In this document: piece after piece, positions 1-64,000 of the stretch | Layout: every line of letters begins with the position of its first letter | Position numbering within the stretch: position 1 is the stretch's first letter | Origin: an uncultured Caldisericales bacterium | Lineage (GTDB): Bacteria; Caldisericota; Caldisericia; JAAYUI01 | Direction of reading: 5' to 3' | DNA length: 64,000 bases | Assembly: GCA_964639885.1 (NCBI GenBank) | Contig: CAZXEH010000001.1 | Location: 36,893 to 100,892 of the forward strand | The notes under the pieces: model-generated | Told to the model about the DNA's origin: nothing | Databases searched by the model: none | Seen by the model: the letters and a program-made list of their open reading frames with translations, nothing else | Translations under genes and position numbers: made by a program

Positions 1-15
1 GCGGGAGGTCTGGGA

Positions 16-435
16 ATGAATGTAAAAAAACACAGGGTGGCGGAAGCCATTCAAAATGCAATATCAATTATCCTTCATCGGGACATCATCGACAGGCGCA
101 TCGGTTTTGTGACCATCCTGCAGGTGAAGATTGACGATGAATACAAATCGGCAGACGTTTACTATTCTGTCATCGGAAACTCGAAGGTTAGAGAGAGGAC
201 AGCACAGGGGCTGTCAGCCGCCAACAGGTTCATCCAGAAAAAAGTCACCGAGATGGTGAAGATGGGCAAAACTCCAACCATCCGCTTCAAATTCGACGAA
301 ACCCCCAGCAAGGCCGAGAGGCTTGAACGACAATTCCAGGAGCTTGACCAAGATGGAAAGAATAAACAGGACTCAGGCATCGACAGAGCTGAAGAAGACA
401 ACGAAAGCCCTGATCCTGACTCACGAGAATCCTGA
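16..435 (+). CDS. rbfA: ribosome-binding factor A
   Basis: 139-aa ORF. RbfA-like N-terminus (hydrophobic core IGFVTILQVKID... then KSADVYYS). GGGAGG RBS upstream. Followed by truB/ribF as in the canonical nusA–infB–rbfA–truB cluster. Confidence 0.8.
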   Translation: MNVKKHRVAEAIQNAISIILHRDIIDRRIGFVTILQVKIDDEYKSADVYYSVIGNSKVRERTAQGLSAANRFIQKKVTEMVKMGKTPTIRFKFDETPSKAERLERQFQELDQDGKNKQDSGIDRAEEDNESPDPDSRES

Positions 436-1330
436 CGGCGACACGCTTGGATCGGCATCGGCACTCTTTTGTGCCATAACCGCTGAAGGCGGACAGGCTG
501 TAGTGTGTGCAACTGACGCACCACAGGATTTTTATGACTTTCTGCCTGGCTTTAAAGACATCAGACAAACTACCCAGGAGCTTGCGGAAAAGCTGGTTTC
601 AGAAGGTTACAGGCTGATCATTGTGGATGCACCGTCACCTGAGCGGGTTGGTCTGTCAAAAATTCCGGAAAATTCGGATACTCTCGTCATTGATCATCAC
701 CCGTCAAGGGATGATTTTGAGGCAAAAGCAATTATTGAGCCTCACGCCAGTGCAACGGCCGAACTCATCTACCACCTTCTCAAGGCAGCAAAATTCACAA
801 TCACCCACGACATAATGTCTGGCATTTTTGCTGGCATCGTCACAGACACCGGAAACTTCAAATACCCAAACGTCACGGCCGACACGATGAAAGTGGTTGG
901 CGAAATGATAAGCAATGGCCTGGATATCGCAAAGCTCTCGTCACTGATCTACGAGAGAACTAATCTTGCCAACAGAAAACTGCTTGGACGGACGATGGAG
1001 AGGCTTTTCTCGGCATTCGACGGGAAACTTGCCATCTCTGCAATCACATGGAGCGACATGATCGAGTTCTCAGCCCAGCACAGGGACACCGATTTCATTG
1101 TTGATGAGGTGAGAAAACTGGGTGGGCCGGAAGTCTATATCCTTGCCAAAGAAATAAAGCCTGAACAGTTCAGGGTTTCCATGAGAGGCAGAGGGAAGCT
1201 CGATCTCAACAAGGTTGCCCAGACCTATGGCGGTGGTGGTCACCACGATGCAGCCGGTTTCACCATTACCGGTGACTGGCTTAATGTGAGGGGGGCGCTC
1301 CTCCAGTTGTTTGAGCCCCTGATGGAGTGA
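353..1330 (+). CDS. nrnA: DHH-family phosphoesterase (NrnA-like bifunctional oligoribonuclease/pAp phosphatase)
   Basis: DHH motifs: LTHENPDGDTLGSASAL and IDHH. C-terminal DHHA1-like GGGGH motif. The ORF is open from 323; the start is taken as the Met at 353 and is uncertain. It overlaps the rbfA 3' end. Confidence 0.7.
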   Translation: MERINRTQASTELKKTTKALILTHENPDGDTLGSASALFCAITAEGGQAVVCATDAPQDFYDFLPGFKDIRQTTQELAEKLVSEGYRLIIVDAPSPERVGLSKIPENSDTLVIDHHPSRDDFEAKAIIEPHASATAELIYHLLKAAKFTITHDIMSGIFAGIVTDTGNFKYPNVTADTMKVVGEMISNGLDIAKLSSLIYERTNLANRKLLGRTMERLFSAFDGKLAISAITWSDMIEFSAQHRDTDFIVDEVRKLGGPEVYILAKEIKPEQFRVSMRGRGKLDLNKVAQTYGGGGHHDAAGFTITGDWLNVRGALLQLFEPLME

Positions 1331-2205
1331 TGGTTTCAGGCGGACTTGCGATAAACAAATCAGAAGGCGTGTCCTCGGCGCAGGTGGGCAACATTGCAAA
1401 AGCGATGTTTGGCTGCTCCAAGGTTGGTCACATCGGAACCCTTGATCCTAACGCAACCGGTGTCCTGATTCTCATGCTTGGAAACGCCACAAAAGTCATC
1501 CCCTATGTGCAGGAATTGCCCAAAACCTATATTGCCGGATTCAAACTCGGCTCCACCTCAAACACTTACGATATCTGGGGAGAAATGACCGAGCATGGCT
1601 ATGGTGGCGACATCCCCGAAACACACATCAAATCGGTGATGGAGGAGTTCACTGGCAAGATTGACCAGATTCCACCAATGTTTTGTGCCAAGAAAATTGA
1701 TGGCGTAAGACTTTACAACCTCGCCTACCAGGGCATCGAACTCCCGAGAAAACCAAATCCAGTTGAAATCTACAGACTTGAGTTGCTTTCATATGATCAG
1801 AGTATTGGAGAAGGCCAATTTCTGCTCGAGTGCTCAAAAGGTACCTATGTCCGGTCACTGATTTCTGACATCGGCATGAGCTGTGGCTGCGGTGCCGTCA
1901 TGAGCGCTTTGAGACGAACTGTTGACATGGGCTACAAAGTTGATGAGTGCATCACTTTAAACGATGTCCATGTGGCAGGTGATAGAGAAAGCCTTCTCAT
2001 CCAAATGGAAACATTCATCGACCATATCCCTCGAGTCGATCTCACTGATGCCCAGGCGAAGAAGATAAAGTTTGGCAACAACGCTTCGTTCCAGGGTTTT
2101 CCGGCACCTGCAGGTGTGGTTAGATGTTTTTATCAAGATACATTTCTGGCAATGGCCAAACTCGTGCTTTCAACAGGCGAAATCATCCCCGAAAGGCTCA
2201 TATGA
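1327..2205 (+). CDS. truB: tRNA pseudouridine(55) synthase
   Basis: Matches the TruB catalytic region (HIGTLDPNATGVLILMLGNATK) and has a PUA-like C-terminus. ATGA start/stop overlap with nrnA. Confidence 0.9.
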   Translation: MMVSGGLAINKSEGVSSAQVGNIAKAMFGCSKVGHIGTLDPNATGVLILMLGNATKVIPYVQELPKTYIAGFKLGSTSNTYDIWGEMTEHGYGGDIPETHIKSVMEEFTGKIDQIPPMFCAKKIDGVRLYNLAYQGIELPRKPNPVEIYRLELLSYDQSIGEGQFLLECSKGTYVRSLISDIGMSCGCGAVMSALRRTVDMGYKVDECITLNDVHVAGDRESLLIQMETFIDHIPRVDLTDAQAKKIKFGNNASFQGFPAPAGVVRCFYQDTFLAMAKLVLSTGEIIPERLI

Positions 2206-3137
2206 ACATAATTACTGGCGATCCCTTCTCAGTTGAGGTTCGTTGCGCAAAAGGCTGTTACATGCTCGGATACATGGACGGGGTTCATATCGGACACAGA
2301 AAGCTTGCCGAGACCGTCATAAATAAATCAGTGTCAACCAACTCTTTTCCAGCCGTATTCACTTTCAACGGCCTGCTCTACACCAAATCGATCCCAAGTT
2401 TCAGGGGGCTTTTGACCCCACACGAAGAAAAGCTGGAACTGTTGGAGGATTTGGGTATTGAAGAGATGATTCTGGCGGATTTTACCGAGAAACTCAGAGA
2501 CATGCCTGCACAGGATTTTGTCAGGTGTATACTCAGGGACAGGCTTGACGCCGGATTTGTAGCCTGTGGACCAGGTTTTTCCTTTGGCAAGGGCGGGCTT
2601 GGGAAATCGGATGACCTGATAAAATTTTGCAGTGAATTCGGCATCGAGGCTGAAGTGATAGGTTCGGTTCAGATGGATGGCAAACCGGTCTCATCAACCC
2701 GCATCAGAACTATGTTGCTTGAAGGTCAGGTTGAAGATGCCTCAAGAATGCTTGGCAGAAACTACACAATCAGGGGAAGCGTCATCCACGGTCATGGAAT
2801 AGGTAAAAATCTGGGGATACCGACGGCAAACATTGAGGTTCCTGACAAAATGAAGCTTGTGCCTGGTGATGGCGTGTACGCCTGCATCGCTCGTTTTGAT
2901 GGACGATCACTTCCGTCAGCGGTGAGCATTGGCATGAGGCCGACCTTTGATGACACGCAAAGGTCAATTGAGGCACATTTGCTTGACTTCGACGGGATAA
3001 TATATGATCATCAGATGGAACTGGAATTCGTTTCGTATCTGCGTGGGCAGAAGGTTTTTCACACTCATGAAGAGCTTGTTGCGCAGGTGCGGCAAAACAT
3101 AGAACAAACAAGATCGATTGTTGGAGGTTTGCTATGA
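2203..3137 (+). CDS. ribF: bifunctional riboflavin kinase / FMN adenylyltransferase
   Basis: RibF N-terminal FAD-synthetase motif (GYMDGVHIGHRKL) and C-terminal riboflavin-kinase region (GHGIGKNLGIPTANI...EAHLLDF). Start taken at ATG 2203, overlapping the truB stop. Confidence 0.85.
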
Positions 3138-4681
3138 GCGACAGGAAGCTGTTTTACAGGCCGGAAGACATTGGTGGAATGGACTACACGAAGGATCTCG
3201 GCGATCCAGGGTCATATCCATATACCAGAGGCGTTTACCCGTCAATGTATACGGGTCAGCTCTGGACAATGCGCCAGTATGCCGGATTCTCTTCGGCACA
3301 GGAGACAAACCAGCGCTTCAAGCTCCTTCTTGAAAAAGGCCAGACCGGTCTTTCAACCGCTTTCGACCTTCCAACGCAGATGGGCTATGACTCTGACCAT
3401 GACATGAGCGCGGGTGAAGTTGGAAAAGTCGGCGTCGCGGTATCAACAATCGATGACATGAAGATGCTCTTTGACGGCATTCCGCTTGAAAAGATTTCAA
3501 CATCGATGACGATCAATGCCTCGGCAACCGTTGTCCTGGCCATGTACATGCGAGTTGCAAGGGAACAGGGCGGAAACGTTTCGGCGCTTCAGGGAACCGT
3601 TCAAAACGACATCCTCAAGGAGTACATTGCCAGAGGAAACTACATCTATCCGGTCAAACCGTCCATGAGGCTCAATTGTGACCTCATCGAATACTGCTCG
3701 AAATATCTTCCAAAATTCAACACCATTTCAATTTCAGGCTACCACATCCGTGAAGCCGGTTCGACAGCCGTTCAGGAGCTTGCCTTCACGTTTGCAGACG
3801 CTTTCGCATATGTTGACGAACTGCTCAAGAGAGGCCTTTCAATCGATGATTTCGCCTCGAGGCTGTCATTCTTCTTTGCCAGCCACAACAATTTCCTTGA
3901 AGAGATTGCAAAATTCAGGGCTGCCAGACGCATCTGGGCAAGAAAGCTCCAGGACAAGTACCAGCCGAAGAACCCGAAGTCGCTCCTTCTCAGATTCCAC
4001 ACGCAGACCGGCGGTTCAACCCTCACAGCCCAGCAGCCTGAAAACAACATCATCCGTGTTGCGTTCCAGGCGATGGCGTCGGTGCTTGGCGGAACCCAGA
4101 GCCTCCACACCAACTCCTTTGACGAGGCGCTCGCTCTCCCGTCTCCAAAATCGGCAACAATCGCCCTGAGAACACAGCAGATAATTGGCTATGAAACCGG
4201 TGTAACAGACATCGTTGACCCTCTTGCTGGCTCCTATTATCTTGAAGCTCTCACAACAAAGATTGAAAATGAGGTTTACGAATACCTCGACCGCATCGAA
4301 AAGCTCGGTGGAACCATCACTTGTCTGGAGCGTGCATACTTCCAGAATGAAATCGCCAAATCAGCATATAAGTATCAGCAGGATGTTGAAGCCGACAGAC
4401 AGGTTGTTGTTGGCGTCAACAAATTCACAACAAGCGATAAGCCGGTTGTTGATCTTGCCAGGGCAGGAGTAGATGAAAACACAAGACTCAAGGTTCTTGC
4501 CGACTTCAGGGCAAAACGCGATGATGCAAAGTGGAAAAAGGCAATGAAAAACCTTGAGGATGTTGCAAGAGGCGAAGGAAATCTAATGGTTCCGATCATC
4601 GAAGCCGTCGATGCTGACGCAACCCTTGGCGAAATCTGCTGTCTTTTCCGTGACATTTACGGCGAATACCAGGAGGGATAA
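3134..4681 (+). CDS. methylmalonyl-CoA mutase family, catalytic (large) subunit without a B12-binding domain
   Basis: 515 aa with the MCM substrate-binding TIM-barrel signature (YTRGVYPSMYTGQLWTMRQYAGF...AFDLPTQMGYDSDH). The length fits a split-type MCM whose cobalamin-binding subunit is encoded elsewhere. Start overlaps the ribF stop (ATGA). Confidence 0.85.
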   Translation: MSDRKLFYRPEDIGGMDYTKDLGDPGSYPYTRGVYPSMYTGQLWTMRQYAGFSSAQETNQRFKLLLEKGQTGLSTAFDLPTQMGYDSDHDMSAGEVGKVGVAVSTIDDMKMLFDGIPLEKISTSMTINASATVVLAMYMRVAREQGGNVSALQGTVQNDILKEYIARGNYIYPVKPSMRLNCDLIEYCSKYLPKFNTISISGYHIREAGSTAVQELAFTFADAFAYVDELLKRGLSIDDFASRLSFFFASHNNFLEEIAKFRAARRIWARKLQDKYQPKNPKSLLLRFHTQTGGSTLTAQQPENNIIRVAFQAMASVLGGTQSLHTNSFDEALALPSPKSATIALRTQQIIGYETGVTDIVDPLAGSYYLEALTTKIENEVYEYLDRIEKLGGTITCLERAYFQNEIAKSAYKYQQDVEADRQVVVGVNKFTTSDKPVVDLARAGVDENTRLKVLADFRAKRDDAKWKKAMKNLEDVARGEGNLMVPIIEAVDADATLGEICCLFRDIYGEYQEG

Positions 4682-5074
4682 ATGTTTGGGCTTTCACACA
4701 TCGGAATTGCAGTTCCAAATCTCGAGGAAGCAAAAAAGGCTTGGCTCGATATGGGCTTTGTGCTCGACCATGAAACCGAAGTACCGGAGCAGAAGGTGAA
4801 AGTTGCAAAGCTCAAATGGCACGAAATGGTCATCGAGCTGCTTGAGCCGATCTCCGAAGACTCACCGATAAAGGGTTTCCTGGACAAGCGTGGCCCTGGA
4901 ATCCACCACATCTCAATTGAGGTTTCAGACGTTTCGTCGATGATTGCCGACCTTTTATCAAAAAATATCGCAATGATTGACAAGGTTGCACGCATTGGCG
5001 CTGCCGGAAAACCAATTGCTTTTGTCCACCCGAAGTCGACAGGCGGCGTCCTGCTTGAACTTGAACAGGAGTAG
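4682..5074 (+). CDS. mce: methylmalonyl-CoA epimerase (VOC/glyoxalase fold)
   Basis: 130-aa VOC protein with the Mce-like pattern (HIGIAV...IELLEP...GPGIHHISIEV...HPKSTGGVLLELEQ). Lies immediately after the MCM subunit. Confidence 0.75.
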   Translation: MFGLSHIGIAVPNLEEAKKAWLDMGFVLDHETEVPEQKVKVAKLKWHEMVIELLEPISEDSPIKGFLDKRGPGIHHISIEVSDVSSMIADLLSKNIAMIDKVARIGAAGKPIAFVHPKSTGGVLLELEQE

Positions 5075-5077
5075 GAG

Positions 5078-5839
5078 ATGAAGAAGCTCCTGCTTGCGTT
5101 TGCTATCTTCCTTGGTGCTGTTGTGCTGCTGTTTGTTGGATTTTCAGCGATAAAATGCGAGAAGAGCACACCCAAAAACTACGTTTCCCAGCTTCACATG
5201 GTTGTTGCTCCAGCGCAGAAGCAGGAAAACACCCAGTGGGACAAGCTGAAATCCATTTTGAAGGACAGATGTGGAAGCCTTGCAGAATTCAGAGTCTTCC
5301 AGTCGTTTGATGCTGGATATGCAGTTTTCGAGGTTTCTGGCGCCAAGGACCCAAACATGATCGCATCGATGCTGCTGATGAAGGGTGATGCCCAGATTCT
5401 CACGGCTGCAGGCGACAAGATCGCAAGCGGGGATGACATCCAGATGGCTGGAATAATGATGTCCCAATCAAGTTCAGGCAAGCCTGTGTTTGGCATCCAG
5501 ATTTCAGATGCAGCCGTTGAAAGGCTCGATTATTTCATCAAGAAACTCAAACCGGGCCAATCAATCCTGGCCGACCTTTTTGTTGATTCGGTAAAGACTA
5601 TTCATGCCGAGATACTCCCGAACAGTCAGAACAACATGATTGTATTCAGCACCCCGGAGAGCATGGACATGATGCTGCTCGACTACCTTGGACAGGCAAT
5701 CACCTATAAACTCCCGTATGATCTTGCCGTGGACAGAAACAACAGCTACCTCATTCCGCCACAGAGCGAAAAGGCTGCGCTTATCGATTTCCAGGACATT
5801 CTAGGCAAGATAACGCTGGCTGCCGATCAGAAGAAGTAA
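5078..5839 (+). CDS. hypothetical membrane-anchored/secreted protein
   Basis: N-terminal hydrophobic segment (MKKLLLAFAIFLGAVVLLFVGF). GGAG RBS. No family recognised. Confidence 0.45.
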   Translation: MKKLLLAFAIFLGAVVLLFVGFSAIKCEKSTPKNYVSQLHMVVAPAQKQENTQWDKLKSILKDRCGSLAEFRVFQSFDAGYAVFEVSGAKDPNMIASMLLMKGDAQILTAAGDKIASGDDIQMAGIMMSQSSSGKPVFGIQISDAAVERLDYFIKKLKPGQSILADLFVDSVKTIHAEILPNSQNNMIVFSTPESMDMMLLDYLGQAITYKLPYDLAVDRNNSYLIPPQSEKAALIDFQDILGKITLAADQKK

Positions 5840-5860
5840 CAACAGCCTGTTGAGGCAAAC

Positions 5861-6568
5861 ATGCCATCAGGAACAGGCAGAACGAAAAAAGCCGGTATTG
5901 GTAGTTTGATTTTCAGTTTGCTATATATTCTTGTATTCCCGGCGCTTTTGCTCTGGCTCTCAGGCAACTGGCTGTGGGTTGAAGGGCTGGTGTTCTCAGG
6001 CTGGTTCATCGGAATGTGCTATCCTTTGGTCATCTGGCTTTTTGTCAAGAATCCGTCGCTGTTCCTTGAGAGGATGAGGCCCGACACAACCAAACAGAAG
6101 CCTTGGGACAAAGTTTTTGTTTCACTGCTCGTGCTTTTGTTCATCTGTTGGTTTGTGATCATGCCGCTTGATACCTCAAGATTCCAATGGACTCAGAATT
6201 TTCCGGTATGGCTTGAGGTTATTGGTGGAGTATTGCTTTTACCGTCAGCATTCCTTTTTATCAAAACCTACATCGACAATCCATTTTTGTCCGGTGTTGT
6301 AAGGATTCAGGATGACAGAGGCCAGAAGGTTGTCTCAACAGGTGTGTACGGGTTCGTCAGACATCCAATGTACCTGGCGGGCATACTGCTGTTCATTGGT
6401 GCGCCGTTGCTCATGGGCTCCCTTTATGGCCTTGTCTTCACTGTGATTTTTATTGCCGGTCTGGTTTACAGGATTTTCGGTGAAGAAAAAATGCTTGAAA
6501 CTGAACTTGAAGGGTATGCAGACTACAAAAAGAAAGTCCGTTTCAGATTGTTCCCCTGTATTTGGTAA
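5861..6568 (+). CDS. membrane methyltransferase family protein (ICMT/PEMT-like)
   Basis: Polytopic protein with the C-terminal motif VVSTGVYGFVRHPMYLAGILLFIGAPLLMGS...GEEKMLETELEGYADY, typical of isoprenylcysteine carboxyl / phospholipid methyltransferases. Confidence 0.6.
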   Translation: MPSGTGRTKKAGIGSLIFSLLYILVFPALLLWLSGNWLWVEGLVFSGWFIGMCYPLVIWLFVKNPSLFLERMRPDTTKQKPWDKVFVSLLVLLFICWFVIMPLDTSRFQWTQNFPVWLEVIGGVLLLPSAFLFIKTYIDNPFLSGVVRIQDDRGQKVVSTGVYGFVRHPMYLAGILLFIGAPLLMGSLYGLVFTVIFIAGLVYRIFGEEKMLETELEGYADYKKKVRFRLFPCIW

Positions 6569-6570
6569 AT

Positions 6571-7491
6571 TCAGGGTTTCATCGGCAACACAAGCTGGTT
6601 GATGCCCAATCCTTCGCAGGTCATTGACCCAGAGCCATCAGGTTCCAAAACTGTCCTCTTCTTTATAAACCCATGCTTCAGGTAAGGATGTTGTGAGCCT
6701 GTTGCGGGAACGTGCATCTCTGTGCCGACATCATTGATGGTTGCAAAAACTTCGATGCGCTCCACTCTCATTTTCCTGGCAAATTCTCTTGTATACTTCA
6801 AAAGCTCGGTTGCCACGCCACGGTTTCTGAATTTCGGGTAGACAAACAGGTCAATGACTTGTAGAACCTTCATTTCAGGCAGTTCATCGACGAATCTGCA
6901 GCCGATCCTCCAGGCGATTGGTTTTGGAATGTGGGTGATGAAGCCGGCAACGTCAGAGTTGATGAAGGCTATACACATCATCCTGCCATAGCTGAGCGTC
7001 ATGTCCCTCATGAAATGGGTTGTCTCCTGCGACCCGAGATCGCCGAACCGGCAATCAAGACATGTTCCAGGCGACGGTAAACCCTGTCCTGAAATGTCCT
7101 GATCGGTGACTTCCCTAACCATGATTGTCGGATCTTCACGATTGGCGTTGAGCCTTGGATGGACGAAACAGTCAGGGATGTTTGGTTCAGAATGTTTCGT
7201 CGCCCCACGATTTTCAATCTCGACAGAAAGTGAATCCCATGACTTGTGTGACCCGATGAATTCGCCGTCTACGAATAAAAGTGGCCTTGCCCCCTGAATA
7301 TCCGACCAACGACCTTTTGTTCTTATCTCTTTGATCTTTTCTCCAACCGGCCTTGGAATGATTGAGTACATGGCGTCCCTGATGTCGGCAAGATTCCACG
7401 GTTTGAGCGTCAATCCATACACTTCCTCGGCTTGGTGGGCGATCCATCCGCTTGAGCAGTAGGGTGAGAAAATCCAGTCAAGAACCATCAT
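6571..7491 (-). CDS. fusion protein: N-terminal glutaredoxin-like domain + GNAT N-acetyltransferase domain
   Basis: N-terminus has IFSPYCSSGW (CPYC-like site with Ser in first position) ... RPLLFVDGEFIGSHKSWDSL (glutaredoxin C-terminal motif). C-terminal half has a GNAT core (LFVYPKFRNRGVATELLKYTREFARK). Confidence 0.55.
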   Translation of the reverse strand: MMVLDWIFSPYCSSGWIAHQAEEVYGLTLKPWNLADIRDAMYSIIPRPVGEKIKEIRTKGRWSDIQGARPLLFVDGEFIGSHKSWDSLSVEIENRGATKHSEPNIPDCFVHPRLNANREDPTIMVREVTDQDISGQGLPSPGTCLDCRFGDLGSQETTHFMRDMTLSYGRMMCIAFINSDVAGFITHIPKPIAWRIGCRFVDELPEMKVLQVIDLFVYPKFRNRGVATELLKYTREFARKMRVERIEVFATINDVGTEMHVPATGSQHPYLKHGFIKKRTVLEPDGSGSMTCEGLGINQLVLPMKP

Positions 7492-7496
7492 GCCTC

Positions 7497-8471
7497 CTAG
7501 TATCCAAATCTTTTGTCCACAACGTTTATGAGCGGTTTGCCAGCCTCAAGATTTTTGATGTTGGATGAGACGATTTCAGCAAAGCACGGCCAAAAATCTG
7601 CTCCAGAACCAGCAGCATGAGGTGTCATGATGATCTCTTTCATCTGCCTCAAAGGTGAATCCTCCGGCAATGGTTCTGTTTCAAAAACATCCAGTCCAGC
7701 CGATGCGATTTTACCGGATTTGATAGCCGAAATGAGAGATTCCGTGCCGATGATGTTGCCTCTCGAGATGTTGACAAGAATTGCTCCATCCTTGATGTGG
7801 CCAATCATTTCGTCATCCAGAAGGTGTGAGGTTTCAGCGGTATCGGGGAGCGCAACGGCAATTATGTCAGATTTTGAGAGCAGATCCTGCAGTTCATCCA
7901 TTCCGAAAACCTGATCAACAAACTCAGTTGATTTGGGATTCCTTCTCAGACCCAAAGTGTTCATGCCAAACCCGAGTTTGCCAATTTTTGCAATTCTGGA
8001 GCCGATTTCGCCTAAACCAAGAATGCCGAATGTTTTGCCCTGGATTGTCATAGGTTGTTGGCCACTTTCGATAGCTTTCAGTCCCCACCAGCCCTCCTTG
8101 TTGACTGAATCCATCAATGGCACAAGTTTTTTTGAGCATGCAAGGATCAGAGCAAAGGCGTGTTCAGCAATTGTTTGTGACCGGCAGCCTCTGGAGTTGC
8201 AAATGATGACATCAGATTCAATAATTTCAGGAAAAAGCCTGTGTTTTCCCATGCCATCAGTTGCGTAGATGATTGCCCTGAGATGTTTGAGTTTCCCGAA
8301 AACCTCAGACTTGATTGACCAGCAAACCCACAAATCAGCATCTGTGCAATCCTCACAGTCTGTTATCCTGACGATTTCATGTTCTGGATGTCTTGCTTTG
8401 AGCGCCTGATAAACATTTTCGGGAAGGCTGTAATATTTTGCGATGCCATCAAGGTCCAGTACGATCTTCAT
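7497..8471 (-). CDS. D-isomer-specific 2-hydroxyacid dehydrogenase family (PGDH-like), NAD-binding
   Basis: Rossmann GxGxxG (GILGLGEIGSRIA). Catalytic region ...ISRGNIIGTESL...GLDVFETEP...TPHAAG. Start taken at MKIVLDL, which has an AGGTGG RBS. Confidence 0.8.
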   Translation of the reverse strand: MKIVLDLDGIAKYYSLPENVYQALKARHPEHEIVRITDCEDCTDADLWVCWSIKSEVFGKLKHLRAIIYATDGMGKHRLFPEIIESDVIICNSRGCRSQTIAEHAFALILACSKKLVPLMDSVNKEGWWGLKAIESGQQPMTIQGKTFGILGLGEIGSRIAKIGKLGFGMNTLGLRRNPKSTEFVDQVFGMDELQDLLSKSDIIAVALPDTAETSHLLDDEMIGHIKDGAILVNISRGNIIGTESLISAIKSGKIASAGLDVFETEPLPEDSPLRQMKEIIMTPHAAGSGADFWPCFAEIVSSNIKNLEAGKPLINVVDKRFGY

Positions 8472-8541
8472 TGGCCACCTATCCATCTTTTAGTTACAGG
8501 ATAGCATATTTAACCAAAATGGCATACACGGAAAACCAGCG

Positions 8542-9261
8542 CTATTTTCTTAGTTTTGAAACCTCGTATAAGACGATGCCGGTTGAAACTGAAGCGTTGA
8601 GTGAATTGATACGCCCGAACATGGGGATTGAGACAAGAACGTCGCAGTGTTTTGTGACAAGTTGACGCATGCCTTTACCTTCGGAGCCGATCACGATTGC
8701 AGTTTTTTTGTCGAAGTTTGTTTTGTCAAGGCTTTGCCTGGCTTTTGCGTCGGTGCCGTAGACCCAGTAACCGGCGTTTTTCAGCTTTTCGAGACTGTCG
8801 GAAACGTTGGTCACTCTGGCAATTGGAATGTGGGTGGCTGCCCCTGCCGATGTTTTCAGAACCGTCATGTTCACTGGGCAGGCGTTGTTTTTTGGTATCA
8901 CAATCCCATCAACTCCGAAGCATTCGGCTGAACGGATGATTGCGCCAAGATTTCCAGGGTCTTCAATGCCGTCAAGGACAACAACAATTGAGGACTCGCC
9001 AGCATTTTCAATGATGTCTTCGATCTCGGCGTATTCAATTGGGCTGACAAACGCTGCAACATCCCTTGGGTTTCCCGGAAGAGACTCGATCTTTTGTGCT
9101 GGAAGCGTTTCAAACCTTATGTGCCTTTGTTTGCAAAGCTCGATGATCTCCGAAACGGTTTCAGGACGGATTCCCTGCCTGATGACGACACGGTTTACGG
9201 AAAGATCAGATTTAAGAACCTCGGTGACTGAATTCCTGCCTACTGCAACATCGTCGGTCAT
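8542..9261 (-). CDS. rlmB: 23S rRNA 2'-O-methyltransferase, SpoU/TrmH family (RlmB-like)
   Basis: SpoU_sub_bind-like N-terminus and SpoU methylase motifs (VVVLDGIEDPGNLGAIIRSAECFG...IVIGSEGKGMR...NSLNASVSTGIVLYE). Stop overlaps the cysS start. Confidence 0.75.
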   Translation of the reverse strand: MTDDVAVGRNSVTEVLKSDLSVNRVVIRQGIRPETVSEIIELCKQRHIRFETLPAQKIESLPGNPRDVAAFVSPIEYAEIEDIIENAGESSIVVVLDGIEDPGNLGAIIRSAECFGVDGIVIPKNNACPVNMTVLKTSAGAATHIPIARVTNVSDSLEKLKNAGYWVYGTDAKARQSLDKTNFDKKTAIVIGSEGKGMRQLVTKHCDVLVSIPMFGRINSLNASVSTGIVLYEVSKLRK

Positions 9262-10655
9262 GCCTTGATGACCCTTTGTCCTTGCGGAGTGTCTTTGACG
9301 ATGTATCCGAGTTTGGCGATGTCATCACGAATCTTGTCTGACATTGCCCAATCCTTGTTTTTCCTCGCATTGGTGCGGTCATCCAGGAGCTTCTGGATTT
9401 CAGCCGGTACTTCAAGTTCTGAACCTTCCATGAAGGCGAACACAGAGTTGACCCTGTCGATTGCTGCGAGAATGGCTTCACGCCCAGCTGTGCCGATCTG
9501 ACCGTCGTCTATTGCCTTGTTGAGAGCTCTGGTTGCGTCAAACACTGCTGCAATGGCAACCGGTGTGTTAAGGTCGTCGTCCATTCCCTCATCGAACTGG
9601 GCAAACATCTTGTCCAGAACTTCTTTTGTGTCGAAAGAGTCTTTGCTATCTGGGATCGCCCTGACTCTCGAAACGAATTCGATGAGGCTTGCCCTTGCTT
9701 TTCCTGCAGCCCTAACGGCTTCATCTGTGTAGTTGAGGCTGGTTCTATAATGGTTTGTCACCACGAAGAAGCGGAACATTTCTGGCGTAACGCCTTTTTT
9801 GACCAGGTCTTCAAGGGTGTAGAAATTGCCAAGTGATTTGCTCATCTTGGCTCCGTCAACCATCAGGTGGTAGCTGTGCGCCCAGTAGTTGCAAAACGGC
9901 TTTCCTGTTGCGCCTTCAGACTGGGCGATCTCGTTTTGGTGGTGCGGGAAGATGTTGTCGATTCCGCCGGTGTGGATGTCGAGCGTTTCACCAAGAATCT
10001 CCATGGACATGGCAGAGCATTCGATATGCCAGCCTGGTCTGCCTTTTCCAAGTTCGGTTTCCCAGAACACAGTTCCGTCGTTTTCGTCCCATGCTTTCCA
10101 AAGGGCGAAATCCGAAACTGAATCTTTTTCGTATTCATCGGAAGCGTTTCTGCCCGATGCACCTGACATCAAGGAGGATGTGTCCAGATGGGCGAGTTTG
10201 CCGTAATCAGGAAATTTTGCAATCGAGTAGTAGATGCAGTTATCGGATGCCTTGTAGGCTACGCCTTTGCCAAGCAGTTTTTTTACCAAACCAACCATCT
10301 GAGGGATGTAGTAGGTCGCCCTTGGGTAGAAGTTTGCATCAGTTATGTGCAGGGCTTTTCTGTCGTTGTGGAACATTCCGATGAACGGCTCGGTGACTTC
10401 GGAGAGCGGAATCTTCTTCTCCCTGCTGGCGCGAATGGTCTTGTCGTCAATGTCTGTGATGTTCATGACTTGTGTGACGTCATAACCTTTGTATCGCAGA
10501 TACCTGACTAGAATGTCCTCGAAGAGGAAAGTTTTGAAGTTTCCGATATGGATTTTGTTGTAAACTGTTGGGCCGCACGTGTAGATTCCGATTTTGCCGG
10601 AATTTACGGGAACAACTTCCTCTTTTGTGCGGGTCATCGTGTTGAAAAGTCTCAT
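9258..10655 (-). CDS. cysS: cysteine--tRNA ligase
   Basis: Class I aaRS HIGH motif (CGPTVYNKIHIGN) and KMSKS motif (KMSKSLGN). 465 aa. Confidence 0.95.
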   Translation of the reverse strand: MRLFNTMTRTKEEVVPVNSGKIGIYTCGPTVYNKIHIGNFKTFLFEDILVRYLRYKGYDVTQVMNITDIDDKTIRASREKKIPLSEVTEPFIGMFHNDRKALHITDANFYPRATYYIPQMVGLVKKLLGKGVAYKASDNCIYYSIAKFPDYGKLAHLDTSSLMSGASGRNASDEYEKDSVSDFALWKAWDENDGTVFWETELGKGRPGWHIECSAMSMEILGETLDIHTGGIDNIFPHHQNEIAQSEGATGKPFCNYWAHSYHLMVDGAKMSKSLGNFYTLEDLVKKGVTPEMFRFFVVTNHYRTSLNYTDEAVRAAGKARASLIEFVSRVRAIPDSKDSFDTKEVLDKMFAQFDEGMDDDLNTPVAIAAVFDATRALNKAIDDGQIGTAGREAILAAIDRVNSVFAFMEGSELEVPAEIQKLLDDRTNARKNKDWAMSDKIRDDIAKLGYIVKDTPQGQRVIKA

Positions 10656-11593
10656 CTCTTTATTCTGCCTTCTGTTGCCATATATTCGTCAAGTCCAAGC
10701 CTGACCATGAGCTGGTCGCCTGGCGGGAAATGCTTTGTTATCACTTTTGACAGCTGGTCGAATGCAAGCGGTGTTCCAACCAGGCTGTTGACGTAGTCAA
10801 TGATGTTCCACAGCAGCAGCTTCAGTGAGGAGACAACTTCCTCCTTGAGCAGCCCCTTGGTCATGAGCCCCGAGAACTTGAGATCATCGTCGAGTCTCAG
10901 TTCGTTCATGAACTTGTGCTTCTTCCCGATTTCCACGGAGAATTTGTCGATGATTTTTCTGTAGTGGTTCTTTCCGAGGTTGCGTTCGCCAAGCTCAATG
11001 CCGACATCATCGAGGAAAGCCATCGTCCTGTCTATGTCCTCGGTGTCCTGTTTTTCAAGCATGGCGATGTCCATGCTCATGAACTTGAGGATTGCCTTTG
11101 AAGTTTTGAACCTGCCAAGTGTCGAGTTTTCAAATACCTTTGCCACAAGTCCGTGGGTCTTGATAAGGTTGAAAACTTCCCATTCCTCCATGTTGAACAC
11201 AATATGCTCGCGTTCGTCATCAGGAATTGGGACGATCTTAAGCATTGCGTCGTCTGGTGGAAGTCGGTCTCGAATGGAGTTCCATTCGTCCATGAGGTTG
11301 GACCAGTTGAGCAAGAGACTCTCGATCTTGTTGCTTATTGTCTGCTTTGGCGTCCTCATGTCCGGGATGAATCCCCAGGTGCCTGAGGTTATTGTCAGCA
11401 GGTCGTAGAAGGCAGTTTCTCCTTCAAGGTTCTTGGTTTCGGCATGAACGATTGCTCCCTGGCCAAAATAGATGCGTGAAGTGTCCTCACCGGTTTTGAT
11501 CTCCATGCAACCAGTTTTCTTGCTTATATTCATGGTTTGGAGTATCACGGCCAAGTCCAGGTTCTCTATTGTGCCAGTTATTGCGTACACCAA
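10652..11593 (-). CDS. DUF4388 domain-containing protein
   Basis: N-terminal DUF4388-like pattern (GTIENLDLAVILQTMNISKKTGCMEI...IYFGQGAIVHAE...GETAFYDLL). Paralogue at 28463..29539. Confidence 0.5.
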   Translation of the reverse strand: MVYAITGTIENLDLAVILQTMNISKKTGCMEIKTGEDTSRIYFGQGAIVHAETKNLEGETAFYDLLTITSGTWGFIPDMRTPKQTISNKIESLLLNWSNLMDEWNSIRDRLPPDDAMLKIVPIPDDEREHIVFNMEEWEVFNLIKTHGLVAKVFENSTLGRFKTSKAILKFMSMDIAMLEKQDTEDIDRTMAFLDDVGIELGERNLGKNHYRKIIDKFSVEIGKKHKFMNELRLDDDLKFSGLMTKGLLKEEVVSSLKLLLWNIIDYVNSLVGTPLAFDQLSKVITKHFPPGDQLMVRLGLDEYMATEGRIKR

Positions 11594-11804
11594 GCACCTC
11601 CAATCAAAAATCTATTTTAGGTTTAATAAAACCCCGTGTCAAGCTGGATCATCTTTTGTTGTTTCAATCTTGGCCGAGATTATAATATCAGAAAATGAGA
11701 GGCTTGAGCCTTCCCCAACAAGATATGATCATCAAACCCACAATAGGTTTCATGCTGCCTGCAAGTTCCGTGCAGACCGACATTAATCATGCAGGTGGGT
11801 TTCT

Positions 11805-13049
11805 GTGGGTCTGATTGAGCTGCTCCTCGCACTGCTGATGGCTTTCACTTCAACGTCGAACGCCTTTTATGTCAAAAACACGACACCGGCAGAGCTTGAC
11901 GAGTTCAATACCCAAACGGTTCGAGCCTTTGCAATCCTCATAGACAACACGGCGGAAGGCCAGATAAGCATCATCAGACCAGGCAAGATCACTGAAATCG
12001 GTGTTGTAATAAGGCCTGCATTCCAGGCGGAACGGGCACCTGATTTGTTCTGGGCTTACCATTATTGTGGAGGTCAGAACGGTTCCAAAGGTGCTGTGGT
12101 TGGAACAGGTGTAAACACAATTGACATCAGGTGTGGCCCGAACAGATCATACGATCCCCAAAGGCCTAACAACTGGCTTGCATCCATCATTTCGATCATA
12201 CCGTTCACTGAAGAGGAAAACGCAACCCCAAACGACATCGTTGTAACCTGCCCGGGTGGTTCTGACATCTTCAACAAATGGTCACCGTTTGTTGGCAATC
12301 CAGTTTATGCGATGGATGGTGAGGAATGGGTTCCAATCGACAGCTACTTCACGTCGCCAACCAGAAATGCACCCAGGATGATCCTCATCGATGTAAGAAA
12401 ACCCAAGCTCTACCTGCCTTATATCGAGTTTGAAAACTGGATCAGGGGCGACACAATCAAAGGTGAAACAATGACCGATGATGGCGGAGTCTGGATTTTG
12501 AACCAGCAGGGCGAAAAAAAGAAGATAGCCAGAGTGCTTCAAAGGCTTGAGAGCACTGGACTTTTCACCGGTTCCGAGTATGCAGAAGTTGGACAGGTGA
12601 GGATAAACACCCCTGGATTGCTCGAGATTTCAACCAACCGCTGGAGAGGCAGGATTGAAGATCCCAATGATCGAGGCGGTGTGCAAATTCTTGCTGATAA
12701 CGATGCAAAATACCTTCACTACAACCTCGGCTATCAGTCGATAATCGGTGGCAAACCCTACATGATTATCGGCTCGCTTGACTCACAGCCATCCGATCTT
12801 GCAAATCCAGTTTACACAGATGACAATGGCCTCCTTGTCAAGCCAACAATGGGCTCACCTCCATTTTTCAATGGTTTCATCAGGCCTCATTACGAGATAG
12901 ACAACTTCGAGTCTTCGTTCAGGGTTTTCATCTCGGAGGATTTTGGCAGAACATGGCGTGCAATGCCTGAAATAACCGGAATCACACAACCTGGAGAAAT
13001 CAGCTCTGTCCACTATTGGACGAACATCAGGCTCATGATGGGCAGATAG
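11805..13049 (+). CDS. hypothetical secreted protein
   Basis: GTG start and a signal-peptide-like N-terminus (LLLALLMAFTSTSNA). 414 aa. No recognised family. Confidence 0.45.
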   Translation: MGLIELLLALLMAFTSTSNAFYVKNTTPAELDEFNTQTVRAFAILIDNTAEGQISIIRPGKITEIGVVIRPAFQAERAPDLFWAYHYCGGQNGSKGAVVGTGVNTIDIRCGPNRSYDPQRPNNWLASIISIIPFTEEENATPNDIVVTCPGGSDIFNKWSPFVGNPVYAMDGEEWVPIDSYFTSPTRNAPRMILIDVRKPKLYLPYIEFENWIRGDTIKGETMTDDGGVWILNQQGEKKKIARVLQRLESTGLFTGSEYAEVGQVRINTPGLLEISTNRWRGRIEDPNDRGGVQILADNDAKYLHYNLGYQSIIGGKPYMIIGSLDSQPSDLANPVYTDDNGLLVKPTMGSPPFFNGFIRPHYEIDNFESSFRVFISEDFGRTWRAMPEITGITQPGEISSVHYWTNIRLMMGR

Positions 13050-13120
13050 GTTTGTGGTTCTTAACTTAAAATCATAAACTCCCTTGAACGTTAAACAACC
13101 ACGCATTAAACTACATCTTT

Positions 13121-13864
13121 GTGAAAATAAACTGTGTTTTGTTTCCGCCGGCAACTTTGGACATCAGCGAGCATTATGCTGTTGTGGTCGATGTTTTAAG
13201 AGCAACCTCCAACATCCTCTGCTTTTTTGAACGCGGTGCAGCTCTTGTGAGACCGATCAAAGACATTGATGAAGCCAGAGATTACAAGCTCCATTACCCT
13301 AACTGTGTACTCGCCGGTGAACGTGATGGAAAGAAAATCGACGGATTCCAGCTGGGTAATTCGCCAACCGAGACCCTCAGCTCAAAAATAAAAGGCAAGG
13401 AAATTGTGCTTTCCACAACTAACGGAACATCTGCTCTCATTGAAGCAGCAAAAGCTCACAAGGCTTTTGTGAGTTCACTCCTCAACCTCACCAAAACTGC
13501 TGAAACAATCGGCAAAATGATGCGAGAGACAAGGCGTGACCTGACAATAATCTGTTCCGGCAAACTTGGGCAGGTTTCCCTTGAAGACCTTTACTGCGCT
13601 GGTGCAATTATTCAAAAGGCTGTGAGCATGGGCGGCCTCAGGGGTTTTGAAATGGATGACGGCGCAAAAGTGGCAAAGATGGTGCATGGCGGTTTTGGCA
13701 ACGGAATGGATGCCATGCTCGCCTCATCCCACGGTCAGTACCTTTCATCGCTCACCCTTACCGGCGACATTGCCCTGTGCGCTAAAACCGACCTAATACC
13801 TTACCTTCCCGAAATCAGAAATGACAAAGGAATTCATATCGTCTGTGAAACCAAGGAGGATTGA
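13121..13864 (+). CDS. comB: 2-phosphosulfolactate phosphatase family protein (ComB-like)
   Basis: ComB family signature near the N-terminus (YAVVVDVLRATSNI). 247 aa. GTG start. Confidence 0.65.
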   Translation: MKINCVLFPPATLDISEHYAVVVDVLRATSNILCFFERGAALVRPIKDIDEARDYKLHYPNCVLAGERDGKKIDGFQLGNSPTETLSSKIKGKEIVLSTTNGTSALIEAAKAHKAFVSSLLNLTKTAETIGKMMRETRRDLTIICSGKLGQVSLEDLYCAGAIIQKAVSMGGLRGFEMDDGAKVAKMVHGGFGNGMDAMLASSHGQYLSSLTLTGDIALCAKTDLIPYLPEIRNDKGIHIVCETKED

Positions 13865-15324
13865 TGGTTGTTGATGAATCTAAGATAAGGCAGGCTTACG
13901 AAAAGCTTGCGCCGATCCTGGGGAAACGCGTGTCAATCGACATCACCCACAGGATGAGCTACAGCAGGGACTGGAGCCCAAGGCACGACTACGACAATGA
14001 CATTCCTGACATGATCGCTGTCCCGAAAACCACCGAAGAATGCGCTGAAATCATCAAGGTCGCCTACGACCTGGAGATTCCGGTTTGCACCTTTGCCGGT
14101 GGAACCGGCATGGGTGGCGGTGTTAACGCCTGGAAGGGCGGAATCATGATCGACAGCAAGGGCATGGATCAGATTCTCGAATTCGACGAGAAGAACCTCA
14201 CTGTCCGTGTCCAGGCCGGCATCACCATCTGGCACCTCAATGAATTCCTCAAAAATCATGGCCTTTGGCTCGCCCACCAGCCTGAAAGCAAGCAGGCCTC
14301 TACAGTTGGTGCAGCCATTGGTTGTGACAACGATTCAACGTTTGGTATGAAGTTTGGAAAGATCCTCGAATACCTTACGTCAATCAAGGTTGTCACCGGA
14401 ACCGGCGAGATAGTGGATTTTGGTCACCGCAAGGCCAACATGTCTTCATCTGGCTACAAGATTATGCATTTGTTTGTAAACTCTGAAGCTACACTTGGCG
14501 TGGTCACGGAAGCAACCCTCAGGGTGTCATACCTTCCAAAAGCGCGCGAGGTCATGGGCTTCCTGGTCAAGTCAATCGGCGAGTGCTGCTACACATTTGA
14601 AAAGATGGTTGCTGAAGGCATCCAGCTTGAGTCGCTCCACATAAATGACAGACAGAGACTCCATTTCTACACCCACTCATACAGAACAAAATACAACCGT
14701 GAACCGGAAGTGCCGGATTGGACTGATGCAATAGCTTTTGTCTCAGTTGCAGGTGACCCAGACATCGTCGAGTTCATGGCAAAAAAAGTGCGTGAAAAGA
14801 TGGCTCCAATTGGTGTCGAGGTAAAAGAGAAAGAAATCGTTACCGGTTACTGGGCGTCCAAGCATACGCTCGATTTCGAGCCTTTCAAGCAGAAGTGGCC
14901 TGATTCGCAGCGTGACAGAAAGTTCGGCGCTGCCGACGTTGGTGTTCCTATCGGAAATGTTCCGGCAATCCACGACAAGTTTGTTGAATACTCGCAGAAA
15001 TACGATCAGAAGATACTTGGTATGACCGTCTACAATGAAGTTGCCGGCAGAATTTCTCCGTCAATTTCGTTTGCCATCTTTGTCGACGACAAGGATCCCA
15101 AAAATGTTGACAATTTCTTCAAGTTTGTTGAGGAGATGAGCAGATCCGCAATCGAGCTTGAAGGCACGATGAGCACCTACATTGGCGACGGCGACAGGCT
15201 TGGCGGATTCAACAAGCTTGAACACGGTGCATCCTTCGAATGGATGAAGAAGATCAAAAAAATGTTTGACCCAAAGAACATCATGAACCCTGGCAAAAAG
15301 TTTGAAAGCAGGTGGATCAGATGA
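13864..15324 (+). CDS. FAD-linked oxidase (GlcD / D-lactate dehydrogenase-like)
   Basis: FAD_binding_4 PCMH region (VPKTTEECAEIIKVAYDLEIPV..FAGGTGMGGG...TVRVQAGITIWHLNEF) and FAD-oxidase C-terminal region. Start overlaps the comB stop. Confidence 0.85.
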   Translation: MVVDESKIRQAYEKLAPILGKRVSIDITHRMSYSRDWSPRHDYDNDIPDMIAVPKTTEECAEIIKVAYDLEIPVCTFAGGTGMGGGVNAWKGGIMIDSKGMDQILEFDEKNLTVRVQAGITIWHLNEFLKNHGLWLAHQPESKQASTVGAAIGCDNDSTFGMKFGKILEYLTSIKVVTGTGEIVDFGHRKANMSSSGYKIMHLFVNSEATLGVVTEATLRVSYLPKAREVMGFLVKSIGECCYTFEKMVAEGIQLESLHINDRQRLHFYTHSYRTKYNREPEVPDWTDAIAFVSVAGDPDIVEFMAKKVREKMAPIGVEVKEKEIVTGYWASKHTLDFEPFKQKWPDSQRDRKFGAADVGVPIGNVPAIHDKFVEYSQKYDQKILGMTVYNEVAGRISPSISFAIFVDDKDPKNVDNFFKFVEEMSRSAIELEGTMSTYIGDGDRLGGFNKLEHGASFEWMKKIKKMFDPKNIMNPGKKFESRWIR

Positions 15325-16403
15325 AACACCTCGAGCAGTTCAAAGACGACATCTACACCTGTGTGCGAACCCGTTGCGGTTTCTGCATTCAGGAATGCCC
15401 GACATACCGCGATGGTCTGATCGAAAGCTACGCCTCAAGAGGCAAGATGCTCCAGGCAAAAGGTCTCCTCGAAGGCGAGATGAAACTGACCCAGGAACTT
15501 GCCGATTCAGTATTTTTCTGCACCATGTGTGGTTACTGCGAAGCCAAATGCGCCCTCCAGAACCTTGAAATCTTCAAGGCTCTCAGGGAAGAGCTTGTTG
15601 AAGCCGGATACACCAAGAAAGAAAACGACTCTGTCGCCAAAAACATCATCGAGAAGGGCGACCCACTCGGTTCCGGCAAACAATTCAAGGTTGACGGCGA
15701 TGTTCAGCTTTATCTCGGCTGCGCCTATAGGGACAGAGCCACCGATGCCGAAAGGATCGTGAAGGTTCTTGGCAAACTCGGCATCAAAGTCAGGATCACC
15801 GAAGAAGTCTGCTGTGCAAACGCTCTTTACAACACCGGCTACAAAAAGGAATATGAGCAGGCCAAGGCAAAATTCATGGAAGTCTACAAACCCTACCTTA
15901 ATGACACCATCATCACGGTTTGCCCGAGCTGCACCCTCACACTCAAGGAATATTACGGACTGCCAAAGGTTGTTCACGCTTCAGAGCTGATCCTCCAGAA
16001 GCTCCCAACCATGAAAATCAAGAAATCAACAGCAAAAGCCACCTACCACGACCCATGCCATCTTGGCAGGGGACTGAAGAACTTCGACGCACCTAGAGAA
16101 ATAATCAGGATGCTTGGCTATGATCTCGCCGAGATGAGGCTGAACAACAATTTCTCGCAGTGTTGCGGTGGCGGTGGCGGTCTCCAGGCTCACGCCGGTG
16201 ACACAGTAAAAGAAACAGCAAAACGCCGTGTCAGGGAGGCCATTGACACAGGCGCCGAATACATTTCAACCATCTGTCCGACGTGCGAGTCAACACTTTT
16301 CAGAGCAACAATGGCTGTCTCCCGTGAAGAAAAGGAAAAGGGCACAGGAAAGCGCATCAAGAGCAAAGACATCTGGCAGATGCTGGAGGAGGCTTTGGAA
16401 TGA
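15321..16403 (+). CDS. (Fe-S)-binding protein with two CCG cysteine-rich domains (GlcF / heterodisulfide-reductase-D-like)
   Basis: 4Fe-4S cysteine clusters (CVRTRCGFCIQECP; CTMCGYCEAKC) followed by two CCG-type motifs (VCCANALYNTGY; CCGGGGG). Translationally coupled to the upstream oxidase. Confidence 0.8.
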   Translation: MKHLEQFKDDIYTCVRTRCGFCIQECPTYRDGLIESYASRGKMLQAKGLLEGEMKLTQELADSVFFCTMCGYCEAKCALQNLEIFKALREELVEAGYTKKENDSVAKNIIEKGDPLGSGKQFKVDGDVQLYLGCAYRDRATDAERIVKVLGKLGIKVRITEEVCCANALYNTGYKKEYEQAKAKFMEVYKPYLNDTIITVCPSCTLTLKEYYGLPKVVHASELILQKLPTMKIKKSTAKATYHDPCHLGRGLKNFDAPREIIRMLGYDLAEMRLNNNFSQCCGGGGGLQAHAGDTVKETAKRRVREAIDTGAEYISTICPTCESTLFRATMAVSREEKEKGTGKRIKSKDIWQMLEEALE

Positions 16404-17092
16404 AGAAAATATTGATCGGACTTGCAGCTGTTGTCATTCTCCTTGCCGGTTGCGGTGCAGCTGACGATAAAAAACCTGACGCAAAAAAACCCGATGATGG
16501 CAAACCGGTTGTGACTGAAAGACCGGAAAAGATTGACGGCTACACACTTTTCACCACACCGGAAGGAACAAGCTTTTATGTTCCAGATGGCTGGAAGAGT
16601 GAAGTCTTCAAGTTCCCGCCAGTCACTGACCCAAACATTGTAATGGCCGGTGCAGAGATCGTTTTTTACCCACCCGACACTGATATAACTGACATCAAAG
16701 ACAAGCTTGCAAACGGCGATTTCAGGTATCAGGAGTTGAATCTTCAGGGCAAAACACTGCTAGTCTACATGCAGGGCGTAACAAACCGCTTCATGCCCGG
16801 TGCATGCAAGGATTATCCACAGGTCACATTCTACGAGAACGGGGACTCTAACTATAAAAACTACTACATCCCATATTCGAAGGATGAGAACACCGAAGCC
16901 TGCTCAGCCACACTGAAACCGCCAGCCCTCAAATACAACGGCGAAGCAAGTGTTTATATCGCATACGGCCAGCGCATGCCAACATCGACACAGCCACTGG
17001 CCCAGTTCTGTGGAATTGCGGTTACATCGTCATCCCTTTCGGTAAAAGACAGGGAGATGTTTGAAAAAATCAGCGCTTCATTCAGATTTTGA
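16400..17092 (+). CDS. hypothetical lipoprotein
   Basis: Lipobox (LLAGCGAADDKKPD). GGAGG RBS. Stop/start overlaps on both sides. Confidence 0.5.
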   Translation: MKKILIGLAAVVILLAGCGAADDKKPDAKKPDDGKPVVTERPEKIDGYTLFTTPEGTSFYVPDGWKSEVFKFPPVTDPNIVMAGAEIVFYPPDTDITDIKDKLANGDFRYQELNLQGKTLLVYMQGVTNRFMPGACKDYPQVTFYENGDSNYKNYYIPYSKDENTEACSATLKPPALKYNGEASVYIAYGQRMPTSTQPLAQFCGIAVTSSSLSVKDREMFEKISASFRF

Positions 17093-17103
17093 CAAAGGAG
17101 ACA

Positions 17104-18585
17104 ATGATGCATCTTAAGAATTACATTAACGGAGTTTGGAAAGACTCAGTCACAGGCAGAACATTTGATGATTTCGACCCGGCAAACGGTGAACTTCTGT
17201 GCACGGTCACAAAATCGAGCGCAGACGATGTAAATGAGGCTGTTGCAGCAGCAAAGGCAGCATTTGCTAAATGGAGAGCGCTTCCCGCACCGGCACGTGG
17301 CGAGATACTGATGAAAGCTGCACACATTCTCGAGGGCAGAAAAGAAGAGATTGCAAGGGAACTGACCTGCGAAATGGGCAAAGTCATTGCCGAGGCAAGG
17401 GGCGATGTTCAGGAAGCAATCGACATGTTCTACCTCATCGGTGGTGAAGGCCGCAGGATGAAGGGTGAAACTGTCCCGTCAGAGATGATGAACAAGCTGA
17501 TCTATGTTGTCCGTGACCCAATCGGCGTTTGTGGACTGATCACACCGTGGAACTTCCCTGTAGCCATTCCGTCATGGAAAATAGCTCCTGCGCTTGTCCT
17601 TGGAAATACCGTCGTGGTCAAGCCGGCAACCGACACACCGCGTTGCATGGTCAGGATGTTTGAAGCCCTAATCGATGCAGGACTCAAGGATTATCCAGGT
17701 GTAATCAACCTCGTTCTCGGTGGTGGCTCAGAAGTCGGCGAAACCATCATCAACCATAAGGACATCAGGATGATCAGCTTCACCGGTTCAACCGATGTTG
17801 GTACAAGGATCGCAACCGTTTGTGGCCAGATGCTCAAGAGATCGTCGCTTGAAATGGGCGGGAAGAACGGCATGATCGTCATGGACGACGCTGACCTTGA
17901 ACTCGCTGTCGAAGCTGCAATCTGGTCGGCGTTTGGAACCACAGGACAGCGTTGCACCGCTTGCTCAAGAATCATCATTCACAGGTCAGTAAAAGAGAAG
18001 TTTGAAAAGATGCTCCTCGACCGTGCGCTCAAGCTCAAGCTTGGACATGGACTTTCATCAGATGTCGGCCCGGTCATCAACAAAACCGCAAGGGAATCAA
18101 TCCACAAATACGTTGAAATCGGCAAGGCAGAAGGCGCAAAGATGCTTTGTGGCGGCGAGTTTGCAACCGATGGCGATCTTTCAAAAGGGTCATTCTACAA
18201 GCCAACAATCTTCACCGATGTCAAGAGAAACATGAGAATTGCACAGGAAGAAATCTTTGGGCCTGTCGTTGCACTCATTCCGTGCGACAGCCTTGAAGAG
18301 GCAATCGATATCAACAACGACACCGCTTTTGGCCTCTCATCCTCAGTCATCACTGCCGACGTGAACAACGCAATGATCGCAGCACGCGACATCACAACCG
18401 GACTGGTCTATGTCAACGCCGGAACGATCGGCGCAGAAGTCAGCTCGCCGTTTGGCGGAACACGCGGAACAGGCAACGGACATCGCGAAGGCGGCGTGCA
18501 GGTTCTCGACGCTTTCATGGAGTGGAAGGTTGTAACTGTCGACTTCTCCGGCCATGTGCAGAAGGCCCAGATAGACAACAAGTGA
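17104..18585 (+). CDS. NAD(P)+-dependent aldehyde dehydrogenase
   Basis: ALDH family, including the catalytic Cys region ([17 protein letters not shown]) and Glu region (LEMGGKNG). AAGGAG RBS before ATG 17104. Confidence 0.9.
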
Positions 18586-18602
18586 TTTGAAATGAAGTGA
18601 CG

Positions 18603-18632
18603 ATGGCGCCTCACAAAGAGGCGCCATTTTTT
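18603..18632. terminator. bidirectional Rho-independent terminator between convergent genes
   Basis: GGCGCCTC-acaaa-GAGGCGCC hairpin followed by a T-run (ATTTTTTAT). An A-run lies on the opposite side. Confidence 0.6.
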
Positions 18633-19602
18633 ATGGGTAGATTAGTTGAGTTATTGTCACTGATCTAGTTGCAGAATCGTACGAAACCCAACATTCAAAT
18701 ATTTCACCAATGAACCTGAATGGCACCATCAGTGAACCGTTGATTATTACTGGAGGTGTGCCGTTTATTGTTACTTCCTTGCCATTAAAAGTTCCTTTTG
18801 GATTGCCAACATAAATTACCAATAAATTACCTCCCAATTCGACTGTAATCATTTTTGATTCAGCGCTATATGTTACGTTGCCACCAAGGAAAGTATTACA
18901 GAAAAATCTGAGAGGCACCATTGTTGATGCTCTGTAGATTGTTAGTTCAACCGGCATTGTGAATTCAACTCCGTCGATGGTCGCTATTTTATTGTAGGTT
19001 TGCATTTTGCACGTTTTTTCGTGGATGTTTGTGATATTTAGGATGAATGTTGAGATATTACCATATTTGTCGGTAATTTTTATTATGTGGTCAGTTTTCG
19101 AGGGTGACTTTTCAATAGTGAGTTTGACCGTGAACATTATACCATCTTGTTCAGCTTTATTGCCATCTCCTTCGATGATGCATTCTGGTTCTGTGAATCC
19201 CACCTGTTGATATTCGTTGACGTCTTTTGTCTTAATATTAATTTGATTACCTGTCATTAGTTTACTTGAAATGCAAAAATGTACTTTTGGTGCTGTCGTC
19301 CTCATCTGCACGAGGATGCCTTTTGTCGTGGACTGGCCATCTTTTGTGGCTTTGAAGTGGAAGACGTTGTCACCCTCCTTAATTTCGAGGTCAATTTTAA
19401 AAACGCCGTCATCGCCAATTGTGGCGACTTTCTTGCCCCTCATGCTGACCTCGGTTCCTGGCGCAGCTTTACCGATGAGCGTAAAAGGCGATTTGTTCGT
19501 GTAATGAACAAGACCGATCTCAAATTCAACATTCTCTGCTTTTGCCCCAATCACAGGCATTATCAACACCGCAATAATCATTGTCAGAATCATTTTTTTC
19601 AT
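18631..19602 (-). CDS. secreted protein with C-terminal 'copper amine oxidase N-terminal-like' stalk domain
   Basis: Signal peptide (MKKMILTMIIAVLIMPVIGAKA). C-terminal module ...STMVPLRFF...GG.V.Y...VPFRFIGE...W..D...R.V.I, as seen in Cu_amine_oxidN1-type stalk domains. Confidence 0.55.
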   Translation of the reverse strand: MKKMILTMIIAVLIMPVIGAKAENVEFEIGLVHYTNKSPFTLIGKAAPGTEVSMRGKKVATIGDDGVFKIDLEIKEGDNVFHFKATKDGQSTTKGILVQMRTTAPKVHFCISSKLMTGNQINIKTKDVNEYQQVGFTEPECIIEGDGNKAEQDGIMFTVKLTIEKSPSKTDHIIKITDKYGNISTFILNITNIHEKTCKMQTYNKIATIDGVEFTMPVELTIYRASTMVPLRFFCNTFLGGNVTYSAESKMITVELGGNLLVIYVGNPKGTFNGKEVTINGTPPVIINGSLMVPFRFIGEIFECWVSYDSATRSVTITQLIYP

Positions 19603-19612
19603 TTTTGCCTCC

Positions 19613-20589
19613 TTATGGTTGGATGTCTTTTGTTAGCATTATCAACTCGGATACTTTGTCATACTCATAGCTAAACCCGAACAATTCAAAGAAAGATTTG
19701 ACTGGAACGTGAGTTGTGCCATTTTCGATGAATGGCGCTTCATCAATGTCGACAGTGGATCCATCGAAATTGGCAATCTTTTCGTTGGCTCTGCACAATA
19801 ATTTGTTGTCGCCAGCGGTTATGGCGGTGATTCTTGCGCTTGCATCCCACGAAAGCTGACCATTGATTACTTCGCAGAAAAGTCTGATGTTGAGCATGAA
19901 TGTTCCGTTTCTTGTCTTTATTTTATTTATTGAAATTTGTCTGTTGTCAATGGTCATGTTTCCTGAATTAATACCGATGTAGACTCTTTTTGTGTGAATG
20001 TTGTTTATGCCAAGGTTTACGTTGGTTTTGTTACCATATCTATCAACAACATTTATCATGTGAGAATTTTTTGATGGAGCCTCTTTTAATTCTATCTGCA
20101 GCCTGATCCTGTTTCCGTCCACTTCCTGCGTTGCGTTGTCAACGATTATTTTGCACCCAGGGTCAGTGAAGCAAAGAATATCGATTTTTTTGGCATCTTT
20201 GGCATCAAGGTTTATTTTCTGATCAGTGAATGTCTTGCCTCCGATGAACAATGTCACAACCGGTGGTGTCGAATCCATTTCAACATAAATGTCTTTTGTG
20301 ACCTTGGCTCCGTCTTCTGGGAGACCACCTGAAAAAAGTTGCCACCTTCGTTTACATCGAGATAAATCTTGAATGAACCATTATCATCTGCGTATGTGAA
20401 TAGGTTTTGCCCTTCAATTCCAACCTGACTCCCCGGTTCAGCTTTCCCTTCCAGAATAAATGGAGATTTATTGACATACCAAACCTGTTTTACCTCCAGC
20501 GCCAGAGATTGCGCCATACCGCTTGAGAGCGGAACAAACGTTGCAGCAATCAAACCCATCACCACCAATAACATGCCCAGCCGTTTCAT
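19613..20589 (-). pseudogene. frameshifted paralogue of 18631..19602 (secreted stalk-domain protein), disrupted at an A/T homopolymer
   Basis: Two consecutive ORFs (20254..20589 and 19613..20278) align collinearly to the upstream paralogue (VKQVWYVNKSPFILEGKAEPGSQV vs IGLVHYTNKSPFTLIGKAAPGTEV). The reading frame changes at the A6/T6 run near 20335–20340. Adding one base there restores ...EGGNFFSGGLPEDGAKVTKDIYVEMDSTPPVV. Confidence 0.6.
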
Positions 20590-20630
20590 ATTACCTCCGA
20601 AATTATTTACGGTCGAGCTGCAGGTTCGGT

Positions 20631-21266
20631 TCAGATGGTCTTGAAACGCTGGACTGGACAGGTTTGACAAACTGGTTTTGTTTTGCAGTTCTCCTTGCCA
20701 AGCCTGACGATCAACGCATGGTACTCGTTAAAAAGCTTGCGATCCCTTGGAAGATTGGACTCGAAAACTGCTTTCAGGCTTTCATACTCTTCAGCTTCAG
20801 GAATTTGCAGACACCTTGCAAGCCTTTTTGTATAGGCGTCGATTACAAAAGTTGTGTGGTTGCCTGCATAAAGCATGATGGAATCAGCAGTTTCAGGGCC
20901 AATTCCCTTGGTTGCCAGCAGTTCTTCCCTAACAATTTTTTGCGGTCTGTCGAGCATTTTCTCAATTGAGCCGAATTTTCTGAAGACCATTCTGGCAAAG
21001 TCAAGCAGCCTCTCGGTTTTCTGGTTATAAAATCCAACCGGTCTGATCAGGGTTTTGATCAGCTCTGGATCAGCATGAACCATTTTATCCAGCTCAAGAA
21101 GATTTTCGGACTTCAGGTTTGCGATGGCTTTCTCAACATTACTCCAGGCCACCTGTTGGGTCAGAATTGCGCCGACTGCAATCTCCCACGGCGAATCACC
21201 CGGCCACCAGCGCTGAGGCCCGAAATGGCTAAATAGAGCCTCATAGAGGCTTTCAAGTTTGGTCAC
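20631..21266 (-). CDS. HhH-GPD superfamily DNA glycosylase (endonuclease III-related)
   Basis: Helix-hairpin-helix GPD region (LLATKGIGPETADSIMLYA) and a C-terminal 4-Cys cluster (CKTKPVCQTCPVQRF), as in the EndoIII/Nth family. Confidence 0.7.
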   Translation of the reverse strand: MTKLESLYEALFSHFGPQRWWPGDSPWEIAVGAILTQQVAWSNVEKAIANLKSENLLELDKMVHADPELIKTLIRPVGFYNQKTERLLDFARMVFRKFGSIEKMLDRPQKIVREELLATKGIGPETADSIMLYAGNHTTFVIDAYTKRLARCLQIPEAEEYESLKAVFESNLPRDRKLFNEYHALIVRLGKENCKTKPVCQTCPVQRFKTI

Positions 21267-21269
21267 AGA

Positions 21270-21641
21270 TCACATCATTGCGTTTGGCAGGCTTTCGAAG
21301 ATGCTGATCCTGTTTCCGTCAAAATCCTCAAGGGTTGCGAAGTAACCGACTTCAGGAATAGGTGTTTTCTCCCTTACGATTTTCCATCCAACTTGAGCAG
21401 CCTTTGGGAGGGTTTCGTCGATGCTTGGTGCATGCAGATAAAGATCAAAATTCTTCAATGTCGTCGGCTCTTTCACAAGCATGATTCCGCCGCCCAACTT
21501 GTCGTCCGGGAACATGAAAAGCATGTATTGGCTGTCGTTTCCCCAGATTCTGAATGTCCATCCGAAGAAACCGTAGAATTTTTTGAACTTTTCAAAATCT
21601 GTTGTTGAAAATTCCATGTGTACCAGATCGCCAAATGCCAT
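21270..21641 (-). CDS. VOC family protein (glyoxalase/bleomycin-resistance fold)
   Basis: 123-aa single VOC domain; the call rests on its length and its pattern of conserved hydrophobic/Gly residues. Confidence 0.55.
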   Translation of the reverse strand: MAFGDLVHMEFSTTDFEKFKKFYGFFGWTFRIWGNDSQYMLFMFPDDKLGGGIMLVKEPTTLKNFDLYLHAPSIDETLPKAAQVGWKIVREKTPIPEVGYFATLEDFDGNRISIFESLPNAMM

Positions 21642-21685
21642 GAAACACCTCCTGCAAATATTTGATGACCATTGTACAGAAAATA

Positions 21686-21722
21686 AAAAACCGGCGCAAT
21701 GGGCGCCGGTTTTGTCGGTTTT
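21686..21722. terminator. Rho-independent terminator (bidirectional)
   Basis: CCGGCGC-aatg-GGCGCCGG hairpin flanked by AAAAAA upstream and TTTTGTCGGTTTT downstream. Confidence 0.6.
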
Positions 21723-21731
21723 GCTGTCAGA

Positions 21732-22745
21732 TCATTCGGAAGCTGTTTCCGGGAAGTAGCAAGTGACTGTCTTTGTTGCTGCTTCGTAGTCGACCCTTGC
21801 ACCAAGGAGTTCTGAGATCATCCTTACAGGAACGACTGTACTACCGTTGTAGTTGGTGGCCGCTGTCTTGACTGTGACCTTGTCTTTGAACATCTTGCCG
21901 TCGCCGGTCTTGAGCTCGAGAGTGACTGTTGTTGAGTTGAGCGGGAGGCTCATCTTGAAGTAGACGTTCTTGAACTCGAAGGTGTATGAGGCTGTTTTAG
22001 TTGCTGCGTCCCAGCCAACCTTGCAGTAGTCCTTGCCAATGACCTTTTCGCCCATGTCGCGCATCGGGAGATAGGTTGAGCCCTTGATTACAACCGGAGG
22101 AACCTTGAGGGTGTCGGTTGAGTCTGTCATCGGGTATCTCTTTGCCTTGTCCTTGTTTCTGATGTCCCAGGTAAGGCACTTTGTGAGCTTGAGTTCCTTG
22201 TTGTCTATCTGCATCTTTGCAACTGTGAACGGGATGAGCATGCAGCCAAAGTACATTGAGTCGATGGTTCCCTTGTCGCCAACCGGCCAGACATCGACAC
22301 GGCCTGTGCCCATCTGTCCGAACTTGCCGACTGAAGCCACACCGTGCGGAGAGAAGAGGGCGGTCATTGCTTCTTCAAATCCCGGTTCCTTTTCCTTGCC
22401 TGTTGTTCCGGTGACACCTGCGTTGTAGCATGCATCAGAGAAGCAGTATTCGACAATTTCCCAGTCGCCTGACTTTGTGTCTGCGTCATAAGGTGTTGTT
22501 GGGCCGAGGTTGTTCATCATGCCCTGGAACTTCTGTGTTCTGTCTGTGACGTTTTTCATCGAGTAGTGGAAGTGGTTGTTTGACTGGTACGGATAAACTG
22601 TCGGGTTTGGCGCAAACAGTGCCGAGAACTTGAACAGGAATGTCCTGTTGAGGTGCTTGAAAAAGCCCGGGCCTGCGTTGGCAGAGGTGCTGAAACCTGC
22701 AACTGCGATTGCCGCAATGGCAACGATTGCGATAATTTTCTTCAT
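21732..22745 (-). CDS. secreted protein with C-terminal copper-amine-oxidase-N-terminal-like stalk domain
   Basis: Signal peptide (MKKIIAIVAIAAIAVAGFSTSANA). C-terminal module ...STYLPMRDMGEKV...VGWDAATKT...STVVPVRMISELLGARVDYEAATKTVT. Confidence 0.55.
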   Translation of the reverse strand: MKKIIAIVAIAAIAVAGFSTSANAGPGFFKHLNRTFLFKFSALFAPNPTVYPYQSNNHFHYSMKNVTDRTQKFQGMMNNLGPTTPYDADTKSGDWEIVEYCFSDACYNAGVTGTTGKEKEPGFEEAMTALFSPHGVASVGKFGQMGTGRVDVWPVGDKGTIDSMYFGCMLIPFTVAKMQIDNKELKLTKCLTWDIRNKDKAKRYPMTDSTDTLKVPPVVIKGSTYLPMRDMGEKVIGKDYCKVGWDAATKTASYTFEFKNVYFKMSLPLNSTTVTLELKTGDGKMFKDKVTVKTAATNYNGSTVVPVRMISELLGARVDYEAATKTVTCYFPETASE

Positions 22746-22877
22746 CTTTAAGCCTCCAAAAGGTTATGATTGGTTTTTAATGTCCCTCAAATCTATTTCA
22801 ACAAAGTTTTTGGCAAGCTCCAATTAAGGTTTGGAATCCGGCTTGTCCTTTAAATAAAAGCATATAAACTTTCATTC

Positions 22878-23645
22878 ATGAAGCTGAGAGCATGGGTATG
22901 GATCGGTGTGGCTGGAATCGTTTTGGCTGCTGGCTTTTTTATGGTTGGCAGAATGCTGGTTTCTGCTCCGAAAACGGTAAATACGACATTTTCAGACGCC
23001 TCAGCGCTGGCAAGCAAGACAAACCTTGATCTGTCCATCGATCCCAAGGACAAATCAACCATCATAGTTTTCAGGCAATTGAACGATAATGCTCAAATCG
23101 GGCAATACTCAGTCTCAACCCTGCAAGCGATTGCCAGTTTGAAGAAAGTTTCAACAGACCTTGCCAATTTCCAGAAAGTCAGGTTCAACCTGAAGTCAGG
23201 CCATTCAAAACGCACTTTTGAAGTCAAGGTTGAAACCCTGCTTTCATATTTCAATGGTGAGATAGGCGAGAAGGCTTTGTGGGGCGAGATTCTTTCAAGT
23301 GGTGAACCTGTGTTTGCGCCAACCGACAGCGGGTTTGGAAAGCAGGATTTTGCTGACATTTTCACGGCTCTGGAACCCGATTCCACCGCAGCCTTTGACG
23401 GTGACACCTTCAAAATCGACCTCGGTTTGTCAAGATCGTTGCAAAGTGAGGCTGCAAGTGTGATGGTCTCGATCGCCTCTGCGTCGGAGGTTTCAGGTTT
23501 CTGGCCAACAAACGTTGAAATAATCGTCACTTCTGATGGCACACAATACCTGCTTGCGTTCAAGTCGACAGTACTTCGCGACATCTCCTCAGGCAAAATC
23601 ACTCCCCAGGAATTCGTTTCAAAGCTGCATCTGGAAAAGAAATAA
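22878..23645 (+). CDS. hypothetical membrane-anchored protein
   Basis: N-terminal TM helix (WVWIGVAGIVLAAGFFMVG). No family recognised. Confidence 0.4.
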   Translation: MKLRAWVWIGVAGIVLAAGFFMVGRMLVSAPKTVNTTFSDASALASKTNLDLSIDPKDKSTIIVFRQLNDNAQIGQYSVSTLQAIASLKKVSTDLANFQKVRFNLKSGHSKRTFEVKVETLLSYFNGEIGEKALWGEILSSGEPVFAPTDSGFGKQDFADIFTALEPDSTAAFDGDTFKIDLGLSRSLQSEAASVMVSIASASEVSGFWPTNVEIIVTSDGTQYLLAFKSTVLRDISSGKITPQEFVSKLHLEKK

Positions 23646-23702
23646 ACTCCCTCATCCGGCTTTCAGCCACCTTCTCCCGCTGACGCAGGCGAAGGAGTGT
23701 TT

Positions 23703-23793
23703 TCCTTTTTTTGCCCCTCTTGATAAGAGGGGGTAGGGGGGAGTTCATTATTTTCTTTGTTTGTCCCCCTTGAGAAGGGGGAATTAGAGGGGG
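23703..23793. repeat. tandem pair of GC-rich hairpin units, each a T-rich run, then a CCCC(C)T(C)TT-NNN-AAG(A)GGGG stem-loop, then a G5-6 tract
   Basis: Unit 1: TTTTTTTGCCCCTCTTgatAAGAGGGGGTAGGGGGGAGTTC. Unit 2: TCTTTGTTTGTCCCCCTTgagAAGGGGGAATTAGAGGGGGTTC. Four G-runs of at least 5 lie within about 75 nt on the + strand. Sits in the convergent intergenic region. Confidence 0.5.
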
Positions 23794-23862
23794 TTCTTGT
23801 ATGATCAACGATGAACCCACCGGCACTGTGTGCCACCTCCCTTCACAATGGAGGCAAAAAAT

Positions 23863-24228
23863 CTACTTAACTTCGATGGTGCGGATGAACTTGCGAGACC
23901 TGGTGGTGCTGTCCTTGATCAGGATCGTCACGTCGAACTTTCCGGCTTCAAAGGTTTTCTCGATTGGGCCAAGCGTGAGTGACCGCGACTCGAGGGACGC
24001 GCTGGAGCCGTCGCCCCAGTCAACCGAGAGCTTGAACGGCGGGAAAGCCTGGTCGAGCGTGGCAGTCAGGCTGACCGGGACGCTGACGCTGGCGATGCCG
24101 TCGTTAACGCCCTCAAAATCCAGCTGGGCGGTGATGGGGAAGATGACCGGCACGCCGATGAAAGCCCCCGCACCGGAAGGCATGGCGACGATGGCCAGGA
24201 GCGCAAGCGCAACAGAGAGTTTCTTCAT
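23863..24228 (-). CDS. small secreted protein with PKD-like (WGDGS) domain
   Basis: Signal peptide (MKKLSVALALLAIVAMPSGAGA). Motif LSVDWGDGSSASLESRSL aligns with the C-terminus of the giant protein at 36331..40950 (LKVNWGDGSPEELYTMRD). GGAGG RBS before MKKL. Confidence 0.5.
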   Translation of the reverse strand: MKKLSVALALLAIVAMPSGAGAFIGVPVIFPITAQLDFEGVNDGIASVSVPVSLTATLDQAFPPFKLSVDWGDGSSASLESRSLTLGPIEKTFEAGKFDVTILIKDSTTRSRKFIRTIEVK

Positions 24229-24246
24229 GCCTCCGGTGTAGCGCAT

Positions 24247-25941
24247 TTAAAGTTTGGATGCAAGACTGTTATCTATGCCTAATTTACAAACAATATCTTT
24301 TAAATATTTTTCAAGATGAATTTTATCATCATCAGAAAAATGCCAAGATTCGGTTTCTATTTCATCTATACGATTATAAACATTAAACTCATCCTTTTTT
24401 ACTAAACCAAAAATAGAGCAAAAATCACCATACAAAATGGAAACAGTTTCTTCGAATCGATTTTCAAGATAGTCTTTCAAAGATTTTATTTCTCGTAAGG
24501 TATCCGTATCACCTTTGTCGTCATCTAATGCGATGATGTAAGGAATTCCAAATTTATCTAATATTTTTGCATGATTCAATAATTTAGAATTCCCCCTTGA
24601 ATTATAGATACTGATATCATTACTATTTAGATTGTGACCTTGTTTCATCAATAACCAAGGTATGGCAATTCTTTCATTGTAGCCTTCGACTAATAATACT
24701 TTATCGGCAAAGAAAAATTCACGTAGTTCAGGTTCAAGCCTTAATGATGTAAAGAATTCGAAGAAATATTTATCAGAACCCAACACGTCAATTCCCTTTG
24801 ATTTTAGATAGTTTATTGAAAAATCGTATAACCCACTTCCATTATTGCTAACTTTTGTTAACCCGTTTATTTTTGATATGATTCTGAGTGAATGAATGTT
24901 CATAGGATCGATGAAATAAGATGAATGGGTGGAGAGGACTATTTTAAAATTTTTATTGCCCACGATCTCAAATAACTTATCTGAAACAGCTTTTTGTTGA
25001 TGTGGATGCATAAATATTTCTGGCTCTTCAATTAATAATATAAGATTGCTTTTGTTATCCTGTATCTTTTTTGAAGCCAATTGAGTAAATAACAACATTA
25101 TCAGCAATCTTTGTAAACCATGACCTAAATTTGTCCACTCTACAGATTCGATCCATTTATCACTTATTAATAATTGCCTGTCAGTAACCAGTTTTTTTGC
25201 ATCAAAATCAGTTGGAAGATACTCAATATTATTGATATCAGGTATAATTTTTTTCATTTCAGATTTAAGAGAGTTAATTATTTCCAAGGCATCTGTTTCT
25301 GGGATTTCTCGAATTTTCTTCAGCGCTTCGCAAATAATGACATTAATTTTTTCAGTATATGTTTTGCTGAATTTGTCATTTAAAAGTTTTCCGAGTATTG
25401 TTGTATTTGCAGTATTTGTTGCTTCTTTTAATATTGGAATTGCAGATAAATATAGAATATCAAATGGAGGTTTTTTATCGACCCAATCAAACTTACCATT
25501 AACTTCCGCTGTCGACTGGTAGATTTCTTTTTCACCTCCAGAATCAACCCAAATGTTTACCGTTGATCGTTTACTATTATTTCCAATATACTTACTAACA
25601 TCATTTTTAAGTGTTAATTTCTCTGATTCTCCTAAATTGGAAAAAGATTCTAATTCTAATAATTTTGCTTTGTAATCATCCTCTAATCTTTTATTGCATA
25701 TATCTGTTATTTCAAAAATACCTTTGTTAAATGCTTTATTTAGTGCAGTCATTATATTGCTTTTACCAGAATTATTTTTCCCTATCAATATCGTTTGATT
25801 ACTAAGGAATATTTCTAATTTATCTATTGTTCTAAAATTGTTTATTTCAATATGAATGTTATCCTCGGGATTGTCCATACAGCCTCCACAATGTTTATAA
25901 ACAAAATCCCCGAAGATTTCAATACCCTCGGGGATTGGCAA
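24247..25941 (-). CDS. OLD-family nuclease: N-terminal ABC-type ATPase + C-terminal TOPRIM domain (Gabija GajA / class-1 OLD-like)
   Basis: Walker A (ILIGKNNSGKSNIMTAL). Walker B/D-loop (LILLIEEPEIFMHPHQQ). C-terminal Toprim with a conserved Glu (LLVEGYNERIAIPWLL) and DxD (IIALDDDKGDTD). The gene is conspicuously AT-rich (about 25–30 %GC by eye) against GC-rich flanks. An alternative start is at the Met at 25878. Confidence 0.75.
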   Translation of the reverse strand: MPIPEGIEIFGDFVYKHCGGCMDNPEDNIHIEINNFRTIDKLEIFLSNQTILIGKNNSGKSNIMTALNKAFNKGIFEITDICNKRLEDDYKAKLLELESFSNLGESEKLTLKNDVSKYIGNNSKRSTVNIWVDSGGEKEIYQSTAEVNGKFDWVDKKPPFDILYLSAIPILKEATNTANTTILGKLLNDKFSKTYTEKINVIICEALKKIREIPETDALEIINSLKSEMKKIIPDINNIEYLPTDFDAKKLVTDRQLLISDKWIESVEWTNLGHGLQRLLIMLLFTQLASKKIQDNKSNLILLIEEPEIFMHPHQQKAVSDKLFEIVGNKNFKIVLSTHSSYFIDPMNIHSLRIISKINGLTKVSNNGSGLYDFSINYLKSKGIDVLGSDKYFFEFFTSLRLEPELREFFFADKVLLVEGYNERIAIPWLLMKQGHNLNSNDISIYNSRGNSKLLNHAKILDKFGIPYIIALDDDKGDTDTLREIKSLKDYLENRFEETVSILYGDFCSIFGLVKKDEFNVYNRIDEIETESWHFSDDDKIHLEKYLKDIVCKLGIDNSLASKL

Positions 25942-25979
25942 ATGTTTCCAAAAATGTCGGTTTGTGCTATGTTATCTCG

Positions 25980-27230
25980 TCACAGCCCGTACTTCTCGAT
26001 GATCTGATCCTTGGTTTTGCCAAGAATGCCGTACTTTTGGCCGATTTTGGTGAAGGCGTTTATGGCCTTGTCGAGATGCTCCATCTCGTGGCCGGCTGAA
26101 ATCTGAACCCTGATGCGTGCAAGACCCTTGCCAACGACCGGATAGTAGAAGCCGATGACGTAGATGCCTTCGCTGTAGAGGTCTGCGGCGAAGTCCTGGG
26201 CGAGCTTTGCGTTGTAGAGCATGATTGGGACGATGGGATGGACGCCTGGCCTGATGTCGAATCCGGCTGATGTCATCTTTTCCCTGAAGTACTTTGTGTT
26301 TCTTTCCAGCTTGTCGCGGCGCTCGGTGGTGGTTGAGAGAAGGTCGATGACCTTGAGCGCTGCAGCGGCGACCACTGGCGGGATCGTGTTTGAGAACAGG
26401 TATGGGCGCGATCTCTGGCGAAGGAGGTCGATGATCTCTTTCCTGCCCGAGGTTGCTCCGCCTGAGGCTCCGCCAAGGGCTTTGCCAAGGGTGGTTGTGA
26501 TGACGTCGATTCTGCCCATCACGCCGTTGTGCTCATGGGTTCCGCGGCCGGTTTTGCCCATGAAGCCTGTTGCGTGGGAGTCGTCAACCATGGTCATGCA
26601 GTCGTACTTGTCGGCAATGTCGCAGATTTCCTTGAGTTTTGCGACGTCGCCATCCATGGAGAACACGCCGTCTGTTGCGATCATGATGAACCTTACGCCG
26701 TCAGCCCTGGCCTGCTTGCACTTTTCCTCGCAGTCGGCCATGTCGTTGTGCTTGTAGACATAGCGTTTTGCCTTTGAAAGCCTCATGCCGTCGATGATTG
26801 AGGCGTGGTTGAGCTCTTCGGTGACGATTGCGTCCTCTTCCTTGAGCAGCGTTTCAAAAAGTCCGCCGTTTGCGTCAAAGCACGAGGAGTAGAGGATTGT
26901 GTCTTCGGTGCCCAGGAACTCTGAAATCTTTTTTTCAAGCTGTTTGTGGATGTCCTGGGTTCCGCAGATGAAACGGACTGAGCTGAGGCCGTAGCCCCTG
27001 TAGTCCAGACCTTCGTGGGCTGCCTTGATGACGTCGGGGTGGGATGAGAGGCCAAGGTAGTTGTTGGCGCAGAAGTTGAGGGTTTCCTTGATCGGTGCGT
27101 CTTCAGGGAAGCGAACCTTGATGTCTGCCGCCTGTTCGGAAACGATCACCCTTTCATTCTTCCAAAGGCCGGCATCCTTGATTCCGGCAAGCTCTTTTGT
27201 GAGGAATTCTTTCACTTTGCTGTATGCCAT
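25980..27230 (-). CDS. kbl: glycine C-acetyltransferase (2-amino-3-ketobutyrate CoA ligase)
   Basis: PLP-dependent α-oxoamine synthase family; Lys-PLP region [13 protein letters not shown]. Adjacent to tdh. Confidence 0.9.
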
Positions 27231-27242
27231 CTGGATTCTCCT

Positions 27243-28349
27243 TTACATGCCCATGCGCTTCTTGGCGGCTGCAAGCTCGTTTTTGTCCGGGAAGAGGACG
27301 ATTTTTGCACATTCCCTCGGGTTTGCCGTCAGAAGGTCGAAGGCAGTCTTGTAATCTTCGAGTGCGAACATGTGGGTTATGACCGGTTTAATGTCGAGTT
27401 TTCCTGATGAGAGCATCATTCCGTTCCTGTACCATGTGTCAAAGATTTTTCTGCCGTTGATGCCGTGAATCTGGATTCCTTTGAACACGATTCCGTCGTT
27501 GTAGTCGATGTTTGTGATGGACTGGCTCAGAACTCCGAATGCCGAGACCCTTCCGCCTTTCCTGACCATTTTCAGGCAGTCGTCAATGGCTGATGCAGCA
27601 CCGGCCATTTCGAGGGCAACATCCACGCCGAAGCCGTCAGTGCCGTCCAGAACTGTCTGGAGTCTCTGCTTTGCGTCTTCCTTGAGGATGTTCATCTGGA
27701 CATCAGCGCCCATGATTTTTCCGATTTTGAGGTTATATTCGGCCATGCCAACCTGGAAGATTTTGGATGCGCCGGCAGCTTTTGCGATTCCGACAGCGAA
27801 GAGTGCTATTGGGCCGTCACCGACGATGAGGACTCTCTTGCCATAAATGTCGTGATCCTCGCCAAGCGTGCAGTAGCAGGCGTTTCCGAGCGGTTCCTGT
27901 ACTGAGGCAAGCTCTGGTGAGAGCGACTTGTCATTCTTCCAGAGAACGATTTCCGGGGCGGCGATGTATTCGGCAAAGCAACCGTTTGTGTCCACGCCCA
28001 GAATCTTCATGTTCTTTCCCACATGAAGCACACCCAGCATTGAGGTTAAATCAGCCGGGTCGTAGATGTGGGTTTCACAGCTCACGTAGTCTCCAACCTT
28101 GATGCGGTTGCAGTACGGGCCGACTTCCACAACTTCTCCGCTGCATTCGTGGCCAAGTGTTTGTGGCAGCTTCTTTTCGCCAATTCTTCCCTGTGACCAT
28201 GGGTCCCAGTTCCAGATGTGGACGTCTGTTCCGCAGATTGACGTTGCCTTTACCTTGATGAGCACCCAACCCGGTGCAAGTTTGTCTGGTACCGGAACAT
28301 CAAGAAACTCTGCTCCGACCGCTGGTTTTGTTTTTACTACGGCTCTCAT
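27243..28349 (-). CDS. tdh: L-threonine 3-dehydrogenase (Zn-dependent MDR family)
   Basis: Zn-ADH motifs (GHECSGEV; Cys cluster; GDGPIALFAVGIAKAAGA). Forms the conserved kbl–tdh operon. Confidence 0.9.
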   Translation of the reverse strand: MRAVVKTKPAVGAEFLDVPVPDKLAPGWVLIKVKATSICGTDVHIWNWDPWSQGRIGEKKLPQTLGHECSGEVVEVGPYCNRIKVGDYVSCETHIYDPADLTSMLGVLHVGKNMKILGVDTNGCFAEYIAAPEIVLWKNDKSLSPELASVQEPLGNACYCTLGEDHDIYGKRVLIVGDGPIALFAVGIAKAAGASKIFQVGMAEYNLKIGKIMGADVQMNILKEDAKQRLQTVLDGTDGFGVDVALEMAGAASAIDDCLKMVRKGGRVSAFGVLSQSITNIDYNDGIVFKGIQIHGINGRKIFDTWYRNGMMLSSGKLDIKPVITHMFALEDYKTAFDLLTANPRECAKIVLFPDKNELAAAKKRMGM

Positions 28350-28462
28350 GAATCCTCCTTGTGCTTTTCTTTTTCAAACATCAAATTGATATGACCAGAG
28401 CTTGATTAAGTCAAGTTAACTGCGGTTGTTTTTAAAAGTAGGGTAAGCCTTGACCGGCCACT

Positions 28463-29539
28463 ATGCAAATTCTAAATAAGAATTATAATCAAAACATGAT
28501 TGCCGGCGAAGTCAGAGGGGATGGTATTGTCGATCTGATCAGTTTTGTTTTGCAAAAAGGCAAATCAGGGATCCTTCATGTTGAAAACGATGTCATCGAT
28601 GGACAAATTTATATAAGCGACTGGATTATCACTGGGGCTAAAACGTCGAATTTTGAAGGGAAAGAAGCCTTTCTAGAGATTTTCCGTGCTGACAATCTGC
28701 GGTTCCATTTTGAGGAAACATCGAAAACACTGAAAAATATTGGTTTGTCATTCAAGGAACTGATTCAGGAATCATCACATGGGAGACTCAGACAAACAAT
28801 CAACGCAACAGATATAGTTAAATCAACAAGTGGCTTCAATCCTGACCTGATCACTGACATGCAAAAAAAGAAACTGGCCATTGATGCCAAAAACGGCGAA
28901 TTTGTCCAGAATCTTCTGAGGAAGAACGACGGTTCACGGGCAGAGATAATGGACTTGATCTGTGAACTGACCGTCGAAAATGCAATAAGTCTTGCCAGAA
29001 CAGACAGTCTGAAATCATTCTTTCTGTTTCCAAAAAATGTACCGATGAGGCTGGACGAGAAGGAGACATCACTTTTCAGGCTCATCTATCCAGGGATGGC
29101 CGTTGTTGATCTGATAGAAAAAACATGCATACCGCCAAAACTACTTGGAGACAGCATTACATGGATGGTTGTGAAAAATGCTCTGACCATCTGCGATCAG
29201 AATGGACGTGTGGTGGAGCCAAGGGTTATCCGTCTTGGTTTGTCGCTAACCAGCGATGAAAGCTCATCAAGCCTGATTGTGATTTCAGACAGGGCCTTCG
29301 GAAGCAAAGCTGGTCAGGTGAAAGTTGATCCAATGCAGGTTTCTTTCTGGCAGCAGGCGATGCAGGGATCCAGAGTGCCTGTCATAAGAATTGAATCCGA
29401 GAGAAACTCTTTGACTGTATCCTGTGAGACAGGCCGGAATCTGCTTGGTCGAATCGCTCTCCATCCTCAAGATATTGACAGACTCGGGCTTTTTGACGGC
29501 GATGATGCGATGTGCACCCCTGTCGATGTCGACATATAG
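28463..29539 (+). CDS. DUF4388 domain-containing protein
   Basis: N-terminus GDGIVDLISFVLQKGKSGILHVEND...GQIYISDWIITGAKT...GKEAFLEIF resembles the N-terminus of 10652..11593. Confidence 0.5.
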   Translation: MQILNKNYNQNMIAGEVRGDGIVDLISFVLQKGKSGILHVENDVIDGQIYISDWIITGAKTSNFEGKEAFLEIFRADNLRFHFEETSKTLKNIGLSFKELIQESSHGRLRQTINATDIVKSTSGFNPDLITDMQKKKLAIDAKNGEFVQNLLRKNDGSRAEIMDLICELTVENAISLARTDSLKSFFLFPKNVPMRLDEKETSLFRLIYPGMAVVDLIEKTCIPPKLLGDSITWMVVKNALTICDQNGRVVEPRVIRLGLSLTSDESSSSLIVISDRAFGSKAGQVKVDPMQVSFWQQAMQGSRVPVIRIESERNSLTVSCETGRNLLGRIALHPQDIDRLGLFDGDDAMCTPVDVDI

Positions 29540-29617
29540 CCCGGCATTTAACCTAAAGAAATGAACCTTTGTTTTGTTAAATGATATGAATATTGAATAT
29601 TCACCAAGGAGATAAGA

Positions 29618-30031
29618 ATGAAGAGAATGCTTGCCTGTGCAATGTTGCTTGCGGTAGTTTCCGTTGGCTGTTCAAATGCCAGTTCATCTGATGTGAGTCT
29701 TTCGGGTACCAACTGGAAGTTGGTGGGCTGGTCAATAAGCTCACAACATCCGTCCAGTTTTGAGATCACCGCAAATTTTGATGAGAAGATGGTTGCTGGA
29801 AAGTCGGCCGTAAACCAGTACAGCGGCACATACGAGCTTTCTGGAGATGGAAAAATCACCCTTGGCCCGCTGATGTCCACAGAAATGGCTGGGTCTGAAG
29901 AGGACATGAGAGCTGAAAACAACTATATAAACCTTCTGACTTCAGTAAAGAAATTCGCGATTGAAAACGGCCAGCTTTTGATGACAGATGAAAACGGCAA
30001 TCAACTGCTCATCTTCTCGAAAGCGGAGTAG
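29618..30031 (+). CDS. META-domain lipoprotein (HslJ-like)
   Basis: Lipobox (LLAVVSVGCSNA). META-like motifs (LSGTNWKLVGW; NQYSGTYELSGDGKITLGPLMSTEMAG). Confidence 0.6.
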   Translation: MKRMLACAMLLAVVSVGCSNASSSDVSLSGTNWKLVGWSISSQHPSSFEITANFDEKMVAGKSAVNQYSGTYELSGDGKITLGPLMSTEMAGSEEDMRAENNYINLLTSVKKFAIENGQLLMTDENGNQLLIFSKAE

Positions 30032-30037
30032 TCAGCT

Positions 30038-30517
30038 TTAGAATTTTATTGCCGGCTTGAGCTGTTTGTAAATCTCTTCCAGACTTGTCGGGTGAATTTT
30101 TACTTCACCTATTACCGGCATGAAGTTTGCATCACCGTCCCATCTTGGAACGATATGAACGTGGATATGATCGGCAATTCCTGCGCCAGCCACTTTTCCA
30201 AGGTTCATTCCAATGTTGAAGCCATCCGGTTCGAGAGTCGCCGAAATGACCTTGGTCATCTCTCTGGCAACCTTGAATATTTCGCAGGTCTCTTCGTCTG
30301 TGAGATCTGCAATCGAGCTGACGTGGCGGTTTGGAATGACCATGCAGTGGCCGGTTGTGTATGGGTACAAATTGAGGATGACAAAGCAATTTTTGCCTCT
30401 CCAGAGCACAAAATTCCTCTCATCCTGATTTTCCGAAACTGCCTTGCAAAACACGCATTTGTCAGGCTTTGGCGATTTGATGAAAGCCATGCGCCAGGGT
30501 GTGAAGATGCTCTTCAC
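30038..30517 (-). CDS. HIT family hydrolase
   Basis: Histidine-triad motif (HIHVHIVPR). C-x-x-C near the N-terminus (CVFCK). Confidence 0.8.
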   Translation of the reverse strand: MKSIFTPWRMAFIKSPKPDKCVFCKAVSENQDERNFVLWRGKNCFVILNLYPYTTGHCMVIPNRHVSSIADLTDEETCEIFKVAREMTKVISATLEPDGFNIGMNLGKVAGAGIADHIHVHIVPRWDGDANFMPVIGEVKIHPTSLEEIYKQLKPAIKF

Positions 30518-31035
30518 GACCCCTTTCCTTCAATGGTTGAGATGTCCTTCATGTGAATGTGGGTGGCAAGGCTGATTGATTTTGCGATTGTCAGAGCGTT
30601 TTCAACGGCTGTTTTTCTGCCGCAGAGAACAAACAGGGACTTCATGCCGTTTCCACCTGCAAGCTGAACTTCGCTGGCTTCAACTCCCTGAACTTCCATC
30701 GCTGCATTGAGTGCTGCAATTGTCGCCTGGATGCCGATGGTTTCAAAGATGCCTGTGTATTCACATCTCGTTGACATCCTCTGGCTTGTTAGCGCTCCTA
30801 TTGTTTTGGAATTGATGCCTCTGATATGGGCGATGTTTGAAACATCTTTTGTCGGATATTCGGCGAGTTTCTCGAACAGCCTCAAAAGTTGGTCTTCCTC
30901 ACCGAAAGCGACAATCTTGGGCGGAAGCAGCGAACGGTCAATTGTCGGAATGACGGTGAGCCCACTTCTTGCTATGGTCTCCCTGACCTTTTGTCTGTCC
31001 GCCCGTGAGTTTGTTTGAATGATAGCTATGTCCAT
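30514..31035 (-). CDS. BMC (bacterial microcompartment shell) domain protein with N-terminal extension
   Basis: C-terminal half fits the BMC pattern (GIFETIGIQATIAALNAAMEVQGVEASEVQLAGGNGMKSLFVLCGRKTAVENALTIA). The roughly 80-aa N-terminal extension is of unknown function. Confidence 0.4.
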   Translation of the reverse strand: MDIAIIQTNSRADRQKVRETIARSGLTVIPTIDRSLLPPKIVAFGEEDQLLRLFEKLAEYPTKDVSNIAHIRGINSKTIGALTSQRMSTRCEYTGIFETIGIQATIAALNAAMEVQGVEASEVQLAGGNGMKSLFVLCGRKTAVENALTIAKSISLATHIHMKDISTIEGKGS

Positions 31036-31039
31036 TTAA

Positions 31040-32602
31040 TCAGGCCGGGTCTGTGTCGTTGAAGTAGAGATTGGCGATTGTGTCAACACCACCTTCAATG
31101 CCTTTGGCGATCCTTTCCTCTTTGTTGTAGCTGTCAACAACTTCTCCAGGGATGATTGTCTTTGCTGTCTTTGTGGCTGCAGTGGAGAACATTCTCGAGA
31201 TCATGTTCACAATCGGAGTTCCGATAACACCAAACACAGCACCGAAAGCAAGCAGCATGACGATGACGAGAAGCGGGTCACCGGTGATGCCTGAGAACCA
31301 CATGAACATCTGGCTGGCGTGAGTGAAATCGAAGGCAAACCACAGGATGAATGACAGAACTGTGAAGAGTACAACCCTGACGATTGTGAGTACAGAACCT
31401 TCACCGTTCTTGATTTTTGCAACTGCCTTCGCAACTGAGGCGTAAAGCTCCGGCTTGTCCAGCAGTGATGCCGGGACGAAGAGGTAATAGAGCATGAAGA
31501 AGCCGTAGACTTTTGTCTCAACCGATTTGTCGCCGTCGAGCTCATAGGTGTGGATGCCAAGTGGGATGATGCTCATTCTCTTGCATATTTCCCTGATTTT
31601 GTCGGTCTTCTCATCACCGATGTCACGAGTCTGGAAAGCTCCCACAAACTCAATGAACATGATTGGAATGAGGACAGCCACTGCCGCGAAGTAAGCCATG
31701 GTGATGATGATTGTGTCTTTAGTCTGGCCAAGCATTCCGAACAGATACATGCCAATCCATGAAGTGATGATCACCGTGAAAATCAGATAAGCGATTGAAA
31801 GCTGAGTCTCTCTGGATTTGAGCTGTCCAATCATCATCAGGACGAAAATGATTATCCAACCAAGTGTTATGACGAGTCCAAGTGCAACCCATCCTGGATA
31901 AACAAGCAGTCTGAGTGTGTTGAATACGGTCCACATGCCAAAGAGTGCAAGGAAGTTGAGGATGGCCATTGTAATGACCAGGACGATGCTTGCCGGTTCA
32001 TGAGACCTTATGACTCTCTTTACGCTGTTGCCAAGGAGGGTGACCAATGCTTTTCTGACAAGGAAATAGATCGGGATGAGTATGATGGCGAGTGCTCCTG
32101 AAAGGATCCACCAGTTTGATGAGGCATGTTCGCCTGGAGCAAGTTCCGGGCTGAAAGTGATGGGGAGGAAGAACATTGTGAGCACGTACATGGCAATGAA
32201 GAAGAAGCCGAACGAGTCAATGAAAGTCGTTCTTGCCCATCTGCCAAGCACAGAAACAAATGGCATGTTGTGGATGCCGTGCTCGTATGCAAGGCTGTTT
32301 TCAACCTTCCAGTCAACAAAGAACGTGATGATGCTGTAAAGAAGATATACAAGGATTGCGAATCCGCCCCAGATGAGGAATGAGAAAGGGTAACCCCTCT
32401 CATAGGCAAGATCGCTGAGGACTCTACCAAGGCCAGTGAACAGGATGACAAGACTGAGAACGAGCCAGATGCCGAACTTGATCAGGTTCTGCTGCCATTT
32501 TTTTGTGAGGAAGCCCGGCTTATAGGGCATTTCCGGTCTTGATGTTTCCGGAATGCTGTCATTGACTGTCGTGTTTACGGGTCTGTAAATCTCTTCTTTC
32601 AT
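31040..32602 (-). CDS. hypothetical polytopic membrane protein
   Basis: 520 aa with at least 10 predicted hydrophobic helices. No family recognised. Confidence 0.45.
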   Translation of the reverse strand: MKEEIYRPVNTTVNDSIPETSRPEMPYKPGFLTKKWQQNLIKFGIWLVLSLVILFTGLGRVLSDLAYERGYPFSFLIWGGFAILVYLLYSIITFFVDWKVENSLAYEHGIHNMPFVSVLGRWARTTFIDSFGFFFIAMYVLTMFFLPITFSPELAPGEHASSNWWILSGALAIILIPIYFLVRKALVTLLGNSVKRVIRSHEPASIVLVITMAILNFLALFGMWTVFNTLRLLVYPGWVALGLVITLGWIIIFVLMMIGQLKSRETQLSIAYLIFTVIITSWIGMYLFGMLGQTKDTIIITMAYFAAVAVLIPIMFIEFVGAFQTRDIGDEKTDKIREICKRMSIIPLGIHTYELDGDKSVETKVYGFFMLYYLFVPASLLDKPELYASVAKAVAKIKNGEGSVLTIVRVVLFTVLSFILWFAFDFTHASQMFMWFSGITGDPLLVIVMLLAFGAVFGVIGTPIVNMISRMFSTAATKTAKTIIPGEVVDSYNKEERIAKGIEGGVDTIANLYFNDTDPA

Positions 32603-32604
32603 TT

Positions 32605-33246
32605 CTACCTCACTATCCTGACTTTATCGCCTGAGTTCAGCCAGGCGCCGTTTGCTTCGTCTGTGTCAACATGGAAATCTAGCGCAAAGGCAGCGTCGAC
32701 TCTGATCACTACATCTCCAACAATGGTTTTTCTTGGAGTGTTGGCGACCACCCAAACCTCTTCCTTGTCCTTGATGCCGAATTTCTCGGCTTCCGAGGTA
32801 TGCATGTGGATGTGTCTGGCTGGAACAATAACACCTTTGTCAATTGTTATTTCACCGTTAGGGCCAACAATCTTGAGTCCCGGTGTGCCTTCGATGTCGC
32901 CTGAAGTTCTGAGAACAGGATCTACTCCCAGAAGGAAGGCGTCAGTTTTTGAAATTTCGACCTGCGTTGCTTTTCTTGCCGGGCCAAGGATTCTGACGTT
33001 CTTGATGGTGTTCTTCGGGCCAACAATGTCAACCTTCTCATTTGAAGCGTACTGTCCCGGCTGTGTCAGATCCTTGTAAACGGTGAGGTCGTGCCCGAAA
33101 AGTATCTGTACGTGTTCGGCTGTGAGGTGTGCGTGTCTTGCCGAGACGCCAACATTGATGTCAAGAGCGTTCTTATCGGCAAGCGTTTTTTCTACAAGTT
33201 CATTTATATTCATATCTTCAAAACCCCTTAGGTATTTTTTCCACAA
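32605..33246 (-). CDS. pduL: phosphate propanoyltransferase PduL-like (phosphotransacylase)
   Basis: Two PduL repeat motifs (GVSARHAHL...; VPARHIHMH). 213 aa. Confidence 0.7.
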   Translation of the reverse strand: MWKKYLRGFEDMNINELVEKTLADKNALDINVGVSARHAHLTAEHVQILFGHDLTVYKDLTQPGQYASNEKVDIVGPKNTIKNVRILGPARKATQVEISKTDAFLLGVDPVLRTSGDIEGTPGLKIVGPNGEITIDKGVIVPARHIHMHTSEAEKFGIKDKEEVWVVANTPRKTIVGDVVIRVDAAFALDFHVDTDEANGAWLNSGDKVRIVR

Positions 33247-34219
33247 TCGAGTCTGCTATCGAGCATAGTAAATCAAGCGCTTCCTTTTTAACAAAAAATG
33301 AAACCGCTTCAAGGTCTTTTTTGGCTTTTGAACAATAACCCCTGGTTATTTCCAGAGACTTTGCAAGTGTCTGTTTTTCAACTGCTTCTTTCTTCACAGA
33401 GTCAAAATCCCTGTCCCAGAAGCCATCTTTTGGTTCGAGGAGGATCATGGGGTAAGTAAGGATGCCTTCCTCAAAATCCTTTCCCATCTTCTTTCCTTCA
33501 GGGCCGATCATGTCCATGAGGTCATCAGCCATCTGGAAAGCCATGCCAAGGTTGAGACCGTAATCAGTCATCGCTTTTCTGACCTCCAGGTCGCAGTTGG
33601 CGATGATGCATGGGGCAAGTGAACAAAAGGACATCAGGGAGCCGGTTTTCAGGGAGATGGTTCCCAGATAATGACTCAAAGTCCTGTCCTTGTCATATGT
33701 TGTGTCGATTTCCATCGCCTCGCCAAGGGTCATCTGTGAGATGACATTGGCGAAAACCGAAACCAGTTCCTGGGATTTGAAAATCCCAAGCTCTATCAGA
33801 GCCTGGGAGATGATGTAGTCTCCGGTGAGGACAGCGAACCTGTTGCCGTAAAGTACGTTTACGGTTTGTTTTCCTCTTCTTGAGTTTGCTTCATCCACAA
33901 CATCATCGTGCACAAGGCTTGCTGCCTGGATGAGTTCGACAAAGGTTCCCAGGTGAATGGATGTTTCGATGTCAACACCGAGAATGTTTGACACCGCAAC
34001 CGCAAGCCTGGCCCTGTATCTCTTGCCTGAAAGCTGGCTTGATGAAGACATGCTCTTGATCTTGTCAAACCAGTCTATGTTGCTGTGGCTTTGAAGGCTA
34101 GTATTGGTTTTTATCATGAGTCTGACCGCATCAGCGATTGGACCTTCGGCAACTTTTTGCAGCCTCGAGTTCACACCTTCAATTGAGCGGTCTATATAGT
34201 CACTTGAAAAAAATTCCAC
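33218..34219 (-). CDS. polyprenyl diphosphate synthase (trans-isoprenyl diphosphate synthase family)
   Basis: First and second Asp-rich motifs (LVHDDVVD; FQMADDLMD). GTG start at 34219 is inferred; the ORF is open to 34378. Confidence 0.75.
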   Translation of the reverse strand: MEFFSSDYIDRSIEGVNSRLQKVAEGPIADAVRLMIKTNTSLQSHSNIDWFDKIKSMSSSSQLSGKRYRARLAVAVSNILGVDIETSIHLGTFVELIQAASLVHDDVVDEANSRRGKQTVNVLYGNRFAVLTGDYIISQALIELGIFKSQELVSVFANVISQMTLGEAMEIDTTYDKDRTLSHYLGTISLKTGSLMSFCSLAPCIIANCDLEVRKAMTDYGLNLGMAFQMADDLMDMIGPEGKKMGKDFEEGILTYPMILLEPKDGFWDRDFDSVKKEAVEKQTLAKSLEITRGYCSKAKKDLEAVSFFVKKEALDLLCSIADSIVEKIPKGF

Positions 34220-34298
34220 GGATGGAAATTCTACATCCTCTTTTGCCCCATTCAAGGTTTGGGTTGACTTTGGTTTTTGGGGCGACCATAATTGGTTT

Positions 34299-34949
34299 GT
34301 GGTAGGTTTTGAATCTGAATCGAAGTTCACGATATTCAAGAATCCAAAGTCATTCCAGGATGATGTGGTCGCAAGCATCTCAACCCTTGGCTATGAATCA
34401 AGCCAGTTGAAGGTGACCGACCAGGTTGACGTATATCTTGACTGCCAGATGAAAATCTACAAAGCTGGTTATTCACTCAGAAACAGGTACAGGCAAAGCT
34501 CCCTGCACATGATAACGCTTAAAACCCTCGAAAGGCTTGATGAGGCTGGGAATGTCCGAATCGAGGAAGAAGCAAGAACGCTCAAGGATCTTGTCAAAAA
34601 ACTGACAGGAAAGCTAACCTCAATTTATCAGGATCCCGTTGACGAAGATGTGATAAACCTGATCAAAACCCCAGAAGTTCTTAGTCCGGTTCTGATACTC
34701 ACAAACCACAGGGAGATGCTTGAAATAAAGCTGGGAAAGCAGAAATGCGAGGTTGCATTCGACACCTATGCGTACCTCTTTCCCACAGCCTCTGCTCCTG
34801 TTTATGAACTTGAGATTGAAGGCTCCAAAGAATTCGATACAATACGGGACTACATATACAAGAAGTATGGGCATGGAAGATGGCAGACCATTGGCCTGAC
34901 AACCATGAGCAAGTTTGAAAACGGACTCAGGCTAGGAGGAATGATATGA
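34299..34949 (+). CDS. CYTH (triphosphate tunnel metalloenzyme) domain protein
   Basis: N-terminal ExExK-type motif (ESESKFTI) and CYTH-length β-barrel pattern. Stop/start overlaps the next gene. Confidence 0.5.
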   Translation: MVGFESESKFTIFKNPKSFQDDVVASISTLGYESSQLKVTDQVDVYLDCQMKIYKAGYSLRNRYRQSSLHMITLKTLERLDEAGNVRIEEEARTLKDLVKKLTGKLTSIYQDPVDEDVINLIKTPEVLSPVLILTNHREMLEIKLGKQKCEVAFDTYAYLFPTASAPVYELEIEGSKEFDTIRDYIYKKYGHGRWQTIGLTTMSKFENGLRLGGMI

Positions 34950-35644
34950 TCCCCACATCAGAAAGAGAACTCAAGCTCGACGTGAATCCACTTGGTGCAC
35001 TCAAGCTTATCGATAACCTGCCGCAACTTATGGAACGAAATGGCTGGCCCGTAAAGTCAAAACTCACCCAGATCAACTATGACCGATATTTTGACAGACT
35101 GCTTCCTCCAGGTGTGTTCATGCTCTCTTCCAACGATTCATACATCAGGGTCAGGAAGACCGTTTGGCCAAACTCCTCCCGAGAGGCAGAGTTCGTTGCC
35201 TACAGAAAGCTCAACGAAGCAGCCTACGGAAAACCGGCAGAAATTTTTGATTATGAGATTTCGGTTCTCAAAACCAGGGAGATTATCCAGGAGCTGGTGA
35301 AAGACATGCCCGACAAGCTCAATTACCCAACTCCGGATGCAATCGGGCCAATTGAAAACCTGGAATCGATGGGCCTTTCAGAGATTATAAGGCTGAAATG
35401 CGAGAGGACAGTTTTTCCAATCACTTTCTCGGATCAGCCAAACGACATGGTTAAAATAAAAATCGATCTCTTCACCTTCAAATCACGACAGGACAAGCTC
35501 TTTGGTCAAATTGAGGTTGATTATTACAATCCGACCCTGTTTGACCTTTCCAGCCAGATTTTCAAAACGATACAGAATGTTCCGGAACTCGAAGCAAAGT
35601 TCTCGTCTACTTCAAAATTAGCCTTTGGGATGGAGCTTATCTAA
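34946..35644 (+). CDS. CYTH-like domain protein (second, tandem)
   Basis: N-terminal ERELKL motif. Similar length, and coupled to the upstream CYTH gene. Confidence 0.4.
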   Translation: MIPTSERELKLDVNPLGALKLIDNLPQLMERNGWPVKSKLTQINYDRYFDRLLPPGVFMLSSNDSYIRVRKTVWPNSSREAEFVAYRKLNEAAYGKPAEIFDYEISVLKTREIIQELVKDMPDKLNYPTPDAIGPIENLESMGLSEIIRLKCERTVFPITFSDQPNDMVKIKIDLFTFKSRQDKLFGQIEVDYYNPTLFDLSSQIFKTIQNVPELEAKFSSTSKLAFGMELI

Positions 35645-35749
35645 CAAATAGCAATCATCATCGATGTTCATGAAAAAGTAACGTCACAGGTTAAATATTA
35701 ATGATTTATAATATCCTATCCGAAATAATTTTCGGGTGTCGACCCAATA

Positions 35750-35779
35750 AAAAACGGCACCTATATCGGTGCCGTTTTC
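35750..35779. terminator. bidirectional Rho-independent terminator
   Basis: AAAAACGGCACC-tatatc-GGTGCCGTTTT: an 8-bp GC-rich stem with an A-run and a T-run flanking. Confidence 0.65.
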
Positions 35780-35803
35780 AAAACCTTTTCAGTTTCTACA
35801 GCT

Positions 35804-35983
35804 TCAGGAGCAGGTGATTGCTGAAACCGGGCAATTGTCCATTGCTTCCTGGCAGCACGGAACGTTGCAGTCCACTGCCTTTGCTATTGCGATATTGTCA
35901 TCGCCCATTTCAAACACGTCTGGACACAGCGAGGCGCAGACTCCACAACCAATACAGGTGTCGGCATCAACTTTGGCCTTCAT
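35804..35983 (-). CDS. 4Fe-4S ferredoxin
   Basis: 59 aa. CIGCGVCASLCP cluster motif plus further Cys residues. GGAGG RBS before MKAKVDADTC. Confidence 0.75.
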   Translation of the reverse strand: MKAKVDADTCIGCGVCASLCPDVFEMGDDNIAIAKAVDCNVPCCQEAMDNCPVSAITCS

Positions 35984-36218
35984 TTTTCCTCCTTGGAGAT
36001 AATGACATGCGTAGTATATTAAGGGCATTGGTGATGTCAACCCATTCAAGATTTGGTTTTGGTGGAGCCATATAAAATTATGAATCGGTCATACTAATCT
36101 GTGTTCACGCATATCATACATATTTACCTATCTGTGCAATTTTTTCTCGTTTTTTAGCATTTTATGCATTGTCCACCGACACCCATATGTTAAATTTCGG
36201 TTGTCGCTTGGGGCGCTC

Positions 36219-36253
36219 TTGACTTCATGCCGTACTTAGCTATTATTCTATTT
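36219..36253 (+). promoter_or_regulatory. putative sigma70-type promoter within a 330-bp AT-rich leader
   Basis: TTGACT, a 16-nt spacer, then TATTAT. Followed by an AAAGGAGAAG RBS before ATG 36331. Confidence 0.35.
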
Positions 36254-36330
36254 GCCGATATGTTTTTCGGTCTTGTCTTTATTTAGGTCTTGTGTAATCA
36301 AATTTTGTATTTATTTAAAGGAGAAGAAAT

Positions 36331-39300
36331 ATGAAGAAGATAGCATTCCTCATTGCTATTGTGCTTTGCATGCAGATGTTTGCAATTCCTGCATTCGCAA
36401 CCAGCAACTCTACAGTCACGCCAGATGATGATTACAAGCCTGCATCCATTATCCTCGATGTCACACAGTGGGCTTCAAGAACAACATCATACTGGACAGA
36501 CCCGCAGTTCCTTACCGAGAGCAGACAGGTCGTCGGCTCAATGATAAGAAACATGGGTTTTGACAGACTTGCCAAAGAAAACCCGGGAAGCGTGATGCTG
36601 CCTGTCGTTTACCATTCAATCAATGGCAAAGTCCAGGTTTCTCCTCCACCGAAAAATATCTCTCTTTCATCAAAAGGTCTCAATCCATTCTCAACAAAAT
36701 CGGTTACAGCGCTCCCATCAGGAACGATCACCTGGGATTTCGTTGGTTCCTGTACCTCTGGCGCACCACTGTCCGGACCACTCTTTGACTGCGCAACCGA
36801 AATGCCTTACATCAATGACTTCATCACGCCGACCGGCTCTGGTTTCTGGACATCAGGCATGAACAACTGCATCCGCGATGTATTTGGTTCTCCGTTCTAC
36901 ACCATCAAGGTTCAGTTTGTCCGTGATGATGCCCTTCCAACCGGTGTTGCCGGCCAGTATTGGTCATCTGGTGGAACGGGTATTGGAAAGATTCACATTC
37001 CAACAGCCATCGCCGCACCACCGAACAATGCACTTTGGGGCGCAACGGTAGGCGAATACATGCTCAACACTCTCACCCACGAAATGATCCACGCCTACTA
37101 CGACGACATGAACCTTTACTATCACGCATGGTCAGAAGGTCTCACTGAATGCCAGGCAGTCCTTGCCAGAAAGCTCTTCTGCCAGAGAAACTCATATAAT
37201 CCGTCAACATTCGTCACTCTCACCTGGGGAATCCCGCCATATGTTGCACAGTACGAACTGTTCAACCAGGAAGGTCTTCCAGGCGCACAGGGTCTCTTCT
37301 ACACAAACGTTTCAGGTGAAAGAATCATCTCTATGATGACTCCACGCTATGGAATGGCTGCAGCCTACTGGTGGAAGATTTACAGGGAAACAATTCCTGT
37401 AAACAGTGGCACAATCGACACTGGTGTTCCGGCAACATATGGTAACCAGGCATTCTTCAGCAATTTCAACGGAATGTTGTTCGACACCTGGTCAACATAC
37501 GCCGGTTCTTTCTCTGCCTACATGAGGGACTGGAACCTTCACAACACACTCGTTGCCAATACTCTTGTCAACGACAAAGGCAACAGTAATGTCGAAAGCA
37601 AGGATTTTGCATCAACATGGTTCGGCCTTCAGGAAATTATCCAGATCAGAACAAAAACCATCCTTCACCTCTACTTCCCGTACGGCCCAATAACACCGAT
37701 GGGCGGACTTACATCTCCAGCCGGAACACAGAACCAGATTTGCGACAATGGAAGCTATTTTGGCGGATTCTCTGGCCCAGGGTATCTTGTTGGTGGCGGA
37801 AACGCCCCATGCCTTTACACAACCCAGCCTGGTGGATTTGAAGTCCCTGCAAATGGTACAGCAACAATTACAGTCACCTCGATGCATGCTTCAGGTCTTA
37901 CAGTTGGTCAGAACGTAACAAACCGCGTGGGTTACAGGCCAGCCTATTCAGGTGCGGCTCCAGGAGCATGGGTTACAATCCCTGCGCTCACATTCTCGTC
38001 AGGTGCCGATGGCAGATATCCGCAGTACAACACAGCCAGCTTTGTCAACCCAGCCGGTTTCTACTTCGGTTGGACCGGTGGACCGGGTGGCGCTCTCCCG
38101 ATCGGTGCATACATGCTCCAAGTCGATGCAGTCTCAGGTGCAAGCACGGCTCAGCAGTTCTGCTATTTCGCCTCTGGATACCAGAACCAGTATTACAACT
38201 CAGGAGTCATCATTGGTTCGGGAACACAGACAGGCGATGTCATGGCTGTCAATCTCAATGGCAGCGCATGGGTGAACCTTCCAGGCGTAACACCGCCATG
38301 GGGCGCACCACCAAGAGCAGCATTCCAGGGCAACTACAACGGTGCCTCATATGCAAACGGTGGCATGATCGGTTACAGATTCAGGGCAAATGGTGCAGCC
38401 TACTACGATTATGACTATGCCAACGGTGGCATGTACTATTATGTAAAGAACTTCGTAACCTCATTCAACAGACTCACGCACACCCTCCCGCCTTATGTTG
38501 GCAGATACGGATTTGCTGTAATCTCCCAGTCAACCGACTTCCTCGGAGCCGCAGACCCAACTGGTGACAATCACGCAGCATTGACGTATTATGAAAAATT
38601 CTGCTCGGAGTCCTCACAGCCATCAACTGCAGGTCTCTCAAGGCTTGTCTACAGACCGGACTACATTCCTGATGGCTCAAGAGTGATTGCCTGCTTCCTC
38701 TACGCCAATACTGTCGGACGCAATAACGGTGGTGTTTACGAAGAGAGACCATTGAGAGTCAGAACCGGGACAGATGCAAATTGGCACGATGTTTATGGTC
38801 TCTTCCTCGGCCGCGACGATGAACCTCTCAGAAACTCTACAGGGTCATGTGCTTGCGGTGGATGGGCTCCATACCAGTCAACATTCAGATTCGACCTCAC
38901 ACCGTACATCACAGGATGCTACGACACAATCAGAATCAACAACCTGTACCAGGCGTATGAGCCAAACGGCCAGCAGTTGTTCTACGGCTTCGAGATGGTT
39001 CTTGTCTATGAGAATCCAACACTCGAATACTCACAGATTATGATCGCTGACGGCGCACTCAGAATCTGTGCAAACGAAAGAACTCAGGATGCAACAACAT
39101 TCACAGGCTTCAGAACTCCTCCAACGCCAGCAACCTGGCCAAGAGACAAATCAAGAGCCTCAGCATACATGGCAATCCTTGGCAACTCAGCCGACAATGG
39201 CTCGGGTGGAGCTGGCAGGGTCAACAATGAATGGGACTTCTGGGCAGTAGGTTCCGACAAGTACACAATGGACAGAATCTGGATCAACCCGGAACCAGCC

Positions 39301-40950
39301 GATCCCGTTTCGTCACAATCTGGTGCTTGGTATTCGCCAGGTGATATTAATGGATTATTACCAACATGGACTGGTCCGACAACTGTTACGAATTATAACT
39401 GCGCAGCAAGACCAACCGATTTCCCTAACCCCTATTTCTATTGGTCACGACCAATAGATAACAACGTTGCCAATTTCACAAATTATTGGGGTGGTTCACA
39501 ATCCTGCAAACAATTCAGCTCTGCATGGTTCTGGAACAATAATTTTACGACCGTTGCCAACAAGACTGCGATCGTCTGGGAAAACGGTTCATGGTGGGAT
39601 GTTGTAAACTCTGACTATTCAGGAGCCGTTCACAACACCAACAGGACATACCTTGCAGGTGATGACACCTCTATTACTGTCAGACCGTATATGGTCTGTT
39701 CAAATGCAACAGCAGGTGCAGCAGGATACGCTGATGGTTTTGGCCCATGTGTCGCGACCTGGCGAGGCAATCAAACGAATAATAACTGTCAGGCACCAGT
39801 CGGTACAGATTACTGGGCAAGATCAGATGAACGTGGACACCTTCAGGCAATCATCCTTCAGGTTCCAATCGTCCCGTCACTTGAGATCACAAAGACAGGC
39901 GTGCCAGACCCAGTTCTTCCTGGCAACCTCCTCACCTACACAATCACCGTCAGAAACTCAACCCCATACAGAAGCAATGGCGTTCACGTAATCGAAACCT
40001 ATCCGGCAGGAGTCCAGTTCTACGATGCAAACCCACCGGCAGACATCAACAACAATGAGTGGACAACATCAATCGGTACAAACGGCGATGGCTCACTCAA
40101 TCCGAACGAAGAGGCAATCATAGTTGTCAGACTCAAAGTCGGCAAACTCGCCAAAGGTACAAAGCTTACAAACCTTGTAATGGCCTACTCAGAAACCTCA
40201 CCTGCACCGGTTTACGCAGAAGAGACCAACACAGTCCTTGGCGAACCAAAACTGACAATCACAAAATACACAAAGCGTTTCATGGCTCTCCAGGGCGAAA
40301 AGGTCAAATTCTACATCACAGTCAAAAACGTTGGCGATCGTGAAGCAACTGGCGTCTCAATCTTTGACCTTCTTCCACGTGAGTTCATGTATGACTCATC
40401 ACTTCCATCAGGATCAGTCGGCCTCCAGAAGATTTACTGGGCAGTCGGCACACTCAATCCAACAGAAAGCTACACAATCGAACTCATCCTCAAGGTCAGG
40501 GATGACATCACGATCAACCCGGGCACAACCCTCACAAACACAGCCTTTGCGACAAGCCTTGAAGACCTCTTTGTCCAAGACACAGCAGTTCTCATGGTCA
40601 GAGCCGGTGGCAAGGAACCGATCGTCTGCGCAAAACCAGACGTCAGCCTCATTGTCGAAGGCCTCAAGCCAGTCCAGGAAAAAGACGGACTCTACTGGAT
40701 GTTCAAGTCAGGCCAGGAATACAAGATCAGCGTAAAGGTCTATGACAACGGCGGATGCAGCCCATACGAACTCAAAGTCAACTGGGGCGACGGCTCACCA
40801 GAAGAACTCTACACAATGAGAGACGGCGATTCGGTAATGCTCAAGGATCTCAAACCGCACTCATTCACATCAGGCGAAAAGATTTCGATCAGCCTCAAGA
40901 ACCGATACGACGGCCAGTACGAATCAATCTTCAAGTACAAAATCCAGTAA
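36331..40950 (+). CDS. giant secreted surface protein (1539 aa): HExxH metalloprotease-like motif, two DUF11 repeats, C-terminal PKD-like domain
   Basis: Signal peptide (MKKIAFLIAIVLCMQMFAIPAFA). HEMIH at TLTHEMIHAYYDD. DUF11-like repeats (LEITKTGVPDPVLPGNLLTYTITVRNS...; LTITKYTKRFMALQGEKVKFYITVKNVGD...). C-terminal VNWGDGS. Gly/Tyr/Asn/Trp-rich central region. Confidence 0.7.
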   Translation: MKKIAFLIAIVLCMQMFAIPAFATSNSTVTPDDDYKPASIILDVTQWASRTTSYWTDPQFLTESRQVVGSMIRNMGFDRLAKENPGSVMLPVVYHSINGKVQVSPPPKNISLSSKGLNPFSTKSVTALPSGTITWDFVGSCTSGAPLSGPLFDCATEMPYINDFITPTGSGFWTSGMNNCIRDVFGSPFYTIKVQFVRDDALPTGVAGQYWSSGGTGIGKIHIPTAIAAPPNNALWGATVGEYMLNTLTHEMIHAYYDDMNLYYHAWSEGLTECQAVLARKLFCQRNSYNPSTFVTLTWGIPPYVAQYELFNQEGLPGAQGLFYTNVSGERIISMMTPRYGMAAAYWWKIYRETIPVNSGTIDTGVPATYGNQAFFSNFNGMLFDTWSTYAGSFSAYMRDWNLHNTLVANTLVNDKGNSNVESKDFASTWFGLQEIIQIRTKTILHLYFPYGPITPMGGLTSPAGTQNQICDNGSYFGGFSGPGYLVGGGNAPCLYTTQPGGFEVPANGTATITVTSMHASGLTVGQNVTNRVGYRPAYSGAAPGAWVTIPALTFSSGADGRYPQYNTASFVNPAGFYFGWTGGPGGALPIGAYMLQVDAVSGASTAQQFCYFASGYQNQYYNSGVIIGSGTQTGDVMAVNLNGSAWVNLPGVTPPWGAPPRAAFQGNYNGASYANGGMIGYRFRANGAAYYDYDYANGGMYYYVKNFVTSFNRLTHTLPPYVGRYGFAVISQSTDFLGAADPTGDNHAALTYYEKFCSESSQPSTAGLSRLVYRPDYIPDGSRVIACFLYANTVGRNNGGVYEERPLRVRTGTDANWHDVYGLFLGRDDEPLRNSTGSCACGGWAPYQSTFRFDLTPYITGCYDTIRINNLYQAYEPNGQQLFYGFEMVLVYENPTLEYSQIMIADGALRICANERTQDATTFTGFRTPPTPATWPRDKSRASAYMAILGNSADNGSGGAGRVNNEWDFWAVGSDKYTMDRIWINPEPADPVSSQSGAWYSPGDINGLLPTWTGPTTVTNYNCAARPTDFPNPYFYWSRPIDNNVANFTNYWGGSQSCKQFSSAWFWNNNFTTVANKTAIVWENGSWWDVVNSDYSGAVHNTNRTYLAGDDTSITVRPYMVCSNATAGAAGYADGFGPCVATWRGNQTNNNCQAPVGTDYWARSDERGHLQAIILQVPIVPSLEITKTGVPDPVLPGNLLTYTITVRNSTPYRSNGVHVIETYPAGVQFYDANPPADINNNEWTTSIGTNGDGSLNPNEEAIIVVRLKVGKLAKGTKLTNLVMAYSETSPAPVYAEETNTVLGEPKLTITKYTKRFMALQGEKVKFYITVKNVGDREATGVSIFDLLPREFMYDSSLPSGSVGLQKIYWAVGTLNPTESYTIELILKVRDDITINPGTTLTNTAFATSLEDLFVQDTAVLMVRAGGKEPIVCAKPDVSLIVEGLKPVQEKDGLYWMFKSGQEYKISVKVYDNGGCSPYELKVNWGDGSPEELYTMRDGDSVMLKDLKPHSFTSGEKISISLKNRYDGQYESIFKYKIQ

Positions 40951-40965
40951 GGTTCAACCATCACA

Positions 40966-40998
40966 AAAGACCCCCGTTAACCGGGGGTCTTTTTCTTT
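40966..40998 (+). terminator. Rho-independent terminator
   Basis: GACCCCCG-gttaa-CGGGGGTC hairpin followed by TTTTTCTTTTT. Confidence 0.7.
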
Positions 40999-41025
40999 TT
41001 AACCGATATATGTTAGCATTCAGCC

Positions 41026-42609
41026 ATGAGGACGGTTGGGATTTGGGCAATTCTGTTTTGCCTTCTGATTTCGGGTTCCGGTGTAGCAGGGGAGCTTTGC
41101 AATTGGCCAATGTTTCGGGGTGACAAGGCAAGGTCTGGCGTTTGCCAGTCCGAGTGCATGCCCAAAACCAACGATTTGTTGTGGACTTGTCAAACTCAGG
41201 GAGCCGTCGAGAGTTCGCCTGCAATTGTCGATGGAAAAGCCTACGTTGGTTCATTTGATGGCCATCTTTACTGCATTAATCTGGAAACAGGGAAACCTGA
41301 CTGGAAGTATCAGGCAACCGGTGGCGTGAAATCCTCTCCTTGTGTAGATGCTGAGAAGGTCTATTTCGGATCAACGAACCAAACAAACGGCAAGGGCGGT
41401 TTTTACTGTCTGAACACGAAAAGTGGGGACTTGATCTGGAAGCTGGATTTGCCATTAAAAGTTGACTCGTCGCCTCTGGTTGTTGGTGACAAAGTCGTTT
41501 TTGGCTGTGGTGATGACAACCTTTACGGCGCAAACAAAGAGAATGGCGATATTGTCTGGACTTGTCAGACGGAAGGTGCGATTGATTCAAGTCCTTCGTA
41601 TGATGGTGGCAGGATTTATGTTGGAAGCACCGATAACAATCTCTACTGTGTTGACGAAAATGATGGCTCAGTGCTCTGGAGCTTCAAAACTTTGGATGAC
41701 ATCGTTTCAACGCCTGCCATAATCAACGATTTGGTGTGTTTCGGGTCGATGGATAAAAGGGTTTATGCACTCGACAAGGTTTCAGGAAAGCTCAGATGGA
41801 AGTATGAAACCAAAGGATTTGTTGAATCCTCACCGGCGTTTGTCAACGGCAACATCGTGATTGGGTGTGACGACTACAGCCTTTATTGCCTGGATTCCGC
41901 CACTGGCAAACTCGAGTGGAGATTTTCGACCACAGAAGACAAGATAGTTTCATCCCCTACCGTTGTTGGTGATTATATACTTGTAGGAACCTGAGACTCT
42001 AACCTCTACTGCCTGGATGGCGGTACCGGCAAAATGCTTTGGAAGCACCACACAAACGGAGTGGTCAGGTCGTCGCCTGCTGTTGGCAATGGCAGGATTG
42101 TGTTTGGGTCGTACGATAATGTTGTTTATTGTTTAGGCGAGAAATCGATCGAAAATCCTACACCGCCCACGCCGGAACCGCCAAAACCCGAGCCTCCAAA
42201 ACCGCCGGAGAAAAAGACTATGAAGCTTGAATTCTGGCTGGATCGGAAAACATACACAGTTGACGGTGTGACCAAAGAGATGTCGGTCAAACCTTTTGTT
42301 TTCAAGGGTTCAACGATGCTGCCGGCAAGATATCTGGTCGAAGGCATTGGCGGAACCGCAACCTGGCTACAAGAGCAGAAAATGGTTGAGTGCAGGACTG
42401 ACAGGCATACGCTCAGGATGTGGGTTGGCAAAGGCACGGCTGAGCTTGATGGTGTTGAGGTAGCAATTGGCAAGGACGCTTCTGTCAATCCTCAGATTGT
42501 TGACGGTCGCGTGTTTGTTCCGTTCCGTTTCCTCGGCGAGTCGCTTGGATGTGTTGTCGAGTGGGATGCTGGTGAGAAAAGGATGAGTCTTGTTTATCAA
42601 TCGGAATAA
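41026..42609 (+). pseudogene. PQQ-repeat beta-propeller (BamB-like) + Pro-rich linker + copper-amine-oxidase-N-like stalk domain, interrupted by an in-frame TGA at 41992–41994
   Basis: Seven or more PQQ-type repeats (G.[FT]D..LYC[LIV][DN]..[TS]G...W). ORFs 41026..41994 and 42034..42609 are in the same frame. The TGA falls inside the repeat VGT*DSNLYCLD. PTPPTPEPPKPEPPKPP linker. C-terminal MLPARYLVEGIGG...VPFRFLGESLGCVVEWDAGEKRMSL module. Confidence 0.6.
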
Positions 42610-43661
42610 TTATACTTTTTTTTCATGAAATCATGAACTTCATATGAATATTCTAATTCTTTATAAACGTTATCTATATCTTGTTCTTTTAATTTGTCAA
42701 AACTTAAGTGGCTTAAGTATTCTGGCGCTGAATCAGACCCAAAAAGAGCTTTCCAGATATCTAATGTGTATTGGCATAAATCAAATAACAATTCCTCAGC
42801 AATTATTAGCCACTCATTGCTTTTCTTATAAAGGAAATCATTATTAGACGATATGTCAAAATGACTTATTTTATGTCTACTTTCAATATTTTTATCTAAT
42901 CGGTGATACTTTTGCTTAAAAATCGACCAATCCTTGTTAAAATTAGTTAAATCAAAATTATTAATGATTAGAAAACCTTTTTTGAAAATATCGTGACTAG
43001 ATTTATCGTTAGGATATAATTCTTTATATTTATTGATATGTTTATTAAATTCTTTTATGCTATTACTCATTTTCGCATTGATGTTTGTGTCATTAATCAT
43101 TGATTCTAGAAAACAATTTGTGAAGTTTAAAATGCTGAGAATTGACTGAATAGCATAATTTGCACAAAAGGTATTTGCGTTTGTTTTATAAAGTATTTCC
43201 TTTGTTGGCGAAGAAAAATTAGGCATTATATTTTCATAATACTGTCGATAATAAAAGGCTTTAAGGTATAACATTATTGAAAAGTGGAGAAAAATGTTTT
43301 CCTCATTTAATATACTTACATTACCCTTAAAAATTGATATATGCGACCTTTTTGGTAAATCTTTAGGTATATAGCGACAATTAATAACATCAACATAAAT
43401 TAATAATTCTGAAAGTTGAAATCCCTTTATCTGAGACGAAGTTTTTAATAAACTTGCTTTATCTTCTAAATAATATGCTAAATCATGAAGAGTTTTGTTT
43501 GGATTTATAGGCAAGAATTTTTTTGCTTTTTCTAGCAGTAACAAGTGTAAATCTTGAGGAAGACTTATTGACTTTTCTGAATAAATCCTGATTCTGTCTA
43601 GTTCATTATTTAATAAACAATAAAAAGAAATATAAATAAGCTCCTGCTGAAGTATATCCAT
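42597..43661 (-). CDS. hypothetical protein, AT-rich orphan (354 aa) with Rx4H (HEPN-like) motif
   Basis: Strong compositional contrast (about 25 %GC by eye). Lys/Asn/Ile-rich. The motif ESRHKISHFD contains R-x4-H. No secretion signal. Confidence 0.45.
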   Translation of the reverse strand: MDILQQELIYISFYCLLNNELDRIRIYSEKSISLPQDLHLLLLEKAKKFLPINPNKTLHDLAYYLEDKASLLKTSSQIKGFQLSELLIYVDVINCRYIPKDLPKRSHISIFKGNVSILNEENIFLHFSIMLYLKAFYYRQYYENIMPNFSSPTKEILYKTNANTFCANYAIQSILSILNFTNCFLESMINDTNINAKMSNSIKEFNKHINKYKELYPNDKSSHDIFKKGFLIINNFDLTNFNKDWSIFKQKYHRLDKNIESRHKISHFDISSNNDFLYKKSNEWLIIAEELLFDLCQYTLDIWKALFGSDSAPEYLSHLSFDKLKEQDIDNVYKELEYSYEVHDFMKKKYNYSD

Positions 43662-43707
43662 AGTTTCATTCTATATTTCTGTTTAAAAATGTAAATATAA
43701 CCCCCTC

Positions 43708-43737
43708 GATGTATGTTGCGAGGGGGTTATAAACGAA
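43708..43737 (-). terminator. Rho-independent terminator downstream of hbd
   Basis: AACCCCCTCG-atgtatgttg-CGAGGGGGTT, a 10-bp stem, followed on the − strand by a T-rich tract. Confidence 0.55.
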
Positions 43738-43770
43738 TGAAAATTGTTACCAAGCTTTAGCCGGTTTGGG

Positions 43771-44631
43771 CTATTTTGCTTCCCTATAATCGTAGAACCC
43801 GACACCGTTCTTCCTGCCAAGCAGTCCTGCAGCCACCATCTTGCGAAGGAGAGGGCACGGTCTGTACTTGGAATCGCCGAGGCCTTCATGGAGCACTTCC
43901 ATGATGGCAAGGCAGGTGTCAAGTCCGATCAGGTCGGCGAGGGCGAGTGGGCCCATCGGGTGGTTCATGCCAAGCTTCATGACTGTGTCAATGTTTTCCT
44001 TGGTCGCAACACCTTCCATGAGGCAATAAACGGCTTCGTTGATCATCGGCATGAGGATTCGGTTGCTGACAAAACCCGGGAAATCGTTTGCAACTGCCGG
44101 CGTCTTTCCGAGTTTTTTCGAAAGATCGTCGATGATTGTGTAAACTTCGTCGGTTGTCAGCATTCCACGGATGATTTCGACAAGCTGCATCAATGGAACC
44201 GGGTTCATGAAGTGCATTCCGATGAAGCGTTCCGGTTTTTTGTACTTTGCCGCAAGCTCAGTGATCGAGATGGTTGAGGTGTTTGAGGCGAGAATGGCTG
44301 TTTCGGCCAGTATTCCGTTGAGCTTTTCGTAGATTGCGTACTTGAGCTGCCTGTTCTCGGAAACGGCTTCAATGACCAGTTCACAGCCGGCAAGGTCGGA
44401 AAGGCTCTCTGAAATCTTGATGTTTCCAAGGGTCGAGTCGACTTCAGCCTGGGTGATCTTTTCCTTTGAAAGCAGCCTTTCAAGGTTCTTTTTGATGATG
44501 CCTTTTGCTTTTTCTGCCAACGTCAGGTTTGCTTCACAAATTGTCACATCATAACCCTTGTTTGCAAAAACGTGGGCGATTCCGTTGCCCATGACTCCGC
44601 CGCCGATGACTCCAACTTTCTTAATCTCCAT
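43771..44631 (-). CDS. hbd: 3-hydroxybutyryl-CoA dehydrogenase
   Basis: 3HCDH N-terminal GxGxxG ([14 protein letters not shown]) and C-terminal domain. 286 aa. Confidence 0.9.
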
Positions 44632-44645
44632 TTGCCTCTCCTTTA

Positions 44646-45821
44646 TCAGACGAGTTCAACAGCCATTGCAACCGCGCCACCGCCACCGAGGCAAAGCGTC
44701 ACGAGTCCGCGTTTTCCACCTGTGCGCTTGAGGTTGCCGATGAGTGTGGCAAGGCATCTTGCGCCTGATGCACCGATTGGGTGTCCGAGAGCAATCGCTC
44801 CGCCTGCCATGTTGACCTTGTTCCAGTCCCAGCCGAGGTGCTTGCCGTTGACAAACGCCTGGACCGCGAAGGCTTCGTTGGCTTCAATTGCGTCAAAGTC
44901 TGAAATCTTCCAGCCGTTTTTGTCCATGAGCTTTCTGACGGCGTGAATCGGCGCCCAGAAGAGCTTCTTTGGTTCAACGTGTGCGGATGCGAAATCGAGC
45001 ACGGCTGCAACCGGCTTGTAGTTCTTTGCTGCCTTTTCGGAAGCCACAACCACTGCCGAAGCGCCATCGGAGAGTCCAGGTGCGTTTCCGGCTGTCACGA
45101 TTCCGTCCTTGTCGAAGGCCGGTCTGAGCTTTGTAAGCGATTCCATTGTTGTCGGTCTCGGAGTTTCGTCCTTGTCAAAGATGATTGGGTCTTTCTTTGG
45201 AACCTCGATCTTTATTGGCACTGTTTCGTCAACGAACCAGCCGTTTGCAAGAGCCTTTGCAGCCTTGTCCTGTGAGTTGAAAGCGAGGTTGTCGACATCT
45301 TCACGAGTGACTCCCTCTTCCTTGCCGGTGTATTCGGCGAGATTGCCCATGTGTGAGTTGTTGAATGCGCACCAGAGGCCATCCTTTACCACGCCGTCTA
45401 TGAGGGCTCCGTCGCCATAACGATAGCCTTTGTGCCTTGCTGCATCGAGAAGGTACGGTCCATTGGTCATCGATTCCATGCCACCGGCCACTACGATGTC
45501 AGCATCTCCAAGCTGTGTTGCCTGTGTGCCAAGCATGACGGCTTTGAGTCCTGAGCCGCAGACTTTGTTGATCGTGAGAGCGTTTGTTTCAGGAGCGACA
45601 CCTGCCTTGATGAGAGCCTGTCTTGCCGGGTTCTGGCCACAGCCTGCGCCGACAACAAGACCCATAACAACTTCATCAACCTTGTCAAAACCAACATTTG
45701 CCTTTTCGAGTGCACCTTTTATGGCCACTGCACCAAGATCCATCGCTGTAAACGGCTGGAGTGTTCCCAAAAATTTTCCGATCGGCGTTCTGACGGCCGA
45801 CAAAATGTAACTTCTTGCCAT
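44646..45821 (-). CDS. acetyl-CoA C-acetyltransferase (thiolase II)
   Basis: Thiolase active-site regions ([12 protein letters not shown]; [13 protein letters not shown]; [13 protein letters not shown]). GGAGG RBS. Confidence 0.9.
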
Positions 45822-45870
45822 AACTCCTCCTTATGAATTTAGATAATTTTACAACATACTAAGTTACTTG

Positions 45871-45898
45871 TTGACCCAGTTAAATTCAAGCCTATACT
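45871..45898 (+). promoter_or_regulatory. putative sigma70 promoter for the ccm operon
   Basis: TTGACC, a 16-nt spacer, then TATACT. The predicted TSS is about at the first in-frame start of ccmA. Confidence 0.4.
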
Positions 45899-45905
45899 GG
45901 CTTGT

Positions 45906-46481
45906 GTGCAAATATCGGGAATGAATCTGGGACTTGCTTTTGGCAGGGCGAAGGTGTTTGAAAACCTCAGCTTCAGGGCTGACGGTGGAACATGGCTTGT
46001 CAAAGGTGCAAACGGTTCAGGGAAAACCTCGCTTTGCAGGATTATTGCCGGATTGATGAGACCGACAAAAGGCGAGTTTTCTTGGTTCGATGGCAAAAGC
46101 CTTGAAAGGCACGACCTCGTTGGCAGGATAGGATTTGCCACTCCAGAAATGGGTCTTTTTGAGGATCAGACTGTAAATTCAAACATAAAGCTCTTTGAAA
46201 CGCTTGCCAATGCAAAGCTGGATGATTCATTCGGGGTATCAAGGCATGGCGGGAAGCTCCTTGGCGAGCTTTCAAGCGGATGGAAGCAAAGATTGAAGCT
46301 GCTTGTTGCCTTCCTGGGAGATCCCGAACTTCTTGTGCTTGATGAACCAGAGCAGCATCTGGATGATGAGGGGATTTCGATTCTTACTGATTTGATTGCC
46401 AGAAGGGACAAACTGACAATTGTCTCCACAAACAACCCGTGGATGAAACTTGAGACTTTGGTTGATCTGGGGTCAAAGTGA
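45906..46481 (+). CDS. ccmA: heme exporter ABC ATPase CcmA
   Basis: Walker A (GANGSGKTSLCRI). Signature/Walker B region (LSSGWKQRLKLLVAFLGDPELLVLDEP). Start is ambiguous: GTG 45906 or ATG 45921. Confidence 0.75.
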   Translation: MQISGMNLGLAFGRAKVFENLSFRADGGTWLVKGANGSGKTSLCRIIAGLMRPTKGEFSWFDGKSLERHDLVGRIGFATPEMGLFEDQTVNSNIKLFETLANAKLDDSFGVSRHGGKLLGELSSGWKQRLKLLVAFLGDPELLVLDEPEQHLDDEGISILTDLIARRDKLTIVSTNNPWMKLETLVDLGSK

Positions 46482-47128
46482 AGACATTTGCAGCGCTTTT
46501 CAAACTCGAAACTGGAACTGCCTTCAGATCAAAACAGATGCTTGGGCTGGGTTTGTCTCTGGCGCTGGCTTTCTCGATTGCTGTTGCCTTTCCGCTCTCC
46601 TCTGAGCAGCTTTCTCCAAAAATAGCCTCGGCCTTGATTTGGATGATCATGTTCTTCTCTTCCTCGGATCAGGCTTACAGGACTTTTTTAAGGGATGAGG
46701 AGCGTGGAACGGCGGATCAGCTAAGGTTGCGGGTAAGCTCAGGCACGGTTTTTCTGGCAAAGGTCGCCTCCAACGCCCTGATGCTTGCTGTTATCGGTTT
46801 TGCTTCATCGCTGATCCTTTCTGTCTGGCTGAAGGTTGAAGTTTCAAGGATACCGGCTGTCACTCTCTCCGTTGTGGGAGGTTCGGTTGCGCTTGCCATC
46901 TCCCAGGGAGCGGTTGGGTTTCTGCTTGGGTTTGGCAAAGGCGGTGGCTCGTTTTATCCGCTTGTGGTCATGCCTGTTGTTCTGCCATCACTTGTTTCTT
47001 TAATCGTCATAACCTCGACGTGTATTGAAGGGGTCGTCGTTTCGCTTAATCTTGTTATCGTGGTGTGCGCATTGTCGCTGGCCATTTTGACGGCTGGAAT
47101 CACACTGCTGCCACACATTGAGGTATAG
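46478..47128 (+). CDS. ccmB: heme exporter permease CcmB
   Basis: About 216 aa with six hydrophobic segments. Position is between ccmA and ccmC. Overlapping start. Confidence 0.7.
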   Translation: MKTFAALFKLETGTAFRSKQMLGLGLSLALAFSIAVAFPLSSEQLSPKIASALIWMIMFFSSSDQAYRTFLRDEERGTADQLRLRVSSGTVFLAKVASNALMLAVIGFASSLILSVWLKVEVSRIPAVTLSVVGGSVALAISQGAVGFLLGFGKGGGSFYPLVVMPVVLPSLVSLIVITSTCIEGVVVSLNLVIVVCALSLAILTAGITLLPHIEV

Positions 47129-47746
47129 ATGATATACGCTTCGATTGCCATTTTGATACCATCGATTGCATACTGCCTTTTCTATGCACCTGCGGAAGCA
47201 ACGCTGGGCGAGGTTTACAGGTCAATCTTCTTCCACATCCCGTGTTCGTGGGGGGCGGTGCTGGCGTTTCTGGTTTCGCTGGTTTTCTCAATTCTTGTGC
47301 TCATAAGGAGAAAGCCTGAGCATGACTTTTACGCTCACAGGTCTGCTGAGATCGGGCTCCTGTTTGCTCTGCTTGCAACAATCACCGGCTCAATCTATGC
47401 CGGTGCGACATGGGGCAGTTACTGGAACTGGGATCCGCGAGAGGTTTCGATTGTTTTCCTCATTCTTATCTATCTGGCTTACCTTGGCATCAGATCTGCG
47501 GTTTCAAATCCGATCAAACGTGCAAGAATAGCTGCCGGATACAATATTATCGCCACCATCACCATGCCGTTTCTGGTTTTCATCTACCCGAGGATCATGC
47601 CTTCGCTGCACCCTGAAACTGTAGGCGGTCTGGGACTTCCAAAAACAATGTATTTTGGGCTTCTGGGCATGGTTGCCGGCATCACTCTGCTTTACATCTC
47701 GATGCTCAAAATGGCCGTCAGAATCGACAAGGAGGCAATATGCTGA
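47129..47746 (+). CDS. ccmC: heme exporter protein CcmC
   Basis: WWD domain (WGSYWNWDPRE). Confidence 0.85.
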   Translation: MIYASIAILIPSIAYCLFYAPAEATLGEVYRSIFFHIPCSWGAVLAFLVSLVFSILVLIRRKPEHDFYAHRSAEIGLLFALLATITGSIYAGATWGSYWNWDPREVSIVFLILIYLAYLGIRSAVSNPIKRARIAAGYNIIATITMPFLVFIYPRIMPSLHPETVGGLGLPKTMYFGLLGMVAGITLLYISMLKMAVRIDKEAIC

Positions 47747-47844
47747 CCGTGCTCATCGTTGCTGTCGTCATGCTTGCTGGAATATTGACATACTTCATCA
47801 TCCTGGACAGGCGACTGAAATCGCTTGAGAACCATGAAAAATAG
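47740..47844 (+). CDS. ccmD: heme exporter protein CcmD (34 aa)
   Basis: Small TM peptide (MLTVLIVAVVMLAGILTYFIILDRRLKSLENHEK). Overlaps the ccmC stop (ATGCTGA). GGAGG RBS. Confidence 0.5.
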   Translation: MLTVLIVAVVMLAGILTYFIILDRRLKSLENHEK

Positions 47845-48196
47845 GGCAACCCTCATTGGTCTCATCGTCGCAGCCATTTTGGCCGGGATCGCCATCTGGG
47901 CGTTCTCGTCGACAGTAGTTCCCTACACGCACGATTTTAATGAGGCTAAGTCCGGCAAATACATCCAGGTCTACGCAAAGATAGACAAAACATCAATTGA
48001 AACCGATACCTTCATGGTTACCGATGAAAAGGGTCTTGAGATGCAAATCCTTGCCCTTAAGGGGATTCCGCAGAACCTGACACAAGCTCAATATTGCGTT
48101 GCACTCGGACGGTTCAATAAGGGGAAAAACATGTTCGAGGCTGAATCGATCCTCGTAAAGTGCCCGTCAAAATATGAGGAGCAGAATACCCCCTGA
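47834..48196 (+). CDS. ccmE: cytochrome c-type biogenesis heme chaperone CcmE
   Basis: N-terminal TM anchor plus the CcmE OB-fold region. Position in operon. Confidence 0.75.
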   Translation: MKNRATLIGLIVAAILAGIAIWAFSSTVVPYTHDFNEAKSGKYIQVYAKIDKTSIETDTFMVTDEKGLEMQILALKGIPQNLTQAQYCVALGRFNKGKNMFEAESILVKCPSKYEEQNTP

Positions 48197-48259
48197 GGGC
48201 TTGAGAAATCGGCGCAATCTGCTAAAATTAGCAAACAACGTCAATTTCTGGAGTGTGAA

Positions 48260-50356
48260 ATGCCTGCACAGATTTGCCTCTATGTTCTCCTCGCTTTAGC
48301 TGTTTCGGGCATTGTTTTTTCCAGACAATACAAGGTCTCAATCTGGATTGCATGGATTCAGCTTGGTTTGTCAGGCTTCATTTTTTTGTTCCTCGCAAAC
48401 GCCCTGCTCAAAGGCAGCTTTGGATACCAGTACGTTTTCCACAACTCCGAGAAGGCGCTTTCAACGATCTATAAAATATCAGCCATCTGGTCCGGCGATT
48501 CAGGATCATTGATCCTTTGGATGCTCATGGTCTCAGTGCTTGTCCTTGTTTGTGCGAGACTTGGCGAAATGTTCAGAGCAGCAACAAACACCTCATATGG
48601 ACTGCTGTTTTTCATTGTTCTGCTGGTAATCCTTGGCCAACCTTTCAAGGCTGTTGTGCCAGTTCCGATTGATGGAATGGGTCTTTCACCGCTTCTGCAA
48701 AATCCGTGGATGGTCTCTCACCCGCTGGTTGTTTTTGCCTCCTACGCACTGCTTGCGATTCCGTTTGGATTGACTGTGCAATATCTTCTCAAGCCAAGTC
48801 CACAGGTTCAGGGCGAGTGGCGGAAAAATATTTTGCAATGGGTTCTTGGATCATGGTTTTTTCTTGGTCTCGGGATACTCCTTGGCGCCATCTGGGCTTA
48901 TGATACGCTTGGCTGGGGCGGTTACTGGGGTTGGGATCCTGTTGAAAACTCGTCGCTTGTGCCCTGGCTTCTGCTGACTGTTTCCGTTCACGCACTGCTC
49001 ATCGACGAAGGCACAAACAACGGATCAAAGGCTGCAGCTTCAAGCATCCTCGCCTCTTTCCTGACCATGATTGCAGCGGTTTTCATCACAAGGTCAGGCG
49101 CACTATCTGAGATGTCGGTGCACACTTTTTCAGGCTCAGACCTGGCTTTCTGGATCATCCTCGCCGGTTTTGCCGTTGCGCTTGGTTTCTCGGTTTTCTC
49201 GATGATCAAGGGCTGGAAGCTGACACCAAACACTGACCAGGCCGACTGGACATCAAAACCGTTCACAATCGGCATCGCAAATATTGCGACAACCGTTTTT
49301 GCCATAGCTGTACTGGTTGGGACTTTCCTGCCGATGTTTGGCGGACAGTCGCTGAGCAGGATTTACTATCAGACCGTTATGGTTCCGGTGGCGTCAATAA
49401 TGCTGCTTGGTGCTGGTATTGCACCGATGCAGGCCTGGAAGGCGACCGGATTGAAGCAATTGGTCAGGAAAATGATTCTTCCTCTGATGATTGCAGCCGG
49501 AACAATCCTGACCTTCCCGCAAAACGGCGATTGGTTGATGCTTATCGTCGGACTTTTTGCCTGTTTGGTTGTTGGCACAAATATCGTTGCGATGGCCAGC
49601 GTATCTATCAAAAAATGGGGCTCATACCTTTCACACATCGGGCTTGGTCTGCTTGCTGCCGGAATCCTGGTTTCATCAATTGTTCAAGACACAAAGATTT
49701 TGCCGATGACCAGAGGTGTGCAGCAGGACTTCTTTGGTTTTGCCACAAAAATAACCAGCTTTGCTGAGAGTCAGTCCGGCGATACATTTTCAGCCCAATA
49801 TGAGATGAATTATAAAAACGAGAAAATAATCGGAACTGTAAGTGGCAAGTGGGATAGAAAAGCCTCGCAGTGGATTATGGAGCCGTCGATAAACAGATCG
49901 GTTCAAAGAGACGTTATTTTCGTGGTCTCGAACATGTCTGAAGGACAGATATTCGACATGAGGGAAGCCAAGATATCAGAGCGCAATGGCTATAAGCTGG
50001 AAGTTGTCGCAATTGACGAAAAGCAGGCTGAGGTCTGGATAACGGATGGCAAGGAGAAGATGCACCTTGTTGCTCCATACGATGAAGAGAACCCTAAACC
50101 GGTGACGATTTCTCCTAATCTTGAGGTCATGTATCGGGGTGATGGCACCTTTTACTTGAAAGATATTCGTGATGATCGTCCAGGAACATTGAAATTCTCG
50201 GTTTCGGTTTCGATCAGGTATTGGACTTTCTTCCTCTGGCTCGGAGGTTTGGTTTTATTGGCTGGTATTCTCTGGGCCTTGTTTTTCAGAATCTTCAAGC
50301 CAAAAAGGCTTGCCCTCATTGGTGCCGTGAAGGTTGAGGCCGTTCAGACATGGTAA
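48260..50356 (+). CDS. ccmF: cytochrome c-type biogenesis protein CcmF (698 aa, extended C-terminus)
   Basis: WWD domain (YDTLGWGGYWGWDPVEN). Multi-TM. Roughly 130-aa soluble C-terminal extension. Confidence 0.8.
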   Translation: MPAQICLYVLLALAVSGIVFSRQYKVSIWIAWIQLGLSGFIFLFLANALLKGSFGYQYVFHNSEKALSTIYKISAIWSGDSGSLILWMLMVSVLVLVCARLGEMFRAATNTSYGLLFFIVLLVILGQPFKAVVPVPIDGMGLSPLLQNPWMVSHPLVVFASYALLAIPFGLTVQYLLKPSPQVQGEWRKNILQWVLGSWFFLGLGILLGAIWAYDTLGWGGYWGWDPVENSSLVPWLLLTVSVHALLIDEGTNNGSKAAASSILASFLTMIAAVFITRSGALSEMSVHTFSGSDLAFWIILAGFAVALGFSVFSMIKGWKLTPNTDQADWTSKPFTIGIANIATTVFAIAVLVGTFLPMFGGQSLSRIYYQTVMVPVASIMLLGAGIAPMQAWKATGLKQLVRKMILPLMIAAGTILTFPQNGDWLMLIVGLFACLVVGTNIVAMASVSIKKWGSYLSHIGLGLLAAGILVSSIVQDTKILPMTRGVQQDFFGFATKITSFAESQSGDTFSAQYEMNYKNEKIIGTVSGKWDRKASQWIMEPSINRSVQRDVIFVVSNMSEGQIFDMREAKISERNGYKLEVVAIDEKQAEVWITDGKEKMHLVAPYDEENPKPVTISPNLEVMYRGDGTFYLKDIRDDRPGTLKFSVSVSIRYWTFFLWLGGLVLLAGILWALFFRIFKPKRLALIGAVKVEAVQTW

Positions 50357-51939
50357 ACCGGCTGGTTGCCTTGTTTGTGTGCCTTGCCGTCGGTGTTTCG
50401 GCATTCCCATACAATAAGGAAAAGGCAACTCCAGTTGACTGCAATGTGAAAGTATCCGTTTCCAACGTTTATGATCAGCCAATAGTTGTTGCAAATGATC
50501 ATTTCGAACAATTTCTCGATGAAACCAAAACAAAATTCCTGAAAGCCAAGGTCACCGTCATCACTCAGTCGATGTCTAATGGCGACGTGCTTATCAGGTA
50601 CATACAGGATCAAAATAGCGAGAGGTCATACATCGATCTCGATTTTGCAGTAAAAAATCCAACAGGCAGTGTCAATGTCTGGAGGCACCAGCCATACGTT
50701 GACCGTTCCGAATATGCTGCCGATCCAATCAAGTCCTTTTACCAGCGCGAAACAGTTACCGGTTCATCTGTCCAGCTGACAGAAGGCCCGACCCTGGTTG
50801 AGCTTGGAATTGACATGCCGTCGGTTTTTATCTGCCGTCCCGGGCGATTTACCCCACAGGGAATCGGTCTAATCAGGTATGCGAATTCAATCCAGCTTTC
50901 AATGGTCATTTTCAGACCGAACCTTATAAAGATAAGGCTTTACCTTGAACCAACCGCCGATGAGTTTGAGGATGGATTTGTGATTGTCTCAAATTCTAGG
51001 CTCCTCGATCTTGATAACAAGCGTAACCACATGTTCCTTGTTGCGCACGATTTCTGGCGTGTAAAGCCTTTGCTTTCCGACAGCTGGTGGTATTCTTCCC
51101 AGCAAGGTGTATATGAGGGGGCAATTCAAGATTGTTATTACCCCAACCCGGGTTTTTATCCTTCAAGGTCGATGCTCATGTGGTACTGTCAGCTTGACAA
51201 CAGGCTTTTCTACGACATTGTTTTGACAACCATGAAAATGGCCTGTGACAGGGTGACACCGGAAGGTTTTGCAAGAATGCCGATCAAGCCGGTTCATTTC
51301 TCGTCAATCTACGGCTACTTCAAGGATTATGTGGACACGAGGTTTTCAACAGATGGAGCCAGGTTTTTGATCAAATGTGCAAAGCTCCTTGATTGTAAAA
51401 AAGCAAGAGACGCAGCCGGAAAACTTGCACAGTTCTATCTTGAAAACCTTGACCAAGCCTCAACAAAAATTGGAAATGGTTTGCTTATCAGCGACTACAT
51501 CTTCGACAGTCCTCCGTCGCAGCCTGTCCATGTTTCGCTCAACCACTCGCTTTGTATTGTCAATTACCTGCTCGAGTATGAAGAACTATTCGGTTATTCG
51601 GAATACTCGGAGCTTGCCGATAAAATTTTGACAGCCATCGACGAAACTTCGTCCCGATGGATAAGGGTGAATGGCGACCTCTGGTATGCCTACTATCCGG
51701 CGACCGACACCTTTGATACCGACGATTATGAGCTTTTAACCTACAACGATCTTCAAGAAACCCAGTGGTTGCTTGAGAAAGTCAGGAGAAAATCTGCAAT
51801 TGCAATCCAGACGCTGTTCCAGAGCAAGCAGGCATACCTTGAGGAAAAGTCAATACTTCGGAAGAGACAGAACGCAAACACGCCGGCCGTGCCTATCATT
51901 TCAACGGACGGTCACAACATATCTTCCATTTCAGAATAA
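50350..51939 (+). CDS. hypothetical secreted protein
   Basis: Signal peptide (LVALFVCLAVGVSAFPYN). 529 aa. Start overlaps the ccmF stop. Confidence 0.4.
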   Translation: MVNRLVALFVCLAVGVSAFPYNKEKATPVDCNVKVSVSNVYDQPIVVANDHFEQFLDETKTKFLKAKVTVITQSMSNGDVLIRYIQDQNSERSYIDLDFAVKNPTGSVNVWRHQPYVDRSEYAADPIKSFYQRETVTGSSVQLTEGPTLVELGIDMPSVFICRPGRFTPQGIGLIRYANSIQLSMVIFRPNLIKIRLYLEPTADEFEDGFVIVSNSRLLDLDNKRNHMFLVAHDFWRVKPLLSDSWWYSSQQGVYEGAIQDCYYPNPGFYPSRSMLMWYCQLDNRLFYDIVLTTMKMACDRVTPEGFARMPIKPVHFSSIYGYFKDYVDTRFSTDGARFLIKCAKLLDCKKARDAAGKLAQFYLENLDQASTKIGNGLLISDYIFDSPPSQPVHVSLNHSLCIVNYLLEYEELFGYSEYSELADKILTAIDETSSRWIRVNGDLWYAYYPATDTFDTDDYELLTYNDLQETQWLLEKVRRKSAIAIQTLFQSKQAYLEEKSILRKRQNANTPAVPIISTDGHNISSISE

Positions 51940-51960
51940 TCTGTGGTATGATCACTTAAA

Positions 51961-52560
51961 ATGGAGAAAAGAACTGAGACTGCATTCAAAATCGACAGTG
52001 AGGGCAACCAGGTCGAGAAGCATGTCTTTGGCTGGCCCGGTCACGGCCTGTACGTTCCACAGAACGATTCGTGGGTTTTTGCCAGCCCTCAAATCGAAGA
52101 CCCTCAGAGAATCTACAGCTATGCCGGCGGAACCGTGCTTTTGCCGTGGAAATTCGATGGCGACAAGTGGATTCCTGACACCGCCCTTTCAATTATCAGT
52201 GGCGGTGTTGTGGCTGATCCAAAGGTCATCGACGGAAATCCAAAAGAATCAATCAGGGTTATCGGCCATCACGGAAACGCCATTCTCGTTATCGGCTGGC
52301 CGGACTCCGGCGATTTCACAATCTACATTTTCGACTGGCTTGGTCGACTGCTTACAACTGGCATACATGCCTGGAGCCTCGGAAGCGACCCGCCATATCC
52401 GTTCTGCACAAACATCAGCAGACCTGTTTTCAAGGATTTTCCAAAGGGTGTTGAGCTTGTCATTACAAAGGGCAACAAGATCAAAACCTCGATAACGGTT
52501 GCGCTTCCATCAACAAAGAATCCGTCAGAGAACATCCCGCTGCTTGTGTTTTCGATGTAA
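51961..52560 (+). CDS. hypothetical protein
   Basis: 199-aa ORF. No family recognised. Confidence 0.4.
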   Translation: MEKRTETAFKIDSEGNQVEKHVFGWPGHGLYVPQNDSWVFASPQIEDPQRIYSYAGGTVLLPWKFDGDKWIPDTALSIISGGVVADPKVIDGNPKESIRVIGHHGNAILVIGWPDSGDFTIYIFDWLGRLLTTGIHAWSLGSDPPYPFCTNISRPVFKDFPKGVELVITKGNKIKTSITVALPSTKNPSENIPLLVFSM

Positions 52561-52668
52561 ATTAATTAGTACGGATTCAAAATAAACAACAAGTTTAATT
52601 TACGATATTATTAGTAATCTGATATTTTGAAATTGATGTCGATTTTTTTATTGGCGTGCTATTGAAAG

Positions 52669-53508
52669 CTACAGGCTTCGGTAATACTCCTGCATCCTGA
52701 GAGCGTCCTGTTCAAGGATCGGGCTTTCACAGATGATCGTTCCGGAGCAGTCGAAGGCTTTGAAAGCCTTGAAAAGCTCGCGCCACTTTATATCCGACTC
52801 CTCAAGAGGCAGGTGTTTCCTTTCGCCCTTTGCCGTGTATTCGATTCCGGACATGTGTACGTGTAAATCTTGTAAACCGTCGTCACCAAGGGCTTTATGT
52901 GTGGTTTCAAGAACCTGGCAGAATTCGTCATAAGAGTTGAATTTTCCGCCGCTTCTTGCATGAAGGTGGGCAAAATCGATGGTCGGTCTTGTGTTTGGCA
53001 GCTCCTTGCTGAGCCTGAGTATCTCTTCAAGCGAACCATATTGAGTGCCTTTGCCGGTTGTTTCCGGTCTCAGAATTACGTTTGTTATCTTTTCTGATTC
53101 AAGCTGATCTAGAATTATTCTGAGGCTCTCGACAACAAGCCTGTGAGTTTCCTCTGGTGAGAGCGACTGATAGAACGCAGGATGGAAAACAACATTGCGT
53201 CCACCTGCTTTCCCCAGGCACCAGCACGCCTTGTAGATTCTCTCGCGTGATTTCTCGATAACGTCTTTTTCACCGGCAAGGTTGATGTAGTACGAACCGT
53301 GGGCGGAGAGGATTACTTTCGGTTCCTTGTTGGATTCGTCGAGAGCGTCTGTGAGTGACTTGACGTTTGACATCGGCGGTGAACCCTGTACCCACTCAAG
53401 CTCGAGCGCACCGAGGCCAAGTTCGCGAACTCTTTTTATTGCGCCTGTTTTGTGCGGTTCGGTCGTTGAAAGCGGTGTTCCGCCCGTGCCAAAGATCAGT
53501 CCCTTCAT
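52669..53508 (-). CDS. TIM-barrel AP endonuclease family 2 / endonuclease IV-like (xylose-isomerase-like fold)
   Basis: Metal-binding His/Asp/Glu pattern (HGSYYINLA...VVFHPAF...IDFAHLHARSG...ICESP) as in the Nfo family. Confidence 0.55.
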   Translation of the reverse strand: MKGLIFGTGGTPLSTTEPHKTGAIKRVRELGLGALELEWVQGSPPMSNVKSLTDALDESNKEPKVILSAHGSYYINLAGEKDVIEKSRERIYKACWCLGKAGGRNVVFHPAFYQSLSPEETHRLVVESLRIILDQLESEKITNVILRPETTGKGTQYGSLEEILRLSKELPNTRPTIDFAHLHARSGGKFNSYDEFCQVLETTHKALGDDGLQDLHVHMSGIEYTAKGERKHLPLEESDIKWRELFKAFKAFDCSGTIICESPILEQDALRMQEYYRSL

Positions 53509-54593
53509 CTCTTCTTTTTCAACCCCGAAAGCTCTTCGAGAGCCGTTTTTTCTTTTGATGTGAGTTTTTTTGGAATCTCAACCCTGAAGGTTATGACGTG
53601 GTCGCCTTTTCTTGAGCTGTTGAGCACTGGCATGCCTTTTCCCTTCAGAACCAGTGTGTCGCCGGGTTGGGTTCCTGATTTGACCGCTATTTTTTCCTTG
53701 CCGTCGATTGTGAATATTGAAATGTCGGCCCCAAGCGCTGCCTCGTACATTGAGATGGTTACGGAACTGTGGAGTTCAGGGCCTTCGCGCTCGAAAACCT
53801 TGTGATCCTTTATGTGCACGACAACGTAGAGGTCACCGGTTGAACCGCCGTGTTTTCCGGCGTCTCCCTGACCCCTGACCCTCACGCGCATTCCGTCTTC
53901 AATGCCGGCTGGGATGTCAACTTCGATGTGATGGGTGCTTTTGACGACTGTTTGACCCATGCACTTTGGACATTTGTCTTTGACATAGGTTCCCTGGCCA
54001 TGACATTCCGGGCAGGTCTGGGCAGTCTGGAAAGTTCCAAAAATTGTTGACTGCGTTCTTTTTACCGTGCCCTTGCCGTTACAGATGACGCATTTTGTCG
54101 GTTTTGTTCCAGGAGCAGCGCCTGTCCCGCCACAATCCGGGCATTTGTCATACCTTGGAATCTCAAGAACAACCTTTTTGCCTGAGAACGCTTCCTCAAG
54201 GGTGATTGAAACCTCAGCCCTGAGATCGGCGCCTTCATTGTTTGTGGTCTGGGTTCTGGTTCTTCCGCCGCCACCGCCGAAGAAGGTTTCAAAGACATCG
54301 CCGAAAGAGCCGAAATCGTCTGTGAAATTTACTCCTCCGCCAGGGTAACCGCCGTATCCGCCGCTTGCGCCCGGTGGTGGGACAGAACCGAACTGGTCGT
54401 ACTGAGCCTTCTTTTCCTTGTTGGAAAGGACAGAGTAGGCTTCATTGATCTCAGCCATCTTCTTTTCGGCATCTTCTGCCTTGTTTGTGTCTGGATGGTA
54501 CTGCCTGACCAGCTTCCTGTATGAGCTTTTTATCTCGTCTTCAGAGGCACCCCTGGAAACACCAAGAATGTCGTAATAATCTTTTCCTGCCAT
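53505..54593 (-). CDS. dnaJ: molecular chaperone DnaJ
   Basis: J-domain with HPD (YHPDTN). G/F-rich region. Four CxxCxGxG zinc-finger repeats. Confidence 0.95.
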   Translation of the reverse strand: MAGKDYYDILGVSRGASEDEIKSSYRKLVRQYHPDTNKAEDAEKKMAEINEAYSVLSNKEKKAQYDQFGSVPPPGASGGYGGYPGGGVNFTDDFGSFGDVFETFFGGGGGRTRTQTTNNEGADLRAEVSITLEEAFSGKKVVLEIPRYDKCPDCGGTGAAPGTKPTKCVICNGKGTVKRTQSTIFGTFQTAQTCPECHGQGTYVKDKCPKCMGQTVVKSTHHIEVDIPAGIEDGMRVRVRGQGDAGKHGGSTGDLYVVVHIKDHKVFEREGPELHSSVTISMYEAALGADISIFTIDGKEKIAVKSGTQPGDTLVLKGKGMPVLNSSRKGDHVITFRVEIPKKLTSKEKTALEELSGLKKKR

Positions 54594-54660
54594 CACACCC
54601 ATTTTGGTCAATCATGCCTTCAAGTCAAGGAGGCAGGCGAACCTGCCTCCTGTTTTTTGT

Positions 54661-56514
54661 TTAGTCTCTTGCTCTGCCTTCGCCGTCAACTGTTGGGCCT
54701 TCACCGTTTGGAGGCGGCGTCTGCTGCCCCTGATCCTGCGGCTGTTCCTGTGTTGGTGGAGTCTGCTGGTTCTTGTACATTTCCTGTCCAAGCTCCGAGA
54801 GCACCTTTTCAAGCTCGTTGAGCTTGGATTCGATGCCGTCGGTTTTGTCTTCCCTGACAAGCTGGTCAACTTCGTCGGCAAGCGTGGTCACAGCTGATAT
54901 CTTTGCCTCATCAACCTTGCCTTTTGCGTCTGTTGCTGATTTCCTTGCAGAGTAGACGAGCGTGTCAGCCTTGTTCTTGAGTTCGACCTTTTCACGCCTT
55001 GCCTTGTCAGCGTTTGCGTACATCTCGGCTTCACGTTTCATCTTCTCGATTGCGTCCTTGTCGAGCTTGTTTGCGTTCTCGATCCTTATGGACTGGCGCT
55101 TGCCGGTTGCCTTGTCGACTGCTGAAACATTCACGATTCCGTTGCTGTCGATCTCGTATGTGACTTCAACCTGCGGAACTCCCCTTGGTGCTGGCGGGAT
55201 TCCGTCCAGGATGAACTTTCCAAGGCTCAGGTTGTCCTGCGCCATCGGTCTTTCACCCTGGAGCACGTTGATTTCGACTGACGGCTGGTTGTCGGATGCG
55301 GTTGAGAAAATCTGGGTCTGCTTGGTTGGGACAGGAGTGTTTCTCTCGATCATCTTTGTCAGGACTCCACCCATGGTCTCGATTCCGAGTGTGAGTGGCG
55401 TAACATCGACGAGGACAACATCCTTGACGTCACCGGCGAGAACGGCTCCCTGAATGGCTGCGCCCATTGCGACGCATTCCATCGGGTCTATTCCGCGTTC
55501 AACCTGCTTGCCCATGTAGTCTTCTACGAACTTGAGAACCATCGGCATTCTGGTTGGTCCGCCGACCATGATGATCTTGTCGATCTGGTTTGGTGAAAGT
55601 CCAGCGTCCTTGATGGCTCTTTCAAGTGGACCCCTGCAACGGTCGATGATCGGCTTTATGAGCGTTTCGAGCTTGGAACGCGTAATTGTGAGGGTGAGGT
55701 GCTTCGGAGCTCCGCTGCTGTCCTGTGCTATGAACGGGAGGTTTATCTGGGTCTCGAGGGTGGTTGAAAGCTCGATCTTTGCCTTCTCTGCAGCTTCCTT
55801 GAGCCTGAACGAGGCGTCCTTGTTGCCTCTCAGGTCAATGCCGGTCTCCCTTGAGAATTCACTTGTGATGTAATCGATGAGAACGTTGTCCATGTCAGTT
55901 CCGCCAAGCTGTGTGTCGCCTGATGTCGAACGAACCTCGAAGACTCCGTGGCCAAAATCCATGATTGTTACGTCGAGTGTGCCACCGCCAAGGTCAAAGA
56001 CCATGATTTTCATGTCCTGGCCAGTTTTGTCCACACCGAAGGCAAGGGCAGCAGCTGTCGGTTCATTGACTAGTCTTACGACCTCAAGACCTGCAATTGA
56101 TCCTGCATCTTTTGTGGCCTGTCTCTGGTCATCGTTGAAATATGCTGGCACTGTGATGACGGCTTTGCTAACCGGTTCACCGAGGTAGGCCTCTGCGTCC
56201 CTTTTGATCTTCTGGAGGATGTACGAGGAAATCTGCTGCGGTGTGTATGTTTTGCCGAACAGGCTGACAGTCGTGTTCTGACCCATCTTCCTTTTGATTG
56301 CTGTGATCGTGTTTTCTGGGTTGAGGGCAGCCTGTCTCCTTGCCGGTTCACCAACCAGGAGCTGTCCGTCCTTTGTCATGGCCACGTATGACGGTGTGGT
56401 CTTTCCGCCGATTGAAACACCTTCGGCTGCAGGGACGATTGTCGGTTTTCCGCCGATCAGCACCGCCGCCGCACTGTTGCTTGTTCCAAGGTCAATTCCT
56501 ATAATTTTACTCAT
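54661..56514 (-). CDS. dnaK: molecular chaperone DnaK (Hsp70)
   Basis: [13 protein letters not shown]; [11 protein letters not shown]; canonical Hsp70 throughout. Confidence 0.97.
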
Positions 56515-57032
56515 TTTTCTTCCTCCGTTGCTGCCTTCTGGCAAACCGAACATACTACCATCGCAGGCCTTATCAGCTCGTCACCGATGGCGTAACCCTT
56601 TCTGACAACCTTGCACACTGTTCCTGTCGGCTGATCCGACGGTTCCTGACCTGCAAGCTCACACGAGTGTGGATCAAACATCGATCCGGTCGGGTCAACT
56701 TCAACGAGGCCAATCTGCTCCAAGGCTTTCTTGAGGCTGTTCATGATGAACTCCACCGAGGAGCGGTTGGAATCGTCACCAAGCATTGAATAGGCTCTTT
56801 CAAGGTCGTCGGCAACCGGCAGAAGGAATCTTGCGATTTCCTTCCTGGTCTTTGCATCCTGCTGCGACTTCTCGCGTTCTGCGATGCGCTGCAGTCTGGT
56901 GTTGTCGCTGACCTGGTTGTAGAGGCTGGTTCTAAGCCTGGCAACTTCTTCCTCAAGCTCGGACACTTTTGCTGTGAGATCGTTTTCCATTTCCGGGGTT
57001 GCTGGTGCGTTGTTCTCAGTGTCGTCGTTCAT
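56511..57032 (-). CDS. grpE: nucleotide exchange factor GrpE
   Basis: GrpE C-terminal region ([10 protein letters not shown]...[21 protein letters not shown]). Start taken at MNDDTENN. Overlaps the dnaK start. Confidence 0.85.
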
Positions 57033-57084
57033 CTCTGCCTTCTTTGCATTTTTTGGCAGTCTCACCTTCTGACTGCTAAATCGT

Positions 57085-57112
57085 ATTTTAGGGAAGCACA
57101 TTTTTTTGTCAA
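57085..57112 (-). promoter_or_regulatory. putative sigma70 promoter of grpE–dnaK–dnaJ
   Basis: On the − strand: TTGACA, a 16-nt spacer, then TAAAAT. No CIRCE element recognised. Confidence 0.4.
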
Positions 57113-57170
57113 CTCCCTTCCTTTTACCTTGACACCGCAAGGTGTGTCCATAAAATTATCTGTGCCGTGC

Positions 57171-57248
57171 GGTGGATGTAGCTCAGTTGGTTAGAGCGCC
57201 AGTCTGTGGAACTGGAGGCCGGGGGTTCAAATCCCCTCATCCACCCCA
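57171..57248 (+). tRNA. tRNA-His (anticodon GTG) with encoded G-1 and 3' CCA
   Basis: G-1 + GTGGATG acceptor stem pairing with CATCCAC. Discriminator C. D-arm GCTCAGTTGGTTAGAGC. Anticodon loop CTGTGGA. T-arm GGGGGTTCAAATCCCCT. CCA encoded. Confidence 0.85.
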
Positions 57249-57326
57249 TCCATTATATCAAAACCCCAGTTTTTATAAAACCTGTTCCTATTGCCATCAG
57301 GCCTTTTAATGCTATTATTGAACAAA

Positions 57327-60300
57327 ATGAACGTTGCCGGCAGATATGAACTGATCGAAAAGATTGGCGAGGGGGGAATGGGCGAGGTTCACATGGCCCT
57401 CGACCTACAAACGGGAGAAGTTGTAGCTGTCAAGATTTCCAACATGTGGCAAGCCAGGGATCGCGAAGCGATGAATGAAAGGTTTGCCAGGGAAATAGAA
57501 ATCCTTTCCAGAATAAACCATAAAAACATTGTCAGATTCAAGGATTCCGGTTCAGGTGATGATTACATGTTTTATGTCATGGAATTCATACCTGGCCAGC
57601 CTATTTCAAGGATCGGCGACTATCTCAAATCCACAAGGCACATCATCCAGATTGCCGAGGCACTGGACGAAATCCACAGTAAGGGCATCATCCATCGGGA
57701 CTTGAAACCATCGAACATTTTGGTCACGGAGGGTGAAATAAAGCTGCTAGATTTTGGAATTGCCCATATCACCGAGCGATCGGCAATGATGACAAAGGTT
57801 GGAACTTTTATTGGAACAGCCGAGTACATGTCACCCGAACAGGTCATGTGTTCAGGACTGGATGAACGTTCTGACATCTACTCGCTTGGAACGGTGCTTT
57901 ACGAGGTTCTCACCGGAAGGCCACCTTTTGTTGCGCCTGACATCATCACCCTCATCCACAAAGTGATTCAGGAAAGACCGATTCCGCCTACGCAAATTGA
58001 CAATGCAATCCCGCAGGGACTGGAGCTAATCTGTCTGAAGATGCTTGAGAAAAGGTCGGAAAGACGATACCAGACTGCAAGAGAACTGATCTCTGACCTG
58101 GTGCAGTTCGTGGAGGGTGTGGTTCCGTCTCAGAAACTGTCTTTCAATTATCTCAGCAGAGAGTCACCATTCATTGGCAGGAAGGATATTTTTGCAGCCT
58201 TTTCCGAGTTGATTGCCAATGTTGTCAATGGTTTGGGTCAGTCGCTCGAGCTGGTCGGAGGAATCGGATCAGGCAAGACAAGGACACTGGCTGAACTTCA
58301 ATCGCTGTCGCTCTCGAGGTATGTAAGGTTTCTTGTCTGTGACAACAACATCGTTGAACCTGGATCGCTCTCGATTACATCACTGCTTGATTCGCTTTCA
58401 GATTATGAGATCAATGTCGAGCCGGAGTTTGTCCTGGCGCATGCCCAGCTCATCCGCTCCCTGTCAGAAAAACTTGCCAGCAGACTTAATCTTCCACCTG
58501 ACGCCCAATCGCAGAATGAAGGAAACCAGGCGCCATACATCATAGCAGACCTCCTCCTGAAGGCTTTCCCGGGGATACCGGTGGTTTACGCATTTGACAG
58601 CAACATTGATCCATTCACCCAGAAGGTTGTTGAGATTCTTGTCGGTTCGGCCGAGTTCTCCAGAGTGCTTGTCGTCAGTGCCGTCAACTTGCACCAGAGT
58701 CTCGAGTTCACTAAATCTTTTGAGCTGAAACCTTTGACAAGCGAGGAAATGTCTCAGCTAGCAGAGAGAATTCTTGGCCGATCAATCAGTGGCGAAGAAC
58801 TGGCTTCGCTTTCTTCACGAACAGGCGGCAATCCGCAGTTTGCCTTTGAGCTGATCAGAGAGTCGAGGGACGCAAGAAAGACCATAACTTTAACCTCACT
58901 GCCCGAATCACTCTCAGATCTTCTTGGCAGGAAGATTTCCGAGATCAGTGAGGATTCAAGGAAAATCCTGTCCAAACTTTCGCTGCTTTCAACGCCAATG
59001 CCGATATATGAGCTCCAGGTTTTGCTCGGTATTGAAGAAGTCAAGCTGAGGATGTCATTGCAGGATTTGTTTGGTGAGGGACTCATTGTTGAAAGATTAG
59101 CCGGTTCAGAATTTGTTGTGGAAATCAGCTCCGGCGCGCTTGCTGAAGTCATCTGCGGCATGATTCCCGAAACAATCCTGCCAGGACTTCATTTAGAAAT
59201 TGCCTTTGCCCTTGAGCTGCTAAATCCTGGCAAGTATGCGTTCGTCATAGGTTCGCACTATTTTGAGGCCGGAGACGCAGAAAAAGGCTCGAAATACATG
59301 CTTGAAGCGCTGAAAGAATCATACGGACACCAGCAAAACAGAAAGGCCGAACTCTGTTCATCAATTCTCATGCCTCACCTTGATGAGATCAGGGACGACA
59401 CGCTCAGATACAACTGTTATTATTTCAGCACAAGAAGCCTTGTCAGTGCAGGTAAACTTACCGAATCGGCAAGTTTGATTCTGAAATTTTCGGAATCACT
59501 GTCGAAGATGAAGGCGACCAATGAGATGTGGATGAACTTCCATATCTGCGAAATGGCACTGTATCTTGGCATGAGGAACATCGAAAAACAGCTCAAGGCT
59601 GCAATGGAGGCCCTCAAAAGGTTTGACCGGACGATTCCAAACGGGTTGAGATCGACTGTTTACTACTACATTGCTTCGGCCTACATCAACCTTAGCCAGC
59701 CTGAAAAAGGTGTTCCGTTTGCAAAAAAGGCTATCGAACTTGCACAAACTTCCCAGGAACGCTTTATGGCCAGAAACATACTTTCAATCGGTTATGCAAA
59801 GCTTTCAAAGTTGGACGAGGCTATTCAGCTTCAAGAAACAATAATAAACGAAGCCCAGCGTGAGAACCAGATCAATACGGAACTGGCAGCAAGGTTCAAC
59901 CTGTCAACATTTTACACGAATCTTGGCAAAGTGGAGCAATCTAATGCACTGGTCAAAGAAGTCCTGGATAAATCGATAATACACCACTATGACATCATCA
60001 CTGCAAATTCGTATTTAAAAGTAATAATAAACAACAACGTTCTGATGAGAATCAAGGACAACAAGAACCTCATTGACGACTGCGTTCTTTTCTTCGAGAG
60101 AAAAAACCTCAAGACAAACATTGTCCATATCTACCAGCAAGGCGTACTTGTCAGCCTGCTTGAAAAGAATCATCAGAAATTTACAACAATGCTCGAAAGA
60201 CTCAAGAAGGAAGCCGTAGCAATGAAGCTTAGGGCTTACATCGTCGTTTGCGACATCCTCAAGTCAGATGAGATTGTCGAAAGAAAAGAATGGCAGGAGT

Positions 60301-60920
60301 TGATTGATTTCCTTGCCGAAGCAGAGATTGAGCTCAAAACCCTGATGCCACAGGAATGCCTTGACGATTTCATGGTTCTCAGACATTCACAAACCGCAAC
60401 TGCCTATGCAAACATGGGTATGGTGGAAAAAGCCAGAAACCAGCTGAAGATGGCTGAATCAATCGTCAATTCCGAAAACAAGAAATGTGATCTTTCGTGG
60501 GTTGGAATTGTTTACATGCTCGCCAAAAATGAAGTCGGTATTTTTGAGTCATTCCAGGGACAAACCACCATGGGCTCGTTCTTTTCAAGGCAGACTTCCG
60601 AAAGTCCCAAACGCATTGTGCCTGATACCTGGGCAAAGGTTTATGCAGACATACAGGACAATATGGGAAAGGAACGCATCTCGCCGACCATGTCCTTCTA
60701 CTATAAGCCCAGACTGACATATCTTTATGCAAAACACATTTTCAACAAGATAAGGCTTGAGCCTGCGAGTGCGGATCGCTCGGAGATTGCAAACAAGGCG
60801 CTTATTGCAATAAATGAAACACTTGGTTACCTAGACGACAATGAGCTTGAGGCCTACAAGGACGATTTGAAGACTATAAGCAGAAGCATCACCGATGCGA
60901 TAATAAAAAAGAGGTATTGA
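57327..60920 (+). CDS. Ser/Thr protein kinase fused to STAND-type P-loop NTPase and TPR/helical repeats
   Basis: Kinase subdomains (GEGGMGEV...VAVK; HRDLKPSNIL; DFGIA; AEYMSPE). P-loop (LVGGIGSGKTRTLAEL). About 700 aa of α-helical TPR-like repeats. Confidence 0.8.
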   Translation: MNVAGRYELIEKIGEGGMGEVHMALDLQTGEVVAVKISNMWQARDREAMNERFAREIEILSRINHKNIVRFKDSGSGDDYMFYVMEFIPGQPISRIGDYLKSTRHIIQIAEALDEIHSKGIIHRDLKPSNILVTEGEIKLLDFGIAHITERSAMMTKVGTFIGTAEYMSPEQVMCSGLDERSDIYSLGTVLYEVLTGRPPFVAPDIITLIHKVIQERPIPPTQIDNAIPQGLELICLKMLEKRSERRYQTARELISDLVQFVEGVVPSQKLSFNYLSRESPFIGRKDIFAAFSELIANVVNGLGQSLELVGGIGSGKTRTLAELQSLSLSRYVRFLVCDNNIVEPGSLSITSLLDSLSDYEINVEPEFVLAHAQLIRSLSEKLASRLNLPPDAQSQNEGNQAPYIIADLLLKAFPGIPVVYAFDSNIDPFTQKVVEILVGSAEFSRVLVVSAVNLHQSLEFTKSFELKPLTSEEMSQLAERILGRSISGEELASLSSRTGGNPQFAFELIRESRDARKTITLTSLPESLSDLLGRKISEISEDSRKILSKLSLLSTPMPIYELQVLLGIEEVKLRMSLQDLFGEGLIVERLAGSEFVVEISSGALAEVICGMIPETILPGLHLEIAFALELLNPGKYAFVIGSHYFEAGDAEKGSKYMLEALKESYGHQQNRKAELCSSILMPHLDEIRDDTLRYNCYYFSTRSLVSAGKLTESASLILKFSESLSKMKATNEMWMNFHICEMALYLGMRNIEKQLKAAMEALKRFDRTIPNGLRSTVYYYIASAYINLSQPEKGVPFAKKAIELAQTSQERFMARNILSIGYAKLSKLDEAIQLQETIINEAQRENQINTELAARFNLSTFYTNLGKVEQSNALVKEVLDKSIIHHYDIITANSYLKVIINNNVLMRIKDNKNLIDDCVLFFERKNLKTNIVHIYQQGVLVSLLEKNHQKFTTMLERLKKEAVAMKLRAYIVVCDILKSDEIVERKEWQELIDFLAEAEIELKTLMPQECLDDFMVLRHSQTATAYANMGMVEKARNQLKMAESIVNSENKKCDLSWVGIVYMLAKNEVGIFESFQGQTTMGSFFSRQTSESPKRIVPDTWAKVYADIQDNMGKERISPTMSFYYKPRLTYLYAKHIFNKIRLEPASADRSEIANKALIAINETLGYLDDNELEAYKDDLKTISRSITDAIIKKRY

Positions 60921-61465
60921 TGATAACCGATTTCACCATGCCGACAATCGAAACGCCGAGACTGACCCTCAGAAAGATGACGCTTGAAGATTCTGCCGAC
61001 ATCTTTGATTATGGGAGGATGCCCGATGTTTCGAAATACTGCATCTGGGACACCCACACAAGCGAAGAAGACGCAAAAATCTATATCAGATCGGCGTTGG
61101 CCAAATACGAAAACAACGAGCCTTCAGACTGGGGAATCTATCTTAAATCAGAAAACAAACTCATTGGAGCAATCGGTTTTGTGTTTGTTTCAGATCGCAA
61201 CATGAGTTGTGAGGTTGGCTACGCCATCTCAAAAAACTATTGGGGTCAGGGCATCACAACAGAGGCGTTAAAAGCTGTAATAAACTATATTTTTAACGAT
61301 ATGGGCTTTCACCGCGTGGAAGCCAGGTGCTACCTCGAAAACGTTGGCTCGTACCGGGTTATGGAGAAAGCCGGCATGGTTTATGAGGGCACAGCAGTCG
61401 ACCAGATGTACGTCAAGGGCAACTTCTGGACGATGAGGCAGTACGCAATCGTAAACAAAAAGTAG
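60920..61465 (+). CDS. GNAT family N-acetyltransferase (RimJ/RimL-like)
   Basis: GNAT core (IGAIGFVFVSD...GYAISKNYWGQGITTEALKAVINYIF). Start overlaps the kinase stop. Confidence 0.8.
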   Translation: MITDFTMPTIETPRLTLRKMTLEDSADIFDYGRMPDVSKYCIWDTHTSEEDAKIYIRSALAKYENNEPSDWGIYLKSENKLIGAIGFVFVSDRNMSCEVGYAISKNYWGQGITTEALKAVINYIFNDMGFHRVEARCYLENVGSYRVMEKAGMVYEGTAVDQMYVKGNFWTMRQYAIVNKK

Positions 61466-61466
61466 G

Positions 61467-62036
61467 CTATTTCTTCGAATAAAGACCGATGTAAGCAGTT
61501 TTGGCAATGATGTGTTCTTCTATTGAGCTGTCAAACTCGCTTCTTTTCGGTGGTTTGTTGAAGCTGATCCTGTCGTCAAGAGCGTAGAGCGTGAAAACGT
61601 AATGGTGAGGTTTGCCTGGTGGTGGGCATGGGCCGTTCCAGCCGATGTTTCCCGTGTCATTTTCGCCCTGGCTGGCACCGTTGATCGTTAGCGTTGTTCT
61701 TGGTTGACCTTCAGCAAGCCTTGGAATTGACGGCAAAATATCGTAAACGATCCAATGTGTGAAGGTTCCCTTCGGCGCATCAGGGTCTTCGCAAACAAGC
61801 GCAAGGCTGGCCGTCTTTTCAGGTACACTGTACCAGGATATTTGTGGAGAGACATCTCCACCGTCACACGCAAACTGCCTTGGAATTTCCTTGCCATCTT
61901 CAAACGATTGGCTTTTGATCATGAAATCCTTGGGCTGGTGATCCTTGTCCGTTTGTGCCGGTTCGTTCGTTGCGCATCCTGCAAACAGTGTCATCAAAAC
62001 AAAAAGAGCCATGAATTTTTTCATGGCTCCAATCAT
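61467..62036 (-). CDS. YbhB/YbcL-family PEBP lipoprotein
   Basis: Lipobox (LFAGCA). PEBP motifs (DPDAP...THW; GPCPP.G.HHY.F.LYAL). Confidence 0.7.
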   Translation of the reverse strand: MIGAMKKFMALFVLMTLFAGCATNEPAQTDKDHQPKDFMIKSQSFEDGKEIPRQFACDGGDVSPQISWYSVPEKTASLALVCEDPDAPKGTFTHWIVYDILPSIPRLAEGQPRTTLTINGASQGENDTGNIGWNGPCPPPGKPHHYVFTLYALDDRISFNKPPKRSEFDSSIEEHIIAKTAYIGLYSKK

Positions 62037-62057
62037 AGCAATTGACGTTGGTTTTGT

Positions 62058-62603
62058 CTAGCGTCCCGTGTCAACCATCCGGTAAAGCTTCAGCTTGCTG
62101 TTCTCGGTTTTATAGAAGTTGAACGTCCAGCCGACTTGTTCTGTGTAGATTTCGTAGACGAAAAGAAATTTTTGTTTTGTCTCGTTCACTTTTGCCTGGT
62201 CGAACATTGGGAGACCGTAGGCGAGCTGAGCATGGGTGATGATGAACTGGTCAGTGGTCTGGGTGCCAAACGAAGGGATGACGCTGATCATGTCAAACTT
62301 TGGGAACTGGGCTCCCGACTTTGTTTTCCATATCTCAGCCTCGCAAACAAGGAAACCGCCATCTTTGCTGTAGATGTTTTCAAACGGGCTGTCCTTGTCA
62401 ACGTTTGGGATGGTGAAGACTATATCAGATTTGTCGAGTTTGAAGAAAACTCCGTCCGAAATGCTTATTTCTTCGCTTGTCTGAGCCAGCTGGAAATCCG
62501 GTGTGCGCTCGAGGTTCAGCAAAAACTCGTTTTGAACCGGACCTTGGGTTGGCCCGCAACCTGCAAGCAGGACAAGACCTATGACTATGGCAATCTTTCT
62601 CAT
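62058..62603 (-). CDS. hypothetical lipoprotein
   Basis: Lipobox (LLAGCGP). 181 aa. Confidence 0.45.
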   Translation of the reverse strand: MRKIAIVIGLVLLAGCGPTQGPVQNEFLLNLERTPDFQLAQTSEEISISDGVFFKLDKSDIVFTIPNVDKDSPFENIYSKDGGFLVCEAEIWKTKSGAQFPKFDMISVIPSFGTQTTDQFIITHAQLAYGLPMFDQAKVNETKQKFLFVYEIYTEQVGWTFNFYKTENSKLKLYRMVDTGR

Positions 62604-63151
62604 ATTCCCATATCGATGAGGGCAAGCCTTTTTTCGGGGGTTGCCGTTTTGTCGAGGATTTCAATCGAAAGACCCTGGGTTTTCTTTAGCCCTTCAAAAA
62701 TGATTGTGACCTTGTAGCCAAGTGATGACATTGCCGGGATCATTTTAACCGGTATTCTGCCCGTGAAATTTGAATAGAGACTCTCGTTCTCAGTTGGCAG
62801 GAACCTGTTTCCAAACACATCGACCATCTCAAACCTGACGTTTTCAAGGTTCATCGGGGCTGTGGCGTCGATGTCGACATCGACAACATGGAACATTTCC
62901 TTCGTAGGAGCGGTTTCGCCAATCTTTTCCATCGCCCTGTAGTTTGAAAATGTCCATGTGGCATCGAACAGCTTGAACGATTTGCCGATCCAGATCGGGT
63001 TTGCAAGGTCGGTTATCACGTCGCTGGCAGGTTCCCTGTTGCCGTTTGGTGGCTGGTCAGTCTTTGGCAGGTCTGTTGCTGCCTGTCCGCATGAAGCCAG
63101 GAATACGATCAGGGTGGCTGCTGCACAGATGGTTTTAAGGATTTTTGCCAT
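62600..63151 (-). CDS. hypothetical lipoprotein (DUF4352-like)
   Basis: Lipobox (FLASCG). β-rich immunoglobulin-like profile. Confidence 0.4.
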   Translation of the reverse strand: MAKILKTICAAATLIVFLASCGQAATDLPKTDQPPNGNREPASDVITDLANPIWIGKSFKLFDATWTFSNYRAMEKIGETAPTKEMFHVVDVDIDATAPMNLENVRFEMVDVFGNRFLPTENESLYSNFTGRIPVKMIPAMSSLGYKVTIIFEGLKKTQGLSIEILDKTATPEKRLALIDMGI

Positions 63152-63459
63152 AATTCCTCCAGGTTGTAGTACATTCTCTCTTCTTTTCCGAAGAGGTTGA
63201 CTATAACGTCACCAAAATCAACGAGCACCCATTTTGAACGGGCCGAACCCTCGATCTTCCTGACGTTTATCTGTTTGTGCTTTGTTATCTCCATGAGCCT
63301 TTCAGTGATGGCCTGTGTCTGGGGTGGCGCAAGGACGGTTGCCAGCACGAAATAGTCACATATCGGAGTCCTGCCGGTGACATCGATGACTGAAATATCC
63401 TCGGCTTTCAAATCTTCAAGTACTTCCTTTACCTTTTCCACAAGTTCAAATGGTTCCAG
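63109..63459 (-). CDS. rsfS: ribosome silencing factor RsfS (Iojap)
   Basis: Matches the RsfS core (AEDISVIDVTGRTPICDYFVLATVL...VLVDFGDVIVNLF). The start is uncertain; there is a possible CTG after an AGGAGG RBS. Confidence 0.65.
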   Translation of the reverse strand: MEPFELVEKVKEVLEDLKAEDISVIDVTGRTPICDYFVLATVLAPPQTQAITERLMEITKHKQINVRKIEGSARSKWVLVDFGDVIVNLFGKEERMYYNLEELWQKSLKPSVQQPP

Positions 63460-63460
63460 T

Positions 63461-64000
63461 TTATTCCTCCTTTGAATAAAGGTTGTTGGCCTTAATGTAA
63501 TCAAGCACTGCGCTATCGACAAGATGTTCACAGGGAAAGCCTTTCTTAAGCCTTTCCCTTATGATGGTTGATGAGATGTCATTTCTCGGAAAATCGAGCA
63601 TCAGTATTCCAGACTCATTTTTGCCAGCTTTTACCAATGCCTCTTTCGCCTTCTCAAAGCCGTCGTTTCGTGGGACAACGATAAAATCTGTGAATTTTAT
63701 AAGCGTTGCAGCTTCCCTCCACTCATGGATTCTTGAGAGGGAGTCTGAGCCGCCGATAAGAAAAAGATCATCTTTGGGGTGGATACTTTTCAGATGTTCA
63801 AGCGTTTCATAAGAATATGTCGGGTTTTTTTTCAATTCAAAATCATCAACTTCCAGCCAAGGCACACCAAAACAGGCCATCACGCACATGTTGAATCTAT
63901 GGTTGGGTTCGATTGGCTTTTCGGCCTTGTCAAAAGTCGGAACAGAGCAAGGCATTATCAAGATTTTATCTAGATTGAACTGGGATTTGGCAAAGGTTGC
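63461..64000 (-). CDS. nadD: nicotinate-nucleotide adenylyltransferase (5' end truncated by the window edge)
   Basis: NadD C-terminal motifs (LDKILIMP; SSTIIRERL) sit upstream of rsfS as usual. The reading frame continues past position 64000. Confidence 0.7.
   Translation of the reverse strand, partial: ATFAKSQFNLDKILIMPCSVPTFDKAEKPIEPNHRFNMCVMACFGVPWLEVDDFELKKNPTYSYETLEHLKSIHPKDDLFLIGGSDSLSRIHEWREAATLIKFTDFIVVPRNDGFEKAKEALVKAGKNESGILMLDFPRNDISSTIIRERLKKGFPCEHLVDSAVLDYIKANNLYSKEE

Follow-up and report, generated by a model that had tools for sequence, protein, structure and literature searches.

A conserved Caldisericota operon joins a ComB-family phosphatase and an aldehyde dehydrogenase to a non-canonical flavin/iron-sulfur dehydrogenase pair

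Introduction

Archaeal ComB (EC 3.1.3.71) is the 2-phosphosulfolactate phosphatase of CoM biosynthesis, where its partners are ComA (phosphosulfolactate synthase), ComC and ComDE. To our knowledge, the characterised substrates of ComB are 2-O-phospho-2-hydroxy acids only, and Graham et al. are said to have reported in 2001 that phosphoglycolate and 2-phospholactate, too, are cleaved in vitro by the archaeal enzyme. We know of no role for the bacterial homologues.

Where a gene pair is labelled 'GlcD' and 'HdrD/GlcF', metagenome studies routinely conclude that lactate or glycolate is utilised, and reconstructions of Asgard and Bathyarchaeia metabolism have done so as well. CCG proteins serve the quinone-linked enzymes GlpC, GlcF and LutA. 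Among two-subunit enzymes of this kind, DVU3027-28 of Desulfovibrio vulgaris is a genetically proven D-LDH (PMC4481167). A His/His/Glu metal triad is "strictly conserved" in FAD-dependent D-2-hydroxyacid dehydrogenases (PMC12724367), for which a GEHG motif with the catalytic His has also been described (PMC4481167, PMC12724367). In PdG-D-LDH the carboxylate is bound by R323, the metal by H371, H378 and E415, and the proton is abstracted by H416 (PMC12724367).

Results and discussion

A five-gene operon conserved in Caldisericota

Five tightly coupled genes occupy the plus strand at positions 13121-18585 of the window, the whole 64-kb stretch of DNA analysed. All are open reading frames at the positions given to them by the sequence-only reading, whose family-level gene calls were borne out. 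They encode a ComB-family phosphatase homologue (13121..13864), an FAD-dependent dehydrogenase (FADox; 13864..15324), an HdrD-like iron-sulfur (CCG) subunit (15321..16403), a lipoprotein (16400..17092) and an NAD(P)-dependent, non-acylating aldehyde dehydrogenase (ALDH; 17104..18585). The ComB stop codon overlaps the FADox ATG as TGATG, with AAGGAGG upstream of the junction, and ATGA overlaps are found at both the FADox/CCG and the CCG/lipoprotein junctions, as expected from the translational coupling proposed earlier. The FADox reading frame opens at TTG 13861 and that of the CCG subunit at GTG 15312; their true starts are probably ATG 13864 (486 aa, as in P0121) and ATG 15321 (360 aa). For the ALDH, whose frame opens at TTG 17089, the most likely start is ATG 17104 (~493 aa) or 17107, 11-14 nt past the lipoprotein stop and preceded by an AAGGAG site. 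An intrinsic terminator on the plus strand (18602..18628; 11-bp stem with 7 GC pairs, 5-nt loop, T-run) begins 17 nt past the ALDH stop and closes the operon; the same hairpin could also be used by the convergent gene at 18631-19602 on the minus strand. The stop/start overlaps with their ribosome-binding sites, together with the single strong terminator after the ALDH gene, indicate one operon, in support of the single transcription unit suggested before.

We surveyed gene neighbourhoods in 80 species-genome loci, 10 from Caldisericota and 70 from other phyla. The five-gene block was present in 10/10 Caldisericota loci, as well as on contigs L001 and L005, and is kept across the phylum although identity falls to 39% for ComB and 31% for the lipoprotein. 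On L005 a 7-kb 5' segment is missing, yet the block is intact and lies directly after MCM/o130/o253 genes, and the 3' flanks vary among loci while the block itself persists. The five genes thus form a real, conserved Caldisericota operon, and their co-occurrence is more than chance. Conservation of the block could in part reflect inherited gene order, because flanking synteny is high (CysS and DUF4388 upstream are common to 9/10 Caldisericota loci, and SpoU is also part of the conserved flank) and the linkage to ComB is found in one phylum only.

Across the 80 loci, it is only in Caldisericota that the FADox/CCG pair has ComB, the lipoprotein and the ALDH joined to it. The pair itself is far more widely distributed: it was found in Caldisericota, Anaerolineae, Thermodesulfobacteriota/Syntrophia, Asgard archaea, Thermoproteota and Thermoplasmata, with a CCG homologue directly 3' of the flavoprotein gene in 73/80 loci, and the flavoprotein family is 46-60% identical across Anaerolineae, Thermodesulfobacteriota, Asgard and other archaea. 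In the 70 loci outside Caldisericota the pair has no adjoining ComB, ALDH or lipoprotein homologue, with the exception of L057, where a single, distantly related MMSDH-type ALDH (34%) is encoded four genes 3' of the pair on the same strand, beyond DAO, AT3 and a 118-aa ORF. No further neighbour of the pair is common to more than 12 of the 80 loci. Judged from these sequences, the pair is an autonomous, widespread two-subunit flavin/iron-sulfur dehydrogenase that forms the core of the operon. The expectation that gene context would be informative for ComB in general holds to a limited extent, the linkage being seen in Caldisericota only and the pair occurring without ComB in the 70 other loci.

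A possible CoM-independent oxidation route

The first gene product (247 aa; Mg2+-phosphatase family) matches the 2-phosphosulfolactate-phosphatase family PF04029 with 209 bits, covering 13-225/226. It carries YAVVVDVLRATS at residues 19-30 and keeps 12/12 family-invariant residues (D24, R27, S30, E67, S81, N101, G102, N122, C145, G147, D156 and D216), as defined from a 20-sequence family alignment. Its PDB relatives are 2yyv, 2z0j and 1vr0. It thus resembles archaeal ComB in full-length Pfam membership, invariant residues and size, but differs in lacking the ComA/ComC/ComDE partners and in coming from a bacterium that shows no sign of CoM use. It also scores below every NCBIfam equivalog cut-off (TIGR00298 and the PRK00886 models included), with 113 against 175 for archaeal ComB (TIGR00298) and 165 against 330 for the best model, NF002054. 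Within the family, which comprises over 5000 clusters at 50% identity, it belongs to a small isolated clade.

At the other end of the operon, the ALDH matches PF00171 (Aldedh) with 563 bits and has the catalytic Glu255 (LEMGGKN) and Cys289 (GQRCTA); by their retained key residues, both it and the ComB homologue are predicted to be active enzymes. The top-scoring characterised subfamilies are the GucD-type alpha-ketoglutaric semialdehyde (524 vs a cut-off of 770) and 2,5-dioxovalerate (510 vs 750) dehydrogenases, which share the catalytic Glu and Cys; however, the ALDH falls under both cut-offs and the cluster has no pentose, hexarate or hydroxyproline genes. Its best PDB match is the Thermus thermophilus ALDH 6fku (366 bits), and among PDB entries it is nearly as similar to betaine-aldehyde, ALDH1 and succinate-semialdehyde dehydrogenases.

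We tentatively favour a reading in which the operon encodes a CoM-independent route from a phosphoester through an alcohol or hydroxy acid and a carbonyl to an acid. From the gene order and the context in other phyla, a single small organic acid or alcohol, phosphorylated or hydroxylated, would be handled by the enzymes in succession: the ComB-type phosphatase would release the hydroxyl group from the phosphoester, oxidation by the flavoenzyme would turn this group into a carbonyl, probably that of an aldehyde or semialdehyde, and the acid would then be made by the ALDH. By homology, the substrate would be dehydrogenated at the FAD and electrons would pass to two ferredoxin-type clusters and on to the CCG clusters, with a quinone/membrane chain or a disulfide as the candidate final acceptor. 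Counting against an aldehyde as the intermediate, the products of ComB from its characterised substrates are, glycolate excepted, secondary alcohols, so that their oxidation would yield ketones. If ComB does feed the pair, a bacterial ComB homologue would for the first time have a physiological role independent of CoM.

The neighbours of the pair in other phyla bear on its substrate. In three Thermodesulfobacteriota/Syntrophia loci (L044, L046 and L051) the next gene feature on its strand is a tungsten-type aldehyde:ferredoxin oxidoreductase (AOR) that follows it, and L057 with its MMSDH-type ALDH belongs to the same group; ProC, a DAO/SoxB-like oxidase, OCD/mu-crystallin and a class-III aminotransferase accompany these aldehyde oxidisers. 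With an AOR or ALDH beside the pair in Thermodesulfobacteriota and an ALDH in Caldisericota, non-homologous aldehyde oxidisers recur in two phyla; no aldehyde-oxidising gene was found near the pair in most Chloroflexota loci or in any archaeal locus. On our analysis, what surrounds the pair in other phyla fits amino-acid-derived semialdehyde metabolism better than it fits sulfonates or glycolate.

The fourth gene fits such a route less readily. Its 230-aa product has a lipobox (LAGC) at residues 15-18 and no Pfam family, and only 8 homologues were found among 5.8 billion clusters, with 31-57% identity across Caldisericota. An AF2 model (pLDDT 70.6) gave weak matches (TM 0.35-0.5) to MTC28, LpqN, DcrB, Mog1 and PsbP-type proteins. 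The lipoprotein is thus lineage-restricted and, in Caldisericota, always part of the operon; it probably has a place in the envelope and no enzymatic role. Since an extracytoplasmic lipoprotein sits in mid-operon, the operon goes beyond a single cytoplasmic pathway.

This embedded protein of non-enzymatic look is one reason to consider that the genes are co-transcribed in Caldisericota as a matter of convenience, with a housekeeping ComB, a dehydrogenase pair, an envelope lipoprotein and a general ALDH serving separate pathways. The occurrence of the pair without ComB or ALDH in other phyla and the retained CysS, SpoU and DUF4388 synteny agree with this, as do distant ComB homologues, which are located in housekeeping efp-accB-accC operons and in other unrelated contexts, none of them linked to sulfonates. 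Nonetheless, three junctions with stop/start overlap, a block that outlasts both the loss of its 5' flank on L005 and its variable 3' flanks, and an aldehyde oxidiser after the pair in another phylum lead us to regard separate pathways as rather unlikely. For bacterial ComB function, two concrete contexts are at hand, the operon described here and the efp-accB-accC-comB arrangement, which is recurrent.

A flavoprotein family with a non-canonical active site

FADox has a VAO/PCMH fold with FAD_binding_4 and FAD-oxidase_C domains and belongs to a D-2-hydroxyacid-dehydrogenase-like clade. The domain architecture of the pair is the same as that of Dld-II A/B (DVU3027-DVU3028) and GlcDF, but identity to these proteins is below 25% and the active site differs. 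In 75 family members it reads K334/Y391/S403/Y440/I(M)441, whereas the corresponding residues of four canonical paralogues aligned with them are R/H/H/E/H: K334 stands at the carboxylate Arg column, Y391, S403 and Y440 at the metal-triad columns H, H and E, and I441 (I or M in 69/79 sequences) at the catalytic His column. Profile alignment to 8jdb and 9qgz agrees. FADox scores 192 against the glcD cut-off of 568 (TIGR00387) and 102 against 897 (NF008408), its cap domain match reaches just 62 bits, and the pair does not group with oxidases of glycolate or D-lactate, the grouping against which the sequence-only reading had staked its proposal. The labels 'GlcD-like' and 'GlcF-like' stand at the superfamily level only. 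As far as alignment can tell, FADox belongs to a separate family without the residues that define glycolate, D-lactate and D-2-hydroxyglutarate dehydrogenases.

An identity as alkyl-DHAP synthase (ADPS) was considered and rejected; the SHHHGVG loop of ADPS aligns to STYIGDG in FADox, and ADPS and VAO/PCMH-type oxidases are 14-20% identical to it. We know of no Fe-S partner for ADPS and VAO enzymes, unlike for FADox.

It is possible, though in our view doubtful, that the pair represents a new VAO/PCMH-CCG class: a metal-independent enzyme with a Lys/Tyr/Ser/Tyr site whose product would be a (semi)aldehyde, formed by oxidation of an alcohol or amine from amino-acid-derived metabolism. The pair is widespread in uncultured anaerobes, Asgard archaea among them, and in Caldisericota would be fed by ComB. 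The substrate of the pair, if found, would fill a conserved metabolic gap in several abundant uncultured anaerobic lineages.

The 2-hydroxyacid module that the sequence-only reading held as its fallback is weakened by these findings. In such a route, ComB would clear 2-phosphoglycolate or 2-phospholactate, the pair would form glyoxylate or pyruvate from glycolate or D-lactate, and the acid would be supplied by the ALDH from glycolaldehyde or lactaldehyde. Its appeal lies in the architecture shared with D-LDH and GlcDF, in the in vitro activities attributed to archaeal ComB, and in the proposed ComB substrates themselves, as 2-phospholactate and phosphoglycolate are recognised damage metabolites. 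We consider it unlikely, since the 75 family members invariantly carry other residues in place of the Arg, the His/His/Glu triad and the catalytic His, equivalog and cap-domain scores are low, and the Caldisericota cluster has no lactate or glycolate permease; GlcE, pta and ack are also absent from it, unlike in the Dld-II/Glc context. Moreover, in four Asgard loci the family pair occurs together with a canonical GlcD-like paralogue, a coexistence that suggests a function for the pair different from that of GlcD. Family members are annotated as 'glycolate oxidase' or 'FAD/FMN-containing dehydrogenase'. Inferring lactate or glycolate utilisation from this flavoprotein family is unsafe because the residues that bind and deprotonate the 2-hydroxy acid are missing.

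The iron-sulfur subunit and the electron acceptor

The CCG subunit matches CCG (PF02754) with 102 bits in two stretches, plus Fer4_8, and contains two CxxCxxCxxxC [4Fe-4S] motifs and two complete C...CC...CxxC CCG motifs. All 18/18 Cys are present, each conserved in 65-69 of 69 partners, and no hydrophobic segment or membrane anchor was found in the subunit (maximum KD19 0.88). HdrD and TfrB are likewise soluble polypeptides of ~360 aa with two ferredoxin-type clusters and two complete CCG motifs; their partner is HdrE or TfrA, however, as opposed to the VAO-fold flavoprotein here, and the scores are far under cut-off. The best NCBIfam match, TfrB of thiol:fumarate reductase, reaches 157 against 385, followed by GlpC (52 vs 278), GlcF (51 vs 333) and HdrB (41 vs 345), with HdrC also matched and no match at the equivalog level.

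These likenesses raise the prospect of HdrD- or TfrB-like chemistry, in which a low-molecular-weight disulfide would be reduced by the CCG subunit and the pair would couple the oxidation of an organic substrate to a thiol cofactor in place of quinone. The ranking of TfrB, the HdrB and HdrC matches, the invariant CCG motifs, the missing membrane anchor and the abundance of the family in Asgard, Thermoplasmata and fermentative Anaerolineae are all compatible with such coupling. We nevertheless hold it to be very unlikely, given that all NCBIfam scores are far below cut-off, that CCG proteins also occur in quinone-linked enzymes, and that thiol-cofactor biosynthesis genes were not found nearby. 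The window encodes cytochrome-c maturation genes and a polyprenyl synthase, which fit a membrane chain.

No link to sulfonates

We searched the window and the related loci for sulfonate metabolism. None of the 61 window ORFs of at least 100 aa encodes ComA (PF02679), ComC, a ComDE/Xsc-type TPP enzyme, SuyAB, TauE or another sulfonate protein, and no sulfonate-pathway genes (comA, xsc and suyAB included) lie beside the related loci, including Caldisericota L001-L006, L013-L021 and L054. No sulfite or sulfonate transporter was found in the 64-kb window or any related locus, and no decarboxylase able to supply a sulfo-aldehyde to the ALDH in the cluster. SafD (NF047626) is not among the best 25 NCBIfam matches of the ALDH, all of at least 279 bits, nor is any solved sulfo-aldehyde dehydrogenase among its best 60 PDB matches. 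The original proposal, in which ComB would make (R)-sulfolactate, the pair would oxidise it to sulfopyruvate and the ALDH would take a sulfo-aldehyde, draws on ComB's PF04029 membership and the generic capacity of FAD/Fe-S dehydrogenases to oxidise 2-hydroxy acids but is highly improbable, as a source of phosphosulfolactate and the downstream genes are missing, the ComB homologue is under the archaeal cut-off, the flavoprotein lacks the hydroxy-acid catalytic residues, the ALDH matches are as above, and the canonical pathway assigns this oxidation to NAD-dependent ComC (PMC9457059). Nothing in the window or related loci ties the operon to sulfonates; in practical terms the outcome is negative, with no evidence here for organosulfonate metabolism.

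A facultative secreted neighbour

The gene at 11805..13049, described by the sequence-only reading as divergent, is in fact co-directional with the operon (plus strand) and ends 71 nt upstream of it; the divergent neighbour is the DUF4388 gene (10652-11593, minus strand). No terminator was found between the 11805..13049 gene and ComB. It is present in 10/10 Caldisericota genome loci, with 42-94% identity, and absent from L005, and is a facultative neighbour rather than a core part of the operon. Its 414-aa product, with no Pfam or NCBIfam match, begins with a hydrophobic, signal-like N-terminal segment; a single strict Asp-box, SEDFGRTW, is found at aa 377.

A conserved five-gene operon in Caldisericota

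We found that five genes on the forward strand, between positions 13121 and 18585, form one operon, which confirms the cluster as delimited in the sequence-only reading. They encode, in order, a ComB homologue of the 2-phosphosulfolactate phosphatase family (13121-13864; PF04029, 209 bits), a flavoprotein, FADox (13861-15324; FAD_binding_4, 103 bits, and FAD-oxidase_C, 62 bits), an Fe-S subunit with Fer4_8 and two CCG domains (15312-16403), a lipoprotein with the lipobox LAGC and no family (16400-17092), and an aldehyde dehydrogenase (ALDH; 17089-18585, 563 bits). The junctions read TGATG (ComB/FADox) and ATGA (FADox/CCG and CCG/lipoprotein), a short spacer containing AAGGAG stands in front of the ALDH gene, and a Shine-Dalgarno-like site is present at each junction. 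A strong terminator at 18602, 17 nt after the ALDH stop, was the sole convincing signal: eight promoters were found versus 7.2 expected from shuffled sequences, so that none is claimed, and an Rfam scan of the whole window returned only a tRNA and neither a riboswitch nor a leader in front of the operon. All components fall into known superfamilies, and the operon looks like an ordinary catabolic or salvage unit.

Among 80 species-representative genome loci, the same five genes occur in the same order in all 10 from Caldisericota, and the block was also found in two metagenomic contigs, L001 and L005. The nearest public sequence is from an uncultured Caldisericales MAG (L013; 94-99% protein identity). 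Relative to the nine other Caldisericota species, identity to the window protein was 74-92% for the flavoprotein, 73-92% for the ALDH, 62-91% for the CCG protein, 39-77% for the ComB homologue and 31-57% for the lipoprotein. The 3’ flanks of the block differ among loci, and L005 lacks a 7-kb upstream segment, from PEMT through the gene for a 414-aa secreted protein (11805-13049), with MCM, glyoxalase and o253 genes directly preceding the block. The five genes are therefore a conserved unit and the 414-aa protein a facultative neighbor. The gene for this protein had been described as divergent, but is on the forward strand, co-directional with the operon. Its product has a signal-like N-terminus, a strict Asp-box at residue 377 (SEDFGRTW) and a second, less strict one at residue 225 (TDDGGVW), which hint at a BNR/beta-propeller fold, with no matching Pfam model. 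A D-isomer-specific NAD-dependent 2-hydroxyacid dehydrogenase gene on the reverse strand (7497-8486), 4.6 kb upstream of the operon, is syntenic with it in most Caldisericota loci; it is missing in L005 and in a further locus, L014, and is therefore probably unrelated to the operon.

The ALDH carries the catalytic Glu255 and Cys289. It is nearest to alpha-ketoglutaric semialdehyde (score 524 versus 770) and 2,5-dioxovalerate (510 versus 750) dehydrogenases, below both cut-offs, and is almost equidistant from many subfamilies in the PDB. Only eight relatives of the lipoprotein were detectable, and its structural model (pLDDT 70.6, modest), which weakly resembles MTC28, LpqN, DcrB, Mog1 and PsbP-type envelope proteins, gives no metabolic clue.

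An autonomous flavoprotein/Fe-S pair found in both domains

The flavoprotein has hundreds of relatives in Anaerolineae/Chloroflexota (57-61% identity), and a genome scan detected the family, at 46-58% identity, in Thermodesulfobacteriota/Syntrophaceae, in many Asgard lineages (Frey-, Jord-, Hel-, Heimdall-, Borr-, Baldr-, Njord- and Sifarchaeia), and in Thermoproteota, Nitrososphaerota-labelled MAGs, Thermoplasmata and Methanomassiliicoccales. In 73 of the 80 loci the flavoprotein gene is immediately followed by a CCG homologue, and two of the remaining seven loci are truncated at a contig end. The pair is thus autonomous and cross-domain. Across the 80 loci, ComB, the lipoprotein and the window-type ALDH are found near it in Caldisericota only; ComB and the ALDH are lineage-specific recruitments to the pair.

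Outside Caldisericota, any one neighbor is common to at most 12 loci and mostly reflects lineage synteny (MoaA, UvrD-type helicase, NifS-like, MoxR/DUF58-like). One exception is informative: in 14 of the 70 loci, a DAO/SoxB-like flavoprotein is encoded within 8 kb of the pair. Eight of these loci are from Chloroflexota, where an OCD/mu-crystallin gene is usually present as well, and the other six are all of the pair-bearing loci from Thermodesulfobacteriota/Syntrophia. In the latter, the pair stands in co-directional arrays. One type consists of ProC, DAO, OCD, FADox and CCG followed by a tungsten-type aldehyde:ferredoxin oxidoreductase (AOR; L051, 4527-12386), with the same gene set permuted in L046 (5559-12526) and L044 (6598-14101). 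The other consists of FADox, CCG, DAO, a class-III aminotransferase and a 118-aa ORF followed by an MMSDH-type ALDH (L057, 7749-15201), and recurs truncated in L049 and without the ALDH in L062. Around the pair, these arrays carry genes of imino-acid, omega-amino-acid and semialdehyde metabolism. Aldehyde oxidizers of two unrelated families thus follow the pair in Caldisericota and Thermodesulfobacteriota. A PAS histidine kinase gene was also observed downstream in the Syntrophaceae/Thermodesulfobacteriota arrays.

From the gene order and this recurrence of AOR and ALDH, we tentatively favor, as the best reading of the operon, a route from phosphoester to hydroxyl to carbonyl to acid. The ComB homologue would act as a phosphatase that frees a hydroxyl group, and the flavoenzyme would oxidize it to a carbonyl compound (probably an aldehyde), which the ALDH would convert to an acid. 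By homology, electrons would pass from FAD through [4Fe-4S] clusters and the CCG clusters to an acceptor; genes for cytochrome-c maturation proteins and a polyprenyl synthase lie in the window, but the family is also carried by many fermenters and archaea. It is possible, if rather doubtful, that the five genes are instead an operon of convenience. Upstream synteny is otherwise high, in 9 of the 10 Caldisericota loci, and conservation alone is therefore no more than moderate evidence for a shared function.

A replaced active site

Databases annotate the flavoprotein family as glycolate oxidase or a generic FAD-binding oxidoreductase, and the sequence-only reading had called it GlcD-like. The name holds at superfamily level only, and in fold comparison D-LDHs, VAO/PCMH oxidases and ADPS match it at similar levels. 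Matches to solved relatives fall mostly in the FAD-binding half, while the family profile aligns over its whole length to mouse LDHD and Dictyostelium ADPS. In these alignments, the LDHD motifs H..GDGN.H and GEHGIG are paired with YNE...SISF and STYIGDG of the flavoprotein, and the ADPS loop SHHHGVG likewise with STYIGDG. Identity with ADPS was rejected, as the flavoprotein lacks the HHH loop and is paired with an Fe-S protein.

We aligned 79 sequences from the genome loci, 75 family members and, as an internal control, four canonical GlcD-like paralogues located in the flanks of four Asgard loci. The family members have K334, Y391, S403, Y440 and I/M441 where the paralogues have R, H, H, E and H. 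These columns correspond to R323, H371, H378, E415 and H416 of PdG-D-LDH, in which R323 binds the carboxylate, H416 abstracts the proton and the metal ligands H371, H378 and E415 are “strictly conserved” (PMC12724367). An essential His in a GEHG-type motif was also noted for DVU3027-28, a genetically proven two-subunit D-LDH (PMC4481167). The family has invariant motifs of its own: RDWSPR, QPESK, DNDSTFG, QKWPDSQR, GMTVYNE, SISFA and STYIGDGDR. The active site is thus non-canonical, which sets the flavoprotein apart from canonical GlcD and D-LDH; a classical glycolate/D-lactate route, as the domains and annotation would imply, is unlikely. We found no characterization of this family in the literature. 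This well-conserved variant of the GlcD/D-LDH-plus-CCG arrangement is the non-routine element here, and the cluster is a useful enzymology lead and an annotation caution, though no surprise to a specialist.

In Borr-, Sif- and Promethearchaeota, canonical and non-canonical flavoproteins are found at the same loci (L074, 3165-10627; also L066, L070 and L075), in the order V4R/HTH regulator, canonical GlcD-like protein with the full R/H/H/E/H set, two proteins of ~275 aa, and the non-canonical pair. The two intervening proteins are divergent copies with a Cys-rich C-terminus and no Pfam match.

The Fe-S subunit has intact cluster ligands: its 18 cysteines make up two CxxCxxCxxxC and two complete CCG motifs, and every one of them is conserved in 65-69 of 69 CCG partners. 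The subunit has no hydrophobic segment. It had been termed GlcF-like, which holds at superfamily level only; the GlcF model scored only 51 versus 333, and “HdrD-like” fits better. The top curated match was the thiol:fumarate reductase TfrB, at 157 versus 385. Hdr-like coupling to a disulfide, to which this resemblance could point, is nonetheless very unlikely.

The ComB homologue and the sulfonate question

The ComB homologue retains all 12 residues invariant in a 20-sequence family alignment and is therefore probably an active enzyme of this fold. Its solved relatives (2yyv, 2z0j and 1vr0) are structural-genomics proteins, and we found no characterization of bacterial homologues in the literature. 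The family is large, with 5113 clusters at 50% identity in an exhaustive HMMER search (E ≤ 1e-3), in which a single cluster at 48% identity stands for the clade of the window protein, followed by one at 39% and then a continuum at 33-42%. Matches to ComB (144-287 aa) and to the flavoprotein (483-514 aa) included no ComB-oxidase fusions.

The presence of ComB had led to the proposal of a sulfolactate or organosulfonate module, which we now consider highly improbable. In the canonical route, ComA is needed before ComB and the NAD-dependent ComC acts after it (PMC9457059). None of the 61 window ORFs of at least 100 aa, all scanned against Pfam, belongs to the ComA, ComC, ComDE/Xsc, SuyAB, TauE or glycyl-radical sulfonate lyase families, and the related loci examined added no sulfonate genes. 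The ComB homologue itself falls under every curated equivalog cut-off (113 versus 175 for the archaeal ComB model).

Five more distant ComB homologues were inspected in their genome context, and none adjoins ComA, an FAD oxidase or a CCG protein. Three follow efp-accB-accC, immediately behind accC in L009 and L095/96 and three genes beyond it in L093/94; the other two are located next to the gene for a DUF401 membrane protein and between gcvT and ftsK, respectively. The recurrent linkage to efp-accB-accC suggests that bacterial ComB homologues have a housekeeping role independent of CoM. The genes are at 7001-7777 in L009, 6001-6711 in L093, 3999-4709 in L094, 6001-6768 in L095 and 5377-6144 in L096. 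ComB recurs at the end of these operons, which encode biotin carboxyl carrier protein and biotin carboxylase, and its start overlaps the accC stop by 4 nt in L009 and L095/96.

Other features of the window

A cytochrome-c maturation cluster (45906-51939, forward) encodes an ABC ATPase, CcmB, a CcmC-like protein, CcmE, CcmF and a 529-aa protein without a family; this implies that the organism produces c-type cytochromes, and it presumably respires. A gene for an OLD-family, defense-like ATPase/nuclease with AAA_15 and an OLD-like TOPRIM domain (24247-25941, reverse) sits in a patch of sharply reduced GC content (0.34 versus about 0.48) and was probably acquired horizontally. A second low-GC patch (0.375; 42001-44000) holds a 354-aa ORF with no Pfam family (42597-43661, reverse). 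Four secreted proteins have a C-terminal Cu_amine_oxidN1 (“copper amine oxidase N-terminal-like”) domain (18631-19602, 19613-20278, 21732-22745 on the reverse strand and 42034-42609 on the forward strand). Similar genes also flank the operon in other Caldisericota loci, and the proteins probably belong to the cell envelope and are typical of this lineage. On the reverse strand at 30514-33246, adjoining a HIT-family gene, are a BMC-domain protein (weak, at 23.5 bits just below the cut-off), a 520-aa protein without a family and a PduL-type phosphate propanoyltransferase, which may be a remnant or minimal microcompartment-associated acyl-phosphate module. Two very large forward-strand ORFs encode a 1539-aa protein with DUF11 repeats (36331-40950) and a 1209-aa Ser/Thr protein kinase with AAA_16 and TPR domains (57291-60920).

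Follow-up and report, generated by a model that had tools for sequence, protein, structure and literature searches.

The window analyzed here, a 64,000-nucleotide stretch from an uncultured Caldisericales bacterium, carries on its minus strand an OLD-family gene of unusually low GC content. The open reading frame in the ORF list starts at a TTG codon and spans 24247..25941 (564 aa), yet translation almost certainly begins at the ATG at 25878, so that the gene occupies 24247..25878 and its protein has 543 aa. This start is preferred because a GGAGG ribosome-binding site (25887..25883) lies 4 nt upstream and because the public gene call likewise has 543 aa; the TTG extension crosses the intrinsic terminator of the adjacent kbl gene (25936..25905). 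Gene calls in public assemblies include exactly this protein of 543 aa, the gene is the same in two independent assemblies, and its reading frame is intact. The original prediction described an AT-rich gene of about 25-30% GC, and the coding sequence indeed has a GC content of 0.292 and a GC3 of 0.235. Its GC is strongly atypical both against the other 1,632-bp windows of the 64-kb stretch (z = -6.1; mean 0.477, sd 0.030) and against 20 neighboring genes (z = -4.8 for GC and -4.4 for GC3), and it changes sharply at either end of the gene.

On one side lies kbl (25980..27230, minus strand; stop codon 25980..25982), encoding glycine C-acetyltransferase (Pfam Aminotran_1_2, 1.3e-65), a name that a JGI source also gives to a cluster member, with tdh upstream at 27243..28349. 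On the other side is a small, GC-rich gene (23863..24246, minus strand; GC 0.609) whose ATG directly follows the OLD stop codon as TAAATG. The order of genes and the abutment were as predicted, and the interval 23863-25941, which had been taken for a single gene, does contain the OLD gene but also takes in the small one. The small gene encodes a putative secreted, PKD-like beta-sandwich protein of 127 aa, or 121 aa should translation start at 24228, with a signal-peptide-like N-terminus and a WGDG motif (VDWGDGS). Its structural model has pLDDT above 80 for residues 40-127, and the best Foldseek match is the PKD domain of ColG (E 3.8e-4, TM 0.78, rmsd 2.3), with no Pfam match, to PKD or otherwise. 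The genes within 10 kb of the OLD gene, including kbl, tdh, and the PKD-like gene, encode metabolic or surface proteins; no other recognized defense gene was found beside it in the window, and there is no classical defense island.

The OLD gene product is, as read from its sequence, a single polypeptide that joins an N-terminal ABC-type ATPase to a C-terminal two-metal Toprim nuclease, the architecture of Class-1-type OLD enzymes. Pfam matches are to AAA_15 (2.5e-28; residues 31-344 in the numbering of the 564-aa frame), AAA_21 (6.3e-16), and OLD-like_TOPRIM (PF20469, 2.4e-16), the last of which sets the protein apart from ATPases that lack a Toprim domain. [quoted passage not shown] All of the predicted motifs are present: Walker A GKNNSGKS at G33-S40 (25759..25782, minus strand), Walker B LILLIEEPE with E284, and the Toprim residues E398 and D452-D-D454. 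A D-loop histidine (H291) and an H-loop histidine (H318) complete the ATPase set. Residues 61-137 form an insert that is poorly conserved by per-region identity and has low model confidence, and residues 138-250 form a helical region.

The protein had been likened to both Class 1 OLD and the Gabija nuclease GajA; membership in the OLD family stood, with the resemblance to GajA the weaker of the two. In PADLOC, many GajA models match, the best at 4.2e-32 against 5.5e-50 for the Old model. A family profile searched against the PDB matched Ts OLD (6P74) at 1.4e-111, GajA at 7.9e-55, and the OLD protein of retron Eco8 at 1.1e-25, and 6P74 was also the top Foldseek match of the AlphaFold model (pLDDT 79). 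GajA has a homologous ATPase-Toprim fold and supplies the second-best set of structures, but its scores fall far below those of Class 1. The helical insert that marks the Toprim domain of Class 2 was not found in the 543-aa protein, and the spacings E398-D452 and D454-C487 are 54 and 33 residues, compared with 54 and 47 in Ts OLD; by alignment, the second spacing is about 78 in GajA. The GajB/UvrD-like helicase of Gabija is, as predicted, absent downstream, and a domain scan found no helicase in the genes within 10 kb. On the strength of the PADLOC ranking, the top position of 6P74 in both profile and fold searches, the missing Toprim insert, and the missing GajB, the protein is judged from sequence and model to be Class-1-like rather than GajA-like. 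Other OLD-containing systems fit less well. No reverse transcriptase domain occurs among the neighbors within 10 kb, an Rfam scan of the window for msr/msd RNA returned only tRNA-His, and the protein reaches 46 bits with the NCBIfam model of the retron Eco8 effector, whose cutoff is 250. For Class 4 OLD proteins and PARIS, the best PADLOC AriA match (4.4e-31) covers the ATPase part only and falls below the Old model, AriA structures rank far under Ts OLD in the PDB profile search, and the absence of a PARIS partner that had been predicted holds.

Ts OLD ranks first by sequence, by profile, and by fold, at about 18-20% identity. It likewise carries the ABC ATPase and Toprim in one polypeptide (528 aa vs. 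543 aa), and K34, E276, H283, and H310 of Ts OLD align with K39, E284, H291, and H318, so that the Walker A Lys, Walker B Glu, and D- and H-loop His are shared, as are the metal-A E/D/D and the first metal-B acid. Ts OLD differs in having E480 where the window protein has C487 and H140 in the Q-loop region where it has Pro, and it lacks the extra insert at residues 61-137. P2 Old, the archetypal Class 1 enzyme, is also a single-gene system and tops the matches from the phage collection, all of them distant, with 23.6% identity across 82% of the query; plasmid matches reach at most 26% identity. P2 Old is prophage-borne, whereas the window OLD is chromosomal with no surrounding prophage. No relative was found on the viral contigs scanned with the OLD alignment, which gives no evidence that this OLD subfamily is phage-borne.

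Residues K39, E284, H291, H318, and E398 align with P2 K37, D299, H306, H332, and E398, and E402, D452, D454, D485, and K494 align with P2 E402, D453, D455, D541, and K550. Of the 11 positions defined as catalytic in P2 Old and Thermus OLD, 9-10 are retained, with Walker B being Glu as in the Thermus enzyme; counting equivalent residues, 10 of the 11 killing residues defined by mutation in P2 Old are matched, the exception being E543, which is Cys here. The predicted metal-A ligands E398, D452, and D454 vary little or not at all among 54 homologs. The predicted metal-B ligands are E402, D485, and C487, followed by K494. C487 (codon 24418..24420) stands where more than 90% of 51 homologs have Glu (P2 E543, Ts E480); the metal-B segment was aligned by motif and secondary-structure correspondence, HMM posterior support being low there, and P2 GDIEAVYGFGKK was matched by motif to GDFCSIFGLVKK of the window protein, a C-terminal motif GD-x-(E/C)-xxxG-xx-KK being recognizable in both. 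In addition, P148 occupies the Q-loop position, where most homologs have Q or R. In P2 Old, E543A abolishes killing (PMC7049728). The window protein falls in a rare subfamily of six members, 32-44% identical to each other, and all six have Cys for the metal-B Glu and Pro at the Q-loop. The subfamily has 65 invariant positions that include the catalytic residues, and E402 varies only between Glu and Asp; invariance of the catalytic residues across the six proteins points to purifying selection. The Cys and Pro replacements nevertheless mean that ATPase and nuclease chemistry may differ or be impaired.

The OLD gene fills a slot of about 1.6 kb bounded by the kbl terminator on one side and the 5′ region of the small PKD-like gene on the other. 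Ten related loci from public assemblies all share the kbl terminator, and eight of them share the start of the small gene. Between these flanks are seven AT-rich cargo types (GC 0.26-0.40): three OLD alleles (OLD alleles fill the slots of L003 and L004), two GmrSD type IV restriction genes (GmrSD/HEC-06 in PADLOC; L085 and L091), a HEC-01 pair in L086 comprising, on the opposite strand, the HEC-01A ATPase (5.7e-145) and HEC-01B DUF4276 protein (1e-48), and four unrecognized cargoes. PADLOC recognizes all three OLD alleles, both GmrSD alleles, and HEC-01. The junctions are shared and near base-precise. The conserved right flank, TCTTGCATCCAAACTTTAAATGCGCTACACCGGAGGCATG (24226..24265, minus strand), is common to loci with unrelated cargo. 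The OLD gene takes its last codons and stop from it, the small gene both of its candidate starts, and the TAAATG where the two genes abut belongs to it as well; the final six codons and the stop are flank sequence, conserved regardless of cargo. A consensus of this flank, CTCTTGCATCCCAACCTTAAATGCGCTACACCGGAGGCATG, follows unrelated cargo in L004, L085, L086, L087, L088, L091, and L093, and a 16/20 remnant of it closes the L003 OLD allele. The predicted abutment of the two genes is real, yet TAAATG belongs to the flank and occurs with six of the seven cargo types.

OLD alleles are 34-38% identical between loci in one comparison and 35-44% among the three alleles of the slot, compared with 92-99.5% for flank proteins and, for kbl, 94-99.5% at the amino acid level and 86-97% at the nucleotide level, and cargo type does not follow kbl similarity. 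In very close relatives the kbl protein is 98-99.5% identical, and their slots hold GmrSD, HEC-01, or unrelated cargo. Vertical divergence in situ is unlikely to be the sole source of the alleles, which are 35-44% identical among slots vs. 32-37% to the subfamily elsewhere. By this comparison of loci, the position between conserved genes is a strain-variable defense hotspot, and the predicted standalone, horizontally acquired defense cargo agrees with relatives that carry GmrSD and HEC-01 between the same flanks. Four of the seven cargo types have no recognizable defense gene and encode lipoproteins, a DUF4337 protein, or ORFans, so guilt by association is only partial. The cargo of L094 is a 669-aa ORFan and that of L087 a partial gene; family scans of the unrecognized cargoes and of a 354-aa ORFan, together with a homolog search, found nothing, and the second AT-rich gene of the window showed no similarity to the L087 cargo. 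Further single-gene islands of AT-rich DNA exist in the window, for instance at 42597..43661.

No integrase or transposase lies in or beside the slot, no direct or inverted repeats bracket the cargo beyond short AT-rich chance matches, and no empty version of the slot was found among the loci. The genome collection, in which the lineage is unrepresented, returned kbl at no more than 72% identity, from unrelated phyla and without OLD downstream; a metagenome scan with the kbl terminator pattern gave no match; and one with the small-protein alignment gave no confirmed relative. Hotspots of the E. coli pan-genome likewise hold varying defense systems at a fixed position among core genes, and are filled mostly by mobile elements that carry integrases (PMC10121019). 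The kbl slot differs in holding one to four cargo genes, several of the cargoes being unrecognized as defense genes, without mobility genes or repeats. The HEC-01 candidate in the same slot of L086 is analogous in function and includes a related ABC ATPase; in HEC-01 and PARIS the ATPase and Toprim-like parts are split, whereas in the window OLD they are fused.

Signals that could drive expression are also located in the left flank. The kbl intrinsic terminator, recovered by a terminator scan and RNA folding (25905..25936, minus strand), comprises 13 pairs followed by TTTTGTTT, with a T-tract down to about 25899, and is conserved in the window, L003, L004, L085, L091, and L093. Within it, a candidate sigma-70-type promoter can be read (25894..25922, minus strand), with a -35 TTGAAA (25922..25917) in the hairpin loop, a 17-nt spacer, and a -10 TATAAA (25899..25894). 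It is missing from the promoter-scan list because its -10 ends in A. A promoter-like layout recurs in L003, L004, L085, L091, and L093 (TTGCAA or TTGAAA, 17 nt, and TATAAA, TATAAC, TATATT, TATAGT, or TATGTT), and a promoter nested in the kbl terminator is put forward as a consensus-level guess. An OLD-specific 5′ untranslated region common to three alleles was considered and rejected, as few bases are shared past the flank and a generic GGAGG.

Taken together, the locus encodes a standalone, Class-1-type OLD enzyme that most likely serves as a one-gene anti-phage defense, a reading of good confidence drawn from sequence and from analogy to characterized enzymes. It had also been suggested that the OLD gene forms a new pairing with the PKD-like protein, a two-gene system coupled via TAAATG in which the small protein would be a sensor, regulator, or immunity factor. 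The two genes do abut without a terminator between them and are probably co-transcribed in the window, and the pair recurs in L004 with equal GC contrast. The small gene and its upstream TAAATGCGC, however, are unchanged after GmrSD (L085, L091), HEC-01 (L086), and other cargoes (L087, L088, L093), the gene is missing beside the OLD allele of L003 and beside the subfamily member P0145 of L096, and its signal peptide and modeled PKD fold would place it outside the cytoplasm, apart from a cytoplasmic nuclease. Because the same gene follows GmrSD, HEC-01, and other cargoes, it is a constant flank of the slot outside the OLD system, which refutes the pairing, the least credible of the readings weighed here. 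Nor does any other recurrent partner emerge: kbl is the sole neighbor that recurs with OLD in the kbl-slot loci, which have no gene in common with the unrelated L096 context. A housekeeping or non-defense role, such as DNA repair or the cell cycle, with AT-richness unrelated to mobility, is improbable as well. It would suit the metabolic neighbors (kbl, tdh) and a window with no classical defense island, and there is a precedent in the archaeal OLD-family ATPase Cran1, which has a non-defense role (PMC12796447). Yet relatives with 98-99.5% identical kbl swap OLD for GmrSD, HEC-01, or unrelated cargo, and OLD is only 34-38% identical between genomes with 94% identical kbl; a gene so swapped and so deeply diverged is unlike a housekeeping gene.

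Very improbable, too, is the reading of the gene as selfish or addictive DNA, or as a recent, unexpressed transfer that is silent, AT-rich, and of no present benefit to the host. The composition is extreme relative to the host, a GC3 of 0.235 implies poor codon adaptation, and no clear OLD promoter passed the promoter scan. Against this, the frame is intact, and purifying selection acts on all catalytic motifs throughout the subfamily. The flank conserves a ribosome-binding site together with a plausible promoter, and two independent assemblies agree on the sequence of the gene. Somewhat less remote, yet still unlikely, is that the protein works chiefly via its ATPase, with a Toprim domain that is altered or dispensable, as in E. 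coli YbjD/OldB, or that has a different metal chemistry. C487 in place of a Glu found in more than 90% of 51 homologs and P148 at the Q-loop would fit, and the anti-phage phenotypes of YbjD require its ATPase but not its Toprim domain (PMC13261556). The metal-A ligands, E402, D485, and K494 are nevertheless all retained, and invariance of C487 in six proteins of 32-44% identity argues for a working, constrained site rather than decay.

If the protein does act as a one-gene anti-phage defense, its mechanism may follow that of characterized homologs. It would dimerize via the helical insert of the ATPase, with the Toprim site gated by ATP binding and hydrolysis, and a phage-derived cue would trigger it. 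The activated enzyme might then nick or cut DNA, as do the Vibrio and Thermus enzymes, or tRNA anticodon stems, as does P2 Old, and this cleavage would halt phage replication or kill the infected cell. P2 Old responds to inhibition of RecBCD by cutting tRNA at the anticodon stem (PMC12445682). The Vibrio cholerae enzyme Vc OLD was the first bacterial Class 1 OLD with demonstrated phage defense, and its nicking of DNA blocks genome replication (PMC12392090). Vc OLD, compared here by description rather than by sequence, is likewise a chromosomal, standalone OLD on variable DNA, but it shares its defense element with DarTG, while the window OLD is alone in its 1.6-kb slot. As for the slot itself, cargo could be swapped by homologous recombination in the conserved flanks, the OLD gene could be expressed from the terminator-nested promoter or by read-through, and its very AT-rich codon usage may hold a potentially toxic nuclease at a low level.

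Two linked readings go further and, taken jointly, are possible but doubtful: that the six-member Cys/Pro subfamily is a mechanistically distinct kind of OLD, and that the kbl slot is an integrase-free expression socket. Were they true, metal selectivity or redox gating might arise from a thiolate in the Toprim site and from an ATPase switch of non-canonical type, any AT-rich cassette brought in by flank recombination would be driven by the promoter inside the kbl terminator, and the diverged OLD alleles (35-44% identity, with kbl 94% identical) would persist as a long-lived polymorphism.

To our knowledge, the standalone Class 1 enzymes are the least understood OLD class, and we know of phage phenotypes only for P2 Old, Vc OLD, and YbjD, among which trigger and substrate differ. 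An OLD gene in the kbl slot represents a familiar kind of system, its setting neat but with precedents, and the findings leave present understanding standing. What they add is one socket in which strongly diverged OLD alleles form a natural series, whose comparison points to a catalytic core and marks residues 61-137 and the C-terminus as likely specificity regions, and a Cys in the Toprim metal-B site as a simple variation on the two-metal mechanism. The slot itself is compact, flanked by core genes, and devoid of mobility genes, in an uncultured lineage, and its unrecognized AT-rich cargoes, such as the 669-aa ORFan of L094 and the partial gene of L087, are candidate new defense genes.

The OLD gene, an AT-rich gene for an OLD-family ABC ATPase with a Toprim nuclease domain, occupies 24247..25878 on the minus strand and encodes 543 amino acids. 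An ORF at 24247..25941 (minus, 564 aa from TTG) is present, but its start was moved to the ATG at 25878 because the intrinsic terminator of kbl (25936..25905, a 13-bp stem then TTTTGTTT) falls within the TTG extension, GGAGG lies 4 nt upstream of the ATG, and public gene calls give an identical 543-aa protein. The kbl end at 25980 and the small abutting ORF at 23863..24246 were borne out, and every motif quoted was located in the OLD protein. The gene is also the AT-rich single-gene island that had been described, with a GC of 0.292 (GC3 0.235) in a window averaging 0.473, and z values of -6.1 against other 1,632-bp windows (mean 0.477, sd 0.030) and -4.8 against 20 neighbouring genes. The trough is sharp on both sides, GC rising to ~0.55 at kbl and ~0.65 at the small gene inside 100-200 bp of the OLD edges.

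Pfam places AAA_15 (2.5e-28) ahead of OLD-like_TOPRIM (2.4e-16) in this protein, and its top PADLOC model is Old (5.5e-50), with the best GajA model at 4.2e-32 and AriA, also ranked below Old, confined to the ATPase part. Scores for the NCBIfam retron-effector and PtuA models were far under their cutoffs. The closest PDB sequence is the Thermus scotoductus OLD (Ts OLD, 6P74), which also leads the matches of a 54-sequence family profile (1.4e-111, followed by GajA at 7.9e-55 and the retron Eco8 OLD at 1.1e-25); Foldseek with the AlphaFold model (pLDDT 79, pTM 0.78) returned the same order, and phage P2 Old was the top match among 50,697 phage records. Toprim spacings agree with those of Ts OLD, and the helical Toprim insert of Class 2 OLDs is missing (classes as defined in PMC10568477 and PMC12392090). 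Neither the neighbouring genes nor an Rfam scan of the window yielded a helicase, reverse transcriptase or retron RNA, in keeping with the predicted lack of a UvrD-like GajB. From the earlier OLD/GajA-like assignment, the OLD family stood and the GajA likeness did not, Old and 6P74 outscoring the GajA models; judged by sequence and context, the protein is a Class-1-type OLD, not a GajA.

Catalytic residues were compared with those defined experimentally in Ts OLD and P2 Old (PMC7049728), the P2 numbering having been verified on the P2 sequence. Those of Walker A (K39), Walker B (E284), the D-loop (H291), the H-loop (H318), metal A (E398, D452, D454), metal B (E402, D485) and the downstream lysine (K494) are kept. 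The sole exception in the set is C487, which replaces the metal-B glutamate (Ts E480, P2 E543; P2 GDIEAVYGFGKK vs window GDFCSIFGLVKK) at a position occupied by Glu in >90% of 51 other homologues; this assignment rests on a motif match and the strand-helix register of the AlphaFold model because HMM posterior support is low in the segment. In the Q-loop column the window protein has Pro (P148), where most homologues carry Arg and P0148, another homologue, carries Gln. Among 1.84 billion representatives searched exhaustively with HMMER there were 22,257 relatives, with a top group of only six proteins (E <= 7.5e-98) before the next match falls to 1.5e-44. P148 and D-x-C are common to 6/6 members of this subfamily, and E402 is Glu or Asp only. 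Since 65 positions, the catalytic set among them, are invariant at 32-44% pairwise identity, the OLD protein is by this pattern under purifying selection, and the metal-B Cys reads as a constrained trait of a rare subfamily, not as decay. The best candidates for a role in specificity or sensing are the C-terminus and residues 61-137, the latter with 8-12% identity between alleles and low pLDDT.

The two nearest OLD homologues (38% and 34% identity) lie in the same genomic place. L003, a related locus from a public assembly, is colinear with the window from a polyprenyl synthase gene through tdh-kbl-OLD to HhH-GPD and Cu_amine_oxidN1 genes, with flank proteins far better conserved (amino acid identities of 94% for kbl, 92% for tdh and 94% for aldehyde dehydrogenase) than OLD (38%); L004 starts at the kbl end and continues through OLD to a small-gene homologue. 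Additional loci, obtained by tracing the small protein and kbl-cluster members, hold different cargo between these flanks, including a 610-611-aa GmrSD enzyme (L085, L091/L092), an oppositely oriented pair of AAA_21 ATPase and 198-aa DUF4276-like protein (L086), a 141-aa lipoprotein and 96-aa protein (L088-L090), a DUF4337 protein and three small proteins (L093), a 669-aa ORFan with a C-terminal hydrophobic segment (L094; 8229..10238, minus, GC 0.258), and a partial AT-rich gene cut off by the contig end (L087; 1..642, plus). For the L086 pair the PADLOC match is HEC-01A/B (5.7e-145 and 1e-48), and for the GmrSD genes it is Orf5/HEC-06/type IV restriction, with Pfam in agreement; cargoes other than these and OLD were unrecognised by both scans, the L087 gene having only weak CARF/HEPN-type PADLOC matches (~2e-4) and an R-x4-H motif. 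By position, the L094 and L087 cargoes are candidate new defence genes.

All cargoes have a GC of 0.26-0.40, and the flanks 0.53-0.61. The kbl 3' halves share 86-97% nucleotide identity among loci, and cargo type bears no relation to kbl similarity: the window kbl is nearest to that of L085, beside GmrSD, and those of L086, L088 and L091 are 95-97% identical to each other, beside three different cargoes. OLD occupies a strain-variable slot that also houses known defence genes; no empty slot was found among the loci compared. Neither of two metagenome scans (kbl terminator pattern, small-protein alignment) returned anything, nor did a viral scan with the OLD alignment. P0145, a fourth subfamily member, likewise stands alone and AT-rich (GC 0.31 vs ~0.47); its surroundings, dus on one side and a membrane protein on the other, are unrelated (L096, NCBI assembly GCA_054921975.1).

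Where cargo runs in the kbl direction, left homology extends through the terminator and ...GGGGATTTTGTTTATA, then ends (window, L003, L004, L091 and L093, with L085 off by a few bases). Where the kbl-adjacent cargo lies on the other strand (L086, L088, L094), homology ends just past an altered kbl stop, TGTAATT, and the cargo supplies its own hairpin. Right homology restarts at CTCTTGCATCCCAACCTTAAATGCGCTACACCGGAGGCATG in all loci with the small gene; the right flank in the window is TCTTGCATCCAAACTTTAAATG, which therefore encodes LASKL, the C-terminal end of OLD, along with the OLD stop codon. The L003 allele, beside which the small gene is absent, ends in a 16/20 flank remnant (…SLASQS). No direct or inverted repeats bracketing cargo were found, and no integrase or transposase near the slot in the window or related loci; homologous recombination within the flanks, swapping the cargo, would be the most economical mechanism. 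The sole RNA gene detected in the window, tRNA-His (GTG; 57172..57248, plus), is too distant for the slot to be a tRNA-associated integration site. A putative flank promoter, whose -35 element (TTGAAA or TTGCAA) falls in the terminator loop, with a 17-nt spacer and -10 variants TATAAA/TATAAC/TATATT/TATAGT/TATGTT, is plausible and, if real, would drive any slot cargo; a promoter scan of the window did not list it.

The small gene encodes a predicted extracytoplasmic protein with a signal peptide and a VDWGDGS motif. A Pfam scan gave no match; its model, confident for residues 40-127, matches collagenase PKD domains (TM 0.78, rmsd 2.3), making the earlier "PKD-like" label reasonable at fold level. 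Of 22 local genes, this minus-strand one has the highest GC (0.609, GC3 0.812, z ~ +3.8), and it directly abuts the most AT-rich; the high GC is kept in relatives (0.58-0.61). Adjoining it, 22878..23645 (plus) encodes a 255-aa membrane-anchored protein of normal GC, with no family match and a conserved C-terminal motif (SGKITP.EF), which is 28% identical in amino acids to its L003 counterpart among genes that are 71-94% identical; diversifying selection on a surface protein is one possible reading. The convergent intergenic region at 23650..23860 contains two C/G-run hairpins, CCCCCTTCTCAAGGGGG and CCCCTCTTATCAAGAGGGG, with no further copy in the window. Public contigs L002, L085, L088 and L091 terminate within ~50-150 bp of the small-gene stop, suggesting that assemblies break there, at strain-variable sequence.

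Elsewhere, microcompartment-type genes surround the locus at 17089..18585 and 30514..33300 (also in L001 and L093), comprising a PTAC (PduL-like phosphotransacylase), a BMC-domain protein (weak in the window, called in L093), an aldehyde dehydrogenase and a 520-aa membrane protein. Secreted proteins with copper amine oxidase N-terminal-like domains, only 30-82% identical to their L003 counterparts, form a run at 18631..22745 (minus), alongside a mildly AT-richer stretch (GC 0.40 at 19-20 kb). Another sharply AT-rich single-gene island, 42597..43661 (minus; minimum 300-bp GC 0.233), lies between genes for a beta-propeller/Cu_amine_oxidN1-type protein and a 3-hydroxyacyl-CoA dehydrogenase-like protein. 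Its product, an ORFan of 354 aa, contains an R-x4-H-like motif (ESRHKISH). It matched nothing in Pfam, PADLOC, NCBIfam or PHROGs, and a 5.8-billion-protein search gave no homologue; the island may be another cargo slot.

The OLD architecture, the intact and constrained catalytic set and the absence of a partner are evident in the predicted protein and its locus. By analogy with Ts OLD (PMC7049728), the protein would dimerise through its ATPase insert; by homology, the ATPase would control a two-metal Toprim nuclease that would be activated during infection and stop phage by cleaving nucleic acid. Vc OLD, from Vibrio cholerae, nicks DNA with a replication block (PMC12392090), and P2 Old cuts the tRNA anticodon stem in abortive infection (PMC12445682); sequence alone cannot decide between such substrates. 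Given C487 and P148, it is a real possibility that the ATPase drives the mechanism and Toprim chemistry is altered, or that the ATPase acts alone as in YbjD (PMC13261556).

The original prediction offered a pairing of OLD with the PKD-like protein as an alternative, and such a two-gene system is contradicted by the comparative locus data, in which the small gene follows 6/7 cargo types and is absent beside two subfamily OLDs (L003, L096); it is a flank gene, not an OLD partner. A housekeeping role conflicts with the near-identical backgrounds in which the OLD gene is replaced, and the conservation pattern contradicts a silent or decaying gene.

Class 1 OLD genes (PMC10568477) and defence hotspots flanked by core genes (PMC10121019) are already known. 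What is new is an OLD instance in an uncultured lineage for which kbl relatives in the species-level genome set reach 72% at most, a very compact slot with shared junctions and without mobility genes, deep divergence between OLD alleles that share one socket, and a Cys/Pro OLD subfamily.

Follow-up and report, generated by a model that had tools for sequence, protein, structure and literature searches.

A predicted gluzincin-type metallopeptidase domain in a large secreted CLIPPER-containing protein of an uncultured Caldisericales bacterium

A gene for a secreted protein of 1539 amino acids with a solitary HExxH motif raises the question whether this motif marks a genuine zinc metallopeptidase, and if so of which kind, or whether it lies in a structural surface protein or arose by chance. 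The gene is located in a window of 64,000 nucleotides from an uncultured Caldisericales bacterium (assembly GCA_964639885.1, contig CAZXEH010000001.1, positions 36,893 to 100,892). Relevant features of the window are as follows:

23863..24246 (−), small ORF for a secreted product of 121–127 aa containing VDWGDGS; an OLD-family nuclease gene lies directly upstream of it
35804..35984 (−), ferredoxin gene, divergently transcribed from the 1539-aa gene
35985..36330 (+), AT-rich intergenic leader (346 bp), shared with the divergent ferredoxin gene
36219..36246 (+), promoter-like site TTGACT-16-TATTAT (by consensus match only)
36319..36323 (+), ribosome-binding site (RBS) AGGAG, 7 nt ahead of the ATG (by consensus match only)
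36331..40950 (+), coding sequence of the 1539-aa secreted multidomain protein
36331..36399 (+), signal peptide, aa 1–23 (MKK, hydrophobic core, AFA/TS)
36400..36792 (+), N-terminal region, aa 24–154 (Ser/Thr/Pro-rich, least conserved part)
36793..37680 (+), predicted gluzincin-like catalytic domain, aa ~155–450
37078..37092 (+), HEMIH, aa 250–254, the sole HExxH of the protein
37135..37137 (+), E269, putative third zinc ligand, within AWSEGLTE
37711..39885 (+), middle region, aa 461–1185 (725 residues; G/N/Y/W-rich, K/E-poor, with conserved Cys)
39886..40230 (+), CLIPPER/DUF11 domain 1 (predicted triad K1188, E1222, N1281)
40246..40590 (+), CLIPPER/DUF11 domain 2 (predicted triad K1312, D1346, N1403)
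40606..40947 (+), C-terminal module of ~114 residues, aa 1426–1539 (GGCSPY ... VNWGDGS ... KNRYDGQY)
40965..41003 (+; also delimited as 40965..40993), hairpin resembling an intrinsic terminator, its 12-bp stem having 7 G-C pairs, with a T-run behind it

Most of these features had been described in a sequence-only reading of the same DNA, and they are borne out here: the giant ORF of 1539 aa, a cleavable signal peptide, a single HEMIH near residue 250, a G/N/Y/W-rich middle, two DUF11 domains, a tail with VNWGDGS (aa 1483–1489), the VDWGDGS of the small gene (given as 23863..24228), an AT-rich leader (given as 330 bp), an RBS and a terminator 3' of the gene. The overall picture of a secreted multidomain surface protein likewise holds in the light of the domain matches obtained from Pfam and NCBIfam.

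Orthologues sharing 76–91 % identity are present with conserved synteny in Caldisericia/Caldisericales MAGs, and purifying selection acts on the gene (dN/dS of 0.12 for the whole gene versus a 76 %-identical orthologue, 0.084 for the domain at aa ~155–450 and 0.072 for aa 651–1000). An initial metagenome scan gave no hits, and a second yielded seven homologous loci (P0014-like) from activated-sludge or digester biofilm communities, and relatives of the protein come from activated-sludge and other metagenomes. All source names retrieved for homologues are either "hypothetical protein" or "uncharacterized repeat protein (TIGR01451 family)"; many homologues are unnamed. The leader has a GC content of 35.5 % compared to 47.3 % across the window. 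High expression, which had also been proposed, would be read solely from the consensus-type RBS and terminator signals.

The N-terminus (MKKIAFLIAIVLCMQMFAIPAFA, followed by TS) displays, as judged by eye, the n/h/AxA layout of signals cleaved by signal peptidase I, and an AxA-type cleavage site is retained among the homologues (AFA, FAA, VNA). A lipoprotein identity was rejected, since the protein has no lipobox. The adjoining region (aa 24–154), for which no family match was found, is homologous solely in full-length relatives and could be a pro-region or an N-domain.

Searching 1.84 billion representative proteins retrieved 14 relatives, half of which (7) match only aa ~155–460 at 30–37 % identity, within secreted proteins that are otherwise different; at the 50 %-identity level, the HExxH-domain family comprises only about a dozen clusters out of the 1.84 billion. 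With the domain profile as query, P0022 was the sole hit. Judged from these comparisons, the HExxH domain is a separate, mobile and rare family. In an alignment of 12 sequences (29–79 % identity; relatives down to 29–45 %), just 13 columns are invariant. Five of them are H250, E251, H254, E269 and G270, i.e., HExxH-x14-EG, the others being G300, Y308, N312, Y340, K349, E422, W430 and Q434. The x14 spacing between HExxH and Glu is kept in all 12 aligned members, and H250, E251 and H254 are invariant also across eight full-length homologues.

This conservation bears directly on the view that HExxH arose by chance and that the protein is devoid of a metalloprotease fold. The lack of a match to any curated peptidase model and an uninformative first structure model (see below) would fit such a view; however, the motif and the downstream Glu are invariant at 29–45 % identity, and the protein is so poor in His (15 residues) that shuffling it yields any HExxH in only 0.4 % of cases. 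A chance origin is thus strongly disfavoured and very improbable. The extended motif HExxH-x(8-30)-W-x(1,2)-EG[LFIMV][AT], which was defined after the sequence had been seen, occurred in none of 20,000 shuffles (analytic estimate ~7e-7).

Assignment to a described peptidase family was attempted by several routes. Pfam searches with five sub-segments (E ≤ 10) returned only motif-level SprT/M76 matches of 15–20 residues (E 0.08–0.28), the NCBIfam search gave no peptidase match for the domain, and the PDB, queried by sequence and by profile with the entire protein, the CLIPPER region and alignments, yielded nothing, or chance matches to bL20m and SMC. Hence, no sequence-based method ties the HExxH domain to a peptidase family.

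The sequence-only reading had proposed a structure prediction to look for a zincin fold around the motif. AF2 applied to aa 24–470 with four close orthologues only produced an uninformative model (pLDDT 32). The AF2 model of the domain, resting on 12 sequences and containing three loops with pLDDT < 50, places E269-G270 at the opening of helix 117–137, directly after the HExxH helix (90–111). Foldseek with this model against the PDB gave nothing significant (best E 0.29), and the list of these non-significant hits is enriched in ACE2, DPP3, IRAP and LTA4H. The predicted fold matches the catalytic domains of M1, M61, M30, M60 and thermolysin; accordingly, aa ~155–450 are predicted to have a thermolysin-like catalytic fold in which the candidate third zinc ligand is a Glu on the helix after the HExxH helix, with a putative ligand geometry. 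As far as alignment and model can tell, the HExxH is not a chance occurrence and belongs to a real zincin domain of the gluzincin type, in agreement with its earlier designation as a zincin-type motif, which is now joined by an equally invariant downstream Glu in distant relatives.

The gene product is probably a zinc metallopeptidase that is exported via Sec and is located outside the cell or on its surface, a reading to which we give somewhat better than even confidence. In the proposed scheme, the signal peptide would be cleaved and aa ~155–450 would form the catalytic domain, a gluzincin of the thermolysin/M1-like kind. Zinc would be held by H250 and H254 of the active-site helix and by E269 of the next helix, with E251 as the general base. 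The transition state may be steadied by Y340 or Y308, both of them invariant, as it is by the catalytic Tyr in M1 enzymes. Endopeptidase activity appears likelier than aminopeptidase activity, since the amino-terminus-binding GxMEN motif is missing. The aromatic-rich middle of 725 residues probably supplies substrate or surface binding, the two Ig-like CLIPPER domains with their intact triads would form a short isopeptide-stabilised stalk, and the C-terminal module of ~114 residues would be a further β-sandwich, possibly for attachment. Physiologically, such an enzyme could serve protein foraging by a fermentative anaerobe or the processing of envelope proteins. No SLH, Cu_amine_oxidN1, sortase, T9SS or other anchoring signals were found in the 1539-aa protein, so that "surface-attached" is a guess. 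Elsewhere in the window, at least four other secreted proteins carry Cu_amine_oxidN1, and, as a side observation, a candidate site of selenocysteine insertion or of programmed read-through lies at or near 41992..42050.

The two DUF11 domains were recognised by PF01345 in two stretches (E 4e-27, 95.2 bits versus a cut-off of 24.6) and by TIGR01451 (49.6 bits versus a cut-off of 24), and domain 2 was recovered by hhalign as a repeat of domain 1 (94 % probability). Both Lys/Asp(Glu)/Asn triads are invariant in eight homologues, and their spacings (34/93 in domain 1, 34/91 in domain 2) compare with 33/91 in crystal structure 9IFR, the correspondence being assigned by position and spacing. They are therefore predicted to be isopeptide (CLIPPER) domains. 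PDB chains matching the CLIPPER region were found neither by phmmer nor by hmmsearch. Since fibrillar adhesins typically have CLIPPER/DUF11 domains in their stalks (bioRxiv 10.1101/2025.04.25.650565), one may ask whether the entire protein is structural, i.e., a fibrillar adhesin or an S-layer-like coat serving adhesion or envelope architecture, with the zincin-like domain acting as a non-catalytic binder. The long AT-rich leader, strong RBS and clean terminator would suit such a protein, as would a large aromatic-rich, Lys-poor region without enzymatic signature. However, there are two stalk domains only, with no further tandem repeats in the protein, and the anchor, SLH, sortase and T9SS signals are lacking. 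Moreover, the metal-ligand and general-base residues are all invariant down to 29 % identity while most positions vary, a pattern unexpected for a degenerate binding module. A purely structural role is thus considered unlikely.

The middle region (aa 461–1185) differs in composition from other long ORFs (G 11.7, N 7.9, Y 7.2 and W 2.9 % versus 7.7, 4.2, 3.1 and 1.1 %, respectively) and contains little K (0.8 %) and E (2.2 %). It yielded no family match and no PDB sequence match, and self-BLASTP and sliced hhalign revealed no internal repeats in aa 24–1185. The region is kept in all full-length homologues, and its first ~90 residues are also common to some short relatives. About half of the protein, including this stretch of ~725 residues, is without an assigned fold. 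Charge-poor sequences rich in Trp, Tyr, Asn and Gly are common in carbohydrate-binding β-sandwiches, and together with the origin of the homologous loci from activated-sludge or digester biofilm communities this would agree with a glycoprotein- or glycan-directed hydrolase resembling the M60-like/ZmpB/IMPa glycopeptidases. Such an enzyme would cleave only glycosylated targets, e.g., S-layer or matrix glycoproteins of neighbouring microbes, with the middle region providing carbohydrate-binding modules. In contrast, Pfam detects no CBM or lectin family in any segment, and glycan binding would have to be deduced from composition; specialisation for glycosylated targets therefore appears rather improbable.

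The C-terminal module is probably a small β-sandwich. A W-G-D-G-S turn after a β-strand is a hallmark loop of PKD domains, and the tail had been described as PKD-like, with the small gene as its stand-alone copy and a sign of domain shuffling. The searches did not confirm these proposals. The tail (aa 1426–1539) has no Pfam PKD match, and the small ORF stays below the PKD_4 cut-off (E 0.12; 12.9 bits versus 27). Both show weak matches to NF058578 PamR (E 0.002 for the tail, which also weakly matches an Ig-like model, and 1.3e-5 for the small ORF). When tail and small ORF are aligned with each other, likeness is confined to 27–29 residues around WGDGS (BLASTP: 28 aa, 36 % identity), and a tail HMM run against all ORFs of the window retrieved the small ORF at E 0.036. 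The hhalign probability is 80 % for the close clade, drops to 43.5 % when eight tails are used and is 0.6 % for the divergent ones by themselves, which led to rejection of the small ORF as a shuffled tail copy. The WGDGS of the tail is restricted to the close clade and missing from the tails of homologues with 39–44 % identity. Given the short shared stretch and the absence of the motif from distant tails, domain shuffling is not demonstrated. The small ORF has just three close homologues.

Taken further, the metallopeptidase reading would make aa ~155–450 the founding member of a new family of peptidases within the gluzincin clan, characterised by HExxH-x14-EG, by the lack of GxMEN and by escaping detection via Pfam, NCBIfam and PDB sequences. 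In its full-length version, the Caldisericia protein would be a surface endopeptidase of a new kind, with isopeptide-locked CLIPPER domains presenting the catalytic domain beside ~725 residues of unseen fold(s). This proposal may equally well hold or fail. Secreted multidomain zinc proteases are common; the mechanism would thus be unsurprising, and the value of the assignment lies mainly in the annotation and in the 725 residues without an assignable fold. One of the best-studied protease clans would gain a rare branch that had so far lacked annotation, and a large and strongly conserved protein secreted by the little-studied Caldisericia would become open to functional study for the first time. 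The defined alignment and its invariant residues now allow a profile model to be built. In addition, a predicted protease domain is found joined to CLIPPER isopeptide domains, which are known from fibrillar adhesins (bioRxiv 10.1101/2025.04.25.650565).

Among known peptidases, the M1 family (aminopeptidase N, ERAP1, LTA4 hydrolase) offers the closest parallels, limited to its catalytic domain. As in these enzymes, HExxH lies on one helix and the putative zinc-binding Glu is predicted within a W-x-x-EG-type motif on the next. Some 70 residues past the Glu ligand there is an invariant Tyr, at a distance similar to that of the catalytic Tyr in M1 enzymes, which makes it a candidate equivalent by spacing. 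M1 enzymes have HExxH-x18-E with the Glu within WLNEGFA, whereas the present domain has HEMIH-x14-E with the Glu in AWSEGLT. Sequence identity to M1 amounts to only 8–13 %, the M1 N-terminal β domain and C-terminal helical domain are missing, and the domain is embedded in a secreted protein bearing CLIPPER domains. Peptidase_M1 models did not match isolated segments even at E ≤ 10, and neither phmmer nor hmmsearch found M1 chains in the PDB. G.MEN is absent from the whole protein: the strand ahead of the active-site helix reads GKIHIPT, and the relatives are not conserved as GxMEN at this position. Membership in M1 was rejected on account of the missing GxMEN, the x14 instead of x18 spacing and the lack of a profile match.

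Other gluzincins, i.e., M61 glycyl aminopeptidase, M30 hyicolysin/lugdulysin, M60-like glycopeptidases, M36, M4 thermolysin and M9 collagenase, are not detectable by sequence and differ in accessory domains and motif spacing. Outside the catalytic domain, the W-G-D-G-S turn of the tail and the small ORF is shared with PKD domains, and a further point of reference is NF058578, the RbmA-like PamR of CPR pilus systems; in both cases the scores remain far under the respective cut-offs. The closest counterpart of the predicted stalk is the CLIPPER domain of 9IFR (K715/D748/N806), with near-identical triad spacing (bioRxiv 10.1101/2025.04.25.650565). In contrast to the long tandem stalks of fibrillar adhesins, however, the CLIPPER domains of the Caldisericales protein occur as two copies only, near the C-terminus, and are paired with a predicted protease domain.

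The giant gene is flanked by consensus-type expression signals:

36331..40950, + strand: coding sequence of the giant protein (1539 aa)
40965..40993: hairpin downstream of the giant gene (12-bp stem and T-run)
346-bp leader upstream of the giant gene: 35.5% GC, common to the divergent ferredoxin gene

The leader contains a promoter-like TTGACT-16-TATTAT, and AGGAG is located 7 nt 5' of the ATG. At its start, the encoded protein has the MKK, hydrophobic core and AFA|TS of a typical Sec signal; it lacks a lipobox and contains a single HExxH (HEMIH, aa 250-254) and a single WGDGS (aa 1485). All raw features listed by the sequence-only reading are indeed present, i.e., HExxH, signal peptide, G/N/Y/W-rich middle, DUF11 pair, WGDGS tail, AT-rich leader, RBS, terminator and small ORF. 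Orthologues of equal length (76-91% identity) were found in two MAGs, one of Caldisericales and one of Caldisericia, and on a JGI metagenome contig, with identical synteny in all three (polyprenyl synthase, CYTH protein, 232-aa protein, giant gene, PQQ-propeller gene, 3HCDH, thiolase, ccm genes). Compared with the 76% orthologue, dN/dS is 0.12 overall, with minima at aa 151-450 (0.084) and aa 651-1000 (0.072). The giant gene is real and constrained over its whole length, with the middle region (aa 461-1185) as its most constrained part.

The HExxH domain (aa ~155-460) escaped assignment by profiles: Pfam searches of giant-protein segments at E <= 10 yielded just SprT and M76 matches of 15-20 residues, the NCBIfam search no peptidase, and PDB sequence and profile searches no match for this domain. 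The decisive evidence came from HMMER: an exhaustive scan covering 1.84 billion representative proteins returned 14 matches, including three full-length-type relatives (P0014, P0015, P0016; 38-46% identity). Seven otherwise different proteins (P0019, P0020, P0022-P0026; 584-1420 aa) align at aa ~155-460 only (30-37% identity), and this segment therefore represents an autonomous domain found in other secreted architectures; in P0026 it is combined with CARDB, FlgD_ig and a T9SS signal (CHU_C). In an alignment of 12 sequences with 29-79% identity to the window domain, invariance is limited to 13 columns (H250, E251, H254, E269, G270, G300, Y308, N312, Y340, K349, E422, W430, Q434), and the family signature combines [TAGSV]HE[MILV][IV]H with an EG[LMFI] placed 14 residues further on. 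The same logic is known from M1 enzymes, with HExxH-x18-E within WLNEGFA. As to a chance occurrence, any HExxH arises in 0.4% of shuffles of the giant protein and the extended motif, which was defined after the sequence had been seen, in 0/20,000; a chance origin is, on these counts, excluded for practical purposes.

AF2 fed with four close orthologues reached a pLDDT of 32, compared to 75.9 (pTM 0.81; three low-confidence loops) with the 12-sequence alignment. The latter model comprises two short helices, three strands, the long HExxH helix, a second long helix from E269-G270 and a helical subdomain. Structure comparison of this model scored highest with M1 enzymes (Aminopeptidase N, 14.4; Puromycin-sensitive aminopeptidase, 13.5; ERAP1, 13.4; LTA4 hydrolase, 12.5), followed by Aminopeptidase N family protein 4fgm (10.8), Lugdulysin (M30, 10.2), AM0627 (M60, 10.1), Glycyl aminopeptidase 8j9d (M61, 9.8), P. 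pannorum extracellular metalloproteinase (M36, 9.2), Thermolysin (M4, 8.6) and Collagenase (M9, 7.9). Foldseek gave nothing significant, its match list still being enriched in the same clan. Structure prediction from 12 sequences thus returned a zincin fold around HExxH, and the earlier zincin idea for HEMIH proved right, with HExxH and E269-G270 invariant across the alignment and the model resembling gluzincins.

A DNA-pattern scan of metagenomes with the 12-sequence alignment revealed seven loci (45-47% identity) in activated-sludge and other assemblies, one of them on a 1.07-Mb contig retaining the CYTH/232-aa/giant gene order. P0016 and P0028 are diverged full-length paralogues of the giant protein (1615 and 1548 aa), each on a 416,939-bp JGI contig. 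This is probably the same contig, in which case some genomes carry two giant-protein copies.

The DUF11 call was likewise correct (Pfam, E 4.3e-27 over two stretches; TIGR01451 match in NCBIfam), and hhalign pairs the two domains with each other at 94% probability. DUF11 was renamed CLIPPER, and crystallography revealed a CnaA-like Ig fold in which an isopeptide bond, presumably Asp748-catalysed, joins Lys715 to Asn806 and confers heat and protease resistance (bioRxiv 10.1101/2025.04.25.650565). Eight homologues all keep the predicted triads K1188/E1222/N1281 and K1312/D1346/N1403, which are spaced 34/93 and 34/91, versus 33/91 in the crystal structure.

Compared with other long ORFs of the window, aa 461-1185 show an excess of G, N, Y and W and a marked deficit of K and E; no family, PDB relative or internal repeats were found there. 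The composition suggests a beta-rich region, possibly of carbohydrate- or surface-binding modules. No anchoring domain was found in the giant protein, and the earlier ideas of an S-layer role and high expression are tentative at best. Cu_amine_oxidN1, absent from it, ends four secreted window proteins (E 1e-16 to 1e-28) and may be an envelope-attachment module of the lineage:

18631..19602, 19613..20278 and 21732..22745, all - strand: Cu_amine_oxidN1
42034..42609, + strand: Cu_amine_oxidN1

The tail (aa 1426-1539) had been considered PKD-like and the small ORF a paralogous copy of it.

23863..24228/24246, - strand: small ORF, contains VDWGDGS
24247..25941, - strand: single-chain OLD-family nuclease (AAA_15/AAA_21 ATPase and OLD-like TOPRIM), immediately upstream of the small ORF

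BLASTP aligns both at 36% identity across 28 residues, and of 846 window ORFs searched with a tail HMM, the small ORF scores best, yet with an E of only 0.036. The hhalign probability (80%, 29 columns) drops to 43.5% when the distant tails of P0014, P0015 and P0016 are added and to 0.6% with these alone; they retain GGCSPY and KNRY.G.Y, with TSPENDID or DFEDDGK instead of WGDGS. Paralogy is therefore not demonstrated, the likeness being confined to 27-29 residues. The PKD assignment is weak, since the matches of tail and small ORF to the RbmA-like PamR model and of the small ORF to PKD_4 all fall far below cut-offs; both may be small PKD/Ig-like sandwiches. The small ORF is an orphan with three close homologues, directly downstream of the nuclease gene, a candidate anti-phage defence gene. 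In the JGI relative, a different gene occupies the nuclease position beside the aminotransferase, suggesting an insertion.

Just 3' of the giant gene lies a gene for a secreted eight-bladed PQQ/BamB-like beta-propeller with a Pro/Glu-rich linker and Cu_amine_oxidN1:

41026..42609, + strand: PQQ-propeller gene, in-frame stop at 41992..41994
14827..16422 (JGI relative L003) and 4991..6577 (related locus L001): counterparts

A lone TGA splits its reading frame within blade 7 (ILVGT*DSNLYCLDG). Its position is identical in two further genomes, the giant-protein orthologue of one being only 76% identical; 8/9 codons after it are identical (baseline for codons of conserved residues, 49%), and a small hairpin (CUGCC-UGGAU-GGCRG) starting 14-16 nt 3' survives a G-U to A-U change. 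Selenocysteine or programmed read-through could be encoded here; a shared pseudogene seems an unlikely cause. Folding z-scores of the hairpin are only -1.2 to -1.8, no Rfam family matches, and the window scan revealed no further in-frame stop of intragenic appearance. In the 79% relative (L002, ~14711..15583), the gene is cut short and followed near the contig end by a transposase-like-looking zinc-ribbon sequence (CPRCGNTKLYKVRRQKLKCSSC), which would probably reflect an IS insertion. Further genes around the locus fit a fermentative, possibly microcompartment-based metabolism:

30514..31035 (-), 32605..33246 (-), 3134..4681 (+), 43771..45821 (-): BMC-domain shell protein, phosphate propanoyltransferase (PTAC), methylmalonyl-CoA mutase, 3-hydroxyacyl-CoA dehydrogenase, thiolase

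The giant protein is most likely, with moderate confidence, a zinc endopeptidase that is secreted or displayed on the surface and belongs to a rare, new gluzincin family; absence of the amino-terminus anchor motif suggests the endopeptidase type. M1 membership is ruled out by the missing profile match, the lack of GxMEN and of M1 flanking domains, and the position of the Glu 14 residues on, compared to 18 in M1. Since, in addition, retrieved homologues are named 'hypothetical protein' or 'uncharacterized repeat protein (TIGR01451 family)', many entries being unnamed, we treat the HExxH domain as a putative new family inside a known clan, novel in family and architecture, while the mechanism itself is not new.
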